Source: a virus (taxonomy: Duplodnaviria > Caudoviricetes). From it: 64,000 nt of DNA. Made by a program: the position numbers and the translations under genes. This document shows, in pieces, positions 1 to 64,000 of this stretch (position 1 is its first letter; the number at the start of each line of letters is the position of its first letter). The notes below the pieces were generated by a model. That model had not been told where the DNA came from, ran no database searches, and worked only from the letters and a program-made list of their open reading frames with translations. The DNA is taken from positions 1,276 through 65,275 of the IMG/VR virus record IMGVR_UViG_3300042898_000589; one strand, written 5' to 3'.

Positions 1-1236
1 GCCAATATTTTGCGATGAAACGGTTGCAGTCCCTGCAATCAATGTAATAGTACCATTTGTTAAATCACAGGTAAAAGTTGGCCTATTGCCAGTCCAAGCG
101 GTTACAGTTGCAAGCCTTAAGGTAACAGCTGTTACTTCTTTTGCTTTTGCGAAGAAACTAATTGTTTGTATTTGTCCAGTAGTTACGTTAACATTTTGGG
201 ATTGAAATGTTACTGCATTACCTCCCGTTGTTTGTTGAATGTAACTGGCATTTTGCGTTCCGTCTGGTGATATTGTGTTATTATCTGTAATTGTTAATTC
301 AGTTTTGAATGCCCAAGAATTAATTGCTTGAGAATATAGCATTGAGTTAGTGCGTTGGGGTTCGAGCAACAGACGCCCACAACTACTCAATGTCCCGTCT
401 GCGTTACGGAAGTCGATTCGTGGTACGTCTTGACGGTTGGTGGTTGGGAAGTAGTCAAGGGCGGAAGTGCCTTCAACGACTTGTGCTGCTTGGATTAGGA
501 TGTTGCCACTTGTTCCGCTCGTGGAGCCGTTCGCATCCGCCACAAAAATACGGACGGTTGAAACTGAATCTGTGAACGTAATTGAGCAACGATACCAACC
601 ACCACCAACAGACGAAATAGAAGAAGTACAACCAATTGTAGTGCCAAGCGTTCCGTCCTGTAAATTGAAATAAGCGGTTCTGTTTGAAGTTCCGTCTACC
701 CGAAGGAATATCCAATTTTTAGTTCCAGCCTTGGCGTATGCGCTAAAAGTATATGAACCGCTTGTCAGTGTAATGTTTTGGTCTACTCGTCCCGATGCAG
801 AACTTTTTGATAACAACCAAGCGTTATTCGTACCATCGTATCCTGTTTGGCCGCTTGTTAAGGTAGCAAAAGTAGTTGTCCAAGTTGTAGTGAACGTATT
901 GCTTTGCTGCAACAAATTCCACGGAGTACGTTCAATCACCCCTGCACTATTGGTACGGGTGGCATCAGATGCTCTCGTAAAGGTCAAGTCCCCTAATCCG
1001 CTGGTTGGCTTTTGGGCATATACTACGTCCTCCTTTATTCCATCGGGGACAAGTACCCAAGATGCAGGTTCTAACAGTCTGTCTTGGTTCAACTCATTAA
1101 TAGCAGCAGCGTCACAGGCAGTGTTCTGTAGTACTCCGCCAGCTTCTGTTACTCTTCTGATATATGAGGATACTAATGCTCTCCCTGCGTTAAATGCAGA
1201 GATGCCCTTCTGTAGTGATAGTCCTAATCCTAACAT
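1..1236 (-). CDS. Fibre/spike-like virion protein, paralog 2 (3'-truncated by window edge; missing from ORF track)
   Basis: ATG at 1236 (MLGLGLSLQKG...) with an open frame to base 1. Shares GDLTFTRASDAT, GGGWYRC, VPRIDF, RLLLEPQRTN motifs with 1240..3420 and 62571..64000. Confidence 0.85.
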   Translation of the reverse strand, partial: MLGLGLSLQKGISAFNAGRALVSSYIRRVTEAGGVLQNTACDAAAINELNQDRLLEPASWVLVPDGIKEDVVYAQKPTSGLGDLTFTRASDATRTNSAGVIERTPWNLLQQSNTFTTTWTTTFATLTSGQTGYDGTNNAWLLSKSSASGRVDQNITLTSGSYTFSAYAKAGTKNWIFLRVDGTSNRTAYFNLQDGTLGTTIGCTSSISSVGGGWYRCSITFTDSVSTVRIFVADANGSTSGTSGNILIQAAQVVEGTSALDYFPTTNRQDVPRIDFRNADGTLSSCGRLLLEPQRTNSMLYSQAINSWAFKTELTITDNNTISPDGTQNASYIQQTTGGNAVTFQSQNVNVTTGQIQTISFFAKAKEVTAVTLRLATVTAWTGNRPTFTCDLTNGTITLIAGTATVSSQNIG

Positions 1237-1239
1237 ATC

Positions 1240-3420
1240 TTATAAGGTTGTGAGTTCTGCCAGTTGGGCGTTGGTTAAAGCGGTTGGAAATAAAACCATT
1301 TGCCTTACATTACCATAAAAAGGAATACCTCCATCCCCACGGTCAAATCTAATAGCATTCAAAGTGTTTATAGAATAGGTGCTACCACTTGTATCAGTTC
1401 CAACCTGTACGCCATTAATCCATAACGAAAAATCGTTCGTTTTATATTTTATGGCTATCTTGTTATTATTTGTAAGTGTTTGAGCGCTAATTATTGAAAA
1501 TTGGTTAACCGCACCTACACGACCCACTGCTGAAGCATTACTCAAAGATAATTCAATATATATATTGTTATTATTCGTTCCATCGGAAATAGCTAACCTC
1601 ACTGTGTCATTTGACAATCCTTGAATTTCAGCAAATAAAACACCTTCTTGGCTGTTAATCAAACTTGAAACGCCCGTCTTACTTGCAGCGTCCGCAATCC
1701 TTGTCACCGCTGCCGTTGTTGTAGGTACCCACGTTGTAGCATAAGCGCCAAGCTCCATTTGTGGGGCTGCTATGCGGATGGTGAAGTCGTAGGCGGCTCC
1801 GTTGGTTAAATTTCCAAGAACACCATTTACAACACGAGCAGTAGTAGCACCGCCAGCGAGTGTTTCAGTTTGTGAAAATCTATTTAGATTGGATGTTGGT
1901 GTGATAGCAAAACTAACATCTCTTACATAAACACCTGCTGAGGTGTATTCAGCAAAAAGTGAACGATAATTATTTGGAGGATTAGGTAATGAAATCGTTT
2001 TAAGGTAAAAAGACCCCGTCCAAACTTGTCCATTTGCCGCTGTAATTCCTGTAACGGTTTCAAATGCTAATAGAACCGAAGTCCCCGTTGCAGTTCCGTT
2101 ATATCTTACGTCAACATACGGAAGACCATTTTCGGTGCCAGTTCCTACAATAGTCCGTGTAAGTCCAGCACCAAGAAGTTGAGTCCAATTCGTAGGCAAA
2201 GTACCAGGACTCCCCGCCACCGCTCCCACCATAGAGGAGTTGCGGATTGAGTTGGTGCGTTGGGGCTCTAATAGTAATCTTGGACAGGTGGACAGAGTTC
2301 CGTCTGCATTACTATAGTCTAAGCGGGGGACATTTAATCTGTCAGTAGTAGCAAAGTAAGGTAGGGCTTCGGTACCTTCAGCGAGTTGGGCTCCCCAAAC
2401 AAAGACGGATGTTGTTAAGGTGCTTGATTCTGCTCGGGCGGATGTAGCTGATGGAATAATATTAGCAAAGAAAGCACTACCAGAACCTGTAGCTGTTGCC
2501 GTTGCGGTCATAGTGCAGCGATACCATCCGTTTCCAACATTTGTTATTGTTGAGACAGCTCCCCCTCCAGAACTTCCTAACGTTCCATTTAGCAAGTCAA
2601 AATTTGCAAATACAATACCAGATGTATATATAGCACCAGTTCCAACTATTTGAATAAAATTATTAGTGCTTCTTTTCGCATAAATGCTCTGAGTATAAGT
2701 TACCCCATTAATTGAATTACCTACTTGTGTTAAACCGTGAAAAGTATTAGTCCCATCAGCGGTAAGAGTATCGGCAGTTAATGTGCCATTTGGAGCAACA
2801 GCCGAATTAATGGAAACCGTAGTTGCGCTCCTTCCCCAAATAGCATTATCAAACTGCTCACTAAACGTCACCAAATTCCAAGGGCTACGTCTTACAACTC
2901 CAGTAGAGTCAGTAAACGTAGCATCAGAACTGCGTGTGAAGGCTAAATCTCCAAGTGTACTCGTAGGCTTAAAGGCACGTACCCAGTCCTCCTCATACTG
3001 AGATGGAACCATAACCCAACTCGCATCGTCAAAGACACCTTGGGTTAGCAGTGCACTAATCTTCTGACTCAAGCACTGAGTACCCTCCTCGTAAAATCCT
3101 AAAGGAATACCTGACGCTGAGTACTGGTTTACAATCTCAGATATGTATGATGCGCCAGCAAGGTGCAGGATAGCATTACCACTATGAATAGTTACGGACG
3201 AGAACAAACCATAAATCTCCGTGCCCGCCAGCAAGAACTGACTGGACAGACTATCTCCCACATAGGAAGTAACGGAGACTACAGAATCGGTAGTAACAGT
3301 AATAGCACGAAACACATCCTCATACAGAGAAGTGTAAGGTCCAGTTACATCCTTAATACCATCAGCATTAAGACTCTGGCGGTAGAAGTTACTATCCGCC
3401 TGTATGTTTGCGTAGCCCAT
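1240..3420 (-). CDS. Fibre/spike-like virion protein, paralog 1, with repeated beta-sandwich (carbohydrate-binding-like) modules and a LamG-like C-terminus
   Basis: 726 aa, T/G/S/A-rich. Motifs FTRSSDAT, NGWYRC, VWGAQL, RLLLEPQRTN, QMELGAYATTWVPTT. C-terminal KIAIKY..SLWING. Lies in the tail gene block. Confidence 0.75.
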   Translation of the reverse strand: MGYANIQADSNFYRQSLNADGIKDVTGPYTSLYEDVFRAITVTTDSVVSVTSYVGDSLSSQFLLAGTEIYGLFSSVTIHSGNAILHLAGASYISEIVNQYSASGIPLGFYEEGTQCLSQKISALLTQGVFDDASWVMVPSQYEEDWVRAFKPTSTLGDLAFTRSSDATFTDSTGVVRRSPWNLVTFSEQFDNAIWGRSATTVSINSAVAPNGTLTADTLTADGTNTFHGLTQVGNSINGVTYTQSIYAKRSTNNFIQIVGTGAIYTSGIVFANFDLLNGTLGSSGGGAVSTITNVGNGWYRCTMTATATATGSGSAFFANIIPSATSARAESSTLTTSVFVWGAQLAEGTEALPYFATTDRLNVPRLDYSNADGTLSTCPRLLLEPQRTNSIRNSSMVGAVAGSPGTLPTNWTQLLGAGLTRTIVGTGTENGLPYVDVRYNGTATGTSVLLAFETVTGITAANGQVWTGSFYLKTISLPNPPNNYRSLFAEYTSAGVYVRDVSFAITPTSNLNRFSQTETLAGGATTARVVNGVLGNLTNGAAYDFTIRIAAPQMELGAYATTWVPTTTAAVTRIADAASKTGVSSLINSQEGVLFAEIQGLSNDTVRLAISDGTNNNNIYIELSLSNASAVGRVGAVNQFSIISAQTLTNNNKIAIKYKTNDFSLWINGVQVGTDTSGSTYSINTLNAIRFDRGDGGIPFYGNVRQMVLFPTALTNAQLAELTTL

Positions 3421-3426
3421 AACTAA

Positions 3427-3693
3427 TTAGGCTATGTACGCTAATACAGTTCCAGACGTTACAGTTACGGAGGAGAAGAGACCATATACCCCTAAACCTG
3501 TAGGCAGGGTGGCAGCAGTTAAGCTATCACCTGCAAGTGCAGTAGCACTTACTACAGAGTCTACCAAGGGTACGATAACACGGTACTCCTCTCCTGCCAC
3601 AGGCACGAATGAAGAAGTAATCCGTCTAAAGCCCTTCTGTCCGAACGATTGTCGGAAGTAGTTGGGGGCTGCGTTAATGTTTTCAAATGCCAT
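3427..3693 (-). CDS. Small virion protein, stand-alone copy of the N-terminal domain of 1240..3420
   Basis: NYFRQSFG/DSVVSAT/GDSL/YGLFSSVTV aligns with NFYRQSLN/DSVVSVT/GDSL/YGLFSSVTI. ATG at 3693. Confidence 0.75.
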   Translation of the reverse strand: MAFENINAAPNYFRQSFGQKGFRRITSSFVPVAGEEYRVIVPLVDSVVSATALAGDSLTAATLPTGLGVYGLFSSVTVTSGTVLAYIA

Positions 3694-3742
3694 AGCCAAT
3701 AGTTTTTAGGTTCAAGGGTCAAGGTGCAATGCTATGCAGGTA

Positions 3743-3750
3743 CAAATTTA
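3743..3750 (-). promoter_or_regulatory. Bacteroidota -7 promoter element TAAATTTG
   Basis: Matches TAnnTTTG. Overlaps the stop codon of the giant gene, upstream of 3427..3693. Confidence 0.55.
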
Positions 3751-6700
3751 GTTATCCTCTAGCAGTTCTTTTTGTTTATTTATAGCTTGTCTAGTTTTGA
3801 ATCTGGTGTACTTGGCGAACGTCTTGTCCATCTCCTTTTCGAACTTGTCTCCACCGTTAGGGTACTGATTAATTAACCTCTTTACTTCTTGGCGGAAGTC
3901 CTTCTCTTTATTGAGGTCGTCCCTCAAATAATCCAAAGTTATATCACGCACATCATTGTAAACTGGGACAAGACCTAGGTGACCTCCAAACTCCAAAGGA
4001 ACTCGAATCTTTAGTTCTTTTAATTTCTCCTTGCGGCTGTCAGCTGTTTTGTTGTTTATCGCACCGTTTGCAAGTTTGAACGTACTAATGAATGTTCTAG
4101 CCACAGGACTGAGTGGACCAGCAAATGCAGCAACAAAGCTTGCAATCTTTTCATTAGAGTTGCCTGGGGTCATCGCTGATGACAGCTGATTCATAAGTAT
4201 GTTGTTCTCGAATGGGTCATAGTCTTTACCGTTGCGTAAGAACTGTCCGTACTCTTCGTTAGCAGTCTCCACCAACAGACCGTTGATGTTCTTGACTACG
4301 TTACCAAAGTTCCTGTTAATGAAGATGTTAGCAAGAGCTCCACCAATAGAGCGGTATAGCTTTGGTAGAGTATCTGCGTTTGGCAAGATAGCTTCCATCA
4401 AGTCCTCTTCTTCCTCTTCTTCGTCCAGTCCCGCCAATCCAAGATTTGCCAAAGCAGATTGAGCCAATGCAGACATTATACCACCGATGTAGCTAGAGGC
4501 CATAACGTATACGATAGAACGCATAGCTACTCCTGTAAGTAATGCAGCGCCTTCCTTTCTAGAGATGGAGCCATTGCCTATCATTGCGTAGATGGCACGT
4601 CTTGCTGTGTTGTACTCAAAGATTGCAAAGCGGGAGATGAAACCATTCACTGCCTTGTATATCTTCTTGCTGCTAGTATCCTTCTCGTTAACTCTAAGCT
4701 TAGCAATAGTCTCGTATGGGTTGTTACTAGCTGCTGCTTGAGTTACTTGCTTATCCGCTTCCTTAGATGCTTTCTTGATGGAGTCTCTGTTAGCTTCCAT
4801 ATAAGCTTCGTCGTTGTCGGAAATCTTCTTGAGGTCTGGCTCCTTGCCAGTTAGTTCTTTGAAGCTGTTCTCAAATGCTCCAAACCAAATGGGGCGGGAG
4901 ACCATAGCATCAGGAGTAGACATTAAGAAGTCAGCTACATCAGCTATCTTGTTAGTTGCTATTCTTCCAAGCTTAGAGATTCTAGCCATCTTGTTGATAA
5001 CATCAGGCTGCATCTCGGTCTTCACTCCACCCGTATTTCTGAATCCACTCTTCTCTACCTGTGGGCTGGTGAGTGTCTCTCCTCCAAACAATCTAGTAGT
5101 GTGAACAGAACCCACGTTACGAAGCACATCACCAGCAGAGATGTCGTTGTCTAGTTTGTAGTAAGACTTGACACCAGCAGTGAACTGCGCTGGATTAGAG
5201 ATAGCAAATGTTATGTTAGATGCGGTCTCTGCGATTGCTCTACGTACAGATGCAAGTACAGCACGGTAACCATTGGTAACCAGAGTATCTGTGATGTCTG
5301 GAGACATAGAGGAACCTACAGCATTAGCCAGTACTCCCTCATTGAATCCTTGCATCAGTGACTCGACAGCTGTTAAGTTCTGTCTCTGGTTCACCATATC
5401 TTTTGATGCGGCGAGCGTACCATTAACCTGTTTTATAGCAGGAGTCATATGGTAGTCCAACAACGTCATCTTCAGACCACGTACTGCAGTTTGATATGGG
5501 TCAAGGTTGATTGGGTTCACCTTACCAGTACGAGTAATCAAAGACTTCGCCTTGGTAGATGCAGTGTAGCGCTCAGTGAATGCATCAATCTCCTTGAGTG
5601 GATTGTTGTTACCATCGTTGAACACTTGGATGTGTACGTAGTTGTCACGGGCTTCAATACCCTCACCACGAATGACATCAGATACGTGAACAGCCTTGTC
5701 TCTAATAGAACCGTTAACCTCATCGATAGCTTTGATAAGATTCTTCTCCGCTGGAGTCAAGCTCTTCTCTATCTTCTCGGTAGATACCTGACCATCCTCA
5801 GAGAATTTGGTTAGCTGCTCTCTTAGCTCGGCAGCAGTTGCCTCATTGTACAACTTACCTTCTTCAATAGCGTCTATGGTAGCCTTAATCCACTCTACTG
5901 CGGGACGAACCTCGGGGTTGCCTACGTTGGTCTCGTACTCTCGCTGGATAAGGTACATCTGTATCTTATACATAGAAGAGCGGAACTCGTTGTCGCTTTT
6001 CTTAGCCTCGTATAGCCTTTTTTCGGCTGTGTTTAGTTTGTTAACAGCTACATCAAAGTCACGCTGGAATCTAGAGAACGCACTAGCCATTGGGCGGATA
6101 AGCGTGTCATAGATAGGTGTGGTCTTGAAGTTACCGAATACCTCATCAATGAATGCGGCGGGGTTACGCTCAGCAGCAAGACGAACAGTACCAGTCTCCG
6201 TAGCCTTTCTACCCATAAGGCGCATCAAGGCTCCCTTGACGTTTACAATAATCTTCTCACCAAGTGGGAGAGATACTTTGTTCAGTGCAGACGCTAGCTT
6301 CTTACCATCGTTGATGCTCACCAACTTGCGACGAACAACCTCTCCCATATGGGGAAGGAATCCGTTGTTGATGTTGTCTATTACCAACAGTAACTTGCGC
6401 AAGTCTTGACTAGTCATCTCACTAGCTGCATCCAAGTTGTCTTGAATAGCTGTAGCGATAGCTCTATCGTCTCTGTTCTCTAGTGCGTTTACGTTGATGT
6501 CGACGTTGGAAAGCTCCTCCTCAAGGGCAGCACGTGCCTCTTGGCTCTCTGCTCTCTTACCCGCACTAGCTACCTTAGCTTCACTGAGGATGATGGACTT
6601 GTAACGCTTCATCATCTCCTTCTCCTTCTCTGTGATTAGACCTTCGCTCTTCATCTTGTCAAGGACTTTAGAGTAGGCTTCTTCACCAAGGTTGTTGGAG

Positions 6701-9700
6701 GATATGAAGTCGTTGTACATCTCACCCAATTCAATGAGGCGTCCAGCTTCTGCATCGATGTTATTAAGGATATTGTTCAGCGTAGTCTCCATTGCTCTTC
6801 TATCAGCAAGTGGGAGAACAGTCTGTTTAGCACCGAGACGTGTAACGATAGCGATGTAGTCATCAAAGGACTCATCGGGAATCATAGAGGCGTCAATAGA
6901 CAACACACGTTGGAACAGTGGCTTGATGGTGGAGTTACCAATGCGTCCAGACTGAATGTTCTTCAGTGCCTTCTTTCTGTTGGTGTTCAGCTGCTTTCTT
7001 AGCTGAGTGTTAATCTCCTTCTTGACAGCGTTCATTGCTCTGTCTACCTCCAATGCATAGGTTGCTGGAGATACACGCTCAATGGTACGTAGGATTCTGT
7101 TAAGGTTGCCAGCAGATACGGTGCTGATATGCTTATCCTCTTTGAGTTTAGCAATGGTTCTTCTTAACTGCTGAACGAACTCAGTCTTGTCAAGCTTACC
7201 CGCTACCTCTTGGAAGTTCTTGAATGCTGCAGCAATAGTCTTAGCGTTGCCAGACTCAAGGATAGCATTGATGTAGCCATCCATTGCTGTCTCTATCTTA
7301 GCCTTCTGCTCTTTAGCTTCTTGCTTGACTTTAGCTTTAGCCTCTTGCTCTGCTTTGAACTTACGAGCAGCTTCACTCATACCCTTTTCGCGGGCAGCCA
7401 TACGTTCGTTACGCTTGGCTTCTGCTGCCTTACGTATTTCTTCAATGCGCTGCTTGAGTGGTGCCTTACCGTCCGCTTTACGCTGGCGTGTCGCCTGAGG
7501 CTCTCTAGACATAGAGCGGAACAGCTCCTTGTTCTTGGAAGTGGTAGACTCAGAAACAAATCCAAACTTGCTATAGAAGTCAGTGACGAGTCTGTCAGCC
7601 ATCTTCTCCAACTGCCTGTCGGTGAATTTCCTATCTCTTTCTTTGTCGTATTGGAATCTTCTTGTTGGGTATGCGTCAAGAGCTAGCTTAATACCAAGGT
7701 CATCAGCTGCTTGAATGATTCTGTTCATCAGACGGGTGCCAGCTCCTTTGCCAGCCCCATCTGTATCAAGGGCTTCAATAGCTTCGATGTATACATCTCC
7801 ATTGAGGTTGAGACCTAGTTCGACGTTCATATCCATCGACTCGCTACCATTTGCAAAGTCACCGAACAAGAATCCACCACGAAGGGTTGGACTTGGGAAC
7901 AGATATACATCCTCCTGCTCTGCGATATGTGCAAACATATCAGCAACTTTCTCGTAGGTGGTTTTGTACTTCTTAAGGTACTGGAAATCATCGTCCATAT
8001 AGTAGACTCTCATTTCCTGTGGAGTGAAAACGTCGTCACTAGTTGATGGGAAGAACTTCCGCAACTTCTTGTCAATACCCTCCCTCGCTTCTTGTAATGT
8101 CTGCTTAGCTTTCTTCTGGCGTGGCTGTATATCCATATCACCAGGAGCTTCGAGCTGGTCGTTGACAAGCAGTGACTCTACTGCGTTGTCTTGCAACTCA
8201 ATACCAGTTCTAATCAGTTCAACTTGAGAGTCAAAGGTTTTGTTTGCAATGTCTTCAAGGTGCTTTATTCCTTGTACCTTTGCCGCCTCTAGATAAAGCT
8301 TTCTGTTTGATTCAAGCAATCTCTGAGCCTCCTCTGGGTTATCTGACTGGTGATTGAGTATTGTGGTTATATCAACAGTAGGAAAGTTAGGTAATCCAAT
8401 CTCTGTAAGTGCTGGGAAGTAATCACTGTATGGATTATTTCCAAATAAAGGAGAGCTAAAGGTTCCAATTGATTTAATGGATGAGAATATTCCATCGTTT
8501 ACCTTCGTGGGCAAATATAGTTCACCAACACTATTAAGTTTAGATGGTTCTTTTAAGTTTGCAGCATTAGGTATGAATAACATACCACCAACTTCCCTTA
8601 AGTTACCAAGAGATTTTCCAGTGAAGTTATTCATATATAAATTACCAGACACATACTCGACATCACTTATAGACTCCGCATAGAATACGTGGATTTTATT
8701 AATTGATTTTAACTTACCAAGAGACTTCAATAAAGAATATTGTGCGAATATTGAATTGGCCTCTTTTAGTGACGGCAACTCTAATAAAAGATTATTTCTG
8801 TTGGCAAACTCATAAAATGGTTTGAAGTCTATAACTCCACCACGCGCCGCTCTTGATATATCTGCGTCAATTTTTGTAATCTCATCCCTAGCCTCACTAC
8901 TTAGATTAACGTATTCTATATTCAACTTCCCTACTGATTCTAAGGAGTTCAGCTTAACGTCATTTCTAACATATAATTTATCAGCCTTCTTCAATGAGGA
9001 TAGGTCAGATATATACTTGGTAGAATACGGGTCTATTTCACCAACAGTCTCCAACGACGGAAGCGCAATAGACATTTCTTTAAAACCAAATTTATCCAGC
9101 AACTTATTATTGATAGATATATCTCTAGCACTCTCTAACGCGTTTAGATTGGGAGAGCTGTCTCTGATTGACAATTCTCCAACACTTTTCAGCGACGGGA
9201 ATGACACAGACACGGGTTGAAATGTAGGGTCACCAACAGGACGCTCCCTTAAAGAACCATCTAAAAGTCTTAATATGCCACCTACCGATTCAAGTGAATT
9301 AACATCAAAAGATTCGCTACCAGTATACTCTAAGTTCCCAGTTACGGTCTTTAGTTTGGGCAAATCAAATCTTGAATTAGTATTAAAATTGCCATAAACA
9401 GAAGTCAAGCTATTTAACTTTAAGTCTGTATTTAGCCTGCCGCCTGTGTCTATTAAATCACCAAAGAATACTTCAACATTCTCTAAGCTAAATTGCCCCG
9501 TATTCCTTGGCAACATCAATGGCAACCAGCCTTCATTAAATATGTATTTCGTTTTATTCGTTGGATATTCTTCGCGTGTGTAATTAAATGAATCATTAAA
9601 ATAAATTTCATCTTTAATTTCGTCAGTTACCTGCCCGTTATTTACTTTCCTCTTTATGAAATTTACTATCTTAGAGATGTCTGCGTTTGGAGATTTAGAA

Positions 9701-12700
9701 AACTCGATAACGTCATCAATTGATTTTCTATTTATTATTGGGTTCTCTCTCTTGAAGTCCTTGAACTTTTTAGAGAATTCTATTGAACGTAAATATTGTT
9801 CACCGCCATTTACTTCCTCGAGCAGAAATTTCTCAGCGGTTGCAAGCATACCGTCTTCAATATCTTGCCTGTTACCATTCTCTATGCCACGAGCTTCAGC
9901 AACTTTGTCGCCATACATCCTAACAGCTATTCTTGGAGCTGGCTTCTCTTCACCAGTTACAAAGACATAGAAGTCTCCATCTTTTAATTGCTTATATGCG
10001 AGCTCCTTAGTACACCAAGGAGTGTCCTGCACCAACTGAGAAAGGGCTGACGCCTCCTCATTAATGTCTGGATTATCTCTACCCTCAAACTTAACCCATC
10101 TACCCTTGTCAGTCTTCTGGTATTTGTGCGCATCAATTACATTGAATGCGTTGTCGTACATAAACTGAACATAATCCTTTAGCAGTTCCTTTGAGTCAGA
10201 CTCATATAGTTTTGCCAGGATACCAGAGTCGAACGTAGTTATACCACGCATCGTATCTGCAGTACGCTTCTTGTATTGCCCAGTGTTGAGGTCGTAGTTG
10301 AACGTAAGAGCGGCGTCAAGAATCATATACTTGAATGCATCGTCATAGCTAGACTGCTCAAGGTATTTAATCCATCTACCTATCTCACGCTTCTGTGTGT
10401 CTGCGTACTGGTTAATATACTGTTGCTGTGTTTCACTTTCTCCAGCTTTACTTATTAATGAATCTTTATACGATTCACTAATTTCCCCCCTGTCGTAAGC
10501 TTCCTCAGCCTCGTTGATTATGGTTTCCTTAAGAGCCTGACCCCCCTTGTACATAAATGGAATCTCACCCTCATAGGTTTCGTTAGTCAGGTACTCTTGG
10601 ACAACATCATTAAACTTCTTGGATACAGCTTCCTTGACACCAGTCTCTGTGAACTTTACTCCAGACAGACCGATGCTCTCCATAGCCTGAGCCATACGCT
10701 GGTCAACTACGCCAATCTTGGAGTACTTGATTACATCCTTTTCTGTTAATGTAATAAGTCCCTTGCGCTTGCGTACATCCTTACGTACCTGTTCTCCTAC
10801 TGGAGTGTCTACCAACTTGTCAATGATAGCCAAGTCCTCGTTGGTAATCTCTTTCCCTGATATAGTCTTGCGGGCGATGGTGTTAAGCATAGCCATCACC
10901 TGCGCATCGTCAAGCTTTGTCTGCAGGTCAACGCCAAATGCATCAGCAAAGTCTTGGATGAACTTCTTGATTGCATTCTTGAATGACTGAATCGCCTTCT
11001 CAGACAGACCATAGGTTCTGTTACCAGCGTAGAAGTCAGACAGGATAGCAACAAGCTCAGCTAGCTTTTCCTCGTCTTTGAAGTTATCCTTGTACTGGCT
11101 AGAGAAGTCCTCTAGGAAGTTATAGATTTCGCTGTCCTTGCCTAATATGCGCTTGATAGATTCTATCATAGTGCTAGCAATGCGCTGGGCAGTGGGGTCG
11201 TTCTTTACTTTATTTAAGAATACGGCGTGGAATACTTCGTGTGCTATCGTAGATGGAGTAGCACGAGTACCGTTAATGTGGATAGTCTTGGTAGATGGAT
11301 TGTATTGTCCGTGCTCAGCATCTCCAGTAGCTCTGGAGTATTCAGCTACGTCATTGTATACTACAATCTTTAGGTCGGGCATAATCTTGGCTACTGCCTT
11401 TCTTGCCGTCTCTGCTATCTTACTAAGCTTCTTGAACGTGGGAGTTCCGTCAGCCATTCTTCTTCTGTTGAGGACGTCTGGGTTGATACCAGACTTGAGC
11501 AAGAGAGCTCTCTGTGCTTCTCTTAGCTTCTCCGCTTCTGTCTTGCGGGAGGTAGTTGGTTCTTCAGCCGTAACTACTGGAGCTTCCTCCTTAGCTAACT
11601 GAACACCAGCATCCTTAAAGAACTTAACGTAGTCATCACTGTTGAACAGGTTGACGTAGCCGTCTCTGCCAATGGATGTCTTGGCAATGTCTTCCGTTAG
11701 TCCAGAGTCTACGTGCTTATTGAACAGCTCAACGAACTTCTTTGTGGGAAGTTTCTTGTACGCCTCAGCTAACTTAGTCTTGATGTATGCAGGACTGTAT
11801 ACACCAGGGCGAGCGAAGGGTTGAACAGTAGGAGCTTCCATAGCTGGAGCTACTGGAGCATCAGCTGCTTGCTGTTGGGCTGCGATTTTCTTTGCGGTAA
11901 CTCTATCTACGTAATCTCCTAAACCACTGTTCTCAACTAAAGAAGCTGTAACATCATTTGCCACAGCATCAATATCTATACCTAGATTAGCAACAGCACT
12001 CTCGAAAGCTTGATAGTCATCTTTACTTATATCAAAAGCTTCATCTGATAAAATATAGCCAAGCCGCTCTGACATTGGCACACGCTTATTTTCAACACTG
12101 TAAGTGAATCCTGGGTCAACATACTTTCTCACAAACGCAAGTCTACTCCTGTCTGACTTGAACTTGTCGCTATACAATATCTTATTTAGTATGTTAGAGA
12201 ATATAGTTTTAGAAGACCTTGGATTATCATCACTAAGGAATAGCAACTCCTTGGCAGTTAGACTTACAGGACTAGACGGAGAGGCTGTAGCAACAGGCTC
12301 TACGGCTGCTTTAGGAGCCTTCTGCTGCACTTTCTTTTGTAGCTTGACCTTCGCCTTACCTACATCTTTTTTAAGCGCCTTAGCCTCTTCTCTGTACTGA
12401 CCGATGATGGCGTTAGATTCGTTCTTCGCATCCTCCAGCTCAGCCCTTAAACTTGCTACAAGCTCCGCCTTCTCTGGCGCTGAAAGTTTGCTGACTCTAG
12501 CTTCCTTTATCTGCTCAGCAATCTCTGCCTTGCGCTCCACGAAGTTATCCTTCTCAATCTGGATGTCATCCTCTAGTGCTCTTAGCTGTTGCTCTTGAGT
12601 CTCTAGGTCGAGTTCTTCTTGAGTCTTCTCAACCTTAGGTGCGGGAGCTTCTTCAGCAACTGGTGCTTCCTCTACAGTTTCTGTAGCTGTTACATCAACT

Positions 12701-14520
12701 GCTGGAGTCTCTACTTGGACTTCTTCCGTGAGACCTTCTTGGGTAGCGACTTGAGGTTCTTGGTCTCCTTGGCCCACTTCTTGCAATCCCATTTGGGGCT
12801 CTTCTGCGCGAAGCACGCCTTCATCTGCTGTTTGCTTTTGAATGGCATCTTGTTGTTCTTTAGTGGTTAATGCTACCTCAGCTTCTGGCTGTGCAGCAGG
12901 CTCACGCAAGGACTTAATTTCAGATTTGATTTCAGATACTCTATCCTTAGCTGTTTGCGTGGTGGCGGTAGATAGCTTCTTTAGTTCTTTCTCAAGACCT
13001 ACAATGCGGGAGACGTTCTCTTCACTGATGTTTGGTACTGTAGCCTTTACTTCTTTGGCAATGGCATCAGTCTCAATGGCATCAGTAATCTTCTCACCGT
13101 ATTTGTTTACGTCGTTCTTAATCTTAATATCCATACCAGCCAAGTCAGCTGGAGATGCGTTGTCCATAATGTCACGCATCTTTGCTTCAGATATCTTCTC
13201 TCCGTTTACTACGTAGCTAGGTCTACTACCAACAACAGAAGCAATGTCAATGACCGTACCAGGAGCTTCGCCAACACCTTCGAATAAAATCTCGGCAGTA
13301 TCCATTTTCTGTCCAGCAACAACGCGACCCGCAACCTCGCCAAGAGAACCACCAGCCATCTCTATACCACCAGCTGCTGCAACGCGAGTAGCCTTTCCTG
13401 CTGTTGTCGTTGCAGTCTTAGCTCCAACACTACCAGCTAACTTACCAGTCATACCGTCAACAACACCGATGGTCACACCACGACCAAGAGCTCGCATACG
13501 AATGTCGCTAACAAGCTTTTCGTCATTCAAAAGAGTTCTTACGTTCTCCTTTGTGAAGTCCATACCTCTCTTGGTTAGCTCTTCATTAAGGAGCTCTGAG
13601 AATGTAAGACCAGCCTCCATAGTAGCGCCCGCTGCACCCATAGCAAATGGTAATGAAGCTATACCAGTAACAAGACCACCAGGTCCAGTGGTGGCAGCGC
13701 CAGCAGCAGTAGCGCCACCAACAACAAGCCCACCAGAAGCAAGGGATTTTGGGTTGAACATACCAACGACACTAGATACCAATATCTCTGGCACGACTGT
13801 TGGATTGTAGGCCACGCCTTTCATCCAGCCAAAGACGCCACCGCCTTCCTCCTCATATATCTTGGCAAAGTTTTGCATCTCATCAGAAGGCTTAAGCTTC
13901 TGTCCAGACTTTGCTATCTCGATATACTTGTTAATATCTTCATCAGTAGTCTTACTACCCTTCTCAATGAAGGTCCAAGATGGAGACACAATCTTACCTT
14001 GCTGACTACCAACAGCAACAGCACGACCAGTATCATCAATGAAGTCAGCAAAAGCAGAGCCAACTGGGTTCCAAGGGCTACGCATAGCGTTCAAGAACTG
14101 ACCGAGCCCGCCAGTAAAGTAATCCTCTTCCTCTTCTGGTTTTCCAGTAGGAAGTTCAGTTGGTCTTAATCTGGTATTGATACTACCAGAGGCTTCAAAG
14201 TTAGCCTTCTTAGCTTCAGCCTTTCTATCTACTACAGTCTTCGCAAACTCATCAACCTCCTCAACCTCTTGAATCGGCGCAACAGACGGGCGAGTCTCTG
14301 CAAGAGTCTTAGGTAAAGTAGATTGGGGAGCGGAAGCGGATTCCTCTGACGGTTCGCCAGAAGCTTTTTTTTTTTCGTCGAACTCGACAGCATCAGCGTA
14401 CTGAGGATACTTGGCTACAACTTTCTTAGCTAGAGTGTAGTCATCAATATCCTTGTACTGTGGATACTTAGCCTTAATAGCTTGTGCGAATTCCTGTACA
14501 GATTTTTTAGGCTCAGCCAT
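3748..14520 (-). CDS. Giant (3590 aa) polyvalent virion-cargo/ejection protein
   Basis: N-terminal G/A-rich hydrophobic segment and coiled coils. Zincin HEVFH motif (~11230), TPWCT domain (~10015), LRR-like LxSVG repeats (~8400-9500), GNAT-like GAGKGAGTRLM..IIQAADDLG (~7670-7800). Located after tail nozzle and small cargo genes. Confidence 0.75.
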   Translation of the reverse strand: MAEPKKSVQEFAQAIKAKYPQYKDIDDYTLAKKVVAKYPQYADAVEFDEKKKASGEPSEESASAPQSTLPKTLAETRPSVAPIQEVEEVDEFAKTVVDRKAEAKKANFEASGSINTRLRPTELPTGKPEEEEDYFTGGLGQFLNAMRSPWNPVGSAFADFIDDTGRAVAVGSQQGKIVSPSWTFIEKGSKTTDEDINKYIEIAKSGQKLKPSDEMQNFAKIYEEEGGGVFGWMKGVAYNPTVVPEILVSSVVGMFNPKSLASGGLVVGGATAAGAATTGPGGLVTGIASLPFAMGAAGATMEAGLTFSELLNEELTKRGMDFTKENVRTLLNDEKLVSDIRMRALGRGVTIGVVDGMTGKLAGSVGAKTATTTAGKATRVAAAGGIEMAGGSLGEVAGRVVAGQKMDTAEILFEGVGEAPGTVIDIASVVGSRPSYVVNGEKISEAKMRDIMDNASPADLAGMDIKIKNDVNKYGEKITDAIETDAIAKEVKATVPNISEENVSRIVGLEKELKKLSTATTQTAKDRVSEIKSEIKSLREPAAQPEAEVALTTKEQQDAIQKQTADEGVLRAEEPQMGLQEVGQGDQEPQVATQEGLTEEVQVETPAVDVTATETVEEAPVAEEAPAPKVEKTQEELDLETQEQQLRALEDDIQIEKDNFVERKAEIAEQIKEARVSKLSAPEKAELVASLRAELEDAKNESNAIIGQYREEAKALKKDVGKAKVKLQKKVQQKAPKAAVEPVATASPSSPVSLTAKELLFLSDDNPRSSKTIFSNILNKILYSDKFKSDRSRLAFVRKYVDPGFTYSVENKRVPMSERLGYILSDEAFDISKDDYQAFESAVANLGIDIDAVANDVTASLVENSGLGDYVDRVTAKKIAAQQQAADAPVAPAMEAPTVQPFARPGVYSPAYIKTKLAEAYKKLPTKKFVELFNKHVDSGLTEDIAKTSIGRDGYVNLFNSDDYVKFFKDAGVQLAKEEAPVVTAEEPTTSRKTEAEKLREAQRALLLKSGINPDVLNRRRMADGTPTFKKLSKIAETARKAVAKIMPDLKIVVYNDVAEYSRATGDAEHGQYNPSTKTIHINGTRATPSTIAHEVFHAVFLNKVKNDPTAQRIASTMIESIKRILGKDSEIYNFLEDFSSQYKDNFKDEEKLAELVAILSDFYAGNRTYGLSEKAIQSFKNAIKKFIQDFADAFGVDLQTKLDDAQVMAMLNTIARKTISGKEITNEDLAIIDKLVDTPVGEQVRKDVRKRKGLITLTEKDVIKYSKIGVVDQRMAQAMESIGLSGVKFTETGVKEAVSKKFNDVVQEYLTNETYEGEIPFMYKGGQALKETIINEAEEAYDRGEISESYKDSLISKAGESETQQQYINQYADTQKREIGRWIKYLEQSSYDDAFKYMILDAALTFNYDLNTGQYKKRTADTMRGITTFDSGILAKLYESDSKELLKDYVQFMYDNAFNVIDAHKYQKTDKGRWVKFEGRDNPDINEEASALSQLVQDTPWCTKELAYKQLKDGDFYVFVTGEEKPAPRIAVRMYGDKVAEARGIENGNRQDIEDGMLATAEKFLLEEVNGGEQYLRSIEFSKKFKDFKRENPIINRKSIDDVIEFSKSPNADISKIVNFIKRKVNNGQVTDEIKDEIYFNDSFNYTREEYPTNKTKYIFNEGWLPLMLPRNTGQFSLENVEVFFGDLIDTGGRLNTDLKLNSLTSVYGNFNTNSRFDLPKLKTVTGNLEYTGSESFDVNSLESVGGILRLLDGSLRERPVGDPTFQPVSVSFPSLKSVGELSIRDSSPNLNALESARDISINNKLLDKFGFKEMSIALPSLETVGEIDPYSTKYISDLSSLKKADKLYVRNDVKLNSLESVGKLNIEYVNLSSEARDEITKIDADISRAARGGVIDFKPFYEFANRNNLLLELPSLKEANSIFAQYSLLKSLGKLKSINKIHVFYAESISDVEYVSGNLYMNNFTGKSLGNLREVGGMLFIPNAANLKEPSKLNSVGELYLPTKVNDGIFSSIKSIGTFSSPLFGNNPYSDYFPALTEIGLPNFPTVDITTILNHQSDNPEEAQRLLESNRKLYLEAAKVQGIKHLEDIANKTFDSQVELIRTGIELQDNAVESLLVNDQLEAPGDMDIQPRQKKAKQTLQEAREGIDKKLRKFFPSTSDDVFTPQEMRVYYMDDDFQYLKKYKTTYEKVADMFAHIAEQEDVYLFPSPTLRGGFLFGDFANGSESMDMNVELGLNLNGDVYIEAIEALDTDGAGKGAGTRLMNRIIQAADDLGIKLALDAYPTRRFQYDKERDRKFTDRQLEKMADRLVTDFYSKFGFVSESTTSKNKELFRSMSREPQATRQRKADGKAPLKQRIEEIRKAAEAKRNERMAAREKGMSEAARKFKAEQEAKAKVKQEAKEQKAKIETAMDGYINAILESGNAKTIAAAFKNFQEVAGKLDKTEFVQQLRRTIAKLKEDKHISTVSAGNLNRILRTIERVSPATYALEVDRAMNAVKKEINTQLRKQLNTNRKKALKNIQSGRIGNSTIKPLFQRVLSIDASMIPDESFDDYIAIVTRLGAKQTVLPLADRRAMETTLNNILNNIDAEAGRLIELGEMYNDFISSNNLGEEAYSKVLDKMKSEGLITEKEKEMMKRYKSIILSEAKVASAGKRAESQEARAALEEELSNVDINVNALENRDDRAIATAIQDNLDAASEMTSQDLRKLLLVIDNINNGFLPHMGEVVRRKLVSINDGKKLASALNKVSLPLGEKIIVNVKGALMRLMGRKATETGTVRLAAERNPAAFIDEVFGNFKTTPIYDTLIRPMASAFSRFQRDFDVAVNKLNTAEKRLYEAKKSDNEFRSSMYKIQMYLIQREYETNVGNPEVRPAVEWIKATIDAIEEGKLYNEATAAELREQLTKFSEDGQVSTEKIEKSLTPAEKNLIKAIDEVNGSIRDKAVHVSDVIRGEGIEARDNYVHIQVFNDGNNNPLKEIDAFTERYTASTKAKSLITRTGKVNPINLDPYQTAVRGLKMTLLDYHMTPAIKQVNGTLAASKDMVNQRQNLTAVESLMQGFNEGVLANAVGSSMSPDITDTLVTNGYRAVLASVRRAIAETASNITFAISNPAQFTAGVKSYYKLDNDISAGDVLRNVGSVHTTRLFGGETLTSPQVEKSGFRNTGGVKTEMQPDVINKMARISKLGRIATNKIADVADFLMSTPDAMVSRPIWFGAFENSFKELTGKEPDLKKISDNDEAYMEANRDSIKKASKEADKQVTQAAASNNPYETIAKLRVNEKDTSSKKIYKAVNGFISRFAIFEYNTARRAIYAMIGNGSISRKEGAALLTGVAMRSIVYVMASSYIGGIMSALAQSALANLGLAGLDEEEEEEDLMEAILPNADTLPKLYRSIGGALANIFINRNFGNVVKNINGLLVETANEEYGQFLRNGKDYDPFENNILMNQLSSAMTPGNSNEKIASFVAAFAGPLSPVARTFISTFKLANGAINNKTADSRKEKLKELKIRVPLEFGGHLGLVPVYNDVRDITLDYLRDDLNKEKDFRQEVKRLINQYPNGGDKFEKEMDKTFAKYTRFKTRQAINKQKELLEDN

Positions 14521-14535
14521 ACTTTGCTTCAGTTA

Positions 14536-16023
14536 TTATAGGATACCCATTGGGTCGCTTTGTGATGTCGATGCAGGCGCTTGAGCACCTTGAAGAATGT
14601 CAGTTCCAAATGTACTGTTGATACGCTTGATTAGAGCTGGTGTCATTTTAATAACGTGCTCTTTCAATACAGCACTTTCTCTAGTAGCTTCAGTTGGAAC
14701 AAAATCAGCTCCATCTTTTGATTTACCCACAGCACCCTTCTCGGTTACCTTTGCCTGACTCACACCAACAAGAACACCGCGACCATTTTTGTCTACTACG
14801 ATATTCTTTGGCGACACGTCAACCACCTCTCCATCAACAGTAGTAACCTTGAGCGTCTTCTCCTTTACACCTGGAGGTGCACTGATGGTTACGTTCTTGA
14901 ACTGCCCAGCAGTAGTCTTTTCCTGGGTATTAAGGTCTTGGCCTTGTACAGTATATGTCCAAACTGTTTCACCAGTCTTCGGGTCAGCAAAACTTAAACC
15001 AGCTGAGCGCCAGTAGTTGTTAACATCCTTAGGAACCGTAGGGCTTTTACCAGGTGTAGTTGGAGCAACATATGGTATGTTTCCAATAGGAGTCTCATCT
15101 GCAATAAAGCCACCCTCAAGTTGACGTTGACCCATACCAGCACCAAGAGTGGCCTGCATACTTTGCTCAAACGGGGAGTACTGAGTGCTAGTAATCTTCT
15201 GCTCAGTTCTTCTTTGTGGAACGATAGTAGAAATCTTCATATAAGCGTAGTCATCGAACGGCATCTTCTCTGGGTCTACCTTACCATTCGCTCTATCTTG
15301 CGCATACATAGCCGATAATGAAGCCCTGTTTGCATCTATTAAAGTTCCTACATATGTAGTATATTCTCCTGGGGTAAGCATAGAAACAGTAGTTTCTCTA
15401 TCTTTACCAACCCCAAGTCTAGCGGTACTTGCTAACTTATCCGCATTCAAGTCGAAGTAAGACTTACTGTCTTTTAATACATTGTCAGTAGAAAACGGAA
15501 TAGGGTACAATGCATTAGTTGCAAGTCCATCAAGTTCAGCAACAAAGTCTTGTGTGTTGATATTGGGGTCATATTTGTTTAGTGTAAGAAGACTAGACTC
15601 CAGGTCGCTAATCTTGTCAACTGGATTTCCCCTTTCATCAAAAGTGATTAATGACTTTTTTCTATTCGTTGCTGGGTCAACAGCGAGGGCACCCTTCAGC
15701 TTATCCCACTGCGTCTCGTAAGTCTTAGCCTTTGCGCCAATCTGATACATACGAGTAGTAAAGTCAATATCATCTACGTTAACTTTTCCATCCTTTACAT
15801 CTTGAAGAAGCACATTAACATTAGATGTTAAGTCTCCCTGCATCTGAGGAGGAAGTCCCATCGCAGTCAATGCGATAAGGTTCTCCATCTTCTGCATCTG
15901 CTTTCCAGCAGCCTCTCTCTTTACTGCCGCACCACGCTCAATAGGAGTGTAGTCAATAGCAGTAGGTGTATTGCGTGTGGCTAGAATAGTCTGTATAGCC
16001 TGTTGCGAATCTGGTGTAGCCAT
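14536..16023 (-). CDS. Putative internal virion/cargo protein
   Basis: 495 aa, between the small G/A/Q-rich cargo gene and the giant protein. No recognisable motif. Confidence 0.5.
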   Translation of the reverse strand: MATPDSQQAIQTILATRNTPTAIDYTPIERGAAVKREAAGKQMQKMENLIALTAMGLPPQMQGDLTSNVNVLLQDVKDGKVNVDDIDFTTRMYQIGAKAKTYETQWDKLKGALAVDPATNRKKSLITFDERGNPVDKISDLESSLLTLNKYDPNINTQDFVAELDGLATNALYPIPFSTDNVLKDSKSYFDLNADKLASTARLGVGKDRETTVSMLTPGEYTTYVGTLIDANRASLSAMYAQDRANGKVDPEKMPFDDYAYMKISTIVPQRRTEQKITSTQYSPFEQSMQATLGAGMGQRQLEGGFIADETPIGNIPYVAPTTPGKSPTVPKDVNNYWRSAGLSFADPKTGETVWTYTVQGQDLNTQEKTTAGQFKNVTISAPPGVKEKTLKVTTVDGEVVDVSPKNIVVDKNGRGVLVGVSQAKVTEKGAVGKSKDGADFVPTEATRESAVLKEHVIKMTPALIKRINSTFGTDILQGAQAPASTSQSDPMGIL

Positions 16024-16028
16024 TTCGT

Positions 16029-16634
16029 TCAGGGAGTTTGTTTTTGCGTGAGCAATTTTGTAAACAACTCAACAAGAGCACCATTGTCTTGCCCAAGCCC
16101 CATAGCTGCACCAGCTTGGTTAACAGAAGTCTGCATACCAGCACCAGTGCCAGCCAATCCTTCTTGACGCTGACCGCGAGCCAAAGCTAAGCGGACGTTA
16201 GCCATACCCATATCTTCGTTGTATGTATTGGTTGCTCTGTTTGACATCTCGCCCAACATCTGCTGTTGGTTCTGTACACGCATCTCTGCGTCCTGTGCTG
16301 CAAGTTGTCTGTAGGCGTCAGCTAATCCCATAGAGCTTTGACCAAGACCAATCAGTCCCGCTCTTCTGTCCTCCATATTAGTTTGCGCGGCGCCAAAGGC
16401 TCTGTCAACACCAGTCTCTGCGTAGTCCATAGACTCAGTAGGTAGCCCTTGACGCGCACGCATTTGTAACTCATTGAAATACTGCTGAGTATAATCGTTA
16501 TAGTCAGTGCTCTCCATTTCGTTGAGAGCTTGACCTGTCTTTATCCCGCCGACTACTGAGTTTACTAAGCCAGCCCCTCCTTGAATCAAAGCTGGCGCTG
16601 CCTTAATCAATAGTCCTAGTGTGATTGGGTCCAT
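16029..16634 (-). CDS. Putative DNA-pilot/ejection protein
   Basis: 201 aa. MDPITLG..hydrophobic G/A-rich N-terminus then Q/M/A-rich helical region, typical of podovirus internal proteins. Confidence 0.6.
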   Translation of the reverse strand: MDPITLGLLIKAAPALIQGGAGLVNSVVGGIKTGQALNEMESTDYNDYTQQYFNELQMRARQGLPTESMDYAETGVDRAFGAAQTNMEDRRAGLIGLGQSSMGLADAYRQLAAQDAEMRVQNQQQMLGEMSNRATNTYNEDMGMANVRLALARGQRQEGLAGTGAGMQTSVNQAGAAMGLGQDNGALVELFTKLLTQKQTP

Positions 16635-16641
16635 ACGTCTA

Positions 16642-16649
16642 CAAATTTA
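16642..16649 (-). promoter_or_regulatory. -7 promoter element TAAATTTG
   Basis: TAnnTTTG 7 nt before the ATG of 16029..16634. Confidence 0.6.
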
Positions 16650-16665
16650 ATACTTAATGTGAGGT

Positions 16666-19600
16666 CTATCTTGTATAATTAGACATAAAATAATTAAATG
16701 TAGCTGAGATAATTCTAGCTGCAGTTATCTGACCAGCAGCGAACTTGATACGAGTCTTCTGCCAGAAGCCACGAACCTTTTCACCTTCAATAAAGTTAGT
16801 CAGTCCAGTAGGTCTACTGATGGTTCTCATATAGTCTGTGAATGCCTGCTGTTCTTTATAGGTGAAGCCAGTGCCAGAAGTCCATAAGCCATTACTAGTG
16901 ACAACTCCAGATAGCATAGCTTGGTCTACAATTGTTGCTGACGTGGATGGTATAGACATAGTATCTACACCAGCTTCGTTAGTGAACAGAGTGTTGAGTG
17001 ACATAGTGTTCCACACCTTTACTTGTGCGGGCTGTGCATTAGATACGATGTCAATGTATCCGTCTTGAGCCACACCGTAGAAGTTCATAGGACTGCTTGG
17101 TGCATCGTGAACATACAAAGCACCAGCTCTGTAAGTAACAAGCTCAACACCAGCAGATGAAATCATATCTGGGATGTAACTATAGAAGGAGGACCAAGCA
17201 TTAGCATCTTCATTGAAGGCTACAGTCTGGTTAGTATATACTCCGATTTGATAATTAAGTCCAGCAGTAAGCACTACACCCAAGTCTAAGAATGCTTTTA
17301 CAGACATTGTATACGTGACTCCATTTGTCCCAGGTAGGGCAGATGCAAATATCTCGTATTCAACTGGAGCTTGCGTAGATGCTGGGACCGCTGGTAGGTA
17401 AATTTTAGTTACCTGTCCAATGAACACATCGTATATTGACCTATCAATAAACAACGTGATTCTATCTGGACCCAAAGAAGTTTCTCCTGGGGTGTATGTA
17501 AGTAAGATACCTATTCTAAAGGAAAGGATATACTCATTGAATCTCTTGTCGTAACCACCAAAGGCGTAGTCAGCAACAGCATTTGTATTCATTCCACGAG
17601 ATACTTGCTTGAAGTATCTGTCCATACCGTACATATTGATAGGAGTTACCCCATCATTTGATATGCGGCAGACCTGTCCTTGGTCAACATCAAAGAAATA
17701 CTTTCTGTTATTCATATACGCGAAGCTTTCGGGATTAGTCCCGATGCCAGCACGTGTGTTGTAGTAGGTAATGTCAGAGATGGGAGTGTTAGCAGCAATG
17801 CTGAGGTTCTGTCCATCAACAGTGGTAATCACCTGTCTGTCAGTCTGCATTACGCCAACAGCATCCTCGTGGAATACATACGTCTTTCCCCCGTCAGTAT
17901 GCAACAACTGAATAGAGCGAAGCGATGGGTTGGCATCCTCGAATGATGTGTCGTATATAGTTCCCAGTCCATTGAACCCCTGATTTGGTAGCAGTGGTTC
18001 AGAGTACCTCATCGTTGTTGGGCGGGTGTATGCCTTGATAGTACCAGCATACTCGTCTGTCTGAGATGAGTTCTTTATAACAACATTAGGTCTTCCAGCC
18101 CCCCAGGTGCTAGAAATTGTTTTATCGTAATAGTTAGCCTCTTCAACGAAGATTGTATCAACCCTTGTTTGGGTTCCACTTACCGTTGCTGGGGTTGTAT
18201 TATCAAAAATTGTAACATAACTCCTTGGCTTTAGGAATGTATCACCATTGAAAAGCTGTATTGTTGCTGGGATTGTTGTCGTTTGATTGGCGACATTACC
18301 AGTGTGAAGGTAGCGTCCAGGTGTAGACTTATCAATATCACCAGAATACATCTCATAGTAGTACTCAGAAGTGTAGTCGTTATCTGGAGTATATAGTTCA
18401 AATACAACCCTTCCAACCTGTGCGGGGTCAGAGTTAGCCCCTTCCCCAGAAAAGAATAGAGCATTCCACCTGCTAGAAAGATTTCCGCCGTTAAGAACGT
18501 AGCTTGGCAAATCAGATGAACGTATTACTATTGAGTTCAACTCTGGGAAGTATGTCAATATTTCCGCGTCTAAAAACGGCTCAGCAAAATCCAAGTTGGT
18601 TTGAGGATTATTAAAACCAAAAGAAGACCTGGACACAAATCTAATTCTATCTCCAGGACTGTACGAATAAGTTATCTGAGTAGATGCCAGTTCGCTATAC
18701 GAAGAGTTGTATAGGTTTGTTAAAGCATTCAGCGGAATATATATAGCATCAAATCCACCAATTGACGCTGCAGTTGTTGGTGTATATGAAGTTGCTGTTG
18801 TCTGTACTGAGTTGGGCGAAATATACCCCCTATAAAAGAACTTATTATCAAGTTCATTAAATACAGATTGGTTTTCCTGCTCTTCTTTTCTACTTCTTCT
18901 CTTTCCAAGGTATGTCTGCTTTGACATAGGAAGTGAGACATATCTCTTTATTCCGTTTCTATTTGTCTTTACGATGTGAAACTTTTCAGCCCAGGATGGG
19001 GCGTCGTGATTAAAACGTATCTGAGCAAATCGCTGACCAATACTATTAAATATATTCCCAGCTATAGCAGAAGATGAGCCACTTACAGACTCGTCTCTCC
19101 ACCACATACTGTTTGCCTTTAGTGAGTCGTGAGTTATTACAGTAGAAAGGCGCCCATACTTATCGCTATACACAATGCCAAATTCCTGATTTGAGCCACG
19201 CTTAAACGATTGTATTGCGTAACTTTGAGCTACTATAGGTATTTTATTCAGTATAAAATATACGCTAGAAGTAGCTCCATTTGTAGTGTATAGAGTTTGG
19301 GGTATGGATGGGTATAGAACAAGCCTTCTATTAACTGTATCAGAAACAGCAGACAAGCCATACACAGTGAACTGACCACCAAATACAGCGTCTGGTAAAT
19401 TGTATGCTGAGTTATTATTAAACGCAGAAGTAAATCTGTTTATAACGTCAGATACCGCAGAAGTTTGCGGGACAACGGTCTCGGTAAATGATATGCTACT
19501 AAAGTATGTGGACGTGCCAGCAGTACTATTTGTTATTGATAGCGGAACAGTAATAGTTATAGGTATCCCAGCACTTACTGCAGTTGGAAATGAAAGTACA

Positions 19601-21075
19601 GCCCCAGAAGTTTGAGCAGTTGAATTAAACAACCCAGGCAAAAACATATCGTTAGCCAGTTCAATAGAAGTAAGAGAAGTTGCACTCACGTTTCCATTAG
19701 TTGTCTTCTGTCTTGTTACTCCATTTGAAAGGTATGGATTAGACCTCTCAAACATCTCAGTAATTGGAGGCCTGGTGTTTATTCCATATGGACCAGATAA
19801 ATCTATGTCTCTTCCTTCTGTTATGTTGGCATAGATAATTCTATTCTTATCTGTAATAGCCTGAGCTTTTGCCTTTACTGGAATCCACGAAAACAACTGG
19901 CTAGCCTGTTGAGCATTTATAGGGAGTAGGTTACCAGAATTGTCAAAGACTACACTCGTGTATAGCTTATAATTAGTTCCCCCATTTGGGTCTGCAGAAG
20001 ATATGGAACTAATGCTAGATACATCTATCTTTGAAACAAGGTAAAAGTCACCAGGAGCCTTATCATCGTTGTTCTTTCTTACGGCAATCTTAATGTATCT
20101 ATACTTAATAAAGTCTGGAACCTCCGCCCAAACTTTTATTTCATTATTCTTATATATCGATTCTTTATCCGTTGAAAGGATTGTTGAGTCAGCCCTTGTG
20201 AGCGGGTTAGCAAATGTACTTACTGGAGACCAAGCAGACTCTCTTCCGTCTTCCGCAACATAGCAATACTTAAACTGCCATAGAGAACCAGTCAAGTTGT
20301 TGAAGTTCTTAATGGAGTTCGAACTGTATTGAACTACAGGAGGGGTAAGAGGTGGCTTTACAATAGCAGTAGTAAACTCCTCATTTACAGCAGTATAGAT
20401 ATATCCAGATGGGCATAGCTCCCATCCACTACTTGGCATTGGTGTTCCAGATGCGGCTGGGTCAGCTGTCGTACTAGCGGTACACCTGTAGTAAACATTT
20501 ACGTTGGCGGTGGTTCCGTTTGGTTGGCGGAACTGCTTGACCATATAGTAAACATCATTAGGTATAGCAAACGTACCAGCTACCCACAAGCCCTTGAACT
20601 TCTTCTTTACCGTATCAAAGGTTCGGATGCCTGCATCAATGTTTATATTCTTCGGCTCACCGTAGTTATCAGTGAACAGCAAGTATGTATCCTGCTCTCC
20701 TACTACTACATCAATACCAGTGATTAGGTAGTTGACATTTAGGTTGAGCGTATTGTTACTATCATTGTAGATAGTAGTGATGGTGTTAGCGCTGTGGTCG
20801 TACTGAAGGATTCTGTTGTTACCGTTGGTGTTGTAGATAACGTATACAGTTCTGTTGTTCGTATCATCATCAACAGTTCCAATAACTCTATTACCACCAG
20901 CGGGCAGAGTAGTACTAACTAATCTGTTTCCCTCAATGGTAGTGACCACACCCTTGGCTCCTAGCCCAGAGTCTCCTGTTCTGATGTTAAAGGCGAAGCG
21001 ATACTGGTTAGCAGGAATCAACGACTCCTCCATATCTTGGTTCATCCCGCCTTCGAAGGAACGCTTTTCAATCAT
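16666..21075 (-). CDS. Tail nozzle/stabilisation protein (crAss muzzle, P22 gp10-like)
   Basis: 1469 aa. Starts FEGGMNQD...YRFAFNIR; contains LFTDNYGEPKNINI, GIGTNPESFA, GGYD..FNEYIL, WSSFYSYIPD. Confidence 0.75.
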   Translation of the reverse strand: MIEKRSFEGGMNQDMEESLIPANQYRFAFNIRTGDSGLGAKGVVTTIEGNRLVSTTLPAGGNRVIGTVDDDTNNRTVYVIYNTNGNNRILQYDHSANTITTIYNDSNNTLNLNVNYLITGIDVVVGEQDTYLLFTDNYGEPKNINIDAGIRTFDTVKKKFKGLWVAGTFAIPNDVYYMVKQFRQPNGTTANVNVYYRCTASTTADPAASGTPMPSSGWELCPSGYIYTAVNEEFTTAIVKPPLTPPVVQYSSNSIKNFNNLTGSLWQFKYCYVAEDGRESAWSPVSTFANPLTRADSTILSTDKESIYKNNEIKVWAEVPDFIKYRYIKIAVRKNNDDKAPGDFYLVSKIDVSSISSISSADPNGGTNYKLYTSVVFDNSGNLLPINAQQASQLFSWIPVKAKAQAITDKNRIIYANITEGRDIDLSGPYGINTRPPITEMFERSNPYLSNGVTRQKTTNGNVSATSLTSIELANDMFLPGLFNSTAQTSGAVLSFPTAVSAGIPITITVPLSITNSTAGTSTYFSSISFTETVVPQTSAVSDVINRFTSAFNNNSAYNLPDAVFGGQFTVYGLSAVSDTVNRRLVLYPSIPQTLYTTNGATSSVYFILNKIPIVAQSYAIQSFKRGSNQEFGIVYSDKYGRLSTVITHDSLKANSMWWRDESVSGSSSAIAGNIFNSIGQRFAQIRFNHDAPSWAEKFHIVKTNRNGIKRYVSLPMSKQTYLGKRRSRKEEQENQSVFNELDNKFFYRGYISPNSVQTTATSYTPTTAASIGGFDAIYIPLNALTNLYNSSYSELASTQITYSYSPGDRIRFVSRSSFGFNNPQTNLDFAEPFLDAEILTYFPELNSIVIRSSDLPSYVLNGGNLSSRWNALFFSGEGANSDPAQVGRVVFELYTPDNDYTSEYYYEMYSGDIDKSTPGRYLHTGNVANQTTTIPATIQLFNGDTFLKPRSYVTIFDNTTPATVSGTQTRVDTIFVEEANYYDKTISSTWGAGRPNVVIKNSSQTDEYAGTIKAYTRPTTMRYSEPLLPNQGFNGLGTIYDTSFEDANPSLRSIQLLHTDGGKTYVFHEDAVGVMQTDRQVITTVDGQNLSIAANTPISDITYYNTRAGIGTNPESFAYMNNRKYFFDVDQGQVCRISNDGVTPINMYGMDRYFKQVSRGMNTNAVADYAFGGYDKRFNEYILSFRIGILLTYTPGETSLGPDRITLFIDRSIYDVFIGQVTKIYLPAVPASTQAPVEYEIFASALPGTNGVTYTMSVKAFLDLGVVLTAGLNYQIGVYTNQTVAFNEDANAWSSFYSYIPDMISSAGVELVTYRAGALYVHDAPSSPMNFYGVAQDGYIDIVSNAQPAQVKVWNTMSLNTLFTNEAGVDTMSIPSTSATIVDQAMLSGVVTSNGLWTSGTGFTYKEQQAFTDYMRTISRPTGLTNFIEGEKVRGFWQKTRIKFAAGQITAARIISATFNYFMSNYTR

Positions 21076-21079
21076 CTAC

Positions 21080-21838
21080 TTAGTATTTTGCGCTGCCGTT
21101 GAATGTCTTTCTTGATGCGTTAATCAAACTTCCTACAGACTCAGAAGTAAAGCGTAAGTTAGCGTGGTGCTTCTTGTTGACATATTGGGTGAATGCGTAC
21201 TGCTTTTCCCCAGGAGAGAATGCCCTGTTGTATCTCATACTAGCGTAGTAGATGAAAGCCATAACAGGCTCAATCAAGAACGGGTGGATGAGGAACTGAC
21301 CATTGACTTTATTAGGGTCTGCCAGATACTCCAATACAATCTGCCCACTGACGTTGGAAGAGAACTGAATAGTTCCTCTAGTTTCGTCTACACGATAGGA
21401 GTAAACACCACCACCAGCATTTCCATATTGGCGACCAACGACCTGCCCATTTCTAAATACGTTCTGTAAGTCATCGTAAGTGAAGTAAAGCGGCTGACCA
21501 CTTGCGTTAACAGTTGGTGTTTCATTGTTTCCTGTGCTACAGTTATAGTTTCCTTCTGCATCCACCACCAAGGTATTGTCAGAGTAAATCTCTACGAATC
21601 TTCCAGCTCCATCTACGAAACCCATACGGATAACCCGTATAACGTCTTGCGGAAGCGTTACAGACGATAACGTGTCCACGGTGAGGACTTCTACCTTCGG
21701 CACTCCGTAAACGTCATACTGAAGCTCTTTGAGGCCTCTAATGGCGAACTGTAAATACTGTGGGTACTTGTGCATAGAGTCACGCCCCTCAGAGATAATG
21801 TACTCGCGTACGACTTCATCAAGACTAGCTGTTTGCAT
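21080..21838 (-). CDS. Tail ring/adaptor protein
   Basis: 252 aa. AIRGLKELQYD, LPQDVIR, GTIQFSS, IVLEYLAD motifs; position in tail block. Confidence 0.6.
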   Translation of the reverse strand: MQTASLDEVVREYIISEGRDSMHKYPQYLQFAIRGLKELQYDVYGVPKVEVLTVDTLSSVTLPQDVIRVIRMGFVDGAGRFVEIYSDNTLVVDAEGNYNCSTGNNETPTVNASGQPLYFTYDDLQNVFRNGQVVGRQYGNAGGGVYSYRVDETRGTIQFSSNVSGQIVLEYLADPNKVNGQFLIHPFLIEPVMAFIYYASMRYNRAFSPGEKQYAFTQYVNKKHHANLRFTSESVGSLINASRKTFNGSAKY

Positions 21839-22455
21839 TACCTGGGCGTGTTATCTGTTACTAAGTTGGGAGGGGATGCCATCTTGGTTTGTGCCATCTG
21901 TACTGCCATAGCGATTACATCGTACTCGCAATCTGTTGGCAGCGGCATCTCGTCAGCAGCATCAAGAGCTGTGCTGTCTGGAACAACCACAATCTTTAAT
22001 GAGTATCCATCAGCGATGGTGTCTACTCCGTATAGGTAAATCTTATCTAGCTTAGGGATGTATCCGATGCGACCCTCTAACTGGTAGGAGTCTAGACCCT
22101 TGAACATACCGAAGAAGCCAGTGTTGAGCGGAGCGATTAACTCCGATTCATCATTGGCGGGAGATACTTGAAAGATACCACCGTTGTTAGGCAGTCCTTC
22201 AAGAGTTCTCACTGGAAGGTTAGCATAGAACTTACCATACCCATCAGTGACTACGGGCTCGATATATTCCTTTAGACAGGAGTACGGAACCGTCTGCTCA
22301 CCAGTAGACTTATTTGAAAAGATATACTCTCTAATGTACTTATTTGCAGCTTGAGAGGCAACAAGCATAGCCTCCTGTACTGTGATGTTTCCACCAAGCA
22401 CAGTCTGGTTGAACAGCTTGACAACCTCCTCGCCCATTCTATACTTCGTAGCCAT
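21838..22455 (-). CDS. Tail ring/adaptor protein
   Basis: 205 aa, translationally coupled in the structural block. C-terminal MPLP...VIAMAV. Confidence 0.5.
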   Translation of the reverse strand: MATKYRMGEEVVKLFNQTVLGGNITVQEAMLVASQAANKYIREYIFSNKSTGEQTVPYSCLKEYIEPVVTDGYGKFYANLPVRTLEGLPNNGGIFQVSPANDESELIAPLNTGFFGMFKGLDSYQLEGRIGYIPKLDKIYLYGVDTIADGYSLKIVVVPDSTALDAADEMPLPTDCEYDVIAMAVQMAQTKMASPPNLVTDNTPR

Positions 22456-23156
22456 TATACTTCTTGCTGTGCTTCGTTGTTAACAAACTGATAGAGCTCC
22501 TGCTCACGTACCTCGATACCAAAGTAGCGACAGATGCGGAACACCAAGTCTCCAAAGTTATCCTCACCCAATACAAAGTTGGTAGAGTTACCAGCAGTAA
22601 CACCAGCATTCGGGTTAGTAGTTACACCGCCAGTTGCAGCGAACACAGGCTGTCCACTTACAATGGTGTAGTTCCACCAAGGCTGCTCAGGAATTCTAAT
22701 GTAGTTAAGTACTACCTGATTGATGTTTGTGGGACGCACCTCGAAGTTCCCAGCAATAGAACGAATGATAGGAAAGTTCTTTGTAGGCTTGTTAATCTCA
22801 GACATCAAACGCTCTGACCATTCTACATCTCTAATAAGCTGTACGGGAGTGGGACGTGCCTCATCTCCGAACATTGTATATGCGAATGCGGAACTGTAGT
22901 GAAGGTAGTTTGTAGGCTTTGTAATGAGTCCAGATGATACAGTGATAGGTACACTAGCCTTCAGCTCAGAGAAGTCGTCAGAGGACTGGTAATTGTTCTC
23001 ATACCCAAGCTTTGTAGATGGGTTGTAGTTCTCGTTAATCCAATCCAACTGAGCAAACTCTGCATAACGATTGAACTCAAGCGGGGAGATGTATCCCCCC
23101 ACCTGAGACTTGTTAGCAAAGAGCTGTACAGCTTTGTATACTTTATCAATGAACAT
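22455..23156 (-). CDS. Tail tubular/head-tail ring protein
   Basis: 233 aa. IDKVYKAVQLFANK..GYISPLEFN.YA..AQ and YIRIPEQPWWNY resemble crAss-like ring proteins. Confidence 0.65.
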   Translation of the reverse strand: MFIDKVYKAVQLFANKSQVGGYISPLEFNRYAEFAQLDWINENYNPSTKLGYENNYQSSDDFSELKASVPITVSSGLITKPTNYLHYSSAFAYTMFGDEARPTPVQLIRDVEWSERLMSEINKPTKNFPIIRSIAGNFEVRPTNINQVVLNYIRIPEQPWWNYTIVSGQPVFAATGGVTTNPNAGVTAGNSTNFVLGEDNFGDLVFRICRYFGIEVREQELYQFVNNEAQQEV

Positions 23157-23274
23157 TCAACTTCTCATTCAGTGCGGCAAGTGCCTTGATAATTTCAGCA
23201 CTCTGCGCAAGATTAAACGCTCCCTTTTGTGCGGCGTGGTCTAGAGCCGCTTCGATTACTTTGAAGTCTTCCAT
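23146..23274 (-). CDS. Small 42-aa protein (MEDFKVIEAALDHAAQKGAFNL...), possible fibre chaperone
   Basis: Fills the gap between two structural genes. Below the ORF-track length cutoff. Confidence 0.55.
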   Translation of the reverse strand: MEDFKVIEAALDHAAQKGAFNLAQSAEIIKALAALNEKLNVH

Positions 23275-23278
23275 TTTA

Positions 23279-25468
23279 TTAAGATGCAGTTACTAATTTG
23301 TAGGCTACTCCGTTTACAGTCAATTCAACATAGTTTCCGTTTGGAGTTACAGAACCAACAAGATGTCTTCCAAGCTGCCAATAGTTTACCATATCGGTAG
23401 ACAATGTTGTTGCAACGAATTGAGTATAGAATCTAGTAAGCCCACTTGCGAAAAATTCAAAAATAGTTCCAGGCGACCCAGAAATAGTTCTGACTAGTGA
23501 GAAGTTTCCAGGAGCTGTGCCAATTCCGTTTGCAGTTTGGAAGGTATAGTGGCTATCAGTTGCGTATACATTATTTCTAAACATCAATGTTGGACCACCT
23601 CCAAACAGCATCAAGGTGTTACCCACAGCAAGTGAAAATGTCCCAGTTGGGAGCGTCGCACCTACTGAAAACTGAGTTCCTCCAGCATTGGCATAGAAAG
23701 AACTCGCACCAGTTAGAATATTGCCAGGACCGTCAGAGAAGAATGGGATTCTGTTTGTAGTTGCAGAAGTGGTAGATGGGATTCCCAAGTCAGCCTTTGT
23801 CTGCCAACGAACAGCAGTCCCAGTAGTTGTCATTATGTTACCACTCGCTCCAGCCGTATCAGATTCATCATATACAGTTCCTCTGAAACGAACAGAACTA
23901 AAGAAATCGTTGTTACGGGTAGGGGACGCGGTACCAAAACCTACTCTGTCAGTAGTCGAGTCTACATAAAGCGTAGGACTATCAACACGAATATCAGTAA
24001 ACAGACCAGTTGTAGAACTTACAACAGTTGCGGATACAGTACCAAATGTATGTGTTCCAGTAAGCGTCTTAGTATTCTTCCACAGCCCAGTTGAAGTCTC
24101 GTATGCAAGCAGGTCGCTGTTTAGAGGAGTGGTAATTAGAACATCGTGCAGTTCATCAATATCGAATCCGTTCTGGATATTTACTTCGATAGACCCGTTG
24201 TTTGAAGAGCGGGTAACCACACCAATGAATACAGAGTTCAGTGGCTGGACTGGCTTAGTTGCAGTGAATGCTCCTGGAGTTACAGCAGACAACCAAAGCA
24301 AATCACCATCAGCAAATGCAGATGTATCTATGTTGTTTACAAGACCAAGAACTACAACGAATCCGTTAGAGTTATTGGATATGCTAGTAAGAACAACTCC
24401 AAAAGTTTTGCTGGAAGTTGCATCAGAATTAGCCTGAGCTTTTGCTATAGTCGGAAGTGACCCAGTAGCCCCGTTAATATAGACGACCGAACCAGCGCCG
24501 ATAGTCGCCCCAGAAGCATTGCGAACTTGAGAAACAACTGCTTGAGCATAGTTATTAACAACAGGAAGGAAAGGACTATTAGCAAAGCCAAGTACCTGCT
24601 CAGTTTCTTCAGAACCGCAACCACAGTCGCAATCTTCGCAGCCAGCGGCGAGTTTAATCTGCTCATAAATCTTCGGTAAATCTTCATACTTCTTACAGGT
24701 TGCGGCTTCTCTATACTGAGTCATCAATGCACCAACATAACTGTAGGTGGACAACAGCTCAGCGTAGTAAGAGCGGTTCTTAGATTGAGCTCCAACAACT
24801 TTCCTGCGCAATCCTTCGATGCAGCAGTAGATGTCGCACAGTGCGCTGTCGCACTCTACAACTTGAACATCATAAGCTGTTCCAATCTGCTGGTATGCAT
24901 AAGCTGCGTAAGAGGCAATCGCTGCGATGGAGTACGTAACGTCATAAGACATCGTGCTCTGCATAGAACCAGTCCACAATGTACCAGTGTCAATGTAAAG
25001 CTTTGACGTAGTATTAGCAACAGATACTAAAACAGGAGATGCGGAACTACCAACTGGGTATGTGAGCGTAAGTGAGCGAGAGGCAGTAGTTACTGTACCA
25101 ATAGAGCTGTATCCAGTCTTATCCTCAACATAGAAGTTCGGCGTGTAGCAGTCATAGGAAGACTCCAAGCACGGAACAAAAGGATGAGTTACAAAGTTTA
25201 CAGTAGAGGTAGCACTTACTCCAGCAGACGCTACGAAGTTTACGTAGTATACGCCCTGCGGAATGTTTCCTGTAGCATCAAGAGCAAGAGCAATGGGTTG
25301 GGTAACACCCAAAGCACCAGCGCTAATGTCATTAAAAGTACCAGCTAAGTTATTGTAGATGTCAGCCCCATTGAACTGAATCTGTAGTTTTCCAGTATCA
25401 CCAACGCCACCAGTTACGGCAATCTGAGCCGAGGTAGCGTTCTTGATAAATTTTACTGAGATTGCCAT
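23279..25468 (-). CDS. Structural fibre-like protein with a Cys-rich central region
   Basis: Likely ATG at 25468 (MAISVKF). CDSALCDIYCC and CEDCDCGCGS clusters, NASGATIGAGSVVYING domain, LHDVLIT..LLAY..GLWKN and DRVGFGTASP fibre motifs. Confidence 0.65.
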   Translation of the reverse strand: MAISVKFIKNATSAQIAVTGGVGDTGKLQIQFNGADIYNNLAGTFNDISAGALGVTQPIALALDATGNIPQGVYYVNFVASAGVSATSTVNFVTHPFVPCLESSYDCYTPNFYVEDKTGYSSIGTVTTASRSLTLTYPVGSSASPVLVSVANTTSKLYIDTGTLWTGSMQSTMSYDVTYSIAAIASYAAYAYQQIGTAYDVQVVECDSALCDIYCCIEGLRRKVVGAQSKNRSYYAELLSTYSYVGALMTQYREAATCKKYEDLPKIYEQIKLAAGCEDCDCGCGSEETEQVLGFANSPFLPVVNNYAQAVVSQVRNASGATIGAGSVVYINGATGSLPTIAKAQANSDATSSKTFGVVLTSISNNSNGFVVVLGLVNNIDTSAFADGDLLWLSAVTPGAFTATKPVQPLNSVFIGVVTRSSNNGSIEVNIQNGFDIDELHDVLITTPLNSDLLAYETSTGLWKNTKTLTGTHTFGTVSATVVSSTTGLFTDIRVDSPTLYVDSTTDRVGFGTASPTRNNDFFSSVRFRGTVYDESDTAGASGNIMTTTGTAVRWQTKADLGIPSTTSATTNRIPFFSDGPGNILTGASSFYANAGGTQFSVGATLPTGTFSLAVGNTLMLFGGGPTLMFRNNVYATDSHYTFQTANGIGTAPGNFSLVRTISGSPGTIFEFFASGLTRFYTQFVATTLSTDMVNYWQLGRHLVGSVTPNGNYVELTVNGVAYKLVTAS

Positions 25469-25495
25469 ATCAGTATGTGTGTTAGAAGTATGAAG

Positions 25496-25503
25496 CAAAG
25501 GTA
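25496..25503 (-). promoter_or_regulatory. -7 promoter element TACCTTTG
   Basis: TAnnTTTG just downstream of a terminator, upstream of the 25468 ATG. Confidence 0.55.
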
Positions 25504-25530
25504 CCTCACAACAGCTCTGGCCTTTTTGTA

Positions 25531-25558
25531 AAAACAAAAGCCCCCGATGTGGGGGCTT
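25531..25558 (-). terminator. Intrinsic terminator
   Basis: AAGCCCCC-5nt-GGGGGCTT hairpin followed on the minus strand by TTGTTTTT. Confidence 0.75.
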
Positions 25559-25581
25559 CTGCTTTACTGTGTGTCAGTCTC

Positions 25582-26634
25582 TTACAGAGTAGAGGATACT
25601 GCTACGATGATTGATTTACGCAGCTCTTCAGATGCGTCAATAGCTTCAATCAACTTAGCCTTACCCTTGTACTTCTCGTTAAAGAACTGATAGAAAGGAC
25701 CTTTAGCTTCTACTGCACCAACTTCAAGTGCAGCTTCTACTAAGTCGCCAGTAGGCAAGTCAGCCAACTCAACACCTAATGATTTCTGTGTAGCTTCAAC
25801 CAATGCTTCGTCGGATGGCTTGCGCTCAGTCTGCTTATTCATCTTACGTTGAATCTCCATCCAGGTTGTGCGGTGGGCTTGGTCAAAGGATACCTCTGCC
25901 ATATACTCCAATGCATCGTAGTTGGCGGGGACTGCTGTAATCTGACGACCATCAGCCCAAGTGATGCGGTCATCCAATACTCGGATGATACCACGGTCAC
26001 GTGCTTCTACTACTTCCTCGTGGCGTTGAACAACAGCACTGTCAATCAACTCAATGAAGTCTTGCGGGTTGTTCTGTGCAAAGGCTTGGATATCGTAAAG
26101 AATCAAGTCAGACTCTTTGTTTACGTCATAGCCCAAGTAACGTGCAAGCGGTACAATCTTCTCACGGAAGGGAGCTTCGTATACCATCTTGATTGCGTTA
26201 ACTACAGCACGAGTCTGTTCGTTCTGCTTCTTAGCCAAAGCTTCTGGGTTGTGCTCACGGAACATAGCCTTCTGTCCTGGGAGTCTCCAATCTTGGTTAG
26301 CTTCATTACTTGGGTGCAGGCGCAAGAACTCAAGCAAGTTCTTCTGAGTACGGGGTACAATCAGTACTCCATTCTGGAAGCTGGGCTTGGCAATAAGTCT
26401 AACGATGTTGCGGTCAGAATCAATCTTCTGCTCGTCTTTGAAAACAGATTTCTGTCCTGGGATGTAACGAATGGTGCGGATGTCACCAGTGTCGTCAATA
26501 GCCGTAGTCTCGGCTGGGATAGATAAAGAAATTGGGTAGCGACGGAAGTTACCAGCCTGGTCTCGGATGATGTTGCTCTCCGCTTCGTTGCAAAGGATGA
26601 ACGTGTAATGCTCACGCTCTCGTTGATTTTTCAT
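25582..26634 (-). CDS. Conserved protein downstream of the major capsid gene (crAss-like)
   Basis: 350 aa. IRYIPGQKSVFKDEQ, FQNGVLIVP, LLEFLRLHPSN motifs. Confidence 0.6.
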   Translation of the reverse strand: MKNQREREHYTFILCNEAESNIIRDQAGNFRRYPISLSIPAETTAIDDTGDIRTIRYIPGQKSVFKDEQKIDSDRNIVRLIAKPSFQNGVLIVPRTQKNLLEFLRLHPSNEANQDWRLPGQKAMFREHNPEALAKKQNEQTRAVVNAIKMVYEAPFREKIVPLARYLGYDVNKESDLILYDIQAFAQNNPQDFIELIDSAVVQRHEEVVEARDRGIIRVLDDRITWADGRQITAVPANYDALEYMAEVSFDQAHRTTWMEIQRKMNKQTERKPSDEALVEATQKSLGVELADLPTGDLVEAALEVGAVEAKGPFYQFFNEKYKGKAKLIEAIDASEELRKSIIVAVSSTL

Positions 26635-26659
26635 TTTACTTTTATTTTTGAATTGAATT

Positions 26660-26692
26660 AAAAAGAGATAAGGGGGAGCCTAAGCTCCCCCT
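26660..26692 (-). terminator. Intrinsic terminator after major capsid gene
   Basis: AGGGGGAGC-CTAA-GCTCCCCCT hairpin with a T-rich tail on the minus strand. Confidence 0.7.
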
Positions 26693-26706
26693 CTCCCTCG
26701 TGCTGA

Positions 26707-28149
26707 TTAGGCTCCTACGAACAAACCGAAACGGTTTAGTGCGAAGGCTTCCAAGCCAGTCTGTGCCAACATATTAACTTCAAAGAAGTCGTTGTTAGAG
26801 TTGGCAGCTCCCATACCGTAGCCAGTTACCCACTCGCGGTAGTCACGACCACCATCTTCGTTTTGCAGGTAGTTGATACGCAAGGAAGGAACAGTAACAC
26901 CAGTAGTGGAGTTCATATTGTTGTAGGTGATAGTGTCATCCATCGGGATAACCATACCCAAGTCCTTGTAGATACCACCAGCATAACCCAAGAAGTTAGG
27001 GTCAGAGAAGATATCCAAGGTCTTAACAGCGAACTTAAATCCACCGTATTCGAAGGCGTCGAAAGAAAGCTTAATAGCCTGCTCTTGTACACCGTTGAAT
27101 GCGTTAAAGATAACACCACCGTTAGCGGCTGCTGAAAATCCAAGTCCAGTTCCACCGCGGAAGATAGCGTCGATACCCAACTTCAAGTTGTGACCAACGG
27201 CCAACATATTCTCGCGAGCACCACGGTACTTCTGCAACTCCTTCACCATATTCTCGACGTCAGTCAAGGTAAATCCAGTGGACAAAGAGTAGCTTTCTAC
27301 GTTACCGTTACCAGAGATTTGAGGAATCAAACCTTCAGTCGTGGTGATTGTAGCTGCGTTGTTGATACCAGTCGTGGTGGTAGCACCAGTCAACGGAGTA
27401 TTCAACTTCTTACCAGCCAACAATACAGCCTCACGCTCGTTCAAGAAGCGGTGGTACTCATCATTGATACCTTGCAAGTACCAGAAGTAACCCTTCTGAC
27501 CGTCCTTACCTTCAACCTCAATCCAGGTTTTAACACCCATTTCAGTGTTGGTAACACGGTGCGTACGGCGCTGGATTTGCAGAGCACCACTGTAGGACAA
27601 CAGCTGTGAGTTGCGAGACTCAGGAGCAGAAGAACCTTCAGGCATTGCATTACCCAAGATGATGATATCATCAGTCAAAGCGATAGCGGGACGAGTCTCA
27701 GAAGATACAACAGAAGTTGCAGTGAAAGCTCCACCGTTAACAGCAGTGATGATACCTTGCCATCCTTTTACTTCGATGATATCATACAAAGAAGGCATAA
27801 AGGTGGTGTACGCTTGAGCAGTAGGATAGGGGCTATCACCGCTGAAGTTGTAGTTGTAAGCTGCGGCAGCCGTAGAAGCCAAAGGAGTAGAGCCAGAAGC
27901 TGCAGTAGCAGACAAACGGAACACACCGTGGATACGGTCTTGCTCGTAGTGATGGAACTCGATTGCGTTAATCGGATTCATATTACCCAACATCGCCATA
28001 AATCCAGTGATGTCTTGGCGACCATAGCGCATAATGTATTGCGGGTCAACCTCGGGCTTGTGCAGACCTTGTGCAAGGTCTAAAGACGAAATGTAGTTAT
28101 ACTCGGTAGCTACCTTCGTAATGTTTGGTGTTTTTGTTGCTACAGCCAT
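26707..28149 (-). CDS. Major capsid protein
   Basis: 480 aa with strong codon bias, followed by a terminator. RYGRQDITGF, WIEVEGKDGQKGYFWY, TTEGLIPQI, FDAFEYGGFKF motifs. Order portal-scaffold-MCP. Confidence 0.8.
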   Translation of the reverse strand: MAVATKTPNITKVATEYNYISSLDLAQGLHKPEVDPQYIMRYGRQDITGFMAMLGNMNPINAIEFHHYEQDRIHGVFRLSATAASGSTPLASTAAAAYNYNFSGDSPYPTAQAYTTFMPSLYDIIEVKGWQGIITAVNGGAFTATSVVSSETRPAIALTDDIIILGNAMPEGSSAPESRNSQLLSYSGALQIQRRTHRVTNTEMGVKTWIEVEGKDGQKGYFWYLQGINDEYHRFLNEREAVLLAGKKLNTPLTGATTTTGINNAATITTTEGLIPQISGNGNVESYSLSTGFTLTDVENMVKELQKYRGARENMLAVGHNLKLGIDAIFRGGTGLGFSAAANGGVIFNAFNGVQEQAIKLSFDAFEYGGFKFAVKTLDIFSDPNFLGYAGGIYKDLGMVIPMDDTITYNNMNSTTGVTVPSLRINYLQNEDGGRDYREWVTGYGMGAANSNNDFFEVNMLAQTGLEAFALNRFGLFVGA

Positions 28150-28168
28150 TGTAGTAATTTGTTAGTTA

Positions 28169-29245
28169 TTAGCGACGTTTCTGCAAGAGTGCAATCTGTT
28201 CGATGGCCTGACTGAATGGGTCTTTGCTGATGTCTTGTTTCTGTTGCTGGAGGTTCACTGAACTATTCTCCAACCCCGAGACAACTGCCTCTTTACCTTT
28301 CGACACGCCCTGGTCGTAGATTGCTTTTGATATTCTGTCAAAGTCACTTAGGATTAACAGGTCGCGTTTTAAGCGATTGAAGTTAATCTGTTTTGATTCC
28401 TTGTCCAAGTAGTTATCTACAAAGAACGTGGAACTGTTGACTACGGACGACTCAATGAATCTCTTACTATCTTCATTGGGGAAGAACTTAATCTCCATAT
28501 CGTCGGACAGTTTGAAGGACTGCTCATTGAAAGCATTCACCTCTTGTTTAACAAGCATATTAAACTTGGCGAGTGTTTCCTGGTCAGCCTTCTTTTGACT
28601 TTCAATTGACTGAAGGTCTACCTTTGGCAGTTGAAGTTTGTTCTTATGCTCAGAGAGTTTAGTTCTAGCTCTCGTAGCATCAATTGACAAGTCTTCCATT
28701 GCCTCGATATACTCATCATCATTAACGTCGAACGACTCGTCAAACAAAGCGGGATACTGACGTTTCATCAGTCGCTCTACTTGAGATACATTCAACTCTG
28801 GATTGTCGACCGTTAGTTCGAGTCGTTTCAATTCCAAAGCGTCACGCTTTTGCGCGACGTTAAACGATTGTAAATCAATCGATTGCCATTTCCAAAAATC
28901 TGGGGAGTCTACGTCAACACCAGCCTTAGCGAGTTCATTCAATTTCTTGATGGCCTCGTTAGCGAACTCTTCCTTAGGAGTGGACAGCTTGGTTTCGTAT
29001 TCACGAATCTTTGCTTCGTACTCCTGGCGAATCTTATCCACGTCAGCCATAGGCTGTACAGGAGGATGAACCGTAGAAGGGTCGATAGGCGTTGGTTCAG
29101 CGTGAGCTGACTCAACTGGTGGTGCGGGTGTAGGCTCCGCAGTTGGTGTATTATCTAAAGAACTTCCATCTGTTTGTGCGGGAGATTCCGATGGTGCGAA
29201 TCCTGCTGCGGCAGCGAACTGCTTTGCGATATCCGATTCAGTCAT
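28169..29245 (-). CDS. Putative capsid scaffolding protein
   Basis: 358 aa. P/E-rich N-terminus, acidic coiled coil, AIYDQGVSKGKE; immediately upstream of MCP. Confidence 0.6.
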   Translation of the reverse strand: MTESDIAKQFAAAAGFAPSESPAQTDGSSLDNTPTAEPTPAPPVESAHAEPTPIDPSTVHPPVQPMADVDKIRQEYEAKIREYETKLSTPKEEFANEAIKKLNELAKAGVDVDSPDFWKWQSIDLQSFNVAQKRDALELKRLELTVDNPELNVSQVERLMKRQYPALFDESFDVNDDEYIEAMEDLSIDATRARTKLSEHKNKLQLPKVDLQSIESQKKADQETLAKFNMLVKQEVNAFNEQSFKLSDDMEIKFFPNEDSKRFIESSVVNSSTFFVDNYLDKESKQINFNRLKRDLLILSDFDRISKAIYDQGVSKGKEAVVSGLENSSVNLQQQKQDISKDPFSQAIEQIALLQKRR

Positions 29246-29261
29246 TTCAGTTAAGTGTTAT

Positions 29262-29280
29262 TATCTTTGATACAAAATTA
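29262..29280. promoter_or_regulatory. Face-to-face overlapping -7 promoter elements
   Basis: Plus-strand TATCTTTG at 29262-29269 toward the HTH gene; minus-strand TAATTTTG at 29273-29280 toward scaffold/MCP. Confidence 0.55.
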
Positions 29281-29313
29281 TACCTGGCTCACTGCCAAGA
29301 ATTTGTAAAAACT

Positions 29314-29559
29314 ATGGGAACAAAAGAGAATCTGTTTACCTTCAATAAGATTCATATAGCGAAAGGGCTACGTGGACTAAGGAGAATGAAGGGCTATACA
29401 CTAGAAGAGTTAGCTTGCTGGACTGGGAAAGACGTTGGCTATCTGTCAAGAGTTGAGAACGGGAAGTGCGTACCTAAGATTAAAACACTTAGTGATATAC
29501 TATCGTTCTATGAGATGACTATTAAAGACTTCTACTTGAAGCTTGATAATCTCATTTAA
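29314..29559 (+). CDS. XRE/Cro-C1-type helix-turn-helix regulator
   Basis: LRGLRRMKGYTLEELA..TGKDVGYLSRVENG..VPKIKTL. Likely ATG at 29314. Confidence 0.85.
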   Translation: MGTKENLFTFNKIHIAKGLRGLRRMKGYTLEELACWTGKDVGYLSRVENGKCVPKIKTLSDILSFYEMTIKDFYLKLDNLI

Positions 29560-31927
29560 CTTCTTGCGGGAAGATGTTAGGCTCTACCTTTCCAGCCTCT
29601 CTTACGATTGAATCTTTCTCGAAGTCGTAGCCACCGCTTTGCTGCTGTGGTTGCCCCTTGAGCTTCGAGGCCAACTGAATCTTCTCGATGTCATACTGAG
29701 ACTCAAGGGCAGAAGTCTTACGCTTCTCATTCTCAATCTCTTTATCGTTACGCAGTCTAAGGTCATACTCCAACTGCAAAGCTTGAGACTTGAGTTGCAT
29801 CTCCATTTGCATAGTCTTCTGCTTCTCACCCTCTGCAATCTGTGCAGCCTGAGCTTGAACCTGTGCGTTCTGCTGTTGCAGCATCATAGATGATTGCTCC
29901 TTCTCTTTACGACGCTTAGCCTCACGGATAGATAGAAGCTGTTCTGCTTTGTCTACGTCCTCTCTAAGTACGCGGCGAACTGCGAATACGTCTTGAGTAT
30001 TCAGCAAGCCAGTCTCCAGTCCCATCATCAGAAGCTGCTCAACGCGAGCGCGCTCTTCTTCATCTGGCAACATCTTAACAGAGATAGCGTAGTCAGCCAA
30101 GGACAGCTTGTTCAAGTCAATCTGTTCTACTGTAGCATTGCCTACCATATTCTGGAACACGTCCACATTGATACCGTCTCTAATGAGCTGCTGCGCGAGA
30201 TTAGCAACGTAACGAACCATCTCCTCATTGATGCGGAGATATGCGTTGTAAAGGCTTCTAAGGGCGTTCCTGTGGGCTGATACGGCTAGCTTCTGCACAC
30301 CAATCAAAGCCTTCTTATCTGGCTGCGAACCATCGACTGCATCATTGAGTCCAATGGTTTCTTTCATACGCTCCAGTGCAGCGTTGTATGCTTGGGTAAG
30401 AACCATAATAGATTGGTCCAAACCATTAGGCAAATCCTGTACTGGTCGGGTGTTAGTAATCGGTGTACCATCCTCACGTACCGAGCGGTAGTAGATGTCA
30501 CCAATCTGGTCGCGGATAGCGCGAGCATCAACGGGCTTGAGGTTACCCATACCCATACCTTGCAGTCCGCCAGTGATGGCGTCAATGTCAATAGCAAATC
30601 CAGAAGGTGCAGCCTTGGCGATAATCTGTTGCATCTTCAGCTGGATACGAATCATCTCGTCAGCAAACGGAATCATCTCTTCCACCTTGGACTTGTTCTC
30701 CATATCATAGATATCGGGAGCACAAACAATAAAGCCAAGGGATGTGTTAGTAGAATACTTGTCGTTGATACGCTCACGAACGATGTGCTGCTTCTTACCG
30801 AAGTCATACATATAGTCAGTACCAACAATGTACTTGGCCTGATATACGTTCTTTATTTTCTTGCGGATAATTTCACGCTTACGCTTAGGGTTTGCGGGAG
30901 GAACGAAGTTCACTGGCTTCTCCTGGAAGTAGAACCCTCCGTTCTTAGCTTCCATCTTCTGGAAGACAACCTCATCCGTACTAAAGAACTCGAAGTCAAG
31001 AACACGCACACGGAACTTGTCGTACTTAGTGCTGTCTACTTCGTTGTTATAGTACACGTGAGAACCATAGCTCCAGCTAGGGTTGTCGTAGCGACCAGCA
31101 ACAGACTTAGCTACCTCGTACAGTTCTGCTTCTGACAGCTGTCCCTGTGCCTGCACTCGCAAGTCTTCTACAGTAACAAAGATTAACTCACCAATGTGTC
31201 TAGCATCAGAGAAGTCATCTTCAGTTACAAAAGAAGTTACAAGATTCAACGGGTCAACGTAGCGAATACGGATGTTCTTATTCTCGTCAAGCAAGATACG
31301 AAGACCAGCTATCTTGTTGTCTACCAGGTCTTTAGCAATCTTCTCGTTGAGCTTGTCTACGTTATTGTCTTGGAGGATTGCCCGTGTAACGGTCTCCATT
31401 GCAATAGACTGAGCCAACTTGAAGTTAGTCTCCATATAGATTTCAAGTTCCTCCACATTCTCGGGAGCATCTTTGTAGTCTACTGGTACGCCAACTTCTT
31501 TAAGGCTGCCGAGGTTATCGCGAAGCTTCATCTTCGCCTTGAGTACTTGCTTCTCTCTGTCAAACTCTGTGATTGATGTGCTGTCAACAGGAATGAACTG
31601 AGGAACGTACGGCTGGTTAATCATCTGTCCACGAATAACTTCCGCCATCTTTGGAAGCGGAGTGGACACACCCCAGTCAAGGTTCAAATAAGTAGAGTCT
31701 CCAGTAGTCGAGAACTGTTGCTTGAACTTCTCGATGGACTGAAGACCCTCTGAATACTTTCTGTTCTGGATATAGCGACTCTTCCGAGACTCGAAAGAGA
31801 ACGTAGTTCTAGATTGCTGCGCATCACGCCAAAGTGTCTTGGCGTAATCTAAAATATATTTACGACTATTCTTCTCAACAGGAGGAACAAACGAAGAAGG
31901 ATATCCGTAATCTGTAATCTCAGCCAT
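29552..31927 (-). CDS. Portal protein
   Basis: 791 aa. YSEGLQSIEKFK, YLNLDW, IRYVDPLNLVTS, IGLNDAVDGSQPD..ALIGVQKLA; directly after terminase. Confidence 0.85.
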   Translation of the reverse strand: MAEITDYGYPSSFVPPVEKNSRKYILDYAKTLWRDAQQSRTTFSFESRKSRYIQNRKYSEGLQSIEKFKQQFSTTGDSTYLNLDWGVSTPLPKMAEVIRGQMINQPYVPQFIPVDSTSITEFDREKQVLKAKMKLRDNLGSLKEVGVPVDYKDAPENVEELEIYMETNFKLAQSIAMETVTRAILQDNNVDKLNEKIAKDLVDNKIAGLRILLDENKNIRIRYVDPLNLVTSFVTEDDFSDARHIGELIFVTVEDLRVQAQGQLSEAELYEVAKSVAGRYDNPSWSYGSHVYYNNEVDSTKYDKFRVRVLDFEFFSTDEVVFQKMEAKNGGFYFQEKPVNFVPPANPKRKREIIRKKIKNVYQAKYIVGTDYMYDFGKKQHIVRERINDKYSTNTSLGFIVCAPDIYDMENKSKVEEMIPFADEMIRIQLKMQQIIAKAAPSGFAIDIDAITGGLQGMGMGNLKPVDARAIRDQIGDIYYRSVREDGTPITNTRPVQDLPNGLDQSIMVLTQAYNAALERMKETIGLNDAVDGSQPDKKALIGVQKLAVSAHRNALRSLYNAYLRINEEMVRYVANLAQQLIRDGINVDVFQNMVGNATVEQIDLNKLSLADYAISVKMLPDEEERARVEQLLMMGLETGLLNTQDVFAVRRVLREDVDKAEQLLSIREAKRRKEKEQSSMMLQQQNAQVQAQAAQIAEGEKQKTMQMEMQLKSQALQLEYDLRLRNDKEIENEKRKTSALESQYDIEKIQLASKLKGQPQQQSGGYDFEKDSIVREAGKVEPNIFPQEVK

Positions 31928-31946
31928 AGTTCGGGCGCATTTGACG

Positions 31947-31954
31947 CAAAGATA
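31947..31954 (-). promoter_or_regulatory. -7 promoter element TATCTTTG
   Basis: TAnnTTTG in the terminase-portal intergenic gap. Confidence 0.55.
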
Positions 31955-31983
31955 TTAACAACGTCAAGTTACGATTTTGTAAA

Positions 31984-34077
31984 TTACATACGTCTACTGA
32001 GGTTACCATCGTTGTTGAACTTAGGCAACCAGTCACTAGCTTGGTAGCGAACCTCAACCTGTATCTTAGGTTTCTTCGTAGCGATGATAGTAATACCAGA
32101 AGCTACAGCCAAGTCAAAGGGAGTCCAGTTATCTGGTTCAAACTTCTGCCAGTCTCTGATAACTTCATTGAATGGCATAAACCCACAGTTACCGAACTCA
32201 TCCTTAGAACCTACGTAGTCCATAATGTAGGCCTGCGTCATATTCATAAGGGCTTCTCTGTTGTCTGTGTGCGTCATAGCGATACCACGGAAACCCTTGG
32301 ACCACTTCTTCATATAGTCTGGGTCGAGTGGGTTGTACATAGAGTAGCCATCGTATCCTCTCTTGTGGAAGTGGTCAAGCACACCGTACTTGTTACTCTC
32401 CGCAAGGAATGGTGAGGAGTAGAAGACAGCCTGCATAATCATATCCTCATAAAACTCGTGCGGGTGGTTTGGACGTGATACGTACATACACACGAATCCC
32501 ATTTTTATTTTGGGCGCTGTGTGGTGTGATTCGAGTAAAGTCATCGCTGCACCCATAGAACCTGCCTCATAGGTTTGCCTGTGAGAGAACGGGTCACACC
32601 CAGTCTTACAGAACTCACGAGTAGGAAACTTCTGTCCATTGCGAACCTCGAATCTGTTTCTGTCCTCCTCTGGTGGCATCCAAGCTACAAGCCATCTACC
32701 AGTCTCATCTGGCTTGAAGACTACTTGTGTGTCTTTGATTCCATCTTTCCAATAGAAGGTGCCGCGGACAACGGGGTCGATAGGCAAGTTCTTATTGTAC
32801 ATAAACTGCTCGTACAACTTCTTCTGGTTGTATGTATTACCAGCGTCTGCTACTGTAAAGCAGTCATCAATCTTTATAGGATACTTACGACGGTACGACA
32901 GCAAGTCATCACCATTCAGTGAGTTGTAGTTGTCGATGATGAAGTTACGCGTCGCGACGATATTGGAGTAACCCCATTCGTCAACGAATGGTTCTCCCGT
33001 CTTAGGATGCGTACCCTCGTACCCATAATATGCTGGGAAGAATAAACGGAAAAGCCCTGAATCGGTACGTCCGTTGGGCTTGCGTTCGTTCGGGTTTGAG
33101 CGTTCCCATAACCGCATCGTTTTGTCGGATGAGTACTTCTCCATATCTTCGACCGTAGTGGTCTGAATAGAGTACCCAACGATGTTGTTACCAGACACCA
33201 AACATTCCCTATTAATGTTCCAGCGCTCATTGATGTCAATGTTCTTAGCAGTCTTACCAATCTCGTCCCCAAAGATAAACGAACAGTACTCACCGTCAAG
33301 GGCTTCTTCCTTGGCGTTGACGTAGTATATCTCTGAGTTAAGTACTTCACGGTATTCTTTTTCTTCTACTGACTTTTTCTTTGCTTCTGCGAACCTTAGC
33401 TTCTTTGTTACTGTTGTTTCTCCTGTGTCTAATGGCTTGAACCACTTGGGTAATCTCTGCCACGATGGTATCAGTTTCCTAAATACCTTTGATGCGTCGT
33501 CTTCTGTCTTGGACTGAATAGCGAATACAGATTCTTCGTTCTCTGTTGTATCCCAATATCCAGCGGCGATAGAAGCTGCGGTCTTACCAGAACGTCGGAA
33601 GGACAGGTAGATAAGACCCATACAGAACTTATCTTTCTTGGTGAACTCAATGGCGTAGAACAGGTCTCGTTGCGAGTCACGGAAGTTTGGGTTGGTACGT
33701 ACATTACGACCATCGTCTTCCACGGTGATAAGCCAGTACTGAAGTGTGGCGTAGTGGTGTCCTGTTACATACTCTAGATTATCTCCATTGTAGAAGAAGA
33801 GTCCTTCATATCTACGCTTCCATTCATTTGCTACGAACTCTACGTATTCCTGTGAACCTTCTTTAGATTCCATCTCGCGAATAAACTTCTGTGAGTACAC
33901 AGGAAACTTACGCTCAGACTTGGGTAGCCCCCAGTTCTCAATACTCTTATAGTTCTTTGGCGGCTCGGGACGAGTGAACACAAAATCCCATACAGCATCA
34001 GTGACAGTATCCCTGACGTTGTACTCGCACTTGAAGTTATCGTATGCGGACTTGCATTCTAACTCGTTCTTATTCAC
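31984..34077 (-). CDS. terL: Terminase large subunit
   Basis: 697 aa. Walker A FRRSGKT, Walker B IFGDEIGK, nuclease motif GCDPF, AESNK, FDLAVASG. Confidence 0.9.
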   Translation of the reverse strand: MNKNELECKSAYDNFKCEYNVRDTVTDAVWDFVFTRPEPPKNYKSIENWGLPKSERKFPVYSQKFIREMESKEGSQEYVEFVANEWKRRYEGLFFYNGDNLEYVTGHHYATLQYWLITVEDDGRNVRTNPNFRDSQRDLFYAIEFTKKDKFCMGLIYLSFRRSGKTAASIAAGYWDTTENEESVFAIQSKTEDDASKVFRKLIPSWQRLPKWFKPLDTGETTVTKKLRFAEAKKKSVEEKEYREVLNSEIYYVNAKEEALDGEYCSFIFGDEIGKTAKNIDINERWNINRECLVSGNNIVGYSIQTTTVEDMEKYSSDKTMRLWERSNPNERKPNGRTDSGLFRLFFPAYYGYEGTHPKTGEPFVDEWGYSNIVATRNFIIDNYNSLNGDDLLSYRRKYPIKIDDCFTVADAGNTYNQKKLYEQFMYNKNLPIDPVVRGTFYWKDGIKDTQVVFKPDETGRWLVAWMPPEEDRNRFEVRNGQKFPTREFCKTGCDPFSHRQTYEAGSMGAAMTLLESHHTAPKIKMGFVCMYVSRPNHPHEFYEDMIMQAVFYSSPFLAESNKYGVLDHFHKRGYDGYSMYNPLDPDYMKKWSKGFRGIAMTHTDNREALMNMTQAYIMDYVGSKDEFGNCGFMPFNEVIRDWQKFEPDNWTPFDLAVASGITIIATKKPKIQVEVRYQASDWLPKFNNDGNLSRRM

Positions 34078-34408
34078 TTCGCTTGTTCTTAATGAAAGAT
34101 TCTAGCGTACCCTCTTTAGCCTCAAGACGTTTAGCCTTAGCATCAGCTAAAGCTTCCTTGTCAATCTTCTGTTGAATGTTCTCCAGAGAGTCTGCTATCT
34201 TCTGATACTTCTCACCAAACTCCAAGAAGGACTTGAAGAGTTTGTTGTCGTCAGAGAAGTCAATGTGTGCACTCTCAATCTGCTCGGCAAGATTATCTAG
34301 CTGTTTCTTTACAGCAAAGTATGATTTTATATACGGACTCTCATAGAACCGTATGAGCATTTCAACTAGCTCTTCTTTTGGCTTTGCCCTTAATTCCTTC
34401 TCCGTCAT
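34070..34408 (-). CDS. Possible terminase small subunit
   Basis: 112-aa helical protein overlapping the terL start. Positional inference only. Confidence 0.4.
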   Translation of the reverse strand: MTEKELRAKPKEELVEMLIRFYESPYIKSYFAVKKQLDNLAEQIESAHIDFSDDNKLFKSFLEFGEKYQKIADSLENIQQKIDKEALADAKAKRLEAKEGTLESFIKNKRSE

Positions 34409-34494
34409 AATTTATTTCATTCTTATTGGTAGTAGCGTTACACCTGCCGTTGCAGGTACACTCTACTGGTTTGGTCTCGCAATATAAGACCAAT

Positions 34495-34677
34495 TTAGGA
34501 ACCACAGCTCAGACAGTCGAAGTCAAAGTCTTCATCGATTTGCTCGACGCTGACTCCCATAGCTTCTGCCATTTCTTTCTTGAGTTCGTAAATCTGTTGT
34601 TGAATGTCTAAGTCACCGTAAAGGTCACCAGACAGTTGAGACTCGAGAGCCTCTATCTGTTCTAGATAAGCTTCCAT
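34495..34677 (-). CDS. Small acidic protein ending in DFDCLSCGS
   Basis: 60 aa helical hairpin plus terminal CxxC. Confidence 0.65.
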   Translation of the reverse strand: MEAYLEQIEALESQLSGDLYGDLDIQQQIYELKKEMAEAMGVSVEQIDEDFDFDCLSCGS

Positions 34678-34678
34678 T

Positions 34679-35068
34679 TTATTTTCTAAATTTTGAAACC
34701 TTCTTAGCTATAGATTTCGGTTGGGATACAAACTGTTTGCCAGCACTGTTACCCTTTGCTTTCGCTGCATTGGTTGCAGCTTTCTCCCCAGAGGAGAGAG
34801 ACTTCCACGCTTTCGCGGGAAGGTATCTCTTTTTTCCCTCTGATGGTTTACCGTCTGAAGTTTTCCAATCTTGCTTGGTCCACTTAGATAGGCTGTTGCT
34901 AGAAGACTTACTACCTTGGTATCCACCGCCTGACTTCTTGTATTGGGATACTGCGAGCTGTGCTTTTCTGCCGCTCCACTCCCCTGGGTCTCCACCCTTT
35001 GAGCCAGCCTTAACTTTGGCTACGATGGCTTTCCACTTGGCAGGATTAGTCTTCTTAGCTGTTGACAT
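34679..35068 (-). CDS. Basic Lys/Gly/Ser-rich conserved phage protein
   Basis: 129 aa. GSKGGDPGEWSGRKAQL..YKKSGGGY, LSKWTKQDW, RYLPAKA. Confidence 0.75.
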   Translation of the reverse strand: MSTAKKTNPAKWKAIVAKVKAGSKGGDPGEWSGRKAQLAVSQYKKSGGGYQGSKSSSNSLSKWTKQDWKTSDGKPSEGKKRYLPAKAWKSLSSGEKAATNAAKAKGNSAGKQFVSQPKSIAKKVSKFRK

Positions 35069-35176
35069 TTAGCAGGCCTTGCCCTTCATAGCTTTCTTAG
35101 CTGCTTTCTTAGCTACTGCTTTCTTTGCCATTGGCTTTACCATTGGCTTAGCCATAGGCTTCATCATCTTTTTCAT
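35069..35176 (-). CDS. 35-aa histone H1-like basic peptide (MKKMMKPMAKPMVKPMAKKAVAKKAAKKAMKGKAC)
   Basis: Open frame abutting both neighbours; KPM and AKK repeats. Confidence 0.65.
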   Translation of the reverse strand: MKKMMKPMAKPMVKPMAKKAVAKKAAKKAMKGKAC

Positions 35177-35177
35177 C

Positions 35178-35327
35178 TTACTTCTTTTTTTTGTTGTACA
35201 TTTTCTTTTCGCGAGCTTCGGTCTTCTTAGACTCTTTCTTCTCGTGTGCCATCTTAGCTTTCTTGGATGGATACTTCTCCATTCCTCCGTACTCTTTAAC
35301 CTTCTTCATCTTATCTTTAGTTACCAT
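35178..35327 (-). CDS. 49-aa Lys/Glu-rich peptide
   Basis: MVTKDKMKKVKEYGGMEKYPSKKAKMAHEKKESKKTEAREKK...; coupled to neighbours. Confidence 0.6.
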   Translation of the reverse strand: MVTKDKMKKVKEYGGMEKYPSKKAKMAHEKKESKKTEAREKKMYNKKKK

Positions 35328-35617
35328 TTTTTCCAAGACCAATATGCTGCGGACAGCTTATTCTTAATTGCTGGCTTACCACTCTTGTCCTTAATGGCAG
35401 CGTGTCGAGCGCGATAAGAAGCTCTGCGTTTAGGGTCTTTATGCATCGTGAAGTCTTCAGCCCCTTGCTGTCCAAAGCGAACCAGTTTAACTTGGTCTCC
35501 GCTCTTAGCAAGCACAGCATACTTCTTGGTCGCGTGACCAGGTGTGCGCTTGGGCTTATTGACTCCACTGAATTTATATTTTGCCAGCAGGTTCTTTACT
35601 CTCTCGCTCGTTGCCAT
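35321..35617 (-). CDS. Basic conserved phage protein
   Basis: 98 aa. NKPKRTPGH..KK, KLVRFGQQG, RRASYRARH, SAAYWS. Confidence 0.75.
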   Translation of the reverse strand: MATSERVKNLLAKYKFSGVNKPKRTPGHATKKYAVLAKSGDQVKLVRFGQQGAEDFTMHKDPKRRASYRARHAAIKDKSGKPAIKNKLSAAYWSWKKW

Positions 35618-35621
35618 AGTA

Positions 35622-35629
35622 CAAAAATA
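35622..35629 (-). promoter_or_regulatory. -7 promoter element TATTTTTG
   Basis: TAnnTTTG 4 nt before the ATG at 35617. Confidence 0.55.
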
Positions 35630-35631
35630 AC

Positions 35632-35652
35632 AATCCCCCTCGAGGGGGGATT
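35632..35652 (-). terminator. Terminator-like hairpin
   Basis: AATCCCCC...GGGGGATT inverted repeat followed on the minus strand by GTTATTTTT. Confidence 0.55.
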
Positions 35653-35660
35653 TGTCAAAT

Positions 35661-35843
35661 TCAAAATGGAAGTATCTTAATCTCGTGGTCGTAATGCCTA
35701 CTGATGAATGTCTCGTTAGAGAGTTCGTAGTAGATATGTTCTTCTGAGACTACCACGAGCGCGGTGACAACTCGTGGCTTTTCTTCTTGGTCTGTTACCA
35801 ACGTGACAATTTCACCTGGGGAAAACTTAGGGTTTATGAACAT
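35661..35843 (-). CDS. Small hypothetical protein (SH3-like fold possible)
   Basis: 60 aa. PKFSPGEIVTLVTDQEEKPRVVT...YYEL. Confidence 0.6.
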   Translation of the reverse strand: MFINPKFSPGEIVTLVTDQEEKPRVVTALVVVSEEHIYYELSNETFISRHYDHEIKILPF

Positions 35844-35954
35844 CTTCTATGGATTCTTGCTCATCGCCTGGGTCGGAGATGATGTTAGGTTTGTCTGTTG
35901 GATAATTGTGCACTTTGCCAGTGCACTCATCCCAATACAGAAATCGATAGCCGC

Positions 35955-36242
35955 TCATTTTGAATATAGAATCTCGATTGACTCTTCGCTTAAATACACC
36001 TTTAGCCCGCGGGACTTGAGGATGGAAACCTGACAGCCAAGTGTTAGAGCATCAGAAGCTAGGTCTACAAGAAAGTCTTCAAGGAAGCTTACGTCACACT
36101 TGAAGAATCTGTTGAACAACTCTTCGTCGTACTCTCGCCCGTAGATGCCGTAAATCTTTACTATAGCTTTTACTTTCTCTGCGGGTGGTCCACTGATTTC
36201 TCCAATCAGTTGAGACAGCACTTGGGCTTCAATCAGTTTCAT
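35955..36242 (-). CDS. Hypothetical protein
   Basis: Likely ATG at 36242 (MKLIEAQ) overlapping the upstream stop. Confidence 0.5.
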   Translation of the reverse strand: MKLIEAQVLSQLIGEISGPPAEKVKAIVKIYGIYGREYDEELFNRFFKCDVSFLEDFLVDLASDALTLGCQVSILKSRGLKVYLSEESIEILYSK

Positions 36243-36499
36243 ACTTTGCGGGTAATGGTGCAGGGCTGACCTTCGATAATCTTCCACAGAAACTCATCTC
36301 CATCGGACGACATCCCGTAGATGTAGACTCTGCGTTCACCGTGGGTGAAGTATGAGTTCTGGTCGTAGACGATTTCTGTTATCGTCACTGACTTAGCTGC
36401 AACCCTGTACGCTCTACCCACTGTGTATCGCATATCTTCTTTCGGGTTGTTGCCAATGGACACCTCGTAGATATCGTCGATGAATTGAATATCAGTCAT
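36239..36499 (-). CDS. Conserved small Bacteroidota-phage protein
   Basis: 86 aa. IYEVSIGNNPKEDMRYTVG..ITEI..VYIY..LWK. Confidence 0.6.
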   Translation of the reverse strand: MTDIQFIDDIYEVSIGNNPKEDMRYTVGRAYRVAAKSVTITEIVYDQNSYFTHGERRVYIYGMSSDGDEFLWKIIEGQPCTITRKV

Positions 36500-36942
36500 C
36501 AGAAGGGAAGGTCAGAGTCTGGCGTAGCTACGTACATTGGGTCACCGTAAGGCTGCGCTGCCTGTACCGCTTGCAAGTTCTGTTGCAGTGCTTGTGCTTG
36601 AACAGCATCAGCAGCTTGAACCGTGTTGCGTGTCACGTGCTGTGCTTGTGTTACAGGCTGTGATGTAGTAGCACCAGTACGCTTGATGTCGTAGGCTTTC
36701 AGTGAGACGAAGTAACGTCCGTTCCACTCTCGCCCGTCCAAGTCAAATGCAACCTCCAACGTGTCTCCCGCACGCATAGTGGAGATTAAATCTGCCTTCT
36801 CTTTCCAAGCCTCAAAGGCTACGTCCTTGGGATACTGCCCAGGAACGGTAAGAACAAATTCAGTTTTGTACGACCCGCTGTTGAATGACTTGCGTTCGCC
36901 CACCAACTTCAGTGTTCCCTGTGTGATAAGTTTATTGCTCAT
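36499..36942 (-). CDS. DUF3127-type single-stranded DNA-binding protein
   Basis: KTEFVL..GQYPKDVAFE, VAFDLDGREWNGRYFVSL.AY; acidic SDLPF C-terminal tip. Confidence 0.85.
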   Translation of the reverse strand: MSNKLITQGTLKLVGERKSFNSGSYKTEFVLTVPGQYPKDVAFEAWKEKADLISTMRAGDTLEVAFDLDGREWNGRYFVSLKAYDIKRTGATTSQPVTQAQHVTRNTVQAADAVQAQALQQNLQAVQAAQPYGDPMYVATPDSDLPF

Positions 36943-36946
36943 AGGA

Positions 36947-36954
36947 CAAAGATA
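36947..36954 (-). promoter_or_regulatory. -7 promoter element TATCTTTG
   Basis: 4 nt upstream of the SSB ATG. Confidence 0.65.
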
Positions 36955-36989
36955 AGAAATATATTCTGTTGTTGTATGCGCTATGTTAA

Positions 36990-37352
36990 TTTTTTTTTTC
37001 TTCGCGCGTAATAGTAACTAGTAACTAGCGTGTAGTAATATATATTTATTTCTTGTCGCGGTACTCATCACTAGTATACAGGACTGCTTTATTGCTAGAT
37101 TCTGCGAAGACATAACTCTCCCTAAAAGGCGCCACGTTTAAAAAAAAACGAGGTTGCCCTTCGGGAAAGTTAGTGCTCCACGTCCTCTGCTTCACCGCTG
37201 AGTTCCGCTTCGTCACAACCCGATACCTTGCGGTCTCGGCAACTTAACACGCCGTTAAGCTGTCTCCCCACACAACTGCCTCAAACACGCTACAGATGTA
37301 GCCAAACTAAGGTTAGTCATCTCACGACACCCCTGTGTGGTAGGTTAAGAGA
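36990..37352 (-). ncRNA. Candidate structured non-coding RNA (boundaries approximate)
   Basis: No credible ORF. Own promoter at 37358-37365. Minus-strand stems CCGAGACC-GCAA-GGTATCGG, CAGCTTAAC/GTTAAGTTG, CCACACA/TGTGTGG, TAACTTTCCC/GGGAGAGTTA. Confidence 0.45.
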
Positions 37353-37357
37353 TGCAA

Positions 37358-37365
37358 CAAAGATA
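37358..37365 (-). promoter_or_regulatory. -7 promoter element TATCTTTG
   Basis: TAnnTTTG pointing into the ORF-free structured region. Confidence 0.55.
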
Positions 37366-37440
37366 TATCATCAATACCCTCTTGTCAATACCCCCACAGA
37401 AAAAGTTTTCAACGCTGTTGTGAGTTAGTCTGTGCTGTTG

Positions 37441-37448
37441 TATATTTG
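37441..37448 (+). promoter_or_regulatory. -7 promoter element TATATTTG
   Basis: 5 nt before the ATG at 37454. Confidence 0.65.
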
Positions 37449-37453
37449 CCTAT

Positions 37454-38398
37454 ATGAACATCCTCGTCATCCAAGGAATTGAATCTGGTGTCTACTACCA
37501 CCGCCAGTACACTCCCCACTACACGTGGCTGGATTCTGGTAGTGACTTCGCAGATGACTTCGTTGTGATTGTTGAGACGCGCCATTTGGACAAGCTTGTT
37601 GACGTGCTGTCCAAATACCGATTCGACTTAGTGTATTTCTCCCTACGCTTTGTCATCCCGCGTAACTTCATCACGATGCTGGACTTCTTGCGCAAGAGAA
37701 ATACCAAGCTCGTCCTGGATATCGACGACTACTTCAAGGGCTTCAACGAGATGAAGAAAGACTTGAAGGCAGCGGATGCAATCATCACCACCTCTCCGCA
37801 GTTACAGAACTTTATCTACCAACGGGGCGGGAGAAATGTGCATCTCATTGAGAATGGGATTGACAGCAAAGAAGAGCAGTTCAAGTTAGTAGACTCCCCT
37901 ACTGACGAGCTGTGGTTCGGTTACCTAGGGTCCACTCGCCACGAGAAAGACTTAGAGTCTATGCTCTACACGTTCGAGACAGAGAACCTACACGTTGTAA
38001 TCCCCGAGTACGCCAACATTCTCAACGTCAACTCAACCTCAGTCCTGCGCACCTACCAAGAGTACGCCACTGAGTACGACAAGATACACGTAGCTCTCGC
38101 CCCGCTTGTACCTAATCAGTTCAACAGCTGTAAGTCTATTCTGAAAATCGTAGAAGCAGGGTTCAAGAAGAAGGCACTGATTGCCACCGCTACAGAGCCA
38201 TACACGCGATATAAGGAACTATCTCCAGCGATTGACCTGATACCCTCAGGAGAGTCTTGGGAGCGTCGTGTGAAGTCTTATACGCTGTCCGAAGCCACAG
38301 AGAAGGGTGAGCAGTTATACGAACTCGTCCAAGACTACGAGATTCGCAAGTTAAACCAGAAGCGTAGAGAGATTTACAATCTGATAATCAGCAAGTAA
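37454..38398 (+). CDS. GT-B fold glycosyltransferase
   Basis: GVYYHRQYTPH, LVLDIDDY, ADAIITTSPQL, IENGID, GYLGSTRHEKDL, ALAPL..NQFNSCKSILKIVEAG. Confidence 0.8.
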   Translation: MNILVIQGIESGVYYHRQYTPHYTWLDSGSDFADDFVVIVETRHLDKLVDVLSKYRFDLVYFSLRFVIPRNFITMLDFLRKRNTKLVLDIDDYFKGFNEMKKDLKAADAIITTSPQLQNFIYQRGGRNVHLIENGIDSKEEQFKLVDSPTDELWFGYLGSTRHEKDLESMLYTFETENLHVVIPEYANILNVNSTSVLRTYQEYATEYDKIHVALAPLVPNQFNSCKSILKIVEAGFKKKALIATATEPYTRYKELSPAIDLIPSGESWERRVKSYTLSEATEKGEQLYELVQDYEIRKLNQKRREIYNLIISK

Positions 38399-38400
38399 CG

Positions 38401-39165
38401 ATGACTCCAGTAAAGCATTACTTTATCCAAGTAGACGATGTAGACGTATTGCAGCGTCGCCTATCCAACGGAAAGATACTTTTCCTCCCGCGAAGAGATG
38501 GAGACAAGTACCGAAGCAACAGCTTCCACGGAGTACTAGCAGGAGTCCCTGAAGGTTCACGTCTACGCGTAGGTGAAACCGTGTACGTCAACTACCAAGC
38601 CATCGACACTGCAGAAAAGATTGACGGTAAGTACTACTACATCGTCCCCGAGAAACTTATTGTCGCTAAAGGAGAACTTGAAAAGACAGCATTCAACTCG
38701 CTGTTAGTCAAGCCTATACAAGCTGAGCGTCTTACTTCTTCTGTTCTAGAAATCATCCAATACGACCTACCAGCAGTAACTAAGTCCGAAGTAATCTCCA
38801 GCGACATCAAGGGATACAAAGCAGGAGACATCATCGTCCACGAGAAAGACATTGACTGGGAGTTTTTTGTCAACGAAGAGAAGTTCCTATACATCACAAT
38901 GCTCCACCGCATTATCTCTGTCAACGACAAGCTAGTAAACAACTACGTAGAAATCCAGCCGCTCCCCAGATATAAAGAACATCACGGTCTCAAAATCCCC
39001 TACACAGACCCCTGGGCAACAGGAGTATCACAACCCTACACCGACCACCAACTCTACATAGAGAGAAACAGAGTCCAACTAGAACGATACATCCACGAAG
39101 ACTACATCCACGCAGCTATACATCCCGCTCAATCCCCAGCCGCTCAAGAGCTCGTAGCAGATTAA
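38401..39165 (+). CDS. GroES-like (tandem) protein
   Basis: Two GroES-like units (GVLAGVP..LRVGETVYV..DGKYYYIVPE; LLVKPI..GYKAGDIIV..EFFVNEEKFL), as in related phages. Confidence 0.5.
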   Translation: MTPVKHYFIQVDDVDVLQRRLSNGKILFLPRRDGDKYRSNSFHGVLAGVPEGSRLRVGETVYVNYQAIDTAEKIDGKYYYIVPEKLIVAKGELEKTAFNSLLVKPIQAERLTSSVLEIIQYDLPAVTKSEVISSDIKGYKAGDIIVHEKDIDWEFFVNEEKFLYITMLHRIISVNDKLVNNYVEIQPLPRYKEHHGLKIPYTDPWATGVSQPYTDHQLYIERNRVQLERYIHEDYIHAAIHPAQSPAAQELVAD

Positions 39166-39421
39166 CATCCCGCTCACTACTCCCTATCTCTTTCCTAGGC
39201 CTCAACCAACACGCCCAAAAGACAGTGATAACACTTCTGTCTACCAACACAGCTATCCTCTCCATATCCTCAACACTAAAGTATTTATACGGTCTGTGCA
39301 ACGCCGTAAAGTACCACGTAGGCTCCTTACCCAACAGCTTACTTACCCTAGCCCTAGTATAGTTCTTATCGTAGTGTAGCCACTTATCAATAGTGCTCAC
39401 TGGTTCCTTGCTTTCTTCCAT
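39116..39421 (-). CDS. Hypothetical protein, possible HTH
   Basis: ATG at 39421 (MEESKEP), 5 nt after a promoter element. TRARVSKLLGKEPTWYF..FSVEDMERIAVL. Confidence 0.55.
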   Translation of the reverse strand: MEESKEPVSTIDKWLHYDKNYTRARVSKLLGKEPTWYFTALHRPYKYFSVEDMERIAVLVDRSVITVFWACWLRPRKEIGSSERDVNLLRALERLGIERDV

Positions 39422-39426
39422 AGAAA

Positions 39427-39434
39427 CAAAGATA
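39427..39434 (-). promoter_or_regulatory. -7 promoter element TATCTTTG
   Basis: Matches TAnnTTTG. Confidence 0.6.
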
Positions 39435-39739
39435 CGCCCGCATACCCTAACTATAGGAGAACAGAAATGTGCCCAACTAATAGAGGGACAGTATACCACA
39501 TACACAACAAGTACCCCAAAGGAAGTCAAAATCCACAACCGTGTACCCCCTCCACTAAAAGAATCACAATAGATTCTAACTTCTGTTGCACAATCCGCAA
39601 CCAATCACCACACACCATTACACATAATGCAATCTCCTCCCGAACGGAATTGCATTTCTTTCAATGCGAAGTGATTTCTGTTAACGAATCAGAACCACGC
39701 ACAGACAATTTCTAAAATTTTTAAGGTAGGTCTTTACAG

Positions 39740-39860
39740 CGTATAATCCCCCCCCTCCACCCCCCGTGCTGCCGTGAGGGGAAACGCAAAAGTGCAACGG
39801 GGTACCCCACGAAACGTACAGGAACGGCGCGCGCGGACGGACGGACGGCGTATACCTATA
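39740..39860. other. Candidate genome terminus/packaging site or origin
   Basis: Poly-C tracts, GGGGTACCCC palindrome, GGAC tandem repeat. Abrupt composition switch at the divergence between late and early modules. Confidence 0.35.
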
Positions 39861-40103
39861 AACTATTTCGGTAGGTACTAACTTTTTTTTGACTTCATTA
39901 CAGACGTTTTAAGCGCGTTTTGGTACGTCGGTGGTACTTTGGTATTACTTTTGGGAGAAAGTGGCGCAAACGGGCTGTATAGTACCTTAAAACCCCTCCT
40001 TCACCCCTTATACCCTCCCTTTCCTCGCGCACGCCCGCCGTTCAGATAGTGAAACGCCGTTGAAAATTTTAGGTATTGGTGTTGCGGGTTTAAGATATTA
40101 GTG

Positions 40104-40111
40104 TACCTTTG
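40104..40111 (+). promoter_or_regulatory. -7 promoter element TACCTTTG, first early promoter
   Basis: TAnnTTTG followed by an AT-rich leader to ATG 40150. Confidence 0.6.
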
Positions 40112-40149
40112 TTGCGTTATCCTTTGTTTAATCCCTAAAAAATGTAATA

Positions 40150-40608
40150 ATGGGAACAAAAAAGAACACCCCCGCCGCCGTAAAGGCAACCGCCGCCGCC
40201 GTCAACACCCCCGCGTTGACGGAAACAAAATTGGTATTTTTTCAGTGGGGACGGCGCGACGGCGTTGACGTTGAAACGTTCCGTTGGGAATTTGACGCCC
40301 AATTTGAGGGCGCGCCCGATATGGGGCGGTTGTCGCAATTCATCGGGCGCAAATTACAGGAATTGGCGCTAATTTACGAGCGGCAAAAATCCATAGGCGC
40401 GCCGTTCGGCGGGTTTAGTGCGTCCAAACCCCTAGAATTTAAAGTAGTGGGCACGGGCATTGCGTCGTTCGGGTCTATGCGTAACACGTTCGCCGCCTAT
40501 CTGAAAGGGAAAAAGGGGGGCAACGTAATGACGCGTGAGCAATTAGCGGCGTCCGTCCTTTCCTTGTTGGAATTGGTAGCCGTTGTCCGCGACGACGCGT
40601 CGTTGTAA
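40150..40608 (+). CDS. Hypothetical early protein (152 aa)
   Basis: Promoter and A-rich leader present. CG-rich codon usage unlike the rest of the genome. Confidence 0.7.
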   Translation: MGTKKNTPAAVKATAAAVNTPALTETKLVFFQWGRRDGVDVETFRWEFDAQFEGAPDMGRLSQFIGRKLQELALIYERQKSIGAPFGGFSASKPLEFKVVGTGIASFGSMRNTFAAYLKGKKGGNVMTREQLAASVLSLLELVAVVRDDASL

Positions 40609-40609
40609 A

Positions 40610-41430
40610 CCCCTATAATCGCCGCGCGCGGGGTACGTCCCCTTGCGTCCCCTCGTAAGGACGGCGCGCACAATAGCCCCCGACGGGGGCACGTTCTTAA
40701 ATTATTGCCCCGCCGTGCGCGGGGGGTATTGGTAGCGCCGCCGTACTACGGGGCAACGGACTACCAATACCAATAAAGGGGGGCGCGTTTAATCGCGCGC
40801 CCGTCCCCAACGCCGCCCGAATGTAAACGGGGGGCAAAGGGACGCCGCCCCCCGCACGTTGCGCCCGTTGGTCATTGCGGGCGCGTAAAAGGCGCGTTAT
40901 TTGATGTATAGGAAAGTAGCAAAAAAGGGAAAAGCCGCGCAAGGCGTCCCAATGCATAAGCCACAACGTAAGAAAGACGCCGCAAGGCGTGCCGTACTTA
41001 CGTATATGTTCTATTCCTTAACTTTTGTAAGACGCCGCAAGGCGCGCGACGTGTGAGAATTGTAGCACGTCGTAAATTGTAAATTTCTATATTTTATACT
41101 TATGCACGACGCACCACCTTTGGAAAGTGGGGAAAAGCGCGCCCAAAGACGTACGTTGTTGAAGAACAAAGAAAGGCAACGTCCCTACATTATTTTTAAT
41201 GTTTGCCCGTCCGTATTCAAGTAGTACGGCAATATCGCAAGGTATTGAGGGGTCGCGAAATCCGAAATAAATTTTGGTTTATTTACTGCAAGGTCTATTT
41301 ATATACCTTGATACTGCACGGCGGGCGCTTATTGTGTCCGTCGTGCTTTTATATGCCCTATCGGTTAACGACCTACACGTTCGCAACGTGAATAGGGCGC
41401 GGGGTACTTATGCCCTATTAACTTAAACCC
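40610..41430 (+). ncRNA. Candidate large structured non-coding RNA (~800 nt)
   Basis: Dense run of hairpins with G-U pairs and GCAA tetraloops in plus orientation; no credible ORF. Confidence 0.55.
40974..41044 (+). repeat. Direct repeat of hairpin AAGACGCCGCAAGGCG (40974-40989 and 41029-41044)
   Basis: 16-nt exact repeat; a variant AAAGCCGCGCAAGGCG lies at ~40931-40946. Confidence 0.85.
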
Positions 41431-41439
41431 TTTTTTATT

Positions 41440-41697
41440 ATGTCAGTTTCCGAATTGATTAACGCCTTTAATGTTAAGGCGGGCGTGTGTTTCGTGCCGT
41501 GCGGTTACAAACGACTAGATGAACAAATAGAGTTTATGCACCTACAAGGTGCGAATTCTAGTGTTGTGGGCGCATACATTTCGCTCAATAACTTGTTCAA
41601 TATGATTGACCAAATGTCTATGTATTGCGATATGTGGGACGCGGACGACGTTAACGAAGCCAAACAAAATGCTAATCATTTAATTCAATCTATCTAA
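41440..41697 (+). CDS. Hypothetical protein
   Basis: 85 aa with an AT-rich leader. Confidence 0.55.
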   Translation: MSVSELINAFNVKAGVCFVPCGYKRLDEQIEFMHLQGANSSVVGAYISLNNLFNMIDQMSMYCDMWDADDVNEAKQNANHLIQSI

Positions 41698-41700
41698 ACT

Positions 41701-41877
41701 ATGCGTATTGTTTTCAGTGTGGTCGCGGGCATCCTATCAATAGGTGCGGCGGCAAGTTTCTGTACTATTGCCCTACAAGCACGGGGTCTCAATGACCTAT
41801 TCTTCGCATTGCTTGCGGCGTTTGTTAGTTACTCTTTGTTCAACGTATGTAATAAGTTATCAAATGACTCTATTTAA
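41701..41877 (+). CDS. Small two-TM membrane protein (58 aa)
   Basis: MRIVFSVVAGILSIGAAASFCTIAL..DLFFALLAAFVSYSLF; not in ORF track. Confidence 0.55.
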   Translation: MRIVFSVVAGILSIGAAASFCTIALQARGLNDLFFALLAAFVSYSLFNVCNKLSNDSI

Positions 41878-42037
41878 GTCCTTCCTATATACCTACTTGG
41901 TGCTTGGGTTCGTGTCTTTGGATTTCAACCCAATGAACTATACTACTACGGGTCGTGTCGGGCTGTTGGTAGCGTGTTGTACTGTTTATGTACTCAGAAA
42001 GGTGTATCTAGAAATGGAAGCACAAGGTAAACTCTAA
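41864..42037 (+). CDS. Small membrane protein (57 aa)
   Basis: ATG 41864. SFLYTYLVLGFVSLDFNPMNY..GRVGLLVACC. Confidence 0.55.
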   Translation: MTLFKSFLYTYLVLGFVSLDFNPMNYTTTGRVGLLVACCTVYVLRKVYLEMEAQGKL

Positions 42038-42114
42038 TTCTATTATGTTATGAAGAAACAACACACGTTAAGTTATTGGACTAGCGTACAAGGACTGCAC
42101 AACGCAAAGGAAAG

Positions 42115-42417
42115 ATGAAATTTAAAGCAACATTAGATTATTGGAACCCACGAAACGAAACGGTTGTAACTGAATCGGGGTTCCGTTATCTTGATACCAC
42201 ATCGGTTATCACCAGAACGAAAGATATATCGGATGATACCGAGATAGGTTTGTTTGAGCAGTTCTATAAACTAAATAATAGTTTAAGGTATTGCAATGGT
42301 AGTCATTACACCTTTCAAGATAAGGGGTGGGAACAGAAGTACGAAGAATGGTTGAAGTCGGATGACTATAAACAAAAAAGTTTTAATCTTTACTACGGAA
42401 ACGGAGTGGTTGATTAA
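42115..42417 (+). CDS. Hypothetical protein
   Basis: 100 aa, more AT-rich than its neighbours. Confidence 0.65.
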   Translation: MKFKATLDYWNPRNETVVTESGFRYLDTTSVITRTKDISDDTEIGLFEQFYKLNNSLRYCNGSHYTFQDKGWEQKYEEWLKSDDYKQKSFNLYYGNGVVD

Positions 42418-42470
42418 ATAAGTAAAGGTGAAGCGGGCTACCTTCAAGTGTCCGTATGTATTAATCTTCT

Positions 42471-42662
42471 ATGTATATGAAGAACTTTGTTTTCAGTATG
42501 CCCGTCAATGTATGGGGGCGTACTAAGCGTCCAACCGAACCGAAGCAATACGTATCGGTTCAAGCACCCAATGAAAAGGAAGCGCGGCGACGTGTTGCCT
42601 TTAATATGGGACGGGGTAAATGTCCCGCAGGTATTCAATTGTTAAACCTAATCCACTTGTAG
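42471..42662 (+). CDS. Hypothetical small protein
   Basis: 63 aa. VSVQAPNEKEARRRV. Confidence 0.5.
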   Translation: MYMKNFVFSMPVNVWGRTKRPTEPKQYVSVQAPNEKEARRRVAFNMGRGKCPAGIQLLNLIHL

Positions 42663-42664
42663 AA

Positions 42665-44194
42665 ATGAAATTTCATCCTTCACAAATTGCCGTCGGTGAC
42701 CTTGTGTATCGTATCGGCTACCTTGAAAACGGACTATGGACTGTCCGTAGTATCCAAGAGTCCATAGGCGGCGACAACGACATAGTAGACGTACTCAACC
42801 ACAACGGACGACACGACTACGCCGCGTATCGCAGTCGCTTTATCCATAAGTCTATCGTTGACGCTATGGAGGTGGGGCGTGTATTGCTTGTACACAATCT
42901 TCGGTACGTTATTGAATCGGTTGACTTCTCGTCGGGGTATATCAATATCTCCAATGTTGAAGGCGGCGGGATAGTTCGTCTTGACTATGACCACGTAAGC
43001 GGCGGTATAGAACTACTTCAAGAAAGTATTGAGTTGGTTGAATGTCAAGCTAATCCAATGTTAGTTCGCACTATTCCAAAGAATAGGTGTACCAAGTACA
43101 AAGATAAGTGGGTACTGACTAGCGATATGCTTTGCACAGAGACAGAGCGTGACGAGGTTCCTTCTCACGCTTGGCGCTTTGACAGAGAGTATATTCAGTT
43201 ATATCATTGCAACATACTCTTACTTCGCGATGAGTTAGACGACTTAGAGTATACCGAGGCAACGGCGGGTCGTGCAGAAGGTCACGCTATTCCTGTTGAC
43301 GACTCAATCTATGTTGAGGACTCGGGCAATACGTACCACAGTGACGACCAAGGCAACTACTTCTATTGGTCTGACAGATTTGACCAATACGTAGAGGGCT
43401 GTGATAATGATAGCGATAGACACTCCTACCACGACGGTCCACGTCACGACTATTCCGACGGCGCTACTTATCGCTTCGGTGTAGAGGTAGAGAAAGAAGA
43501 CTACGACGTACTCAGTAGTTATACACTCAGTGAGTGCGACGATACGGGTTGGTCTCGTGAGGAGGACGGTTCACTTGACAGTGAGTCGGGCTATGAGTTC
43601 GTGTCCCCTATGTTTGACTTGTTCGGTGATAGGTTTGACGAGAGTCTTGCGGGACGTGTGGTTGCCGACCACGTTAACGGTGACTACTCTACTTCTTGTG
43701 GCGGGCATATGTCCTTCTCTATCAGGGGACACGACGGGCTAGAGACCTACAATCGTGTTAAGGGTTTCGTCCCCTTGATACTATCGCTGTACAGAGGTCG
43801 TCTAACTAACTCGTACTCAACAGCATACAAAGACCCCGTAGGTCGTGGTCGTGGTGCTATCAACGTAGCGAATGGCTACGTAGAGTTCCGTGTGTTCGCT
43901 GCCGTGCGCAACGTACAGAATCTCAAGAATCGCCGTGACTTACTACGAGTTATGGCTAACAATCTTGACCGCTCACCGCTATACTTTATCCGTATGGCTA
44001 TGGACGAGTCAAGTGAACTGCATCAAATCTTACGCCGCGCCTATGACCGTGACAAGTTATACGCCCGCATCGCATTGTGTGCGGGCATCGCTGAGGAGAT
44101 GACGGGTAAGAACTATATGCGGTTCGTTACCTGTGTAGACAAAGACCAACGCGCTACCGCTAAGCGTAGCGCACAATCATTAATCCAAGAATAA
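42665..44194 (+). CDS. Putative amidoligase (COOH-NH2 ligase type 2) 1
   Basis: RFGVEVEKED, EDGSL, GYEFVSP, SCGGHMSFS, YVEFRVF. Likely ATG 42665. Confidence 0.85.
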   Translation: MKFHPSQIAVGDLVYRIGYLENGLWTVRSIQESIGGDNDIVDVLNHNGRHDYAAYRSRFIHKSIVDAMEVGRVLLVHNLRYVIESVDFSSGYINISNVEGGGIVRLDYDHVSGGIELLQESIELVECQANPMLVRTIPKNRCTKYKDKWVLTSDMLCTETERDEVPSHAWRFDREYIQLYHCNILLLRDELDDLEYTEATAGRAEGHAIPVDDSIYVEDSGNTYHSDDQGNYFYWSDRFDQYVEGCDNDSDRHSYHDGPRHDYSDGATYRFGVEVEKEDYDVLSSYTLSECDDTGWSREEDGSLDSESGYEFVSPMFDLFGDRFDESLAGRVVADHVNGDYSTSCGGHMSFSIRGHDGLETYNRVKGFVPLILSLYRGRLTNSYSTAYKDPVGRGRGAINVANGYVEFRVFAAVRNVQNLKNRRDLLRVMANNLDRSPLYFIRMAMDESSELHQILRRAYDRDKLYARIALCAGIAEEMTGKNYMRFVTCVDKDQRATAKRSAQSLIQE

Positions 44195-44200
44195 TTTATT

Positions 44201-45037
44201 ATGTGTATCGCAATCCTTAACAAAGGCGGGCAAATCTCCCGCGAATCTTTACTCAACTGTTGGGAATCCAACGACGACGGCGCAGGTATCTTGTATGTCA
44301 ACAACGACAAGCTCGGTGTGTACAAGCAACCTAACAAGGGACGCAAGTCCTTTGAGCAGTTCTACTCTACGTATCAACGACTCTATAATTCTAGTGCGGG
44401 TATGCCTATGCTACTGCACTTCCGTATCGCTACGCACGGGTTCGGTGATAAGTTCCTTCACCCATTCCTTGTATCAGATACGCTAGGTCTAGTACACAAC
44501 GGCATCATCAGCGGGCTAGGTGACCACAACTACTCAGATACCGCTGAGTTCCGTGACATTATTGCGGGTGTTCCCGACGAGTGGAAGCAAGACGTATCGC
44601 TGTTCTCTATCCCACTTGTTGACCAAGTTACTGCCGACCTACTAGGTACGTACAACAAGGTCATCTTCCTAGATGCACAAGGCGACCACGTTATCTACAA
44701 CGAGGAGTCGGGTATATGGGACGAAGACAATTGGTATTCCAATAGTGCTTATCGTTCTCGTGTCCGCTACTATGGACACTACGCACAGCCACTGTCAACT
44801 GCCGCCACAAAGTATTATGGGTGGGACGAAGACGATTTGATTGACGGTGTTGATGACAAGCGCACACAAGATTACTACGACGAGATTACTGATGACCTCA
44901 CCGAAGAATTGTTTGACTGTGCTGAGTGTCTTGAGACTTGTCAAGTAGACGGAGATGCTCAGTGTGTGTCTTGCGGGTCATACAATCCCGCTGCTGTTGA
45001 CTATGTATTACGTAAAAACTATGCTGATTTATTATGA
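44201..45037 (+). CDS. Class II (Ntn) glutamine amidotransferase 1 with C-terminal Zn-ribbon-like CxxC pairs
   Basis: N-terminal MC, NDDGAG, HFRIATHG, HPF, VHNGII, SDT; CAEC..CVSC. Confidence 0.88.
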   Translation: MCIAILNKGGQISRESLLNCWESNDDGAGILYVNNDKLGVYKQPNKGRKSFEQFYSTYQRLYNSSAGMPMLLHFRIATHGFGDKFLHPFLVSDTLGLVHNGIISGLGDHNYSDTAEFRDIIAGVPDEWKQDVSLFSIPLVDQVTADLLGTYNKVIFLDAQGDHVIYNEESGIWDEDNWYSNSAYRSRVRYYGHYAQPLSTAATKYYGWDEDDLIDGVDDKRTQDYYDEITDDLTEELFDCAECLETCQVDGDAQCVSCGSYNPAAVDYVLRKNYADLL

Positions 45038-46608
45038 TAACTTACAATGTAATTGAACGCAAGTTCTACAACTCAGAGGGCGGAGTGTCCTCGGGTGCTA
45101 TGTCTATCTACCGAGATTGTCTAAGCGTCCTCAATCAAGGTAATCACATACCCTTTACTCTGTTTGCTACGCATCGTACTCACTCTATCAATGGTAGTAT
45201 GATAGACCTTGTACGTTCTCAACAGTATGTACTCAGTGAGGATAGTACGGGGCGAAGACTAAGCGGCAATCCCCAAGATAATCATATATCTGTTGCAGGT
45301 GATGGTTACACGTACGATACCGTTGACTTTCTATCCCCGTTTGTTTGTTTCGTCAACCGAGTTGACGACGACCTAACTATCAACTATGTTAACGGTCTCA
45401 GCATTGTTGTAATGCCAGGAGTCTGCCCATCTAGTGATGCTTCTCGTATAGTAACTACTCATTTGCTTGACAGCAATGGAGAAGTTGAGGAAGAGTTCAT
45501 TGCAACTGTTGATAACGTGGGTGCTATCAGGGTTATTAACTCAGCAATCTTTGAACACGGCACAGCATTTATGCAACACATAAGTGCACTACCTAGTCAA
45601 GACAGTGAGTCCTTGCCAAGCAATAGACATACGAACGAGCTCATCCATATGTCGTCAACACCTAGAGCCATAGATGATAGCCGTGGTCCTCGTCTATTCC
45701 GATACCATCACGGACCACGAGGCAACAAACTTATTGGTTCTGATAACTTCCGCATAGGGTTTGAGGTAGAGAAAGAAGATGAGGTATCGCGTAACAAGTA
45801 CGCTGCCCGTGTCGTTTCCAAAGAAACTATGTGGTCTAAGGAACGTGATGGTTCACTTTGTGAAAGAAGCGGGTTTGAGTTAGTGTCACCTGTCTATGGA
45901 CTGTATGAGTCAGTGCTTGACGATGACCTCAAGATGGACATCTTGCGGGAGCATATCAACGCTGACATATCATCTAGTTGCGGCGGTCACGTCCACCTAT
46001 CCAAGCGTGCCACGACTGGAGAGGAGTTGTTTGACTCTCTATCTTCTTGGATACCAATGATTTACTCACTGTATGTTGGTCGTATCCATCGTCACTACTG
46101 CCGAGTCAAGAAGAACGATGACATCATAAACGGAGAGGATAAGTACCAATCAATACGAATCTTTGATGACCGTGTTGAGTTCCGTATCATCTCTGCTGTA
46201 CGTGACGTTGACAATCTAGTATGGCGTCGTGACTTGTTTCGTATCATCTGCCGCAACCTAGACATCACTCCCTTCTCTGTTGTGTCTATGCTTAGTGACA
46301 AGAAGTCCGAACTCTATAAGCATCTTGCCGAGGTGTACTCAGAGTCTAGCATCCGTAAGAAACTTAAACTCTATGCTTTCTTTGCGGACGAACTGCTTGA
46401 CGTTGAGCATAAGGTAAGTATGGACGGTGTTCGTGCCGCTGATATGTTCTCTAGTGCACAGATTCAACACCTTAAGAACCATCAGTTCAACCTAGGTGAT
46501 GACGATGGTGCTAATGCTGCTACTATCTCAGCAGTTAGGATAAACAACTCCTTCATTGTATCAGACACAGTTCCAACCTTCCTACCATCAGATACTTTAC
46601 CCTATTAA
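45034..46608 (+). CDS. Putative amidoligase (COOH-NH2 ligase type 2) 2
   Basis: RIGFEVEKED, RDGSL, GFELVSP, SCGGHVHLS, KYQSI, RVEFRII. Confidence 0.88.
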   Translation: MITYNVIERKFYNSEGGVSSGAMSIYRDCLSVLNQGNHIPFTLFATHRTHSINGSMIDLVRSQQYVLSEDSTGRRLSGNPQDNHISVAGDGYTYDTVDFLSPFVCFVNRVDDDLTINYVNGLSIVVMPGVCPSSDASRIVTTHLLDSNGEVEEEFIATVDNVGAIRVINSAIFEHGTAFMQHISALPSQDSESLPSNRHTNELIHMSSTPRAIDDSRGPRLFRYHHGPRGNKLIGSDNFRIGFEVEKEDEVSRNKYAARVVSKETMWSKERDGSLCERSGFELVSPVYGLYESVLDDDLKMDILREHINADISSSCGGHVHLSKRATTGEELFDSLSSWIPMIYSLYVGRIHRHYCRVKKNDDIINGEDKYQSIRIFDDRVEFRIISAVRDVDNLVWRRDLFRIICRNLDITPFSVVSMLSDKKSELYKHLAEVYSESSIRKKLKLYAFFADELLDVEHKVSMDGVRAADMFSSAQIQHLKNHQFNLGDDDGANAATISAVRINNSFIVSDTVPTFLPSDTLPY

Positions 46609-46620
46609 TTGTAATAACCT

Positions 46621-47703
46621 ATGTGTATAATTGTAGTAAACAAAGAGGGGCGTGACATCGCTGCCCCTATCATTGACAAGTGTATAACTAATAACCCGCA
46701 CGGATTCGGCATCTATTTCCTTGACGACCAGCGTCTGCACAAGACTATGGATATGGACGAGGCACGCTATATGCTAGCGTCACGCCGACCATACGTAGCC
46801 CACTGCCGATACGCTACCGTCGGAGAGAAGACAGTAGACAACGTGCATCCCTTTGAGGTTCAGGAAGATGCGTTCTTATTCCACAACGGAACAGTACGCA
46901 CACGCCCCGAGGATACAACCAAGTCTGACTCTTGGGCATTGGCTCAACTCATCTCCCGCTATGACCCTATGGGTGATGAGGTACAGCACATCCTTGAGAT
47001 GACTGACTCACGATTCTGTATTGTCAAGGGCAACGAGTTCAAGTTATTCAATGAGGACTTATGGCACGAGCACGAGGGTGTTATGTACTCCAAGGATAAC
47101 GTACTGCCATCTGAGTTAGTGTTTGTTTATGAGGCATCACTTCTCAAGCACGACTCGTACCATACTAAGTTTCTTACCGATGCAGGTGAAGCGTATCTAG
47201 AAAATGCTTACCTTTACCGACTGAAAAGAGGTACTCTTGTGAAGGGTTGTATGGTACACGAAAAGGATAAGCACATTATTGAGGGCTGTTTGTTCAGCGG
47301 CGTCACTCAGTATGACCTCGGCAATCTAGATAGATTCCACGCGGGCGCTAGGCGTACGTCTGTTACTGTCAAAGACCTTGACGGTAATAGTATCCGTGCT
47401 ATCACTTGGTTGTATGACTTCCCTACTACTGAGTGTGATTGGGGTAGCCACTCTATGGACTTCACACCTACATATTGGCACGGCAACTTGAACCTGCCAG
47501 CCACATCAATAGACCCCTTCACCAAGTTCTGCCGCGAGACATATGATAGTTACCTACCTACTACACACACAGCACAGCAGACAGCTAATTGGATGGAGAC
47601 TAAGAAGTTTAATCTAGAAAGAATAGTCAACTACTACACAGACAAGACGGGATTCGTTCCCACTATCAGTCAATTGAATAACAAATTAATCTATATGTCA
47701 TAA
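46621..47703 (+). CDS. Class II glutamine amidotransferase 2 fused to a degenerate gamma-glutamylcyclotransferase-like domain
   Basis: MCII, NPHGFG, HCRYATVG, NVHPF, FHNGT, SDS; then VFVYEASL..LDRFH..RTSVTV..AITWLY. Confidence 0.8.
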   Translation: MCIIVVNKEGRDIAAPIIDKCITNNPHGFGIYFLDDQRLHKTMDMDEARYMLASRRPYVAHCRYATVGEKTVDNVHPFEVQEDAFLFHNGTVRTRPEDTTKSDSWALAQLISRYDPMGDEVQHILEMTDSRFCIVKGNEFKLFNEDLWHEHEGVMYSKDNVLPSELVFVYEASLLKHDSYHTKFLTDAGEAYLENAYLYRLKRGTLVKGCMVHEKDKHIIEGCLFSGVTQYDLGNLDRFHAGARRTSVTVKDLDGNSIRAITWLYDFPTTECDWGSHSMDFTPTYWHGNLNLPATSIDPFTKFCRETYDSYLPTTHTAQQTANWMETKKFNLERIVNYYTDKTGFVPTISQLNNKLIYMS

Positions 47704-47939
47704 TGCAAGAAGTAAAACGCACATACCGATTCGAGCGCGAGTATCTTAATCACCGCTCAGAGAACTCTAAAGTAGTAACAGAAGTAGAAGTTGACTTCTC
47801 TAACAAGACTTTCTTTATTGACAACGTGACCACGCATAACTTCCACGGTCACTGTACCGACTACCACCTACCGAAGATGGTAGCCTCACTTGAAATCCAA
47901 TTAGAAGCAATCTATGCCGTCCAACAATTACTTTCGTGA
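47703..47939 (+). CDS. Hypothetical protein
   Basis: 78 aa, translationally coupled. Confidence 0.55.
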   Translation: MQEVKRTYRFEREYLNHRSENSKVVTEVEVDFSNKTFFIDNVTTHNFHGHCTDYHLPKMVASLEIQLEAIYAVQQLLS

Positions 47940-48078
47940 GACGTATGACTTCCTCCAACTCCGCGTCGAGGCAATGGAGAAGCACATACAAAAACTAGAG
48001 GCCGAGCTTGCTGCCTGCGAAGCAAGAGAAGTACAACAGATGATTGATGAGCGATGCTCAAACGATATGGTATCTTGA
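47914..48078 (+). CDS. Small coiled-coil protein (54 aa)
   Basis: MPSNNYFRETYDFLQLRVEAMEKHIQKLEAEL; fills a gap in the operon. Confidence 0.45.
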   Translation: MPSNNYFRETYDFLQLRVEAMEKHIQKLEAELAACEAREVQQMIDERCSNDMVS

Positions 48079-48304
48079 GGTTGAGGTCAAGTATCTAAAG
48101 AAGAACGTATACTTCTTCAAGGACACTTGGATTATATCTAGGTACGATAACATCAGAGACATCACCCGCTGTGACCATAAGACTTTCCACGGATTCGCTG
48201 GACTACACACTAGAATCTATGGTGCTGCTTATAAATCACAGCGGGAAATCATCATCACCAAAATCAAATCTAAAATTCCAATCGGTAAAGTATCACCACA
48301 ATGA
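48047..48304 (+). CDS. Hypothetical protein
   Basis: ~85 aa in the operon. Confidence 0.5.
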   Translation: MSDAQTIWYLEVEVKYLKKNVYFFKDTWIISRYDNIRDITRCDHKTFHGFAGLHTRIYGAAYKSQREIIITKIKSKIPIGKVSPQ

Positions 48305-48543
48305 AACTAAACGAAGAACAATTCCAACAGTCAGAATTCAAAATCAAACTGAAAGTAGACAGTAAGTTCTACGATGTAACTGTAAAGCCAGACAGCGATG
48401 AGATGTGGGTACCTATCGGAGACACACCATACGATATGTATATGTATGTCGGTACTGATAAGCATCTGAATATCAGTGTGTTGAAGTTCGCTGAGCCGCA
48501 CGTTAAAGTTAACTTTGAAATCGTATCAATTAAAATCAAATGA
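48301..48543 (+). CDS. Hypothetical protein
   Basis: 80 aa, ATGA overlaps at both ends. Confidence 0.55.
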   Translation: MKLNEEQFQQSEFKIKLKVDSKFYDVTVKPDSDEMWVPIGDTPYDMYMYVGTDKHLNISVLKFAEPHVKVNFEIVSIKIK

Positions 48544-49091
48544 TATACAAGTTCAACAAGGAGACGCTCACCTTTGATAGGGTGGGCTCTCCAACTAAGA
48601 GGCTGTTCGCAGCCATATCACTAACAGCATTACTATCAGTAGCGGGAGGCGTACTGATGGGGAGTCGTGAGATATACACGCCCGAAGAAGTTATCCAAGT
48701 AAACATTAATGAGGAACCCTTCTCTGAGCAGGCTCTCGTTAGACTACTGAAGAAGATGAACCTTAAGTATCCGCACATCGCTCTTGCTCAAGCAAAGATT
48801 GAAAGCGGTGGGTATAAGTCCTTCTTATTCAGAGAGAACAACAACCTGTTTGGTATGCGTGAGGCTAAGGTCAGAGTCAATATGGCTATGGGTACACGAC
48901 ATAAGCACGCCTACTATGAGTCGTGGCAAGAGAGTGTCATCGACTATGCTATGTGGTGTGCTACCTATGGTGCTAAGTGTAAGACAGAAGACCAGTTCCT
49001 CAATCTATTGGCGGGCTATGCTGAAGCATCTCAGTACAAGGAGACAATCATCAGTGTAGTTAACAAGAACAATCTTAAATCTAAGTTCTAA
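48540..49091 (+). CDS. Membrane-anchored glucosaminidase (GH73-like peptidoglycan hydrolase)
   Basis: N-terminal TM segment; AQAKIESG, NNNLFGM, YESWQESVIDY, GYAE..Y. Confidence 0.8.
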   Translation: MIYKFNKETLTFDRVGSPTKRLFAAISLTALLSVAGGVLMGSREIYTPEEVIQVNINEEPFSEQALVRLLKKMNLKYPHIALAQAKIESGGYKSFLFRENNNLFGMREAKVRVNMAMGTRHKHAYYESWQESVIDYAMWCATYGAKCKTEDQFLNLLAGYAEASQYKETIISVVNKNNLKSKF

Positions 49092-49372
49092 TGTCACGTA
49101 AGACACGCAAACAAAAGGTAGATGAGGTATCGCAAGAACTCATCAATGAGATGTTCAGAATCGCTGGACATAACGTAACCTTTGAAGACGTCAAAGGACG
49201 AACAGATGATTGGTACACCCAATGGACTATCACACCGCAACAGAATGAGGAGTGGAAGAAGTTCGGTGTAGCACTAATCAGAACAAAGCTCAAGCTCCCT
49301 AAGAAAATAGCCGAGCTTGAGATGGCACACTTCTCACTTGCTTACGGATTAAAATTTTCAGAATGGTACTAG
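49091..49372 (+). CDS. Hypothetical conserved phage protein
   Basis: 93 aa. LINEMFRIAGHNVTFEDV..WYTQWT. Confidence 0.6.
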   Translation: MSRKTRKQKVDEVSQELINEMFRIAGHNVTFEDVKGRTDDWYTQWTITPQQNEEWKKFGVALIRTKLKLPKKIAELEMAHFSLAYGLKFSEWY

Positions 49373-50088
49373 TATTAGGAGACACCCACGGCAGGGACAA
49401 TTGGAAGCGGGCAATAGACAATCACACACCCGATAAGGTTGTGTTCCTTGGTGATTACTTTGACTCCTTTGATATCTCTTCTGGCAAACAAGTTCTCAAC
49501 TTCAACGACATCGTAGAGTATAAGAAGACAGCAGAGATGCCTGTCGTACTTCTTATCGGTAACCACGACCACCACTACATCAAGCCTAGTGATGGCGGTA
49601 TAGGGACAGAGAGGTACAGTGGCTATCAGTACGCTAATGCCGCTGAGATTAAGGCTGCAATAACAGAACACAGAGAACATCTATGCATTGCACACCTAGA
49701 CAATGGGTTTCTGTTCACTCACGCTGGGCTTAGCCCCATATGGTTGAGCAAGAACATTCCTGGATATGATATGGATGTAGTTGATAAGCAACTGAATGAA
49801 CTGTATGCAACTGACTCACGTCGCTTCGACTTCAATGATAGTACTGTCAACCCTTACGGTGATGACGTTAGGCAAGGGCCTCTTTGGATTCGTCCTATGT
49901 CTTTATTCAACTCAAATAAGGGGCGGGACAGAGTGCCATACAACCAAATGGTAGGGCACACACAAGTCAAGAGCATTATGGATACAGTAAACAACCCTAA
50001 GATGAGTGGCTTCTTTCTTATTGATGCTATGGAAGATGGTGGGTACGTAACTATTGAGGATGGCGTTGTTATCCCACACGTTTTGTAG
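49363..50088 (+). CDS. Calcineurin-like metallophosphoesterase
   Basis: GDTHG, GDYFD, GNHD, THAG, VGHT motifs. Confidence 0.9.
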   Translation: MVLVLGDTHGRDNWKRAIDNHTPDKVVFLGDYFDSFDISSGKQVLNFNDIVEYKKTAEMPVVLLIGNHDHHYIKPSDGGIGTERYSGYQYANAAEIKAAITEHREHLCIAHLDNGFLFTHAGLSPIWLSKNIPGYDMDVVDKQLNELYATDSRRFDFNDSTVNPYGDDVRQGPLWIRPMSLFNSNKGRDRVPYNQMVGHTQVKSIMDTVNNPKMSGFFLIDAMEDGGYVTIEDGVVIPHVL

Positions 50089-50104
50089 TATGAAAAACTT
50101 TTCT

Positions 50105-50112
50105 TATCTTTG
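50105..50112 (+). promoter_or_regulatory. -7 promoter element TATCTTTG
   Basis: 4 nt before a GTG; would also drive the tRNA. Confidence 0.6.
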
Positions 50113-50116
50113 AGGC

Positions 50117-50260
50117 GTGGACAACTTTCCTTCACAATGGGACTTCGAAGGCGTGCGTACGTGCCTGTATTGCAGTGAGATGCTCAATGCTCACCGCCCG
50201 CTGGACTTGTATTGTAGTGATGACTGTGAGTCCACACATACAAAGACAAGAATATACTAG
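50117..50260 (+). CDS. 47-aa Zn-finger-like peptide
   Basis: CLYC...YCSDDC. GTG start; the last base of its TAG is the first base of the tRNA. Confidence 0.5.
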   Translation: MDNFPSQWDFEGVRTCLYCSEMLNAHRPLDLYCSDDCESTHTKTRIY

Positions 50261-50331
50261 GCCTCATAGTTTAACGCATAAAACTCTCCTCTTCTAAAGG
50301 AGTAATGACAGTTGGATTCTGTCTGAGGCTA
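50260..50331 (+). tRNA. tRNA-Arg(UCU), CCA not encoded
   Basis: Acceptor GGCCTCA/TGAGGCT, D stem GTTT/AAAC, anticodon arm CTCCT-CTTCTAA-AGGAG, T arm GACAG-TTGGATT-CTGTC. Confidence 0.85.
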
Positions 50332-50349
50332 CAAATTAAATTATTAATT

Positions 50350-50952
50350 ATGAACAAGTTAGAATTCTTAGACATTTACTTGTCACCATTCAAGAGTCCG
50401 AAGATGAAGTTCTACTTCGGCAAGACCAAGATTGGTACTCCTTACTTCCTCCCGCGTAAGTTCGTAAAGAACACACCCGAGAACGCACTGAAGGAAGCTA
50501 AGCGTAGGCAGGCTGAGATGATATACGAAAGGGATAACAACCCTGAGAATCCATTCACCTCTCGCATACCAACGATTGAATCTATCATCAGTGAGATGAA
50601 GTATGACCGCATACCTGTGACCAAGAGATTCTCTATCGACCTTGTGCCATTGGGGTACAAGACTAAGTGGTCTGAGACTGACTATAGATTTGAGTGGTCG
50701 CCACGCCTGTCTATTGTAGCCTTTGGTTATCAGTTCGCTATCACTTGGGAAGCGCCAGTTGAATCGGTGTACTACTGGGAGGCGTTCCTTCTGTACAACA
50801 ATCACATTAAAACTTTCTTATCTGATAAGCCTATGCGGGAGAGGGTTAGTATGTGTAGGGATTTATTCCCGATGTCCTTTACTGAGTACAAGAAGGATAG
50901 CAAGAGAACATTCGATGAGTATGATACAATCTTAAAGAAGAAGTACCTATGA
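50350..50952 (+). CDS. Hypothetical conserved phage protein
   Basis: ATG 50350. SPFKSPK..GTPYFLPRK, LGYKTKW..YRFEWSP, YWEAFL. Confidence 0.65.
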   Translation: MNKLEFLDIYLSPFKSPKMKFYFGKTKIGTPYFLPRKFVKNTPENALKEAKRRQAEMIYERDNNPENPFTSRIPTIESIISEMKYDRIPVTKRFSIDLVPLGYKTKWSETDYRFEWSPRLSIVAFGYQFAITWEAPVESVYYWEAFLLYNNHIKTFLSDKPMRERVSMCRDLFPMSFTEYKKDSKRTFDEYDTILKKKYL

Positions 50953-51128
50953 AGGAAGACTGCAGCAAGTGTGAGCAGACAGTAGCTAACTGCGAATGCC
51001 ACATCCCGCTAAGGGAAAAGCACAAGGGTCTGTTCAATATGGTAGACCTATTCAAGAAGATAACATCTAATAAGAAAGGGTTATAGCTGGCACCCTCAAG
51101 ACAGCAAACAAATTAATTCATTTCAATT

Positions 51129-51368
51129 ATGGGTAAGATGTTTACCGAACAAGAAGTGCGGGCAATGCTTCGTCAAGTCCGCAAAGAAACACGTCAGGAA
51201 GTTCTCTCAGAGAAGAAGCGTCCACGTGTGACAGCAGAGCGCGTTGTTGAAATACTCAACAGCACAAACACAATCGGTGGCGCAGCCACAATGCTTGGCG
51301 TGACTACGCAGACGATGAGAAACTATATGCGTAAGCACAACGTAACAAAGCAGTACGTTACTCAATGA
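51129..51368 (+). CDS. Small HTH DNA-binding protein (Fis-like C-terminus)
   Basis: TIGGAATMLGVTTQTMRNYMRKHNV. Confidence 0.7.
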   Translation: MGKMFTEQEVRAMLRQVRKETRQEVLSEKKRPRVTAERVVEILNSTNTIGGAATMLGVTTQTMRNYMRKHNVTKQYVTQ

Positions 51369-52273
51369 GTTTCGTAGATACACAGTATGCCTCCCTTGTC
51401 AGTTACGCACTCTCTCAAGGGGTGCGGGCTGACAGGACGGGGGTTGGCACTCGCTCGTTTCTATATGGTGCTATCCGCCACGATATGCGTGATGGTTTTC
51501 CTGCACTGACAATCAAGCGATTAGCGTGGCATCAAGTAGTCACTGAACTACTTTGGTTTCTACGTGGTGATACCGATATCAAGTACCTAGTTGAGAACGG
51601 GTGCAACATATGGAATGGTGATGCTTACAATGCATACCTTAACAGCACTGATGAACCTCATATGACAATGAGTGACTTCATTAAGCAAATCAACAGCGGT
51701 GAACTACATCAAGACCTCGGCCCTATCTACGGTCATCAGTGGCGTAAGTGGACAGTAGGTCACGGTGGTATCGACCAGATTGCACAGGTGTATGACTCAC
51801 TGCGTAACAATCCTTTCTCTCGTAGGCACATCGTATCTGCGTGGAATGTTGGTGACCTCAGCAGTATGGCACTACCACCTTGCCACTACTCCTTTCAGTT
51901 CTATGTTACTGAAATGCTTGGAGAGAAGTACTTAAGTCTTATGTGGAACCAACGCTCAGTGGACTTGTTCCTTGGGTTGCCGTTCAACATTGCTTCATAT
52001 GGTTTACTCCTACATATTATGGCGGATGCTGTTGGTATGATACCGCATATGCTTATCGGTAGCCTTGGTGATTGCCACCTGTATGCAAACCATACTGATG
52101 CCGCCAAAGAACTATTGAAGAATAAGACTAGCCGCTACGACTACCCAAAGTTATCTATGTCACCAAGCGGATACGACGTACTCTTCAAGACAATGAAGAT
52201 ATCCCCGTATGACTTCAAGTTAAACGGATACGAATGCTACCCAACAATCAAAGCCAAACTGAACAATGGATGA
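51365..52273 (+). CDS. thyA: Thymidylate synthase
   Basis: DRTGVGT, ELLWFLRG, LGPIYGHQWR, MALPPCH, QRSVDLFLGLPFNIASY, DCHLYANH. Confidence 0.97.
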   Translation: MSFVDTQYASLVSYALSQGVRADRTGVGTRSFLYGAIRHDMRDGFPALTIKRLAWHQVVTELLWFLRGDTDIKYLVENGCNIWNGDAYNAYLNSTDEPHMTMSDFIKQINSGELHQDLGPIYGHQWRKWTVGHGGIDQIAQVYDSLRNNPFSRRHIVSAWNVGDLSSMALPPCHYSFQFYVTEMLGEKYLSLMWNQRSVDLFLGLPFNIASYGLLLHIMADAVGMIPHMLIGSLGDCHLYANHTDAAKELLKNKTSRYDYPKLSMSPSGYDVLFKTMKISPYDFKLNGYECYPTIKAKLNNG

Positions 52274-52541
52274 GGATTTAGGAAGGGTGTCTACAAAGCT
52301 TATCATTCTACTTCAGTGTTCGCTGGAGTTAATGGACGAGCTAAAGAACACAGACCTGTACAGACAAGACATCAAGTACGCTATCAATAACCTTGAGCGT
52401 AAGCTTGAGTCATCACTACGTAAGCCACTGTCTACCATCGATGATGTGGACGAGAAGGAGGACACGTTTATGGGTATCCAACGTGGAGTACATAAGATGT
52501 TAGAAGCATCGCTAGAAGAAATATATATACTACAAGAATGA
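52266..52541 (+). CDS. Hypothetical protein
   Basis: 91 aa, helical. LYRQDIKYAINNLE. Confidence 0.6.
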   Translation: MDEDLGRVSTKLIILLQCSLELMDELKNTDLYRQDIKYAINNLERKLESSLRKPLSTIDDVDEKEDTFMGIQRGVHKMLEASLEEIYILQE

Positions 52542-52685
52542 AGAACGTAGTTATTCTATCGCTGATGGCTGTCGGGTTTTTTGCTGTACTCAAGTTGCTG
52601 GGCTGGGATATGTCTTGGTGTGAGGTCAGTGCGCCGATTACCATTCCTTTGCTTGCCCTTATTATAATTTTAACATCAGGAGAAG

Positions 52686-53024
52686 ATGAGAAGAAGTGAG
52701 TTTTATAAATCGCTGGACAAGCGAATTGAGCGAACCAAAGAAACCTTTGGTGCTAAGAATGAAGAGTATGCCACTGACTATAACTTTATGCGCAACTTTG
52801 ATAACGGTGTTGGTATGAGCCTGCACTGTACGCCAGAGGCAGTTGCTTGGGGATACGCCACGAAACATCTTGAGTCCATCCGCTCCATCATTCTAGATGT
52901 TGACAACTCTAATGGTACTCAGCTACCAACAGAAGAAAGAATCATTGAGAAGTTCGGAGATGCAATTAACTACCTCATCATCATTGAGGCTATGCTACTA
53001 GACCGTGAAGCGCGCAGAGTTTGA
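52686..53024 (+). CDS. All-alpha nucleotide-pyrophosphatase-like protein
   Basis: KNEEYA..MRNF..KHL..KFGDAINYLII pattern of phage nucleotide-modification-associated helical domains. Confidence 0.5.
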   Translation: MRRSEFYKSLDKRIERTKETFGAKNEEYATDYNFMRNFDNGVGMSLHCTPEAVAWGYATKHLESIRSIILDVDNSNGTQLPTEERIIEKFGDAINYLIIIEAMLLDREARRV

Positions 53025-53172
53025 GGACGCTATGGAGCGTGGTCTTGACAAGGCGTTCAAGAGGAGCAACGTGACACCGAGTATGTGTATGGCGTACATT
53101 CTTATGGAGCTGTCTAAGAAGGCAGAAGAAACAGATAAGAAATGGTAACTTGTGTATTAAAATCAAATGACT

Positions 53173-53180
53173 TACATTTG
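53173..53180 (+). promoter_or_regulatory. -7 promoter element TACATTTG
   Basis: 3 nt before the ATG at 53184. Confidence 0.55.
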
Positions 53181-53183
53181 AAT

Positions 53184-53453
53184 ATGATTTACGGAACAGA
53201 GTATTACTTCAAGGTGCGCAACAACGGTAGATATTACTACGTATGTTCTAAGGGTAAGACCAAGGAGCAGGCGATACGAAGACTACTGTTCGCTATGTTC
53301 TCCTTCAGGCAGAATGTGAATCAGGGATGGTTCAAGAACAGGATTGAGGAAGTCGAGCATAGGTATAGGATACTTAAGAGTAACTATGAACACCTCATCG
53401 TTGAGTGCAGTAAGGAGGACTACATAGAGAATGACCAACAACAAATGTCGTAA
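53184..53453 (+). CDS. Hypothetical protein
   Basis: ATG 53184 directly after a promoter element. Confidence 0.5.
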   Translation: MIYGTEYYFKVRNNGRYYYVCSKGKTKEQAIRRLLFAMFSFRQNVNQGWFKNRIEEVEHRYRILKSNYEHLIVECSKEDYIENDQQQMS

Positions 53454-53846
53454 ATGAATCCAGGAATTGAACAACTAACCGTGAACATTCGTGCTTGGGC
53501 ACGGGCACGTGGCATCGACAAGGCTGACCCTAGCAGGCAGTTCTTAAAGGTAGCCGAAGAGTTCGGGGAGATTGCAGCAGCACTCGCCCGTGGTAAAGAT
53601 GAAGAACTGAAAGATGCTATCGGAGATACGTTTGTAACTCTAGTCATCCTCGCTGCTCAGTGTGGCACCTCTATAGAGGAGTGTGCTTACCTAGCATACG
53701 AAGAGATTAAAGGACGCAAGGGTAAGATGGTTGATGGAGTATTCATCAAAGAGGGAGAGAAGTGCTCGTGCAAGAAAGCGCAGTTTACACGTACGGTAAA
53801 TGAGAACTTTGATTTTATGTGCGGTAGATGTGGTAAACCTATTTAA
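53454..53846 (+). CDS. MazG-like nucleotide pyrophosphohydrolase
   Basis: WARARGI, QFLKVAEEFGE, DAIGDTFVTL, AYEEIKGRKGKMVDGVFIKE; extra C-terminal CSC..CGRC. Confidence 0.88.
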   Translation: MNPGIEQLTVNIRAWARARGIDKADPSRQFLKVAEEFGEIAAALARGKDEELKDAIGDTFVTLVILAAQCGTSIEECAYLAYEEIKGRKGKMVDGVFIKEGEKCSCKKAQFTRTVNENFDFMCGRCGKPI

Positions 53847-53852
53847 CATCAA

Positions 53853-54068
53853 ATGAAAGCAATACTTGAGTTCCAAATACCCGAGGAAGAGCAGGAGTTT
53901 ATGGAAGCGGTTAACGGAGGAATGTTTAAGCACATCCTATGGAAACTTGACCAAGACTTGCGAGGCAAGTTGAAGCACGGCACTCTTACAGAATGTGAGA
54001 GCAAGTGTTACCAAGAAGTACGAGACGAGATACGAACCTCATTACAATCACACAACCTAGAAATCTAA
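53853..54068 (+). CDS. Conserved hypothetical phage protein
   Basis: MKAILEFQIPEE..LWKLDQDLRG.LKHG. Confidence 0.65.
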   Translation: MKAILEFQIPEEEQEFMEAVNGGMFKHILWKLDQDLRGKLKHGTLTECESKCYQEVRDEIRTSLQSHNLEI

Positions 54069-54080
54069 TTAACAAACAAA

Positions 54081-54464
54081 ATGAAAACAGCAAAGATTTC
54101 AATCATCAACGGTCAGCGCACTTGGACTAACCCACAGGGTCAAGTGTTCTACTACCACTCAATCACAATGGACAACGGGGACAGTGGTTCCGTAGGTTCC
54201 AAAGAACAGAACCCCGCTTGGTTAGCAGTAGGTGCTACTATGGATTACGATATTGACGGCGATAAGATTAAGCGTGTAACTCAGAAACCATTTGGCGGTG
54301 GAGGTAGTATGCGTGGTGGTTCACGTGGTGGCAACGCATCGTTCGCCCTGTCTTACGCTAAGGACTTCGGCATCGCTAAGATGACAGCAGGTGCAGACGT
54401 AGACTCTAAGATGATTCTTGCAGTGGCTTCCGCCTTCAAGAAATGGTTAGACGAAAACGAGTGA
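54081..54464 (+). CDS. Putative ssDNA-binding/OB-fold protein
   Basis: FYYHSITMDNGDSG, Gly-rich linker, ALSYAKD; in the replication block. Confidence 0.45.
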   Translation: MKTAKISIINGQRTWTNPQGQVFYYHSITMDNGDSGSVGSKEQNPAWLAVGATMDYDIDGDKIKRVTQKPFGGGGSMRGGSRGGNASFALSYAKDFGIAKMTAGADVDSKMILAVASAFKKWLDENE

Positions 54465-54585
54465 TACTCAATTGTATTAGTGCAGCTTGTTTGCCCCTAC
54501 CAACACTTGTTATTTTACTTCAGAACTTGTGGCTATTGCTACCGTTCGTTTTATTATTAATTATCCACGAAAGATTAGAAAGAAA

Positions 54586-55023
54586 ATGGAGCTACTGAAA
54601 TATGATGAGCTTGTATCCTACAAAGTACAGTCATCAGAACTTGTCAACCACGTCAACAACGAAGTACAGAGTGGACGTATCACTCCGCTGTCTGTTATCG
54701 TACGCCTTAAGGCTATGCGGGACGCAATGGAAAAGCTTGAGGAGATGTACCTCGGCGCAGCCATCGAACAGCTAGAAGCTACGGGTGAGACCTCACTTGA
54801 CATCAACGGCATCAAGGTATACAAGAATGCTGGTGGTCGTTACGACTACTCTACCAACAGCGAAATCAAGGAGCTGTCTGCCCGCATCAAGTCTATTCAA
54901 GATGCTATGAAGCAGGCATACGAAGCAGACAAGGCTGGTGCTAACTTCGTTACAGGTGATGGTGAGATTGTCGAGCCAGCCAAGTACATTCAAAACAAGC
55001 CTAGCATTACAGTACGATTCTGA
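54586..55023 (+). CDS. Hypothetical replication-region protein
   Basis: Likely ATG 54586. GGRYDYS, VTGDGEIVEPA. Confidence 0.6.
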   Translation: MELLKYDELVSYKVQSSELVNHVNNEVQSGRITPLSVIVRLKAMRDAMEKLEEMYLGAAIEQLEATGETSLDINGIKVYKNAGGRYDYSTNSEIKELSARIKSIQDAMKQAYEADKAGANFVTGDGEIVEPAKYIQNKPSITVRF

Positions 55024-56816
55024 TGCTTGTATCTATCTTCGCCACCGTTACTGATACTTCCAACCCACAGATGACAACTGTTAATTCTGTGCTTGAGAAG
55101 ATACGCAGTGGGGGTATGCACAAGAACACCATCCTCACTATGCGGACGATGGATAAGGCTGGACTAAATACAGAGAAGAGAAAGCTACCCGTCATCTGTT
55201 TTGGCGGGACTTTCTCCGCTCGCAATAAAGCCTCTCTAACGAACGCAAGTGGGCTGATGGTCCTGGACTTCGACCACGTGGAGAAGATGCAGGAGACGCG
55301 AGATAAACTATGCTCACTGCCCTATATGTACAGTGTCTTCACCTCGCCAAGTGGAAGCGGACTCAAAGCTCTTGTTCACATACCGAAAGTAAAGGACGAT
55401 GCTGAGTTTAAATCATACTTCAATGGCATCTTCTCCAAGGTTCCAGGCATCGACCCATCAGGTAAGGACATCAGCCGTGCGTGCTTCTTCTCGTACGACC
55501 CTGACATCTACATCAATCCTAACGCCACTGTCTTTACTGACATACACGTAGAGAAACCCGAGCAGCCTAAGCCTGTCGTAGGTACTGACTACTCAAAGGT
55601 TAACATCGCTGTTCAGATGGTGCGTGATAGTATCGATGGAGAGAAGCACATCACCCTACTCAAAGCTGCTAAGCTTATGGGTGGTTACATTGCCATCAAG
55701 AAGATAGAGGAGTCTGAGGCTATTCGTGTACTAGAGACAGAGATTCAAGCTAAGAATCCACACAGCTTTGCACAAGCACAGAAGACTATCCGTGATGGCA
55801 TTGACTACGGTAAGCGTATGCCTATCTCTGAAGCGAAGAAGATTGAACGTGAGACTCGGTTCATTCGTGAGGAGGATGGTAGGTTTAGCTTCCTTGCTAG
55901 CGACCAAGATATGGACAGGTATCTCCAAGACTTCATCGGCGGGAGAATAGAGATGGGGTTACCAACACACGTAGGTAAACTCGATGACTACTTCCGACTG
56001 AAGAAGAATACCTTTATGCTTGTTGCTGGTATTGACAACACTGGTAAGTCGTTCTTTGTGTGGTACTTAGCCACCATTGCCGCTATGTTCCACGACTGGA
56101 AGTTCGTAATCTTCTCCTCCGAGAACAAGGATGGACAGATTAAGAAGAAGATAATGGAGTTCTACCTAGGCAGACCTATCGCTACGGTAAGCAGAGAGGA
56201 CTTTGAAAGGGCAATGACATTCTTCCGTGACCACTTCAGAATCATCTCTTCTGCACGTAGTATCTACAGTTGCAGAGACGTGCTGGATATGGGAGAGGTA
56301 CTCTATGACCAAGCTTGGGGAGCGTACGACTGCATCATCATCGACCCTTACAACTCACTCAAGGGTGGCGGTGATTACAACAAGGACTACGAGAACCTGT
56401 CTGAGATTCGTCTGTTCGCTCAGACCTATGCTTCTGTATGGGTGTGTGCTCACATTCAGTCTGGCGCTGCCCGCAACAGAGATGGAGATGGCTTCATCAA
56501 GACACCAAGTAAGGCAGACATTGAAGGTGGACAGCCATTCGCTAACCGTGCTGACGATATGATTATCTATCACCGTGTTACCAACCACCCCGAGCTATGG
56601 ATGTACGGTCAGGTGAACGTAGTTAAAGTGAAAGACACGGAGACTGGTGGTAGACCTACACGTGCGGGTGACCCTGTTATGGTGAGAGCCAACAGAGACC
56701 AATGCGGATTTACTATGGATGACTACGACCCAGTACTAAACACGTGGCAGAACTACTACGCTATGAATGCTGCTCCTAGGATTGAACCTGTTGAACCTGA
56801 AGACATTGTATTCTAA
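55023..56816 (+). CDS. Primase-helicase (VirE-N/BT4734-like primase plus DnaB-like helicase)
   Basis: KRKLPVICFGGTF, SGLMVLDFDH, FTSPSGSGLK, DPSGKDISRACFFSYDP; Walker A GIDNTGKS, Walker B IIIDPYN. Confidence 0.9.
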   Translation: MLVSIFATVTDTSNPQMTTVNSVLEKIRSGGMHKNTILTMRTMDKAGLNTEKRKLPVICFGGTFSARNKASLTNASGLMVLDFDHVEKMQETRDKLCSLPYMYSVFTSPSGSGLKALVHIPKVKDDAEFKSYFNGIFSKVPGIDPSGKDISRACFFSYDPDIYINPNATVFTDIHVEKPEQPKPVVGTDYSKVNIAVQMVRDSIDGEKHITLLKAAKLMGGYIAIKKIEESEAIRVLETEIQAKNPHSFAQAQKTIRDGIDYGKRMPISEAKKIERETRFIREEDGRFSFLASDQDMDRYLQDFIGGRIEMGLPTHVGKLDDYFRLKKNTFMLVAGIDNTGKSFFVWYLATIAAMFHDWKFVIFSSENKDGQIKKKIMEFYLGRPIATVSREDFERAMTFFRDHFRIISSARSIYSCRDVLDMGEVLYDQAWGAYDCIIIDPYNSLKGGGDYNKDYENLSEIRLFAQTYASVWVCAHIQSGAARNRDGDGFIKTPSKADIEGGQPFANRADDMIIYHRVTNHPELWMYGQVNVVKVKDTETGGRPTRAGDPVMVRANRDQCGFTMDDYDPVLNTWQNYYAMNAAPRIEPVEPEDIVF

Positions 56817-57217
56817 TGGATGAATTAAAGAAAGCTATCGACCGCTATAAGGAAGTGGCGGAGAGCGCAAACGTAGAGTCACTGTTGAAGATGAAGGACT
56901 ACTTCATTGGTATGCTGTACTACCACGGACAGATGGAAGCTGACTGGTCTAAGGTTAGCCAAGGTCTTGAGATGGAGTACGACAAGATTAAGAGCGAGAC
57001 CTTTGTGTTCCTACGCAAAAGTGGTACAACAGAGAAGATGGCAGACCAAGAGTCACGACTCGCTGCTGTTGATAAACACTACGAAGTTATCTCTGCACTG
57101 CACGAGTTCAAGGCACACCGCTCAGCCAAGGAGACTATCAGTAAAATTATAGATGCCATCTCTCAACGCATATCTATTATGAGAAGAGAGCAAGAGTTTA
57201 ATCAATTTATTAAATGA
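56816..57217 (+). CDS. Helical protein, possibly UvsY-like recombination mediator
   Basis: 133-aa long helices ending IIDAISQRISIMRRE. Weak resemblance only. Confidence 0.35.
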   Translation: MDELKKAIDRYKEVAESANVESLLKMKDYFIGMLYYHGQMEADWSKVSQGLEMEYDKIKSETFVFLRKSGTTEKMADQESRLAAVDKHYEVISALHEFKAHRSAKETISKIIDAISQRISIMRREQEFNQFIK

Positions 57218-57696
57218 GAAAATTTACTGTACTTAGCCTACGCCAATACATACTAGAGCTGTCCAAAGAGTTTGACATAGACTTGAACACACGACGTAGG
57301 TTCGCCCGCGTTATGATGATAAAGAAGATAGCAGCATACTGCCTGCATCAGCGTGGTGTTACAAAGACTATGATGGGCATAGCCTTTAAGTTTGACAGAA
57401 CCAACATCCACTACTGGGTAGAGGACATCAAGGGCAAGATGTACATCGAAGACCCCTATACTGTATCTTTGTGGAGACGCATAGAAATGTTAACATCTAA
57501 TTACTTTTATGATATGGGAGTAGAGGAGATGACAGATTACGAACGTGTCACTCTAGTCAAGGATTTACTTGACGATTTTATTAACGAGAACCTTGAGCGT
57601 GTCCCTATGCTGTTAGGCACGAGAACTAGAAAAGAAATACTAGTGGATATGCTCAATGATAAAGCCAACAAAATATGGCAAACGCGAGACGTGTAG
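57214..57696 (+). CDS. DnaA domain IV-like HTH protein
   Basis: RRR..V..KKIAAY.L..RG.TKT.MG..F..DRTNIHY pattern. Confidence 0.55.
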   Translation: MRKFTVLSLRQYILELSKEFDIDLNTRRRFARVMMIKKIAAYCLHQRGVTKTMMGIAFKFDRTNIHYWVEDIKGKMYIEDPYTVSLWRRIEMLTSNYFYDMGVEEMTDYERVTLVKDLLDDFINENLERVPMLLGTRTRKEILVDMLNDKANKIWQTRDV

Positions 57697-58025
57697 GACA
57701 TCAGTACGAACGTGATGTTGCTAAGGAGTTAAGAGAGCTTCTCGGAGATGCCAAGATTAAAACATCCCGTTATGCCTCGAAAGAACTTGACGACAACAAA
57801 GTCGACATCGCAGGGACACAGAAGTACGGACTCAACATTCAGTGCAAGAGATACAAGAATACTCCCAATCTGTTTGAGGTTCTGGGCTCTATGCCAGCAG
57901 ATGGAGATATCAATACTATCTTCTGGAAGAAACCAAACAAAGGGGAAGTAGTAGTACTCAGTAAGAAAGACTTCTATCATATTATAAAACAACTACTGCA
58001 ATGTCAGAAGAAACTGAATCAATAA
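57675..58025 (+). CDS. Holliday junction resolvase-like PD-(D/E)XK nuclease
   Basis: GHQYERDVAKEL, VDI, NIQCKR. Confidence 0.75.
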   Translation: MANARRVGHQYERDVAKELRELLGDAKIKTSRYASKELDDNKVDIAGTQKYGLNIQCKRYKNTPNLFEVLGSMPADGDINTIFWKKPNKGEVVVLSKKDFYHIIKQLLQCQKKLNQ

Positions 58026-58738
58026 ACCTGTGGTCTTTCTCTAGGGTTACCTCTCACGAACAGTGCCCGCTTCAATACAAGATGAAGTACATCGATGGGT
58101 TTGAAGAGGAAGGTAATGGATGGGGTGTACTAGGTAGCTACTGCCACGAGATACTAGAACTCTACGCTAAGAAGCAGCTGTCCATACCACAGATGGTGGA
58201 GTACTACGTCTCTAACTATCCCGAACCTGTCTTCCCTACGCTGGGCAGAACAGACTTAGCTGTCAAGTACAGACACGAATGCTATGAGTTCTTCAAGAAC
58301 TTCAAGGGATTCTCTACAGAAGTTGTAGGCGTAGAGCGTGACTTCAAGATGCACATAGAAGGCAATAACTATCTGCGTGGATTCATTGACCTCGAGACCT
58401 TTGATGGGGAGAACTATACCAACGTAGACTACAAGATTAGTAACCCATTTAAGGGTGAGGAACTGAAAAAGAAACGTAGGCAGTTGTACCTTTATTCACG
58501 GGCTACCAAAGAAAAATTTGGTAAGTTCCCAAAGTTTATGTACTTTTACTTTATTAAAGCTAACTCATACATTCAGATTCCGTTTAACGAAGCGGACTAT
58601 CACGAAGCGTGGGAGTGGCTGTCACTAGAAATAAACAAGATTCAAAATGCCGAAACGCACCAAGCAAAACCAGACAGATTCTACTGCGGAAACCTCTGTG
58701 GATTCAGGTACCAATGCCCCCAAGCTGCAGGCCGCTAA
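58001..58738 (+). CDS. RecB/Cas4-like PD-(D/E)XK exonuclease with Fe-S cysteines
   Basis: WSFSR..CP, G..H..LE, RGFIDL, VDYK, QLYLY, C..LCGFR..CP. Confidence 0.85.
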   Translation: MSEETESINLWSFSRVTSHEQCPLQYKMKYIDGFEEEGNGWGVLGSYCHEILELYAKKQLSIPQMVEYYVSNYPEPVFPTLGRTDLAVKYRHECYEFFKNFKGFSTEVVGVERDFKMHIEGNNYLRGFIDLETFDGENYTNVDYKISNPFKGEELKKKRRQLYLYSRATKEKFGKFPKFMYFYFIKANSYIQIPFNEADYHEAWEWLSLEINKIQNAETHQAKPDRFYCGNLCGFRYQCPQAAGR

Positions 58739-59006
58739 CCTTAGCGCATCTAATCTGATTGTGTATATGGCTCTCGCTAAAACAATGCGGGATATGTACC
58801 AAGAAGTAGGTCCTTCTCTGTATCAAACAGATAAGTATGTTATGAACCAAATCAATGAGCGGTTCAACAGAATGTTCACCTTCTACAAGGACGCCTTCGA
58901 AGCACCGATAGTAGCCGAGCTGTCTAATGCAATGTTAGAAGTAATGAAGGAGTTTGTTAATGACGTAAACAATATCATCTCTGAAGATGCTGAGAGCAAA
59001 GCCTAA
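58647..59006 (+). CDS. Hypothetical protein (start uncertain)
   Basis: Fills the gap in the operon. Confidence 0.5.
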   Translation: MPKRTKQNQTDSTAETSVDSGTNAPKLQAANLSASNLIVYMALAKTMRDMYQEVGPSLYQTDKYVMNQINERFNRMFTFYKDAFEAPIVAELSNAMLEVMKEFVNDVNNIISEDAESKA

Positions 59007-59433
59007 AGAGTGTCTTGGGTGTGGTGAGCTAACCCTCATCTGGAGCAAGGGGATGTGCAAGTACTGCGCAGCTGCTTCCTCCACCCCAAAACTGAAGAAG
59101 ACAAAGATGAATACATCTCGTAAGCCGACAGGTGAGATGGCATTCTTCGAGACACTATGGAATGTAAGAGAGCGGGTTTCCTTCTTATCAGGGAAGCCCG
59201 TTTCTTTTTCCCCCTCTACCTTCGCACACGTGCTACCTAAATCTAAGTACCCTAAGCTGCGCCTGTACGATAGGAACATCATCTTCTTAACGCAAGAAGA
59301 GCACACCTTGCTTGATGCAGGGACTAAAGAACAAAGAGAAAGGTACGCTAAGGAGTATCTTTGTGACTGGAATTCAATCTATAAGCTCAAGGAAGAGCTT
59401 CTAAAAGAAACACAGGATGCCGATTCAAAGTAA
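58987..59433 (+). CDS. NinG/HNH-like nuclease
   Basis: N-terminal CLGC..CKYC; FAHVLPKSKYPKLRL..RNIIFLT..EH. Confidence 0.65.
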   Translation: MLRAKPKECLGCGELTLIWSKGMCKYCAAASSTPKLKKTKMNTSRKPTGEMAFFETLWNVRERVSFLSGKPVSFSPSTFAHVLPKSKYPKLRLYDRNIIFLTQEEHTLLDAGTKEQRERYAKEYLCDWNSIYKLKEELLKETQDADSK

Positions 59434-60598
59434 GTGGTCAGAGCTAGAGAACCACATCGTACCCTTCCTATCCTCCGCATTAAAGAATATAGATATTGCT
59501 AAGGCTGTTGCTCCTGAGCTTGATGCTTATGAGTTGAACTCCTTGCGTAAGTATATTCAACGTATGCGTGAGCGTATTAACATCCCCAAAGTAGATAGTG
59601 CGGGACAGCAGTATGAGAATGCACTGCGTAAGTTCTGTGATGACCACGGTCTACCGTACGACAGAGTAACATCTGCTAAGTACATCACACACTCAGGCAA
59701 GGAGACCTTCAATGTACTGATTGATAACAAGACAGACAAGCAAGAGGAGGTTAACTGGGAGGCAGTGATGGAAGCTGTCTCTAAGAGCGATGAGTTGCAC
59801 ACTCCATCGTTTGCTCCTGGCGATGGTGCTGGAGTGGTGAAGATATCCGACCTGCACATCGGTGCTTTCGTTCGTGATATGATTCGCACTCAAGACTACT
59901 CGTTAGACGTTGCTGTCTACCGATTGCGGCAGGCTGCTAACATCGTCAACAACGCTGCTTACAAGACCGTACACGTACACATTCTTGGTGACCTTATAGA
60001 ATCCTTCACTGGATTAAATCACGCCACCTCGTGGAAGGAAATGGAGCACGGTATCCACGGTGCTAATGCTGTTAAGGTAGTGGCTAGCGTACTGCACAAA
60101 CACTTCCTATCCCGCATCCATAATCTGGAGACAGTAAAGATTGTAGCAGGTAACCACGACAGAATATCATCCTCCAATAAAGAGGATATGACGGGGCAGG
60201 CAGCAGAGCTAGTAGCTTGGGGTCTGTCCTTGATGGGCTATGACGTAGAGTTCAACCCTATCGTTATCACCCATAAGGTAGACGGGATATGTCACATCCT
60301 AACACACGGACATCACGGCATCTCAAGACTCGGTACTCGTGACATCGTATGGGAGTACGGAGAGAAGGGATATTTTAATTACATTTGTGAGGGACACCTT
60401 CACAGTAGAATCAAGAAACTTGCAAGAGACCACAAGGTACAAAGGGATGACTCATTGGACTTCACACGTTACGTCCTCCCCTCATTTTTCACAGGAAACT
60501 TTTACTCCGAGTCCAATGGCTGGACAAGCAACGCTGGTTTTGTCATCATTGAGGACAACGGAGCAGGTAAACCAAACACTTTGGATTATTCATTATGA
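59417..60598 (+). CDS. Metallophosphoesterase (nuclease-like) with N-terminal extension
   Basis: SDLHIG, LGDLIE, GNHDR, THGH, GHLH. Confidence 0.85.
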   Translation: MPIQSKWSELENHIVPFLSSALKNIDIAKAVAPELDAYELNSLRKYIQRMRERINIPKVDSAGQQYENALRKFCDDHGLPYDRVTSAKYITHSGKETFNVLIDNKTDKQEEVNWEAVMEAVSKSDELHTPSFAPGDGAGVVKISDLHIGAFVRDMIRTQDYSLDVAVYRLRQAANIVNNAAYKTVHVHILGDLIESFTGLNHATSWKEMEHGIHGANAVKVVASVLHKHFLSRIHNLETVKIVAGNHDRISSSNKEDMTGQAAELVAWGLSLMGYDVEFNPIVITHKVDGICHILTHGHHGISRLGTRDIVWEYGEKGYFNYICEGHLHSRIKKLARDHKVQRDDSLDFTRYVLPSFFTGNFYSESNGWTSNAGFVIIEDNGAGKPNTLDYSL

Positions 60599-60861
60599 GT
60601 ACAGACCTCATTAACGACAAGTATTATGTGCCCGTAGATAGGGTGCAGGATATCGCAGAGAAAGTTATGCAGTCTCAATCTGCTGACAGATACAAGGTAG
60701 ATGCGCTGTTGCACCTAGATGCACAGATGTATCAGAACCTCGGCAAAGAGTCTACAAAAACAGAGCGGGAGAAGGTCAAGACCCAGTCCCGCAAACTGTA
60801 TAGACTTATTAAAACTCTGAACGAAGAGATGGGGAAGCGACTACTTATGTATGTCGCTTAA
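60595..60861 (+). CDS. Conserved hypothetical phage protein
   Basis: KVDALLHLDAQMYQNLG..STK.E...VK..SR..YR.IK. Confidence 0.65.
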   Translation: MSTDLINDKYYVPVDRVQDIAEKVMQSQSADRYKVDALLHLDAQMYQNLGKESTKTEREKVKTQSRKLYRLIKTLNEEMGKRLLMYVA

Positions 60862-60992
60862 CCCTGACCTCTATACTTCTTCTTGTATAGCTTACTAGAT
60901 TTAAGCTTTGATGTCTTACTCTTGGAGTGTACTCCAGGACGTGCTACCTTAGACTTCTTGCTGAAGGTAGTAACTTCTTTAATCTTTGCCAC
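60858..60992 (-). CDS. 44-aa very basic peptide (..RPGVHSKSKTSKLKSSKLYKKKYRGQG)
   Basis: GTG start. Its stop overlaps the convergent plus-strand stop (TTAA). Confidence 0.6.
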   Translation of the reverse strand: MAKIKEVTTFSKKSKVARPGVHSKSKTSKLKSSKLYKKKYRGQG

Positions 60993-61407
60993 GTGCAGTT
61001 AGGTTATCAATTAATCTTGCAGTACCCATAACCAAAACAACAGTAGCCACAACCATCCATAGCACTCTGTTGATTCTGTTCTTATCGCAGCGGATGATGC
61101 TCTTATACACCGTTACCTTACGGTAGATAGGATAGGGTTTGACCACCGTCTGAACAACGAGCTTACCCTTCCCGCCTCTCTTTAATGTGGTGACAATAGT
61201 ATCATTGGTAATTACTACGCTGTCCTTGAAGTTCACGTTGACAGAGTCCTTGAACTTAATAGCATTAGTCCACAGCGTATCAAACTTGTAGACGATACGT
61301 GTGTCGATAATGTCTGGGTCTTTCTGAATGGCTTTACGCATATGCCACTCAGCAGAACAGCTACTGATTAGCCCAATCAGAATAAGGGATGTAATAAGTC
61401 TTACCAT
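60979..61407 (-). CDS. Putative spanin-like lipoprotein
   Basis: Lipobox LISSC plus C-terminal TM helix, adjacent to the endolysin. Confidence 0.6.
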   Translation of the reverse strand: MVRLITSLILIGLISSCSAEWHMRKAIQKDPDIIDTRIVYKFDTLWTNAIKFKDSVNVNFKDSVVITNDTIVTTLKRGGKGKLVVQTVVKPYPIYRKVTVYKSIIRCDKNRINRVLWMVVATVVLVMGTARLIDNLTARGKD

Positions 61408-61843
61408 TGGAGTTTCTTTTTGCTACTAATATTTCTTTCTCTTCTTCCCTTCCCTTGACGATGCCTACGTGTACCCAAGCAGGGTTACCATATGCATCAG
61501 GGTGTTCTAAGATTAACTCAGTAAAGGGTAGGTTATCCTTGATGTAGTGGAAGATGTCTCTGTTAGGAATAGAGTTGCGTCCATCCATATCTATGTCGGC
61601 AGCAGAAGCTGTTACGTGGAAAGACGTAGCAGAACCATTTACAGCCTTATTAAGAGCACTTGAGCGGTACCAAGAGGAGATGTATACCGCAGTATTGAAA
61701 CGCTCTCTAACGGGGTCTAAGACAGTCTTAGCGAGGTACTCTGCATTAGCAAGGTGGGCGGCAGTCAAACTGTTGGAGATGCCCAGTCGTTTTGCTGTAT
61801 GAGACTTCTCTACCTCAGACCTATGGAAGTACTTACTCTCCAT
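61361..61843 (-). CDS. Endolysin, peptidase M15A family
   Basis: SSWYRSSALNKAVNGSATSFH..AADID, WVHVG. Confidence 0.9.
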   Translation of the reverse strand: MESKYFHRSEVEKSHTAKRLGISNSLTAAHLANAEYLAKTVLDPVRERFNTAVYISSWYRSSALNKAVNGSATSFHVTASAADIDMDGRNSIPNRDIFHYIKDNLPFTELILEHPDAYGNPAWVHVGIVKGREEEKEILVAKRNSNGKTYYIPYSDWANQ

Positions 61844-62045
61844 CGTACTTGCGCTTAACGTCTTGCTTTACTGAGTCTGCACTATCTCTTAGGAACAGCA
61901 TCGTGAACCCACCTACGATAAAGACAGAGGCTTCTGTCAGTGAGGCTTTCTCTATGAAGACAAGTACGAAGCAGGCTACAATCATAGCCAGCCCCAGAAG
62001 TGTCGTCTTCCAGTTCTTGAAGATGCGTTCTATAAGCAAGTTCAC
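61833..62045 (-). CDS. Holin-like membrane protein
   Basis: NWKTTLLG followed by two TM helices; GTG start; next to endolysin. Confidence 0.7.
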   Translation of the reverse strand: MNLLIERIFKNWKTTLLGLAMIVACFVLVFIEKASLTEASVFIVGGFTMLFLRDSADSVKQDVKRKYDGE

Positions 62046-62203
62046 TTTCCCTGTTTGATGTCCTTATTCCACCGCCATAGAGTGTAGCAGAATGAGACAA
62101 TCATTACAAAGAGTCCTGCAATCTGGTGTACTTGCGCCAGTGTTAACCCTCCTATAGTGAGGCCCCAAGAGGCTGCTACCGCTTCTGTGCTTTGGTCTTT
62201 CAT
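62042..62203 (-). CDS. Small membrane protein (holin/antiholin-like, 53 aa)
   Basis: MKDQSTEAVAASWGLTIGG..IAGLFVMIVSFCYTLWRW. Confidence 0.55.
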   Translation of the reverse strand: MKDQSTEAVAASWGLTIGGLTLAQVHQIAGLFVMIVSFCYTLWRWNKDIKQGK

Positions 62204-62205
62204 CG

Positions 62206-62568
62206 TTACTCAGTTGGAGCTGCTAAGGTACAAAATGGGTCGTTAGGATTATTTGCGCAAAAGTCTACAGCATATGTACCTTCCCATCCACCGTACCAGT
62301 GTACAGCAGAACCTGGGGTAGGCCATACTACCAGTGGTAAGAACTCAGTAGGTACTTCTTGGTAGAAGATAATGTCTACTGCCCATCGTGGGTCAAAGGT
62401 GGTGCAGTTGCCTTCAGCATCTTGTGCAATGCATACAGTACCAATCTCGTGTACTGCACAGTTAACGTAGGAGAATACTCCTTCTTCTTCTTGACGCAGA
62501 CCAGCAGCGTCCATTAGGCTGTTGAAAGATTCCTGTGAGGTGAATCCAAATTTTCTGTACGTTGACAT
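62206..62568 (-). CDS. Fibre-associated small protein
   Basis: 120 aa. AVHEIGTVC..WAVDIIF..VVWP..VHWYGGW; follows a fibre gene. Confidence 0.6.
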   Translation of the reverse strand: MSTYRKFGFTSQESFNSLMDAAGLRQEEEGVFSYVNCAVHEIGTVCIAQDAEGNCTTFDPRWAVDIIFYQEVPTEFLPLVVWPTPGSAVHWYGGWEGTYAVDFCANNPNDPFCTLAAPTE

Positions 62569-62570
62569 AG

Positions 62571-64000
62571 TTATAGTGTTGTGAGTGATTGAAGTTGTTC
62601 GTTGGTTAGGCGAGTGGTGAATATGGCGGCTTGATTGATTGGGTTGCTTAAATTACGAGCAAGAGAGGAGCTACCTCCTAATTCAATAACTGATAACGAA
62701 GTTGGCGCAACATTGGTTGCTGAAGCAAATAAAGAGCCGTTTCGGTAAACTGTATACACTCCAGCATTGTAAGCTATTGCAAACTTTTGACGTCCGAAAG
62801 GAACAAGCGTGGCAGCACTTGCTACTATAGCTACTGTACTAGCTCCAGCTGAAGAAACAGCTAATTGAAATTGGTTAACATTTGCACCGCTGCCAAAAAT
62901 CAATGGTAAAATTGCGTTGGTAGTTTCGGTGCCTGCGTAAACCTGCAACAGTCGCCCATTAGCATCACTTGTTGGCTGGTTGTAATTAATATCAATAAAC
63001 AAAGTTCCCTCCGTCTGACCAATCCAACTTGACACTCCAGTTTTTGTAGCAACGTCAGCATTTCTTGTAACGGCAGCAGTAGTTGTAGGGATGTAGGTGG
63101 TTGGGTAGGCTCCAGCTTCAATTTGTAGACCCCATATAAATACCGTATTTGTTCCAGTTCCTGTGTAACTCTTATTACCCAATGAATCATACAAATAAAT
63201 AAACGCATTAGCAAGCGTTGTGCTGTTTGAAGTTCCTACCGAAGTGCATCTGTACCATCCGTTAGAGAAAGCGGTAATGCTACCAGAACCACTAACTATT
63301 GTGCCATTGTCAAGATTAAAGACGGTCTCACCAGCTCCTATACTACCTTCGTTGTTAGCCCTTAGAGATATTTCTACTCTTTTTGATGTGCCAGCCTTAA
63401 CAAAAAAGCTGGTGGAATAGACAGTTCCGCTAACCGCACTCATATTTGTTGACCTCATAAAATGAGAACCTACCGATAAGTTTGTATCTTCAAACGTGTC
63501 TGCACTCATTGTGCCATCTGGGGCCGTAGTCGTGTTTGGTGTTATTGATGACCTTTGTTTAAAAAAACCCGCATTATCAAACTGCTCCGAGAACGTGATA
63601 AGATTCGTCCTCTGTGGTTCAAGCAACAATCTACCAACAGTAGACAAACTACCATCAGCATTTCTATAATCTATTCTTGGTACGTTAAGACGAGTAGTAG
63701 TAGGGAAGTATGGTAGTGCTTCTGTTCCTTCTACAAGTTGTGCGCCCCAAATGAATATGGAGGTGGAAAGGGTGTTTACTTCATTTCTTATAGCCGTAGA
63801 TGAAGATACTACATTGTATAGTATTGAAGGATTTGAAATAGTTGCGGTAGCCACGCCAATAATTACGCAGCGATACCATCCATTCCCAACGCTTTGAATA
63901 CTTGCAGTAGTAGATGAACCAACCGAACCAACAACCCCGCTATTTAAATCAAAGTTTGCCCACACATTAGTTCCAAAGGTGCTGGAAAATCCTTGTAACT
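62571..64000 (-). CDS. Fibre/spike-like virion protein, paralog 3 (5'-truncated by window edge)
   Basis: Frame stays open past 63965 to the window end. Same NGWYRC, WGAQL, RLLLEPQRTN, GAYPTTYIPTT motifs and LTNEQLQSLTTL end. Confidence 0.8.
   Translation of the reverse strand, partial: LQGFSSTFGTNVWANFDLNSGVVGSVGSSTTASIQSVGNGWYRCVIIGVATATISNPSILYNVVSSSTAIRNEVNTLSTSIFIWGAQLVEGTEALPYFPTTTRLNVPRIDYRNADGSLSTVGRLLLEPQRTNLITFSEQFDNAGFFKQRSSITPNTTTAPDGTMSADTFEDTNLSVGSHFMRSTNMSAVSGTVYSTSFFVKAGTSKRVEISLRANNEGSIGAGETVFNLDNGTIVSGSGSITAFSNGWYRCTSVGTSNSTTLANAFIYLYDSLGNKSYTGTGTNTVFIWGLQIEAGAYPTTYIPTTTAAVTRNADVATKTGVSSWIGQTEGTLFIDINYNQPTSDANGRLLQVYAGTETTNAILPLIFGSGANVNQFQLAVSSAGASTVAIVASAATLVPFGRQKFAIAYNAGVYTVYRNGSLFASATNVAPTSLSVIELGGSSSLARNLSNPINQAAIFTTRLTNEQLQSLTTL

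What the first reader, a model, noticed from the sequence alone, without database searches (positions are those of the whole stretch)
40610..41430. ~800-nt densely structured non-coding region directly behind the first early gene: candidate new large phage RNA
Seen in sequence: in an otherwise gene-dense genome, ~800 nt lack a credible ORF and consist of consecutive stems. Examples are GGTATTGGTAG/CTACCAATACC nested in CGTGCGCGGGGGG/CCCCCCGCACG (~40714-40858), GCGCCCG/CGGGCGC, ACGTAAG/CTTACGT enclosing ACGCC-GCAA-GGCGT, CGACGTG/CACGTCG, CAATATC-GCAA-GGTATTG (41230-41247), GCACGGCGGGCGC/GTGTCCGTCGTGC (41316-41346, three G-U pairs) and GCCCTAT/ATAGGGC. G-U pairs and GNRA loops work only on the plus strand, the same direction as the promoter at 40104 and the orphan 152-aa gene. 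Established: large phage ncRNAs of unknown function exist (GOLLD, ROOL). Inference: this is a large structured RNA made right after infection, possibly acting with the upstream protein. I could not match it to any family by eye.
Basis: partly seen in the sequence, partly recalled or inferred. Interest (0 to 1): 0.85.

Follow-up and report, generated by a model that had tools for sequence, protein, structure and literature searches.

The report
Structured early RNA region in lake phage
A lake-water phage of the crAss-related kind carries, right behind its first early gene, an 830-base stretch with no gene in it whose many hairpins are kept intact by paired mutations in related phages, so it is most likely a new structured RNA of unknown job.

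Summary
Rfam gives nothing. Two metagenome relatives (L007, L008) were the only homologues I could fetch. On them the first 300 nt (D1, 40609-40915) show 19 of 79 predicted pairs changed on both sides with pairing kept (97% of cells paired; slid controls 1-6). The middle third (D2) is replaced by unrelated sequence in L008, except one hairpin with a conserved 12-nt loop and three compensated pairs. The last part (D3) holds a 13-bp terminator hairpin with a U tract. So it is modular, not obviously one large RNA. Best reading: the long structured 3' part of the immediate-early transcript from the conserved TACCTTTG promoter. Strand and RNA-versus-DNA are not settled for D1, and expression rests on one 171-nt metatranscriptome contig. 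The closest precedent is the pair of abundant, persistent early long non-coding RNAs of crAss-like phage phi14:2, with no sequence likeness. Function is inferred only. The scan had not noted this element on other DNA.

The parts
40104..40111 (+). TACCTTTG, a match to the Bacteroidota -7 promoter box TAnnTTTG (consensus recalled), 39 nt before the ATG of the 152-aa gene
   Evidence: Motif scan; identical in window, L007 and L008. No such box on either strand inside 40609-41439.
40150..40608 (+). 152-aa first early gene, real and under purifying selection, family unknown
   Evidence: 15 homologues at 63-96% identity. All 17 differences to L007 lie at third codon positions; L008 gives 32/19/75 by codon position. 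No Pfam or PHROG family. AF2 pLDDT 66.9, no fold match with E <= 0.001.
40609..40915 (+). D1: GC-rich multi-helix domain of about 300 nt with 12 predicted helices, among them hairpins 40676-90 and 40725-71 (apical CCGT-loop-ACGG), optional inner hairpins 40778-40853, and hairpin 40861-84. CCTATA 40612 and TATAGG 40909 may close it.
   Evidence: RNAalifold and pair counts on window, L007 and L008: 19 of 79 pairs changed on both sides, 97.3% of 226 cells paired, 0 of 500 shuffles as high, slid controls 1-6 pairs. z -4.44. Core 40672-40772 is 92% identical to L008, against 70-74% for the gene. No second copy in the window or L001-L010.
40916..41270 (+). D2: variable middle module with three GCAA-capped hairpin repeats (40922-41047), a hairpin 41047-41072 with 12-nt loop TGAGAATTGTAG, an AT-rich tract and hairpin 41230-47
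   Evidence: Repeat family D1. 38% identity to L008, which is unrelated sequence. The exception is the hairpin with loop conserved at 11 of 12 bases and 3 of 5 aligned pairs changed on both sides (read). z only -2.06 to -2.28. The RNA-library contig lies at 41034-41205.
41271..41439 (+). D3: hairpin 41289-41310, intrinsic-terminator-like hairpin 41316-41346 with tail TTTTATAT, branched hairpin 41355-41398 containing CACGTT-CGC-AACGTG, and last hairpin to about 41430
   Evidence: Terminator scan. z -5.6. Plus strand -59.9 against minus -43.6 kcal/mol. G-U to G-C change at 41335 in L008, X9 and X21, and paired change 41380 T>C with 41386 A>G in X21. 99.4% identical in L008, so otherwise uninformative.

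Best explanation
The stretch is a real, selected set of nucleic-acid folds. Most likely it is the long structured 3' untranslated part of the phage's immediate-early transcript. Host RNA polymerase would start at the conserved TACCTTTG box (40104), read the 152-aa gene, then transcribe D1 (40609-40915), D2 (40916-41270) and D3. It would mostly stop at the 13-bp hairpin with U tract at 41316-41353. I commit to a cis role. The folded RNA would protect the first early message from 3' exonucleases. Together with the terminator it would gate how much transcription runs on into the next plus-strand genes, which lack an exact host-type promoter box in intergenic DNA until about 48.5 kb. That is an insulator or read-through control, like a nut or put RNA placed between the first early gene and the first terminator. 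Shown: no coding capacity, excess folding, compensatory changes, conserved promoter box, terminator-like hairpin, linkage to the gene. Inferred: that it is RNA, the plus strand for D1, the transcript ends, and any effect on termination or stability. My odds: selected structure 0.9; acts as RNA and not DNA 0.7; plus strand 0.75; the cis stability or termination-gating role 0.35-0.4.
For: No ORF, and frame-breaking indels between relatives. Folding z -5.95, with three consecutive outlier windows; L008's version z -8.07. D1: 19 of 79 pairs with double changes, 97.3% of cells paired, slid controls 1-6. Of the differences window versus L007 that fall on aligned, ungapped positions, 8 are compensated pairs, 2 are single changes that keep the pair, 3 break a pair and 18 lie in unpaired columns. 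D2 hairpin with conserved loop and covarying stem. D3 paired change 41380/41386 in X21 and G-U to G-C at 41335. Promoter box conserved in 3 of 3 sequences and none inside the region. Terminator-like hairpin with T tract on the plus strand only; D3 is 16 kcal/mol better on plus. Contigs of X3, X9 and X21 bridge the gene end and D1. One RNA-library contig covers 41034-41205. Exact plus-strand TAnnTTTG boxes after 40104 lie inside genes until 48510 and 50105.
Against: Only three sequences, and the structure was predicted on the same alignment, so the counts lean towards it. D1 folds as well or better on the minus strand in all three sequences (-164 vs -159, -145 vs -131, -121 vs -120). In its firmer helices wobble cells are about 3 G-U against 1 A-C (my count on the pair table), so neither strand nor RNA-versus-DNA is settled there. 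D2 is replaced in L008, and two D1 hairpins are dispensable. This fits loose 'any hairpin will do' constraints as well as a precise fold. Identity levels are incongruent: L007's gene is nearly identical but its D1 core is 84%, while L008's gene is 72% but its D1 core is 92%. Recombination therefore blurs the conservation arguments. Transcription is not shown; the RNA library may hold DNA, and contigs give no strand or ends. Near-consensus boxes such as GAACTTTG at 42481 could drive downstream genes, which would remove the need for read-through. The three GCAA hairpins, candidate protein sites, are absent from L008's version.
Confidence: 0.4

Rival explanations
1. A trans-acting, abundant and stable early non-coding RNA (or several, cut from the transcript), possibly forming a particle with the 152-aa protein. 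It would act on the host, for example as a decoy or sponge for a host RNA-binding or defence protein, or in takeover of host machinery. It would be the counterpart of the early long non-coding RNAs of crAss-like phage phi14:2.
For: Passages of bioRxiv 10.1101/2020.03.07.982082 report two long intergenic regions beside a small early gene of phi14:2. They are transcribed rightward above most genes, from the earliest time point, without later decline, and their function is unknown. The layout is the same here: ORF-free 39605-40149 and 40609-41439 flank the 152-aa gene. The virion module is crAss-related: the 1469-aa protein hits the crAss muzzle family at E 1.3e-20. D1 has invariant unpaired tracts and D2 a conserved 12-nt loop, as binding sites would. 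The only piece seen in an RNA library lies in this region. [quoted passage not shown]
Against: No sequence or model likeness to the phi14:2 left end: nhmmer found none and cmsearch gave best E 0.46. That region is AT-rich and not notably structured; 1 of 20 windows reaches z -3.2. The protein shows no RNA-binding family or fold. No complement of the conserved loop stands out in the genome: 17 matches against 13.6 expected. Abundance and stability are untested here.
Confidence: 0.3
2. A DNA-level element whose hairpins form in single-stranded or supercoiled DNA: a replication origin or priming site, a packaging or genome-end signal, or an ejection pause next to the first gene to enter the cell (as in the first-step-transfer DNA of T5; recalled).
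For: Compensatory changes keep hairpins on both strands equally, and D1 is at least as stable on the minus strand. There is an AT-rich tract at about 41066-41100 next to GC-rich hairpins, and a three-fold repeat spaced 43 and 55 nt. The cumulative GC skew has its minimum near 39.9-40.0 kb. A sharp GC-rich island (55-62% against roughly 40-50% beside it) spans 40.2-40.95 kb.
Against: The skew switch coincides with the switch of gene direction, so it does not locate an origin. The repeats are absent from L008's version. The branched, nested helices and a terminator with a T tract on one strand fit RNA better. No data on genome ends: the runs laid were contigs only, with no read starts. The contig ends elsewhere, and a repeat of about 183 bases at its two ends suggests a circular assembly.
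Confidence: 0.15
3. No single function: a recombination-prone junction filled with terminator-like and stabilising hairpins and remnants of swapped cassettes, in which only 'being a hairpin' is selected.
For: Mosaic pattern: D2 swapped, inner D1 hairpins present or absent, the 85-aa ORF 41440-41697 present here but skipped in L008 and in contigs of X3, X9 and X21, D3 99% identical in an otherwise 72%-identical relative. Assemblies break into 160-470-nt contigs here in three runs. Several hairpins score as terminator-like on one or the other strand.
Against: A 37-nt unpaired-plus-paired tract of D1 is invariant in L008 and differs at 3 positions in L007, and the 12-nt loop of D2 is kept, while neighbouring stems change by paired substitutions. 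This points to sequence-specific constraint. D1 is kept behind the gene in every relative seen.
Confidence: 0.12
4. Hidden protein-coding sequence: small ORFs or a changed genetic code.
For: Short ORFs of 30-89 aa exist on both strands.
Against: Indels of 52, 2 and 1 nt between relatives break every frame. Substitutions fall as paired changes in stems, not by codon position. Reading TGA and TAG through gives at most 155 aa on the plus strand, with 5 read-through codons. The rest of the genome is dense under table 11.
Confidence: 0.03

Closest known systems
Early long non-coding RNAs of crAss-like Cellulophaga phage phi14:2 (g004-g005 and g005-g006 junctions; bioRxiv 10.1101/2020.03.07.982082, passages read)
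   Same: A Bacteroidota phage with a crAss-type virion module. Long ORF-free stretches flank one small gene at the start of the early, rightward gene block. Function unknown. In record NC_021806 about 1.7 kb (2905-4601) now stands without genes after the old ORF calls were removed.
   Different: No sequence or covariance-model likeness. phi14:2's region is 18-35% GC and not clearly structured, whereas this one is GC-rich and strongly folded. phi14:2 early genes are read by a virion RNA polymerase with a DFDxD motif. No such motif occurs in the 3590-aa protein here or in any open stretch of 200 aa or more, and a host-type promoter box precedes the gene. High, lasting expression is shown there and not here.
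Large ornate bacterial and phage RNAs GOLLD and ROOL (Rfam families; bioRxiv 10.1101/2024.12.08.627333 seen as abstract in the listing)
   Same: Several hundred nucleotides, many helices, phage-borne, lake or metagenome origin, no known function.
   Different: No match to any of 4227 Rfam models, even at E up to 10 with lax filters on 39700-41700. Here the middle third is exchangeable and the distribution seen so far is one phage lineage.
Cis-acting read-through RNAs between a first early gene and its terminator: lambda nutR/boxB and HK022 putR (recalled); RNA antitermination in Tn916 (PMC11658703, abstract in the listing)
   Same: The order promoter, small first gene, structured RNA, strong intrinsic terminator, later genes on the same strand.
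   Different: Those elements are about 15-75 nt with one or two stem-loops; this is 830 nt. No likeness was tested or is expected, and an effect on polymerase is pure inference.
Candidate structured RNAs of viruses and phages (Fremin et al., PMC10690425; abstract and passages read)
   Same: Comparative-genomics candidates from IMG/VR, many of them terminators or gene-linked hairpins.

Membership tests
Any Rfam 15 family (including GOLLD, ROOL, HEARO, ribozymes, introns, tRNA-like, 6S) | Covariance-model score at or above the gathering threshold | tested here: not met
   Window at gathering thresholds: only tRNA at 50260. 39700-41700 at E <= 10: three chance-level rows, 11.8-19.5 bits against thresholds of 42-50. 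ARAGORN: only that tRNA.
Structured non-coding RNA (general) | Base pairs kept through compensatory substitutions among homologues | tested here: met
   D1: 19 of 79 pairs, 0 of 500 shuffles as high, slid controls 1-6, but with only 3 sequences. D2 hairpin: 3 of 5 aligned pairs. D3: one pair in X21.
Structured non-coding RNA (general) | Folding energy below dinucleotide shuffles | tested here: met
   z -5.95 for the whole region, -4.44 D1, -2.06 D2, -5.6 D3; L008 -8.07.
Structured non-coding RNA (general) | Transcribed, from the stated strand | tested here: inconclusive
   One 171-nt contig (41034-41205) in one metatranscriptome library. It gives no strand, and DNA carry-over is possible.
Intrinsic (Rho-independent) terminator, for 41316-41353 | GC-rich stem-loop directly followed by a T/U tract on the transcribed strand | tested here: met
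   13 pairs, 9 of them G-C, loop of 5, tail TTTTATAT. A pattern match only; termination was not assayed.
phi14:2-type early lncRNA | Long ORF-free stretch beside a small gene at the head of the early block, same direction as the early genes | tested here: met
phi14:2-type early lncRNA | Sequence or structure homology to the phi14:2 regions | tested here: not met
   nhmmer: no hit. cmsearch with R1 (D1 core): best 8.4 bits, E 0.46. tblastn of the 152-aa protein: nothing on L010.
phi14:2-type early lncRNA | Very high and persistent RNA level through infection | not testable with these tools
   Needs an infection time course; no host or isolate is known.
put/nut-type antitermination RNA | RNA acts on the transcribing polymerase so that it reads through downstream terminators | not testable with these tools
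   Only the gene order fits.

The most novel reading that the evidence does not exclude
D1-D3 is a new class of large, early-made phage RNA that folds into a defined architecture. Alone or with the orphan 152-aa protein it would disarm or hijack a host factor at the very start of infection. The abundant early lncRNAs of crAss-like phages such as phi14:2 would then be functional counterparts, making early RNA effectors a general trait of Bacteroidota podophages.
Probability: 0.2. Interest if true: 0.85.

Novelty: new variant of a known kind. Interest (0 to 1): 0.6.

Why it matters
Phage non-coding RNAs are few and mostly unexplained. crAss-related phages are among the most abundant viruses of Bacteroidota, and in the one studied model the most strongly transcribed early products are long non-coding RNAs of unknown role. 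Here a related lake phage offers a version with clear compensatory evolution. It has a conserved 100-nt core, a conserved 12-nt loop, a linked orphan protein and natural variants with deleted or swapped modules. That gives concrete handles (which helices, which loops) for asking what such early RNAs do. If it only tunes termination and mRNA stability, it is still a useful, unusually large example of 3'-UTR architecture in organisms whose transcription signals are poorly mapped.

Tried and rejected
Homologue hunting was mostly empty.
- blastn 'distant' of 39600-41500 against 50,697 phage records: no match.
- tblastn of the 152-aa protein there: one chance row at E 0.06.
- IMG/VR scans with the protein, its alignment, the 254-aa neighbour and a D1 pattern: nothing.
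- GTDB genomes with the alignment and a D1 pattern: nothing.
- The amidoligase neighbour gave six IMG/VR loci (L001-L006, 33-42% identity). None has likeness to the region by nhmmer or by the D1-core model.
- L001 and L002 have a 1.18-kb ORF-free divergent junction of a different kind.
- Flavobacterium phage elemoA has no comparable gap in its annotated first 50 kb.

Other checks that led nowhere.
- Shared promoter-like k-mers among intergenic stretches: none.
- A pairing target for the conserved loop: not above chance. Near-copies of the loop motif: 3 against 0.9 expected, reached by 5 of 100 shuffles.
- An inverted repeat bracketing the cassette (40086-40101 with 41415-41430): its left arm is not kept in L008 (read), so I take it as chance.
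- GNRA loops as a strand marker: not enriched.
- An N4-type or crAss-type virion polymerase reading hairpin or single-stranded promoters: no Pfam family in the 3590-aa protein and no DFDxD motif, so dropped.
- The 152-aa protein: no Pfam or PHROG family, no fold match, and the Atlas gave only unnamed viral clusters at 0.86-0.88.
- Notes of the scan held only first-reader notes on this same genome and two unrelated rows.
- Parts of the stretch without cover in the RNA run X24 say nothing.
- Supplements of PMC10690425 and of the phi14:2 paper may hold motif lists and expression tables that bear on novelty.

Full report
CONTEXT. The window is 64,000 of the 65,275 bases of a one-contig phage genome. 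A repeat of about 183 bases at the two contig ends suggests a circular assembly. The large terminase is about 32% identical to those of Flavobacterium 'elemo' and Cellulophaga podophages. The portal and terminase hit phage families. The 1469-aa protein hits the Crassvirus muzzle family at E 1.3e-20. Runs that hold the stretch are labelled lake or fresh water, plus one sponge run. Genes are dense. The minus-strand virion block ends at 36942 and the plus-strand block runs from 41440 to 60861. The largest ORF-free gaps are 36943-37453, about 39605-40149 and 40609-41439.

OBSERVATION. No ORF exceeds 89 aa. That minus-strand ORF is broken by a 52-nt deletion in a relative. Reading TGA and TAG through does not open a credible frame.

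The region folds at -329 kcal/mol against -281 +/- 8 for shuffles (z -5.95). The minus strand gives z -4.55. In 300-nt windows the three windows over the region give z -3.65, -4.08 and -3.2. Elsewhere 121 windows average -0.85 (sd 1.2) and four of them reach -3.2. By module, D1 (40609-40915) gives -4.44, D2 (40916-41270) -2.06 and D3 (41271-41439) -5.6.

Rfam gives no match at gathering scores and none of any weight at E up to 10. GC is 55-62% over 40.2-40.95 kb against roughly 40-50% beside it.

THE GENE IN FRONT. The 152-aa gene has 15 homologues of 63-96% identity, all unnamed. All 17 nucleotide differences to L007 are at third codon positions, so it is a real gene. It has no Pfam or PHROG family. 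A model of pLDDT 66.9 has no fold match. The Atlas gives only unnamed viral clusters.

A TACCTTTG box, fitting the Bacteroidota -7 consensus TAnnTTTG (recalled), lies 39 nt before the ATG. It is identical in all three sequences. No such box lies inside the region on either strand.

One scan of JGI metagenomes gave two contigs.
- L007: the gene is 100% identical in protein, and the contig covers D1 only.
- L008: the gene is 76% identical, and the contig covers the whole region and beyond.
All other searches were empty.

Upstream of the gene, L007 is 98% identical to the window. It differs at 14 of 158 bases in the last third of the gene (91% identity), all silent, and its identity is 79-84% across most of D1. 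L008 is 70-74% identical in the gene, 57% in the first 63 nt of D1, 92% in the D1 core, 38% in D2 and 99.4% in D3. The locus is therefore a recombination mosaic. Raw identity levels must be read with care.

COVARIATION. On the three-sequence alignment RNAalifold predicts 79 pairs in 12 helices for D1. Nineteen pairs show a change on both sides with pairing kept. Of 226 cells, 97.3% are standard pairs. None of 500 column shuffles reaches any of the five measures, and sliding the partners by 1-3 columns leaves 1-6 such pairs and 43-53% paired.

Examples:
- The 11-bp stem 40725-35/40761-71 has four pairs altered in L007, one of them to G-U, and one altered in L008.
- The inner hairpin near 40812-40835 changes three pairs doubly and one singly in L007.
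- The first two hairpins, 40630-40663, are rewritten in L008 with pairing kept.
- 40861-84 changes C-G to U-A in L008.

Limits: there are three sequences only, and the structure was derived from them. Some helices never vary and have exclusive alternatives.

In D2, the hairpin 41047-72 has a counterpart in L008 with the 12-nt loop kept at 11 of 12 bases and three of five aligned pairs changed on both sides. In D3, contigs of run X21 carry 41380 T>C together with 41386 A>G, which are paired positions. L008, X9 and X21 turn a G-U at 41335 into G-C.

MODULARITY. L008 lacks 52 nt of D1, which removes two inner hairpins. One X21 contig replaces 78 nt there by 25 others. D2 exists in at least two unrelated alleles. 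Loose ends of X3 and X9 contigs at 40890 run on into the L008-type sequence, while other contigs of X3, X9 and X21 carry the window type. The three GCAA-capped repeats belong to the window type only. The 85-aa ORF 41440-41697 is absent from L008 and is skipped by contigs of X3, X9 and X21. A model of the D1 core finds no second copy in the window, in six IMG/VR loci, in elemoA or in phi14:2.

STRAND AND MOLECULE. D3 is much better on the plus strand (-59.9 against -43.6 kcal/mol). Its 13-bp hairpin with three G-U pairs and the tail TTTTATAT fits a terminator pattern. D2 is slightly better on plus. D1 is not: the minus strand is equal or better in all three sequences, and wobble cells do not decide. 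GNRA-capped hairpins are not enriched. For D1 the plus strand therefore rests on context: promoter box, gene direction and terminator. An RNA and not a DNA role rests on the nested, branched helices.

Expression evidence is one 171-nt contig (41034-41205, two other letters) in one metatranscriptome library. It gives no strand and does not exclude DNA carry-over.

WHAT IT MOST LIKELY IS. I read it as the structured 3' untranslated part of the immediate-early transcript. It would start after the 40104 box, contain the 152-aa gene and end mainly at about 41350. I take its most likely role as acting in cis. It would shield the first message from 3' decay and, with the terminator, set how much transcription continues into the following genes. 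Exact host-type boxes in intergenic DNA do not recur on the plus strand until 48510 and 50105, although near-matches exist. This mechanism is inference and I give it 0.35-0.4.

The main rival (0.3) is a trans-acting stable RNA or RNA-protein particle. A DNA-level element (0.15) and a function-poor hairpin junction (0.12) remain open. Coding is all but excluded.

CLOSEST KNOWN. In crAss-like Cellulophaga phage phi14:2, two long intergenic regions around a small early gene are transcribed rightward above most genes. They appear from the first time point without later decline, and their function is unknown (passages). The public record now shows about 1.7 kb there without genes. The layout matches the two gaps around the 152-aa gene here.

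There is no sequence or model likeness. That region is AT-rich and hardly structured. phi14:2 early genes depend on a virion polymerase with a DFDxD motif, which I do not find here. GOLLD, ROOL and all other Rfam families are excluded as homologues.

VERDICT. The feature is real, and the compensatory evidence for D1 is strong for so few sequences. It is a new, lineage-restricted structured element that matches no known family, built from exchangeable modules. 'One large new phage RNA acting with the upstream protein' is possible but not shown. Interest 0.6.

Noticed in passing
window 41440-41697: The 85-aa ORF just after the region is an accessory insert. It is absent from L008 and skipped (41434 to 41700) by contigs of runs X3, X9 and X21, with 2-5 other letters at the joint.
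   Followed up: partly
window 16666-21075 (-) and 3748-14520 (-): The 1469-aa protein hits the Crassvirus muzzle family (N-terminal 150 aa at E 1.3e-20, C-terminal domain weakly). The neighbouring 3590-aa protein has no Pfam family and no DFDxD motif. This points to a crAss-related tail in a 65-kb genome without a recognisable crAss-type virion polymerase.
   Followed up: partly
window 39116-39440 (-): The C-terminal roughly 100 aa of the minus-strand ORF 39116-39604 read like a small regulator. A TAnnTTTG box sits at 39434 on that strand, divergent from the early promoter. The stretch 39450-39750 is strongly C-rich on the plus strand. Judged by eye only.
   Followed up: no
genome contig C1, bases 1-183 and 65093-65275: The two ends of the 65,275-base contig repeat each other over about 183 bases with a few differences. 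This is either a circular-assembly overlap or paralogous fibre-gene sequence.
   Followed up: no
L001/L002 5225-6402: A more distant relative (amidoligase 42% identical) has a 1.18-kb ORF-free divergent junction with repeated catagccaaa-cctatc-like motifs. It looks like iterons or operator arrays and is unlike the region studied.
   Followed up: no
window 40740-40749 and 41221-41230: The apical part of the D1 hairpin (GCCGTACTAC) is perfectly complementary over 10 nt to a D2 hairpin arm 470 nt downstream. This may be a long-range or intermolecular contact. L008 has a changed D1 loop and no exact partner, and L007 lacks D2, so it could not be tested.
   Followed up: partly
L010 (NC_021806) 2905-4601: In the phi14:2 record all ORF calls in this 1.7-kb stretch were removed in June 2020. 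This matches the paper's statement that the stretch yields long non-coding RNAs.
   Followed up: partly
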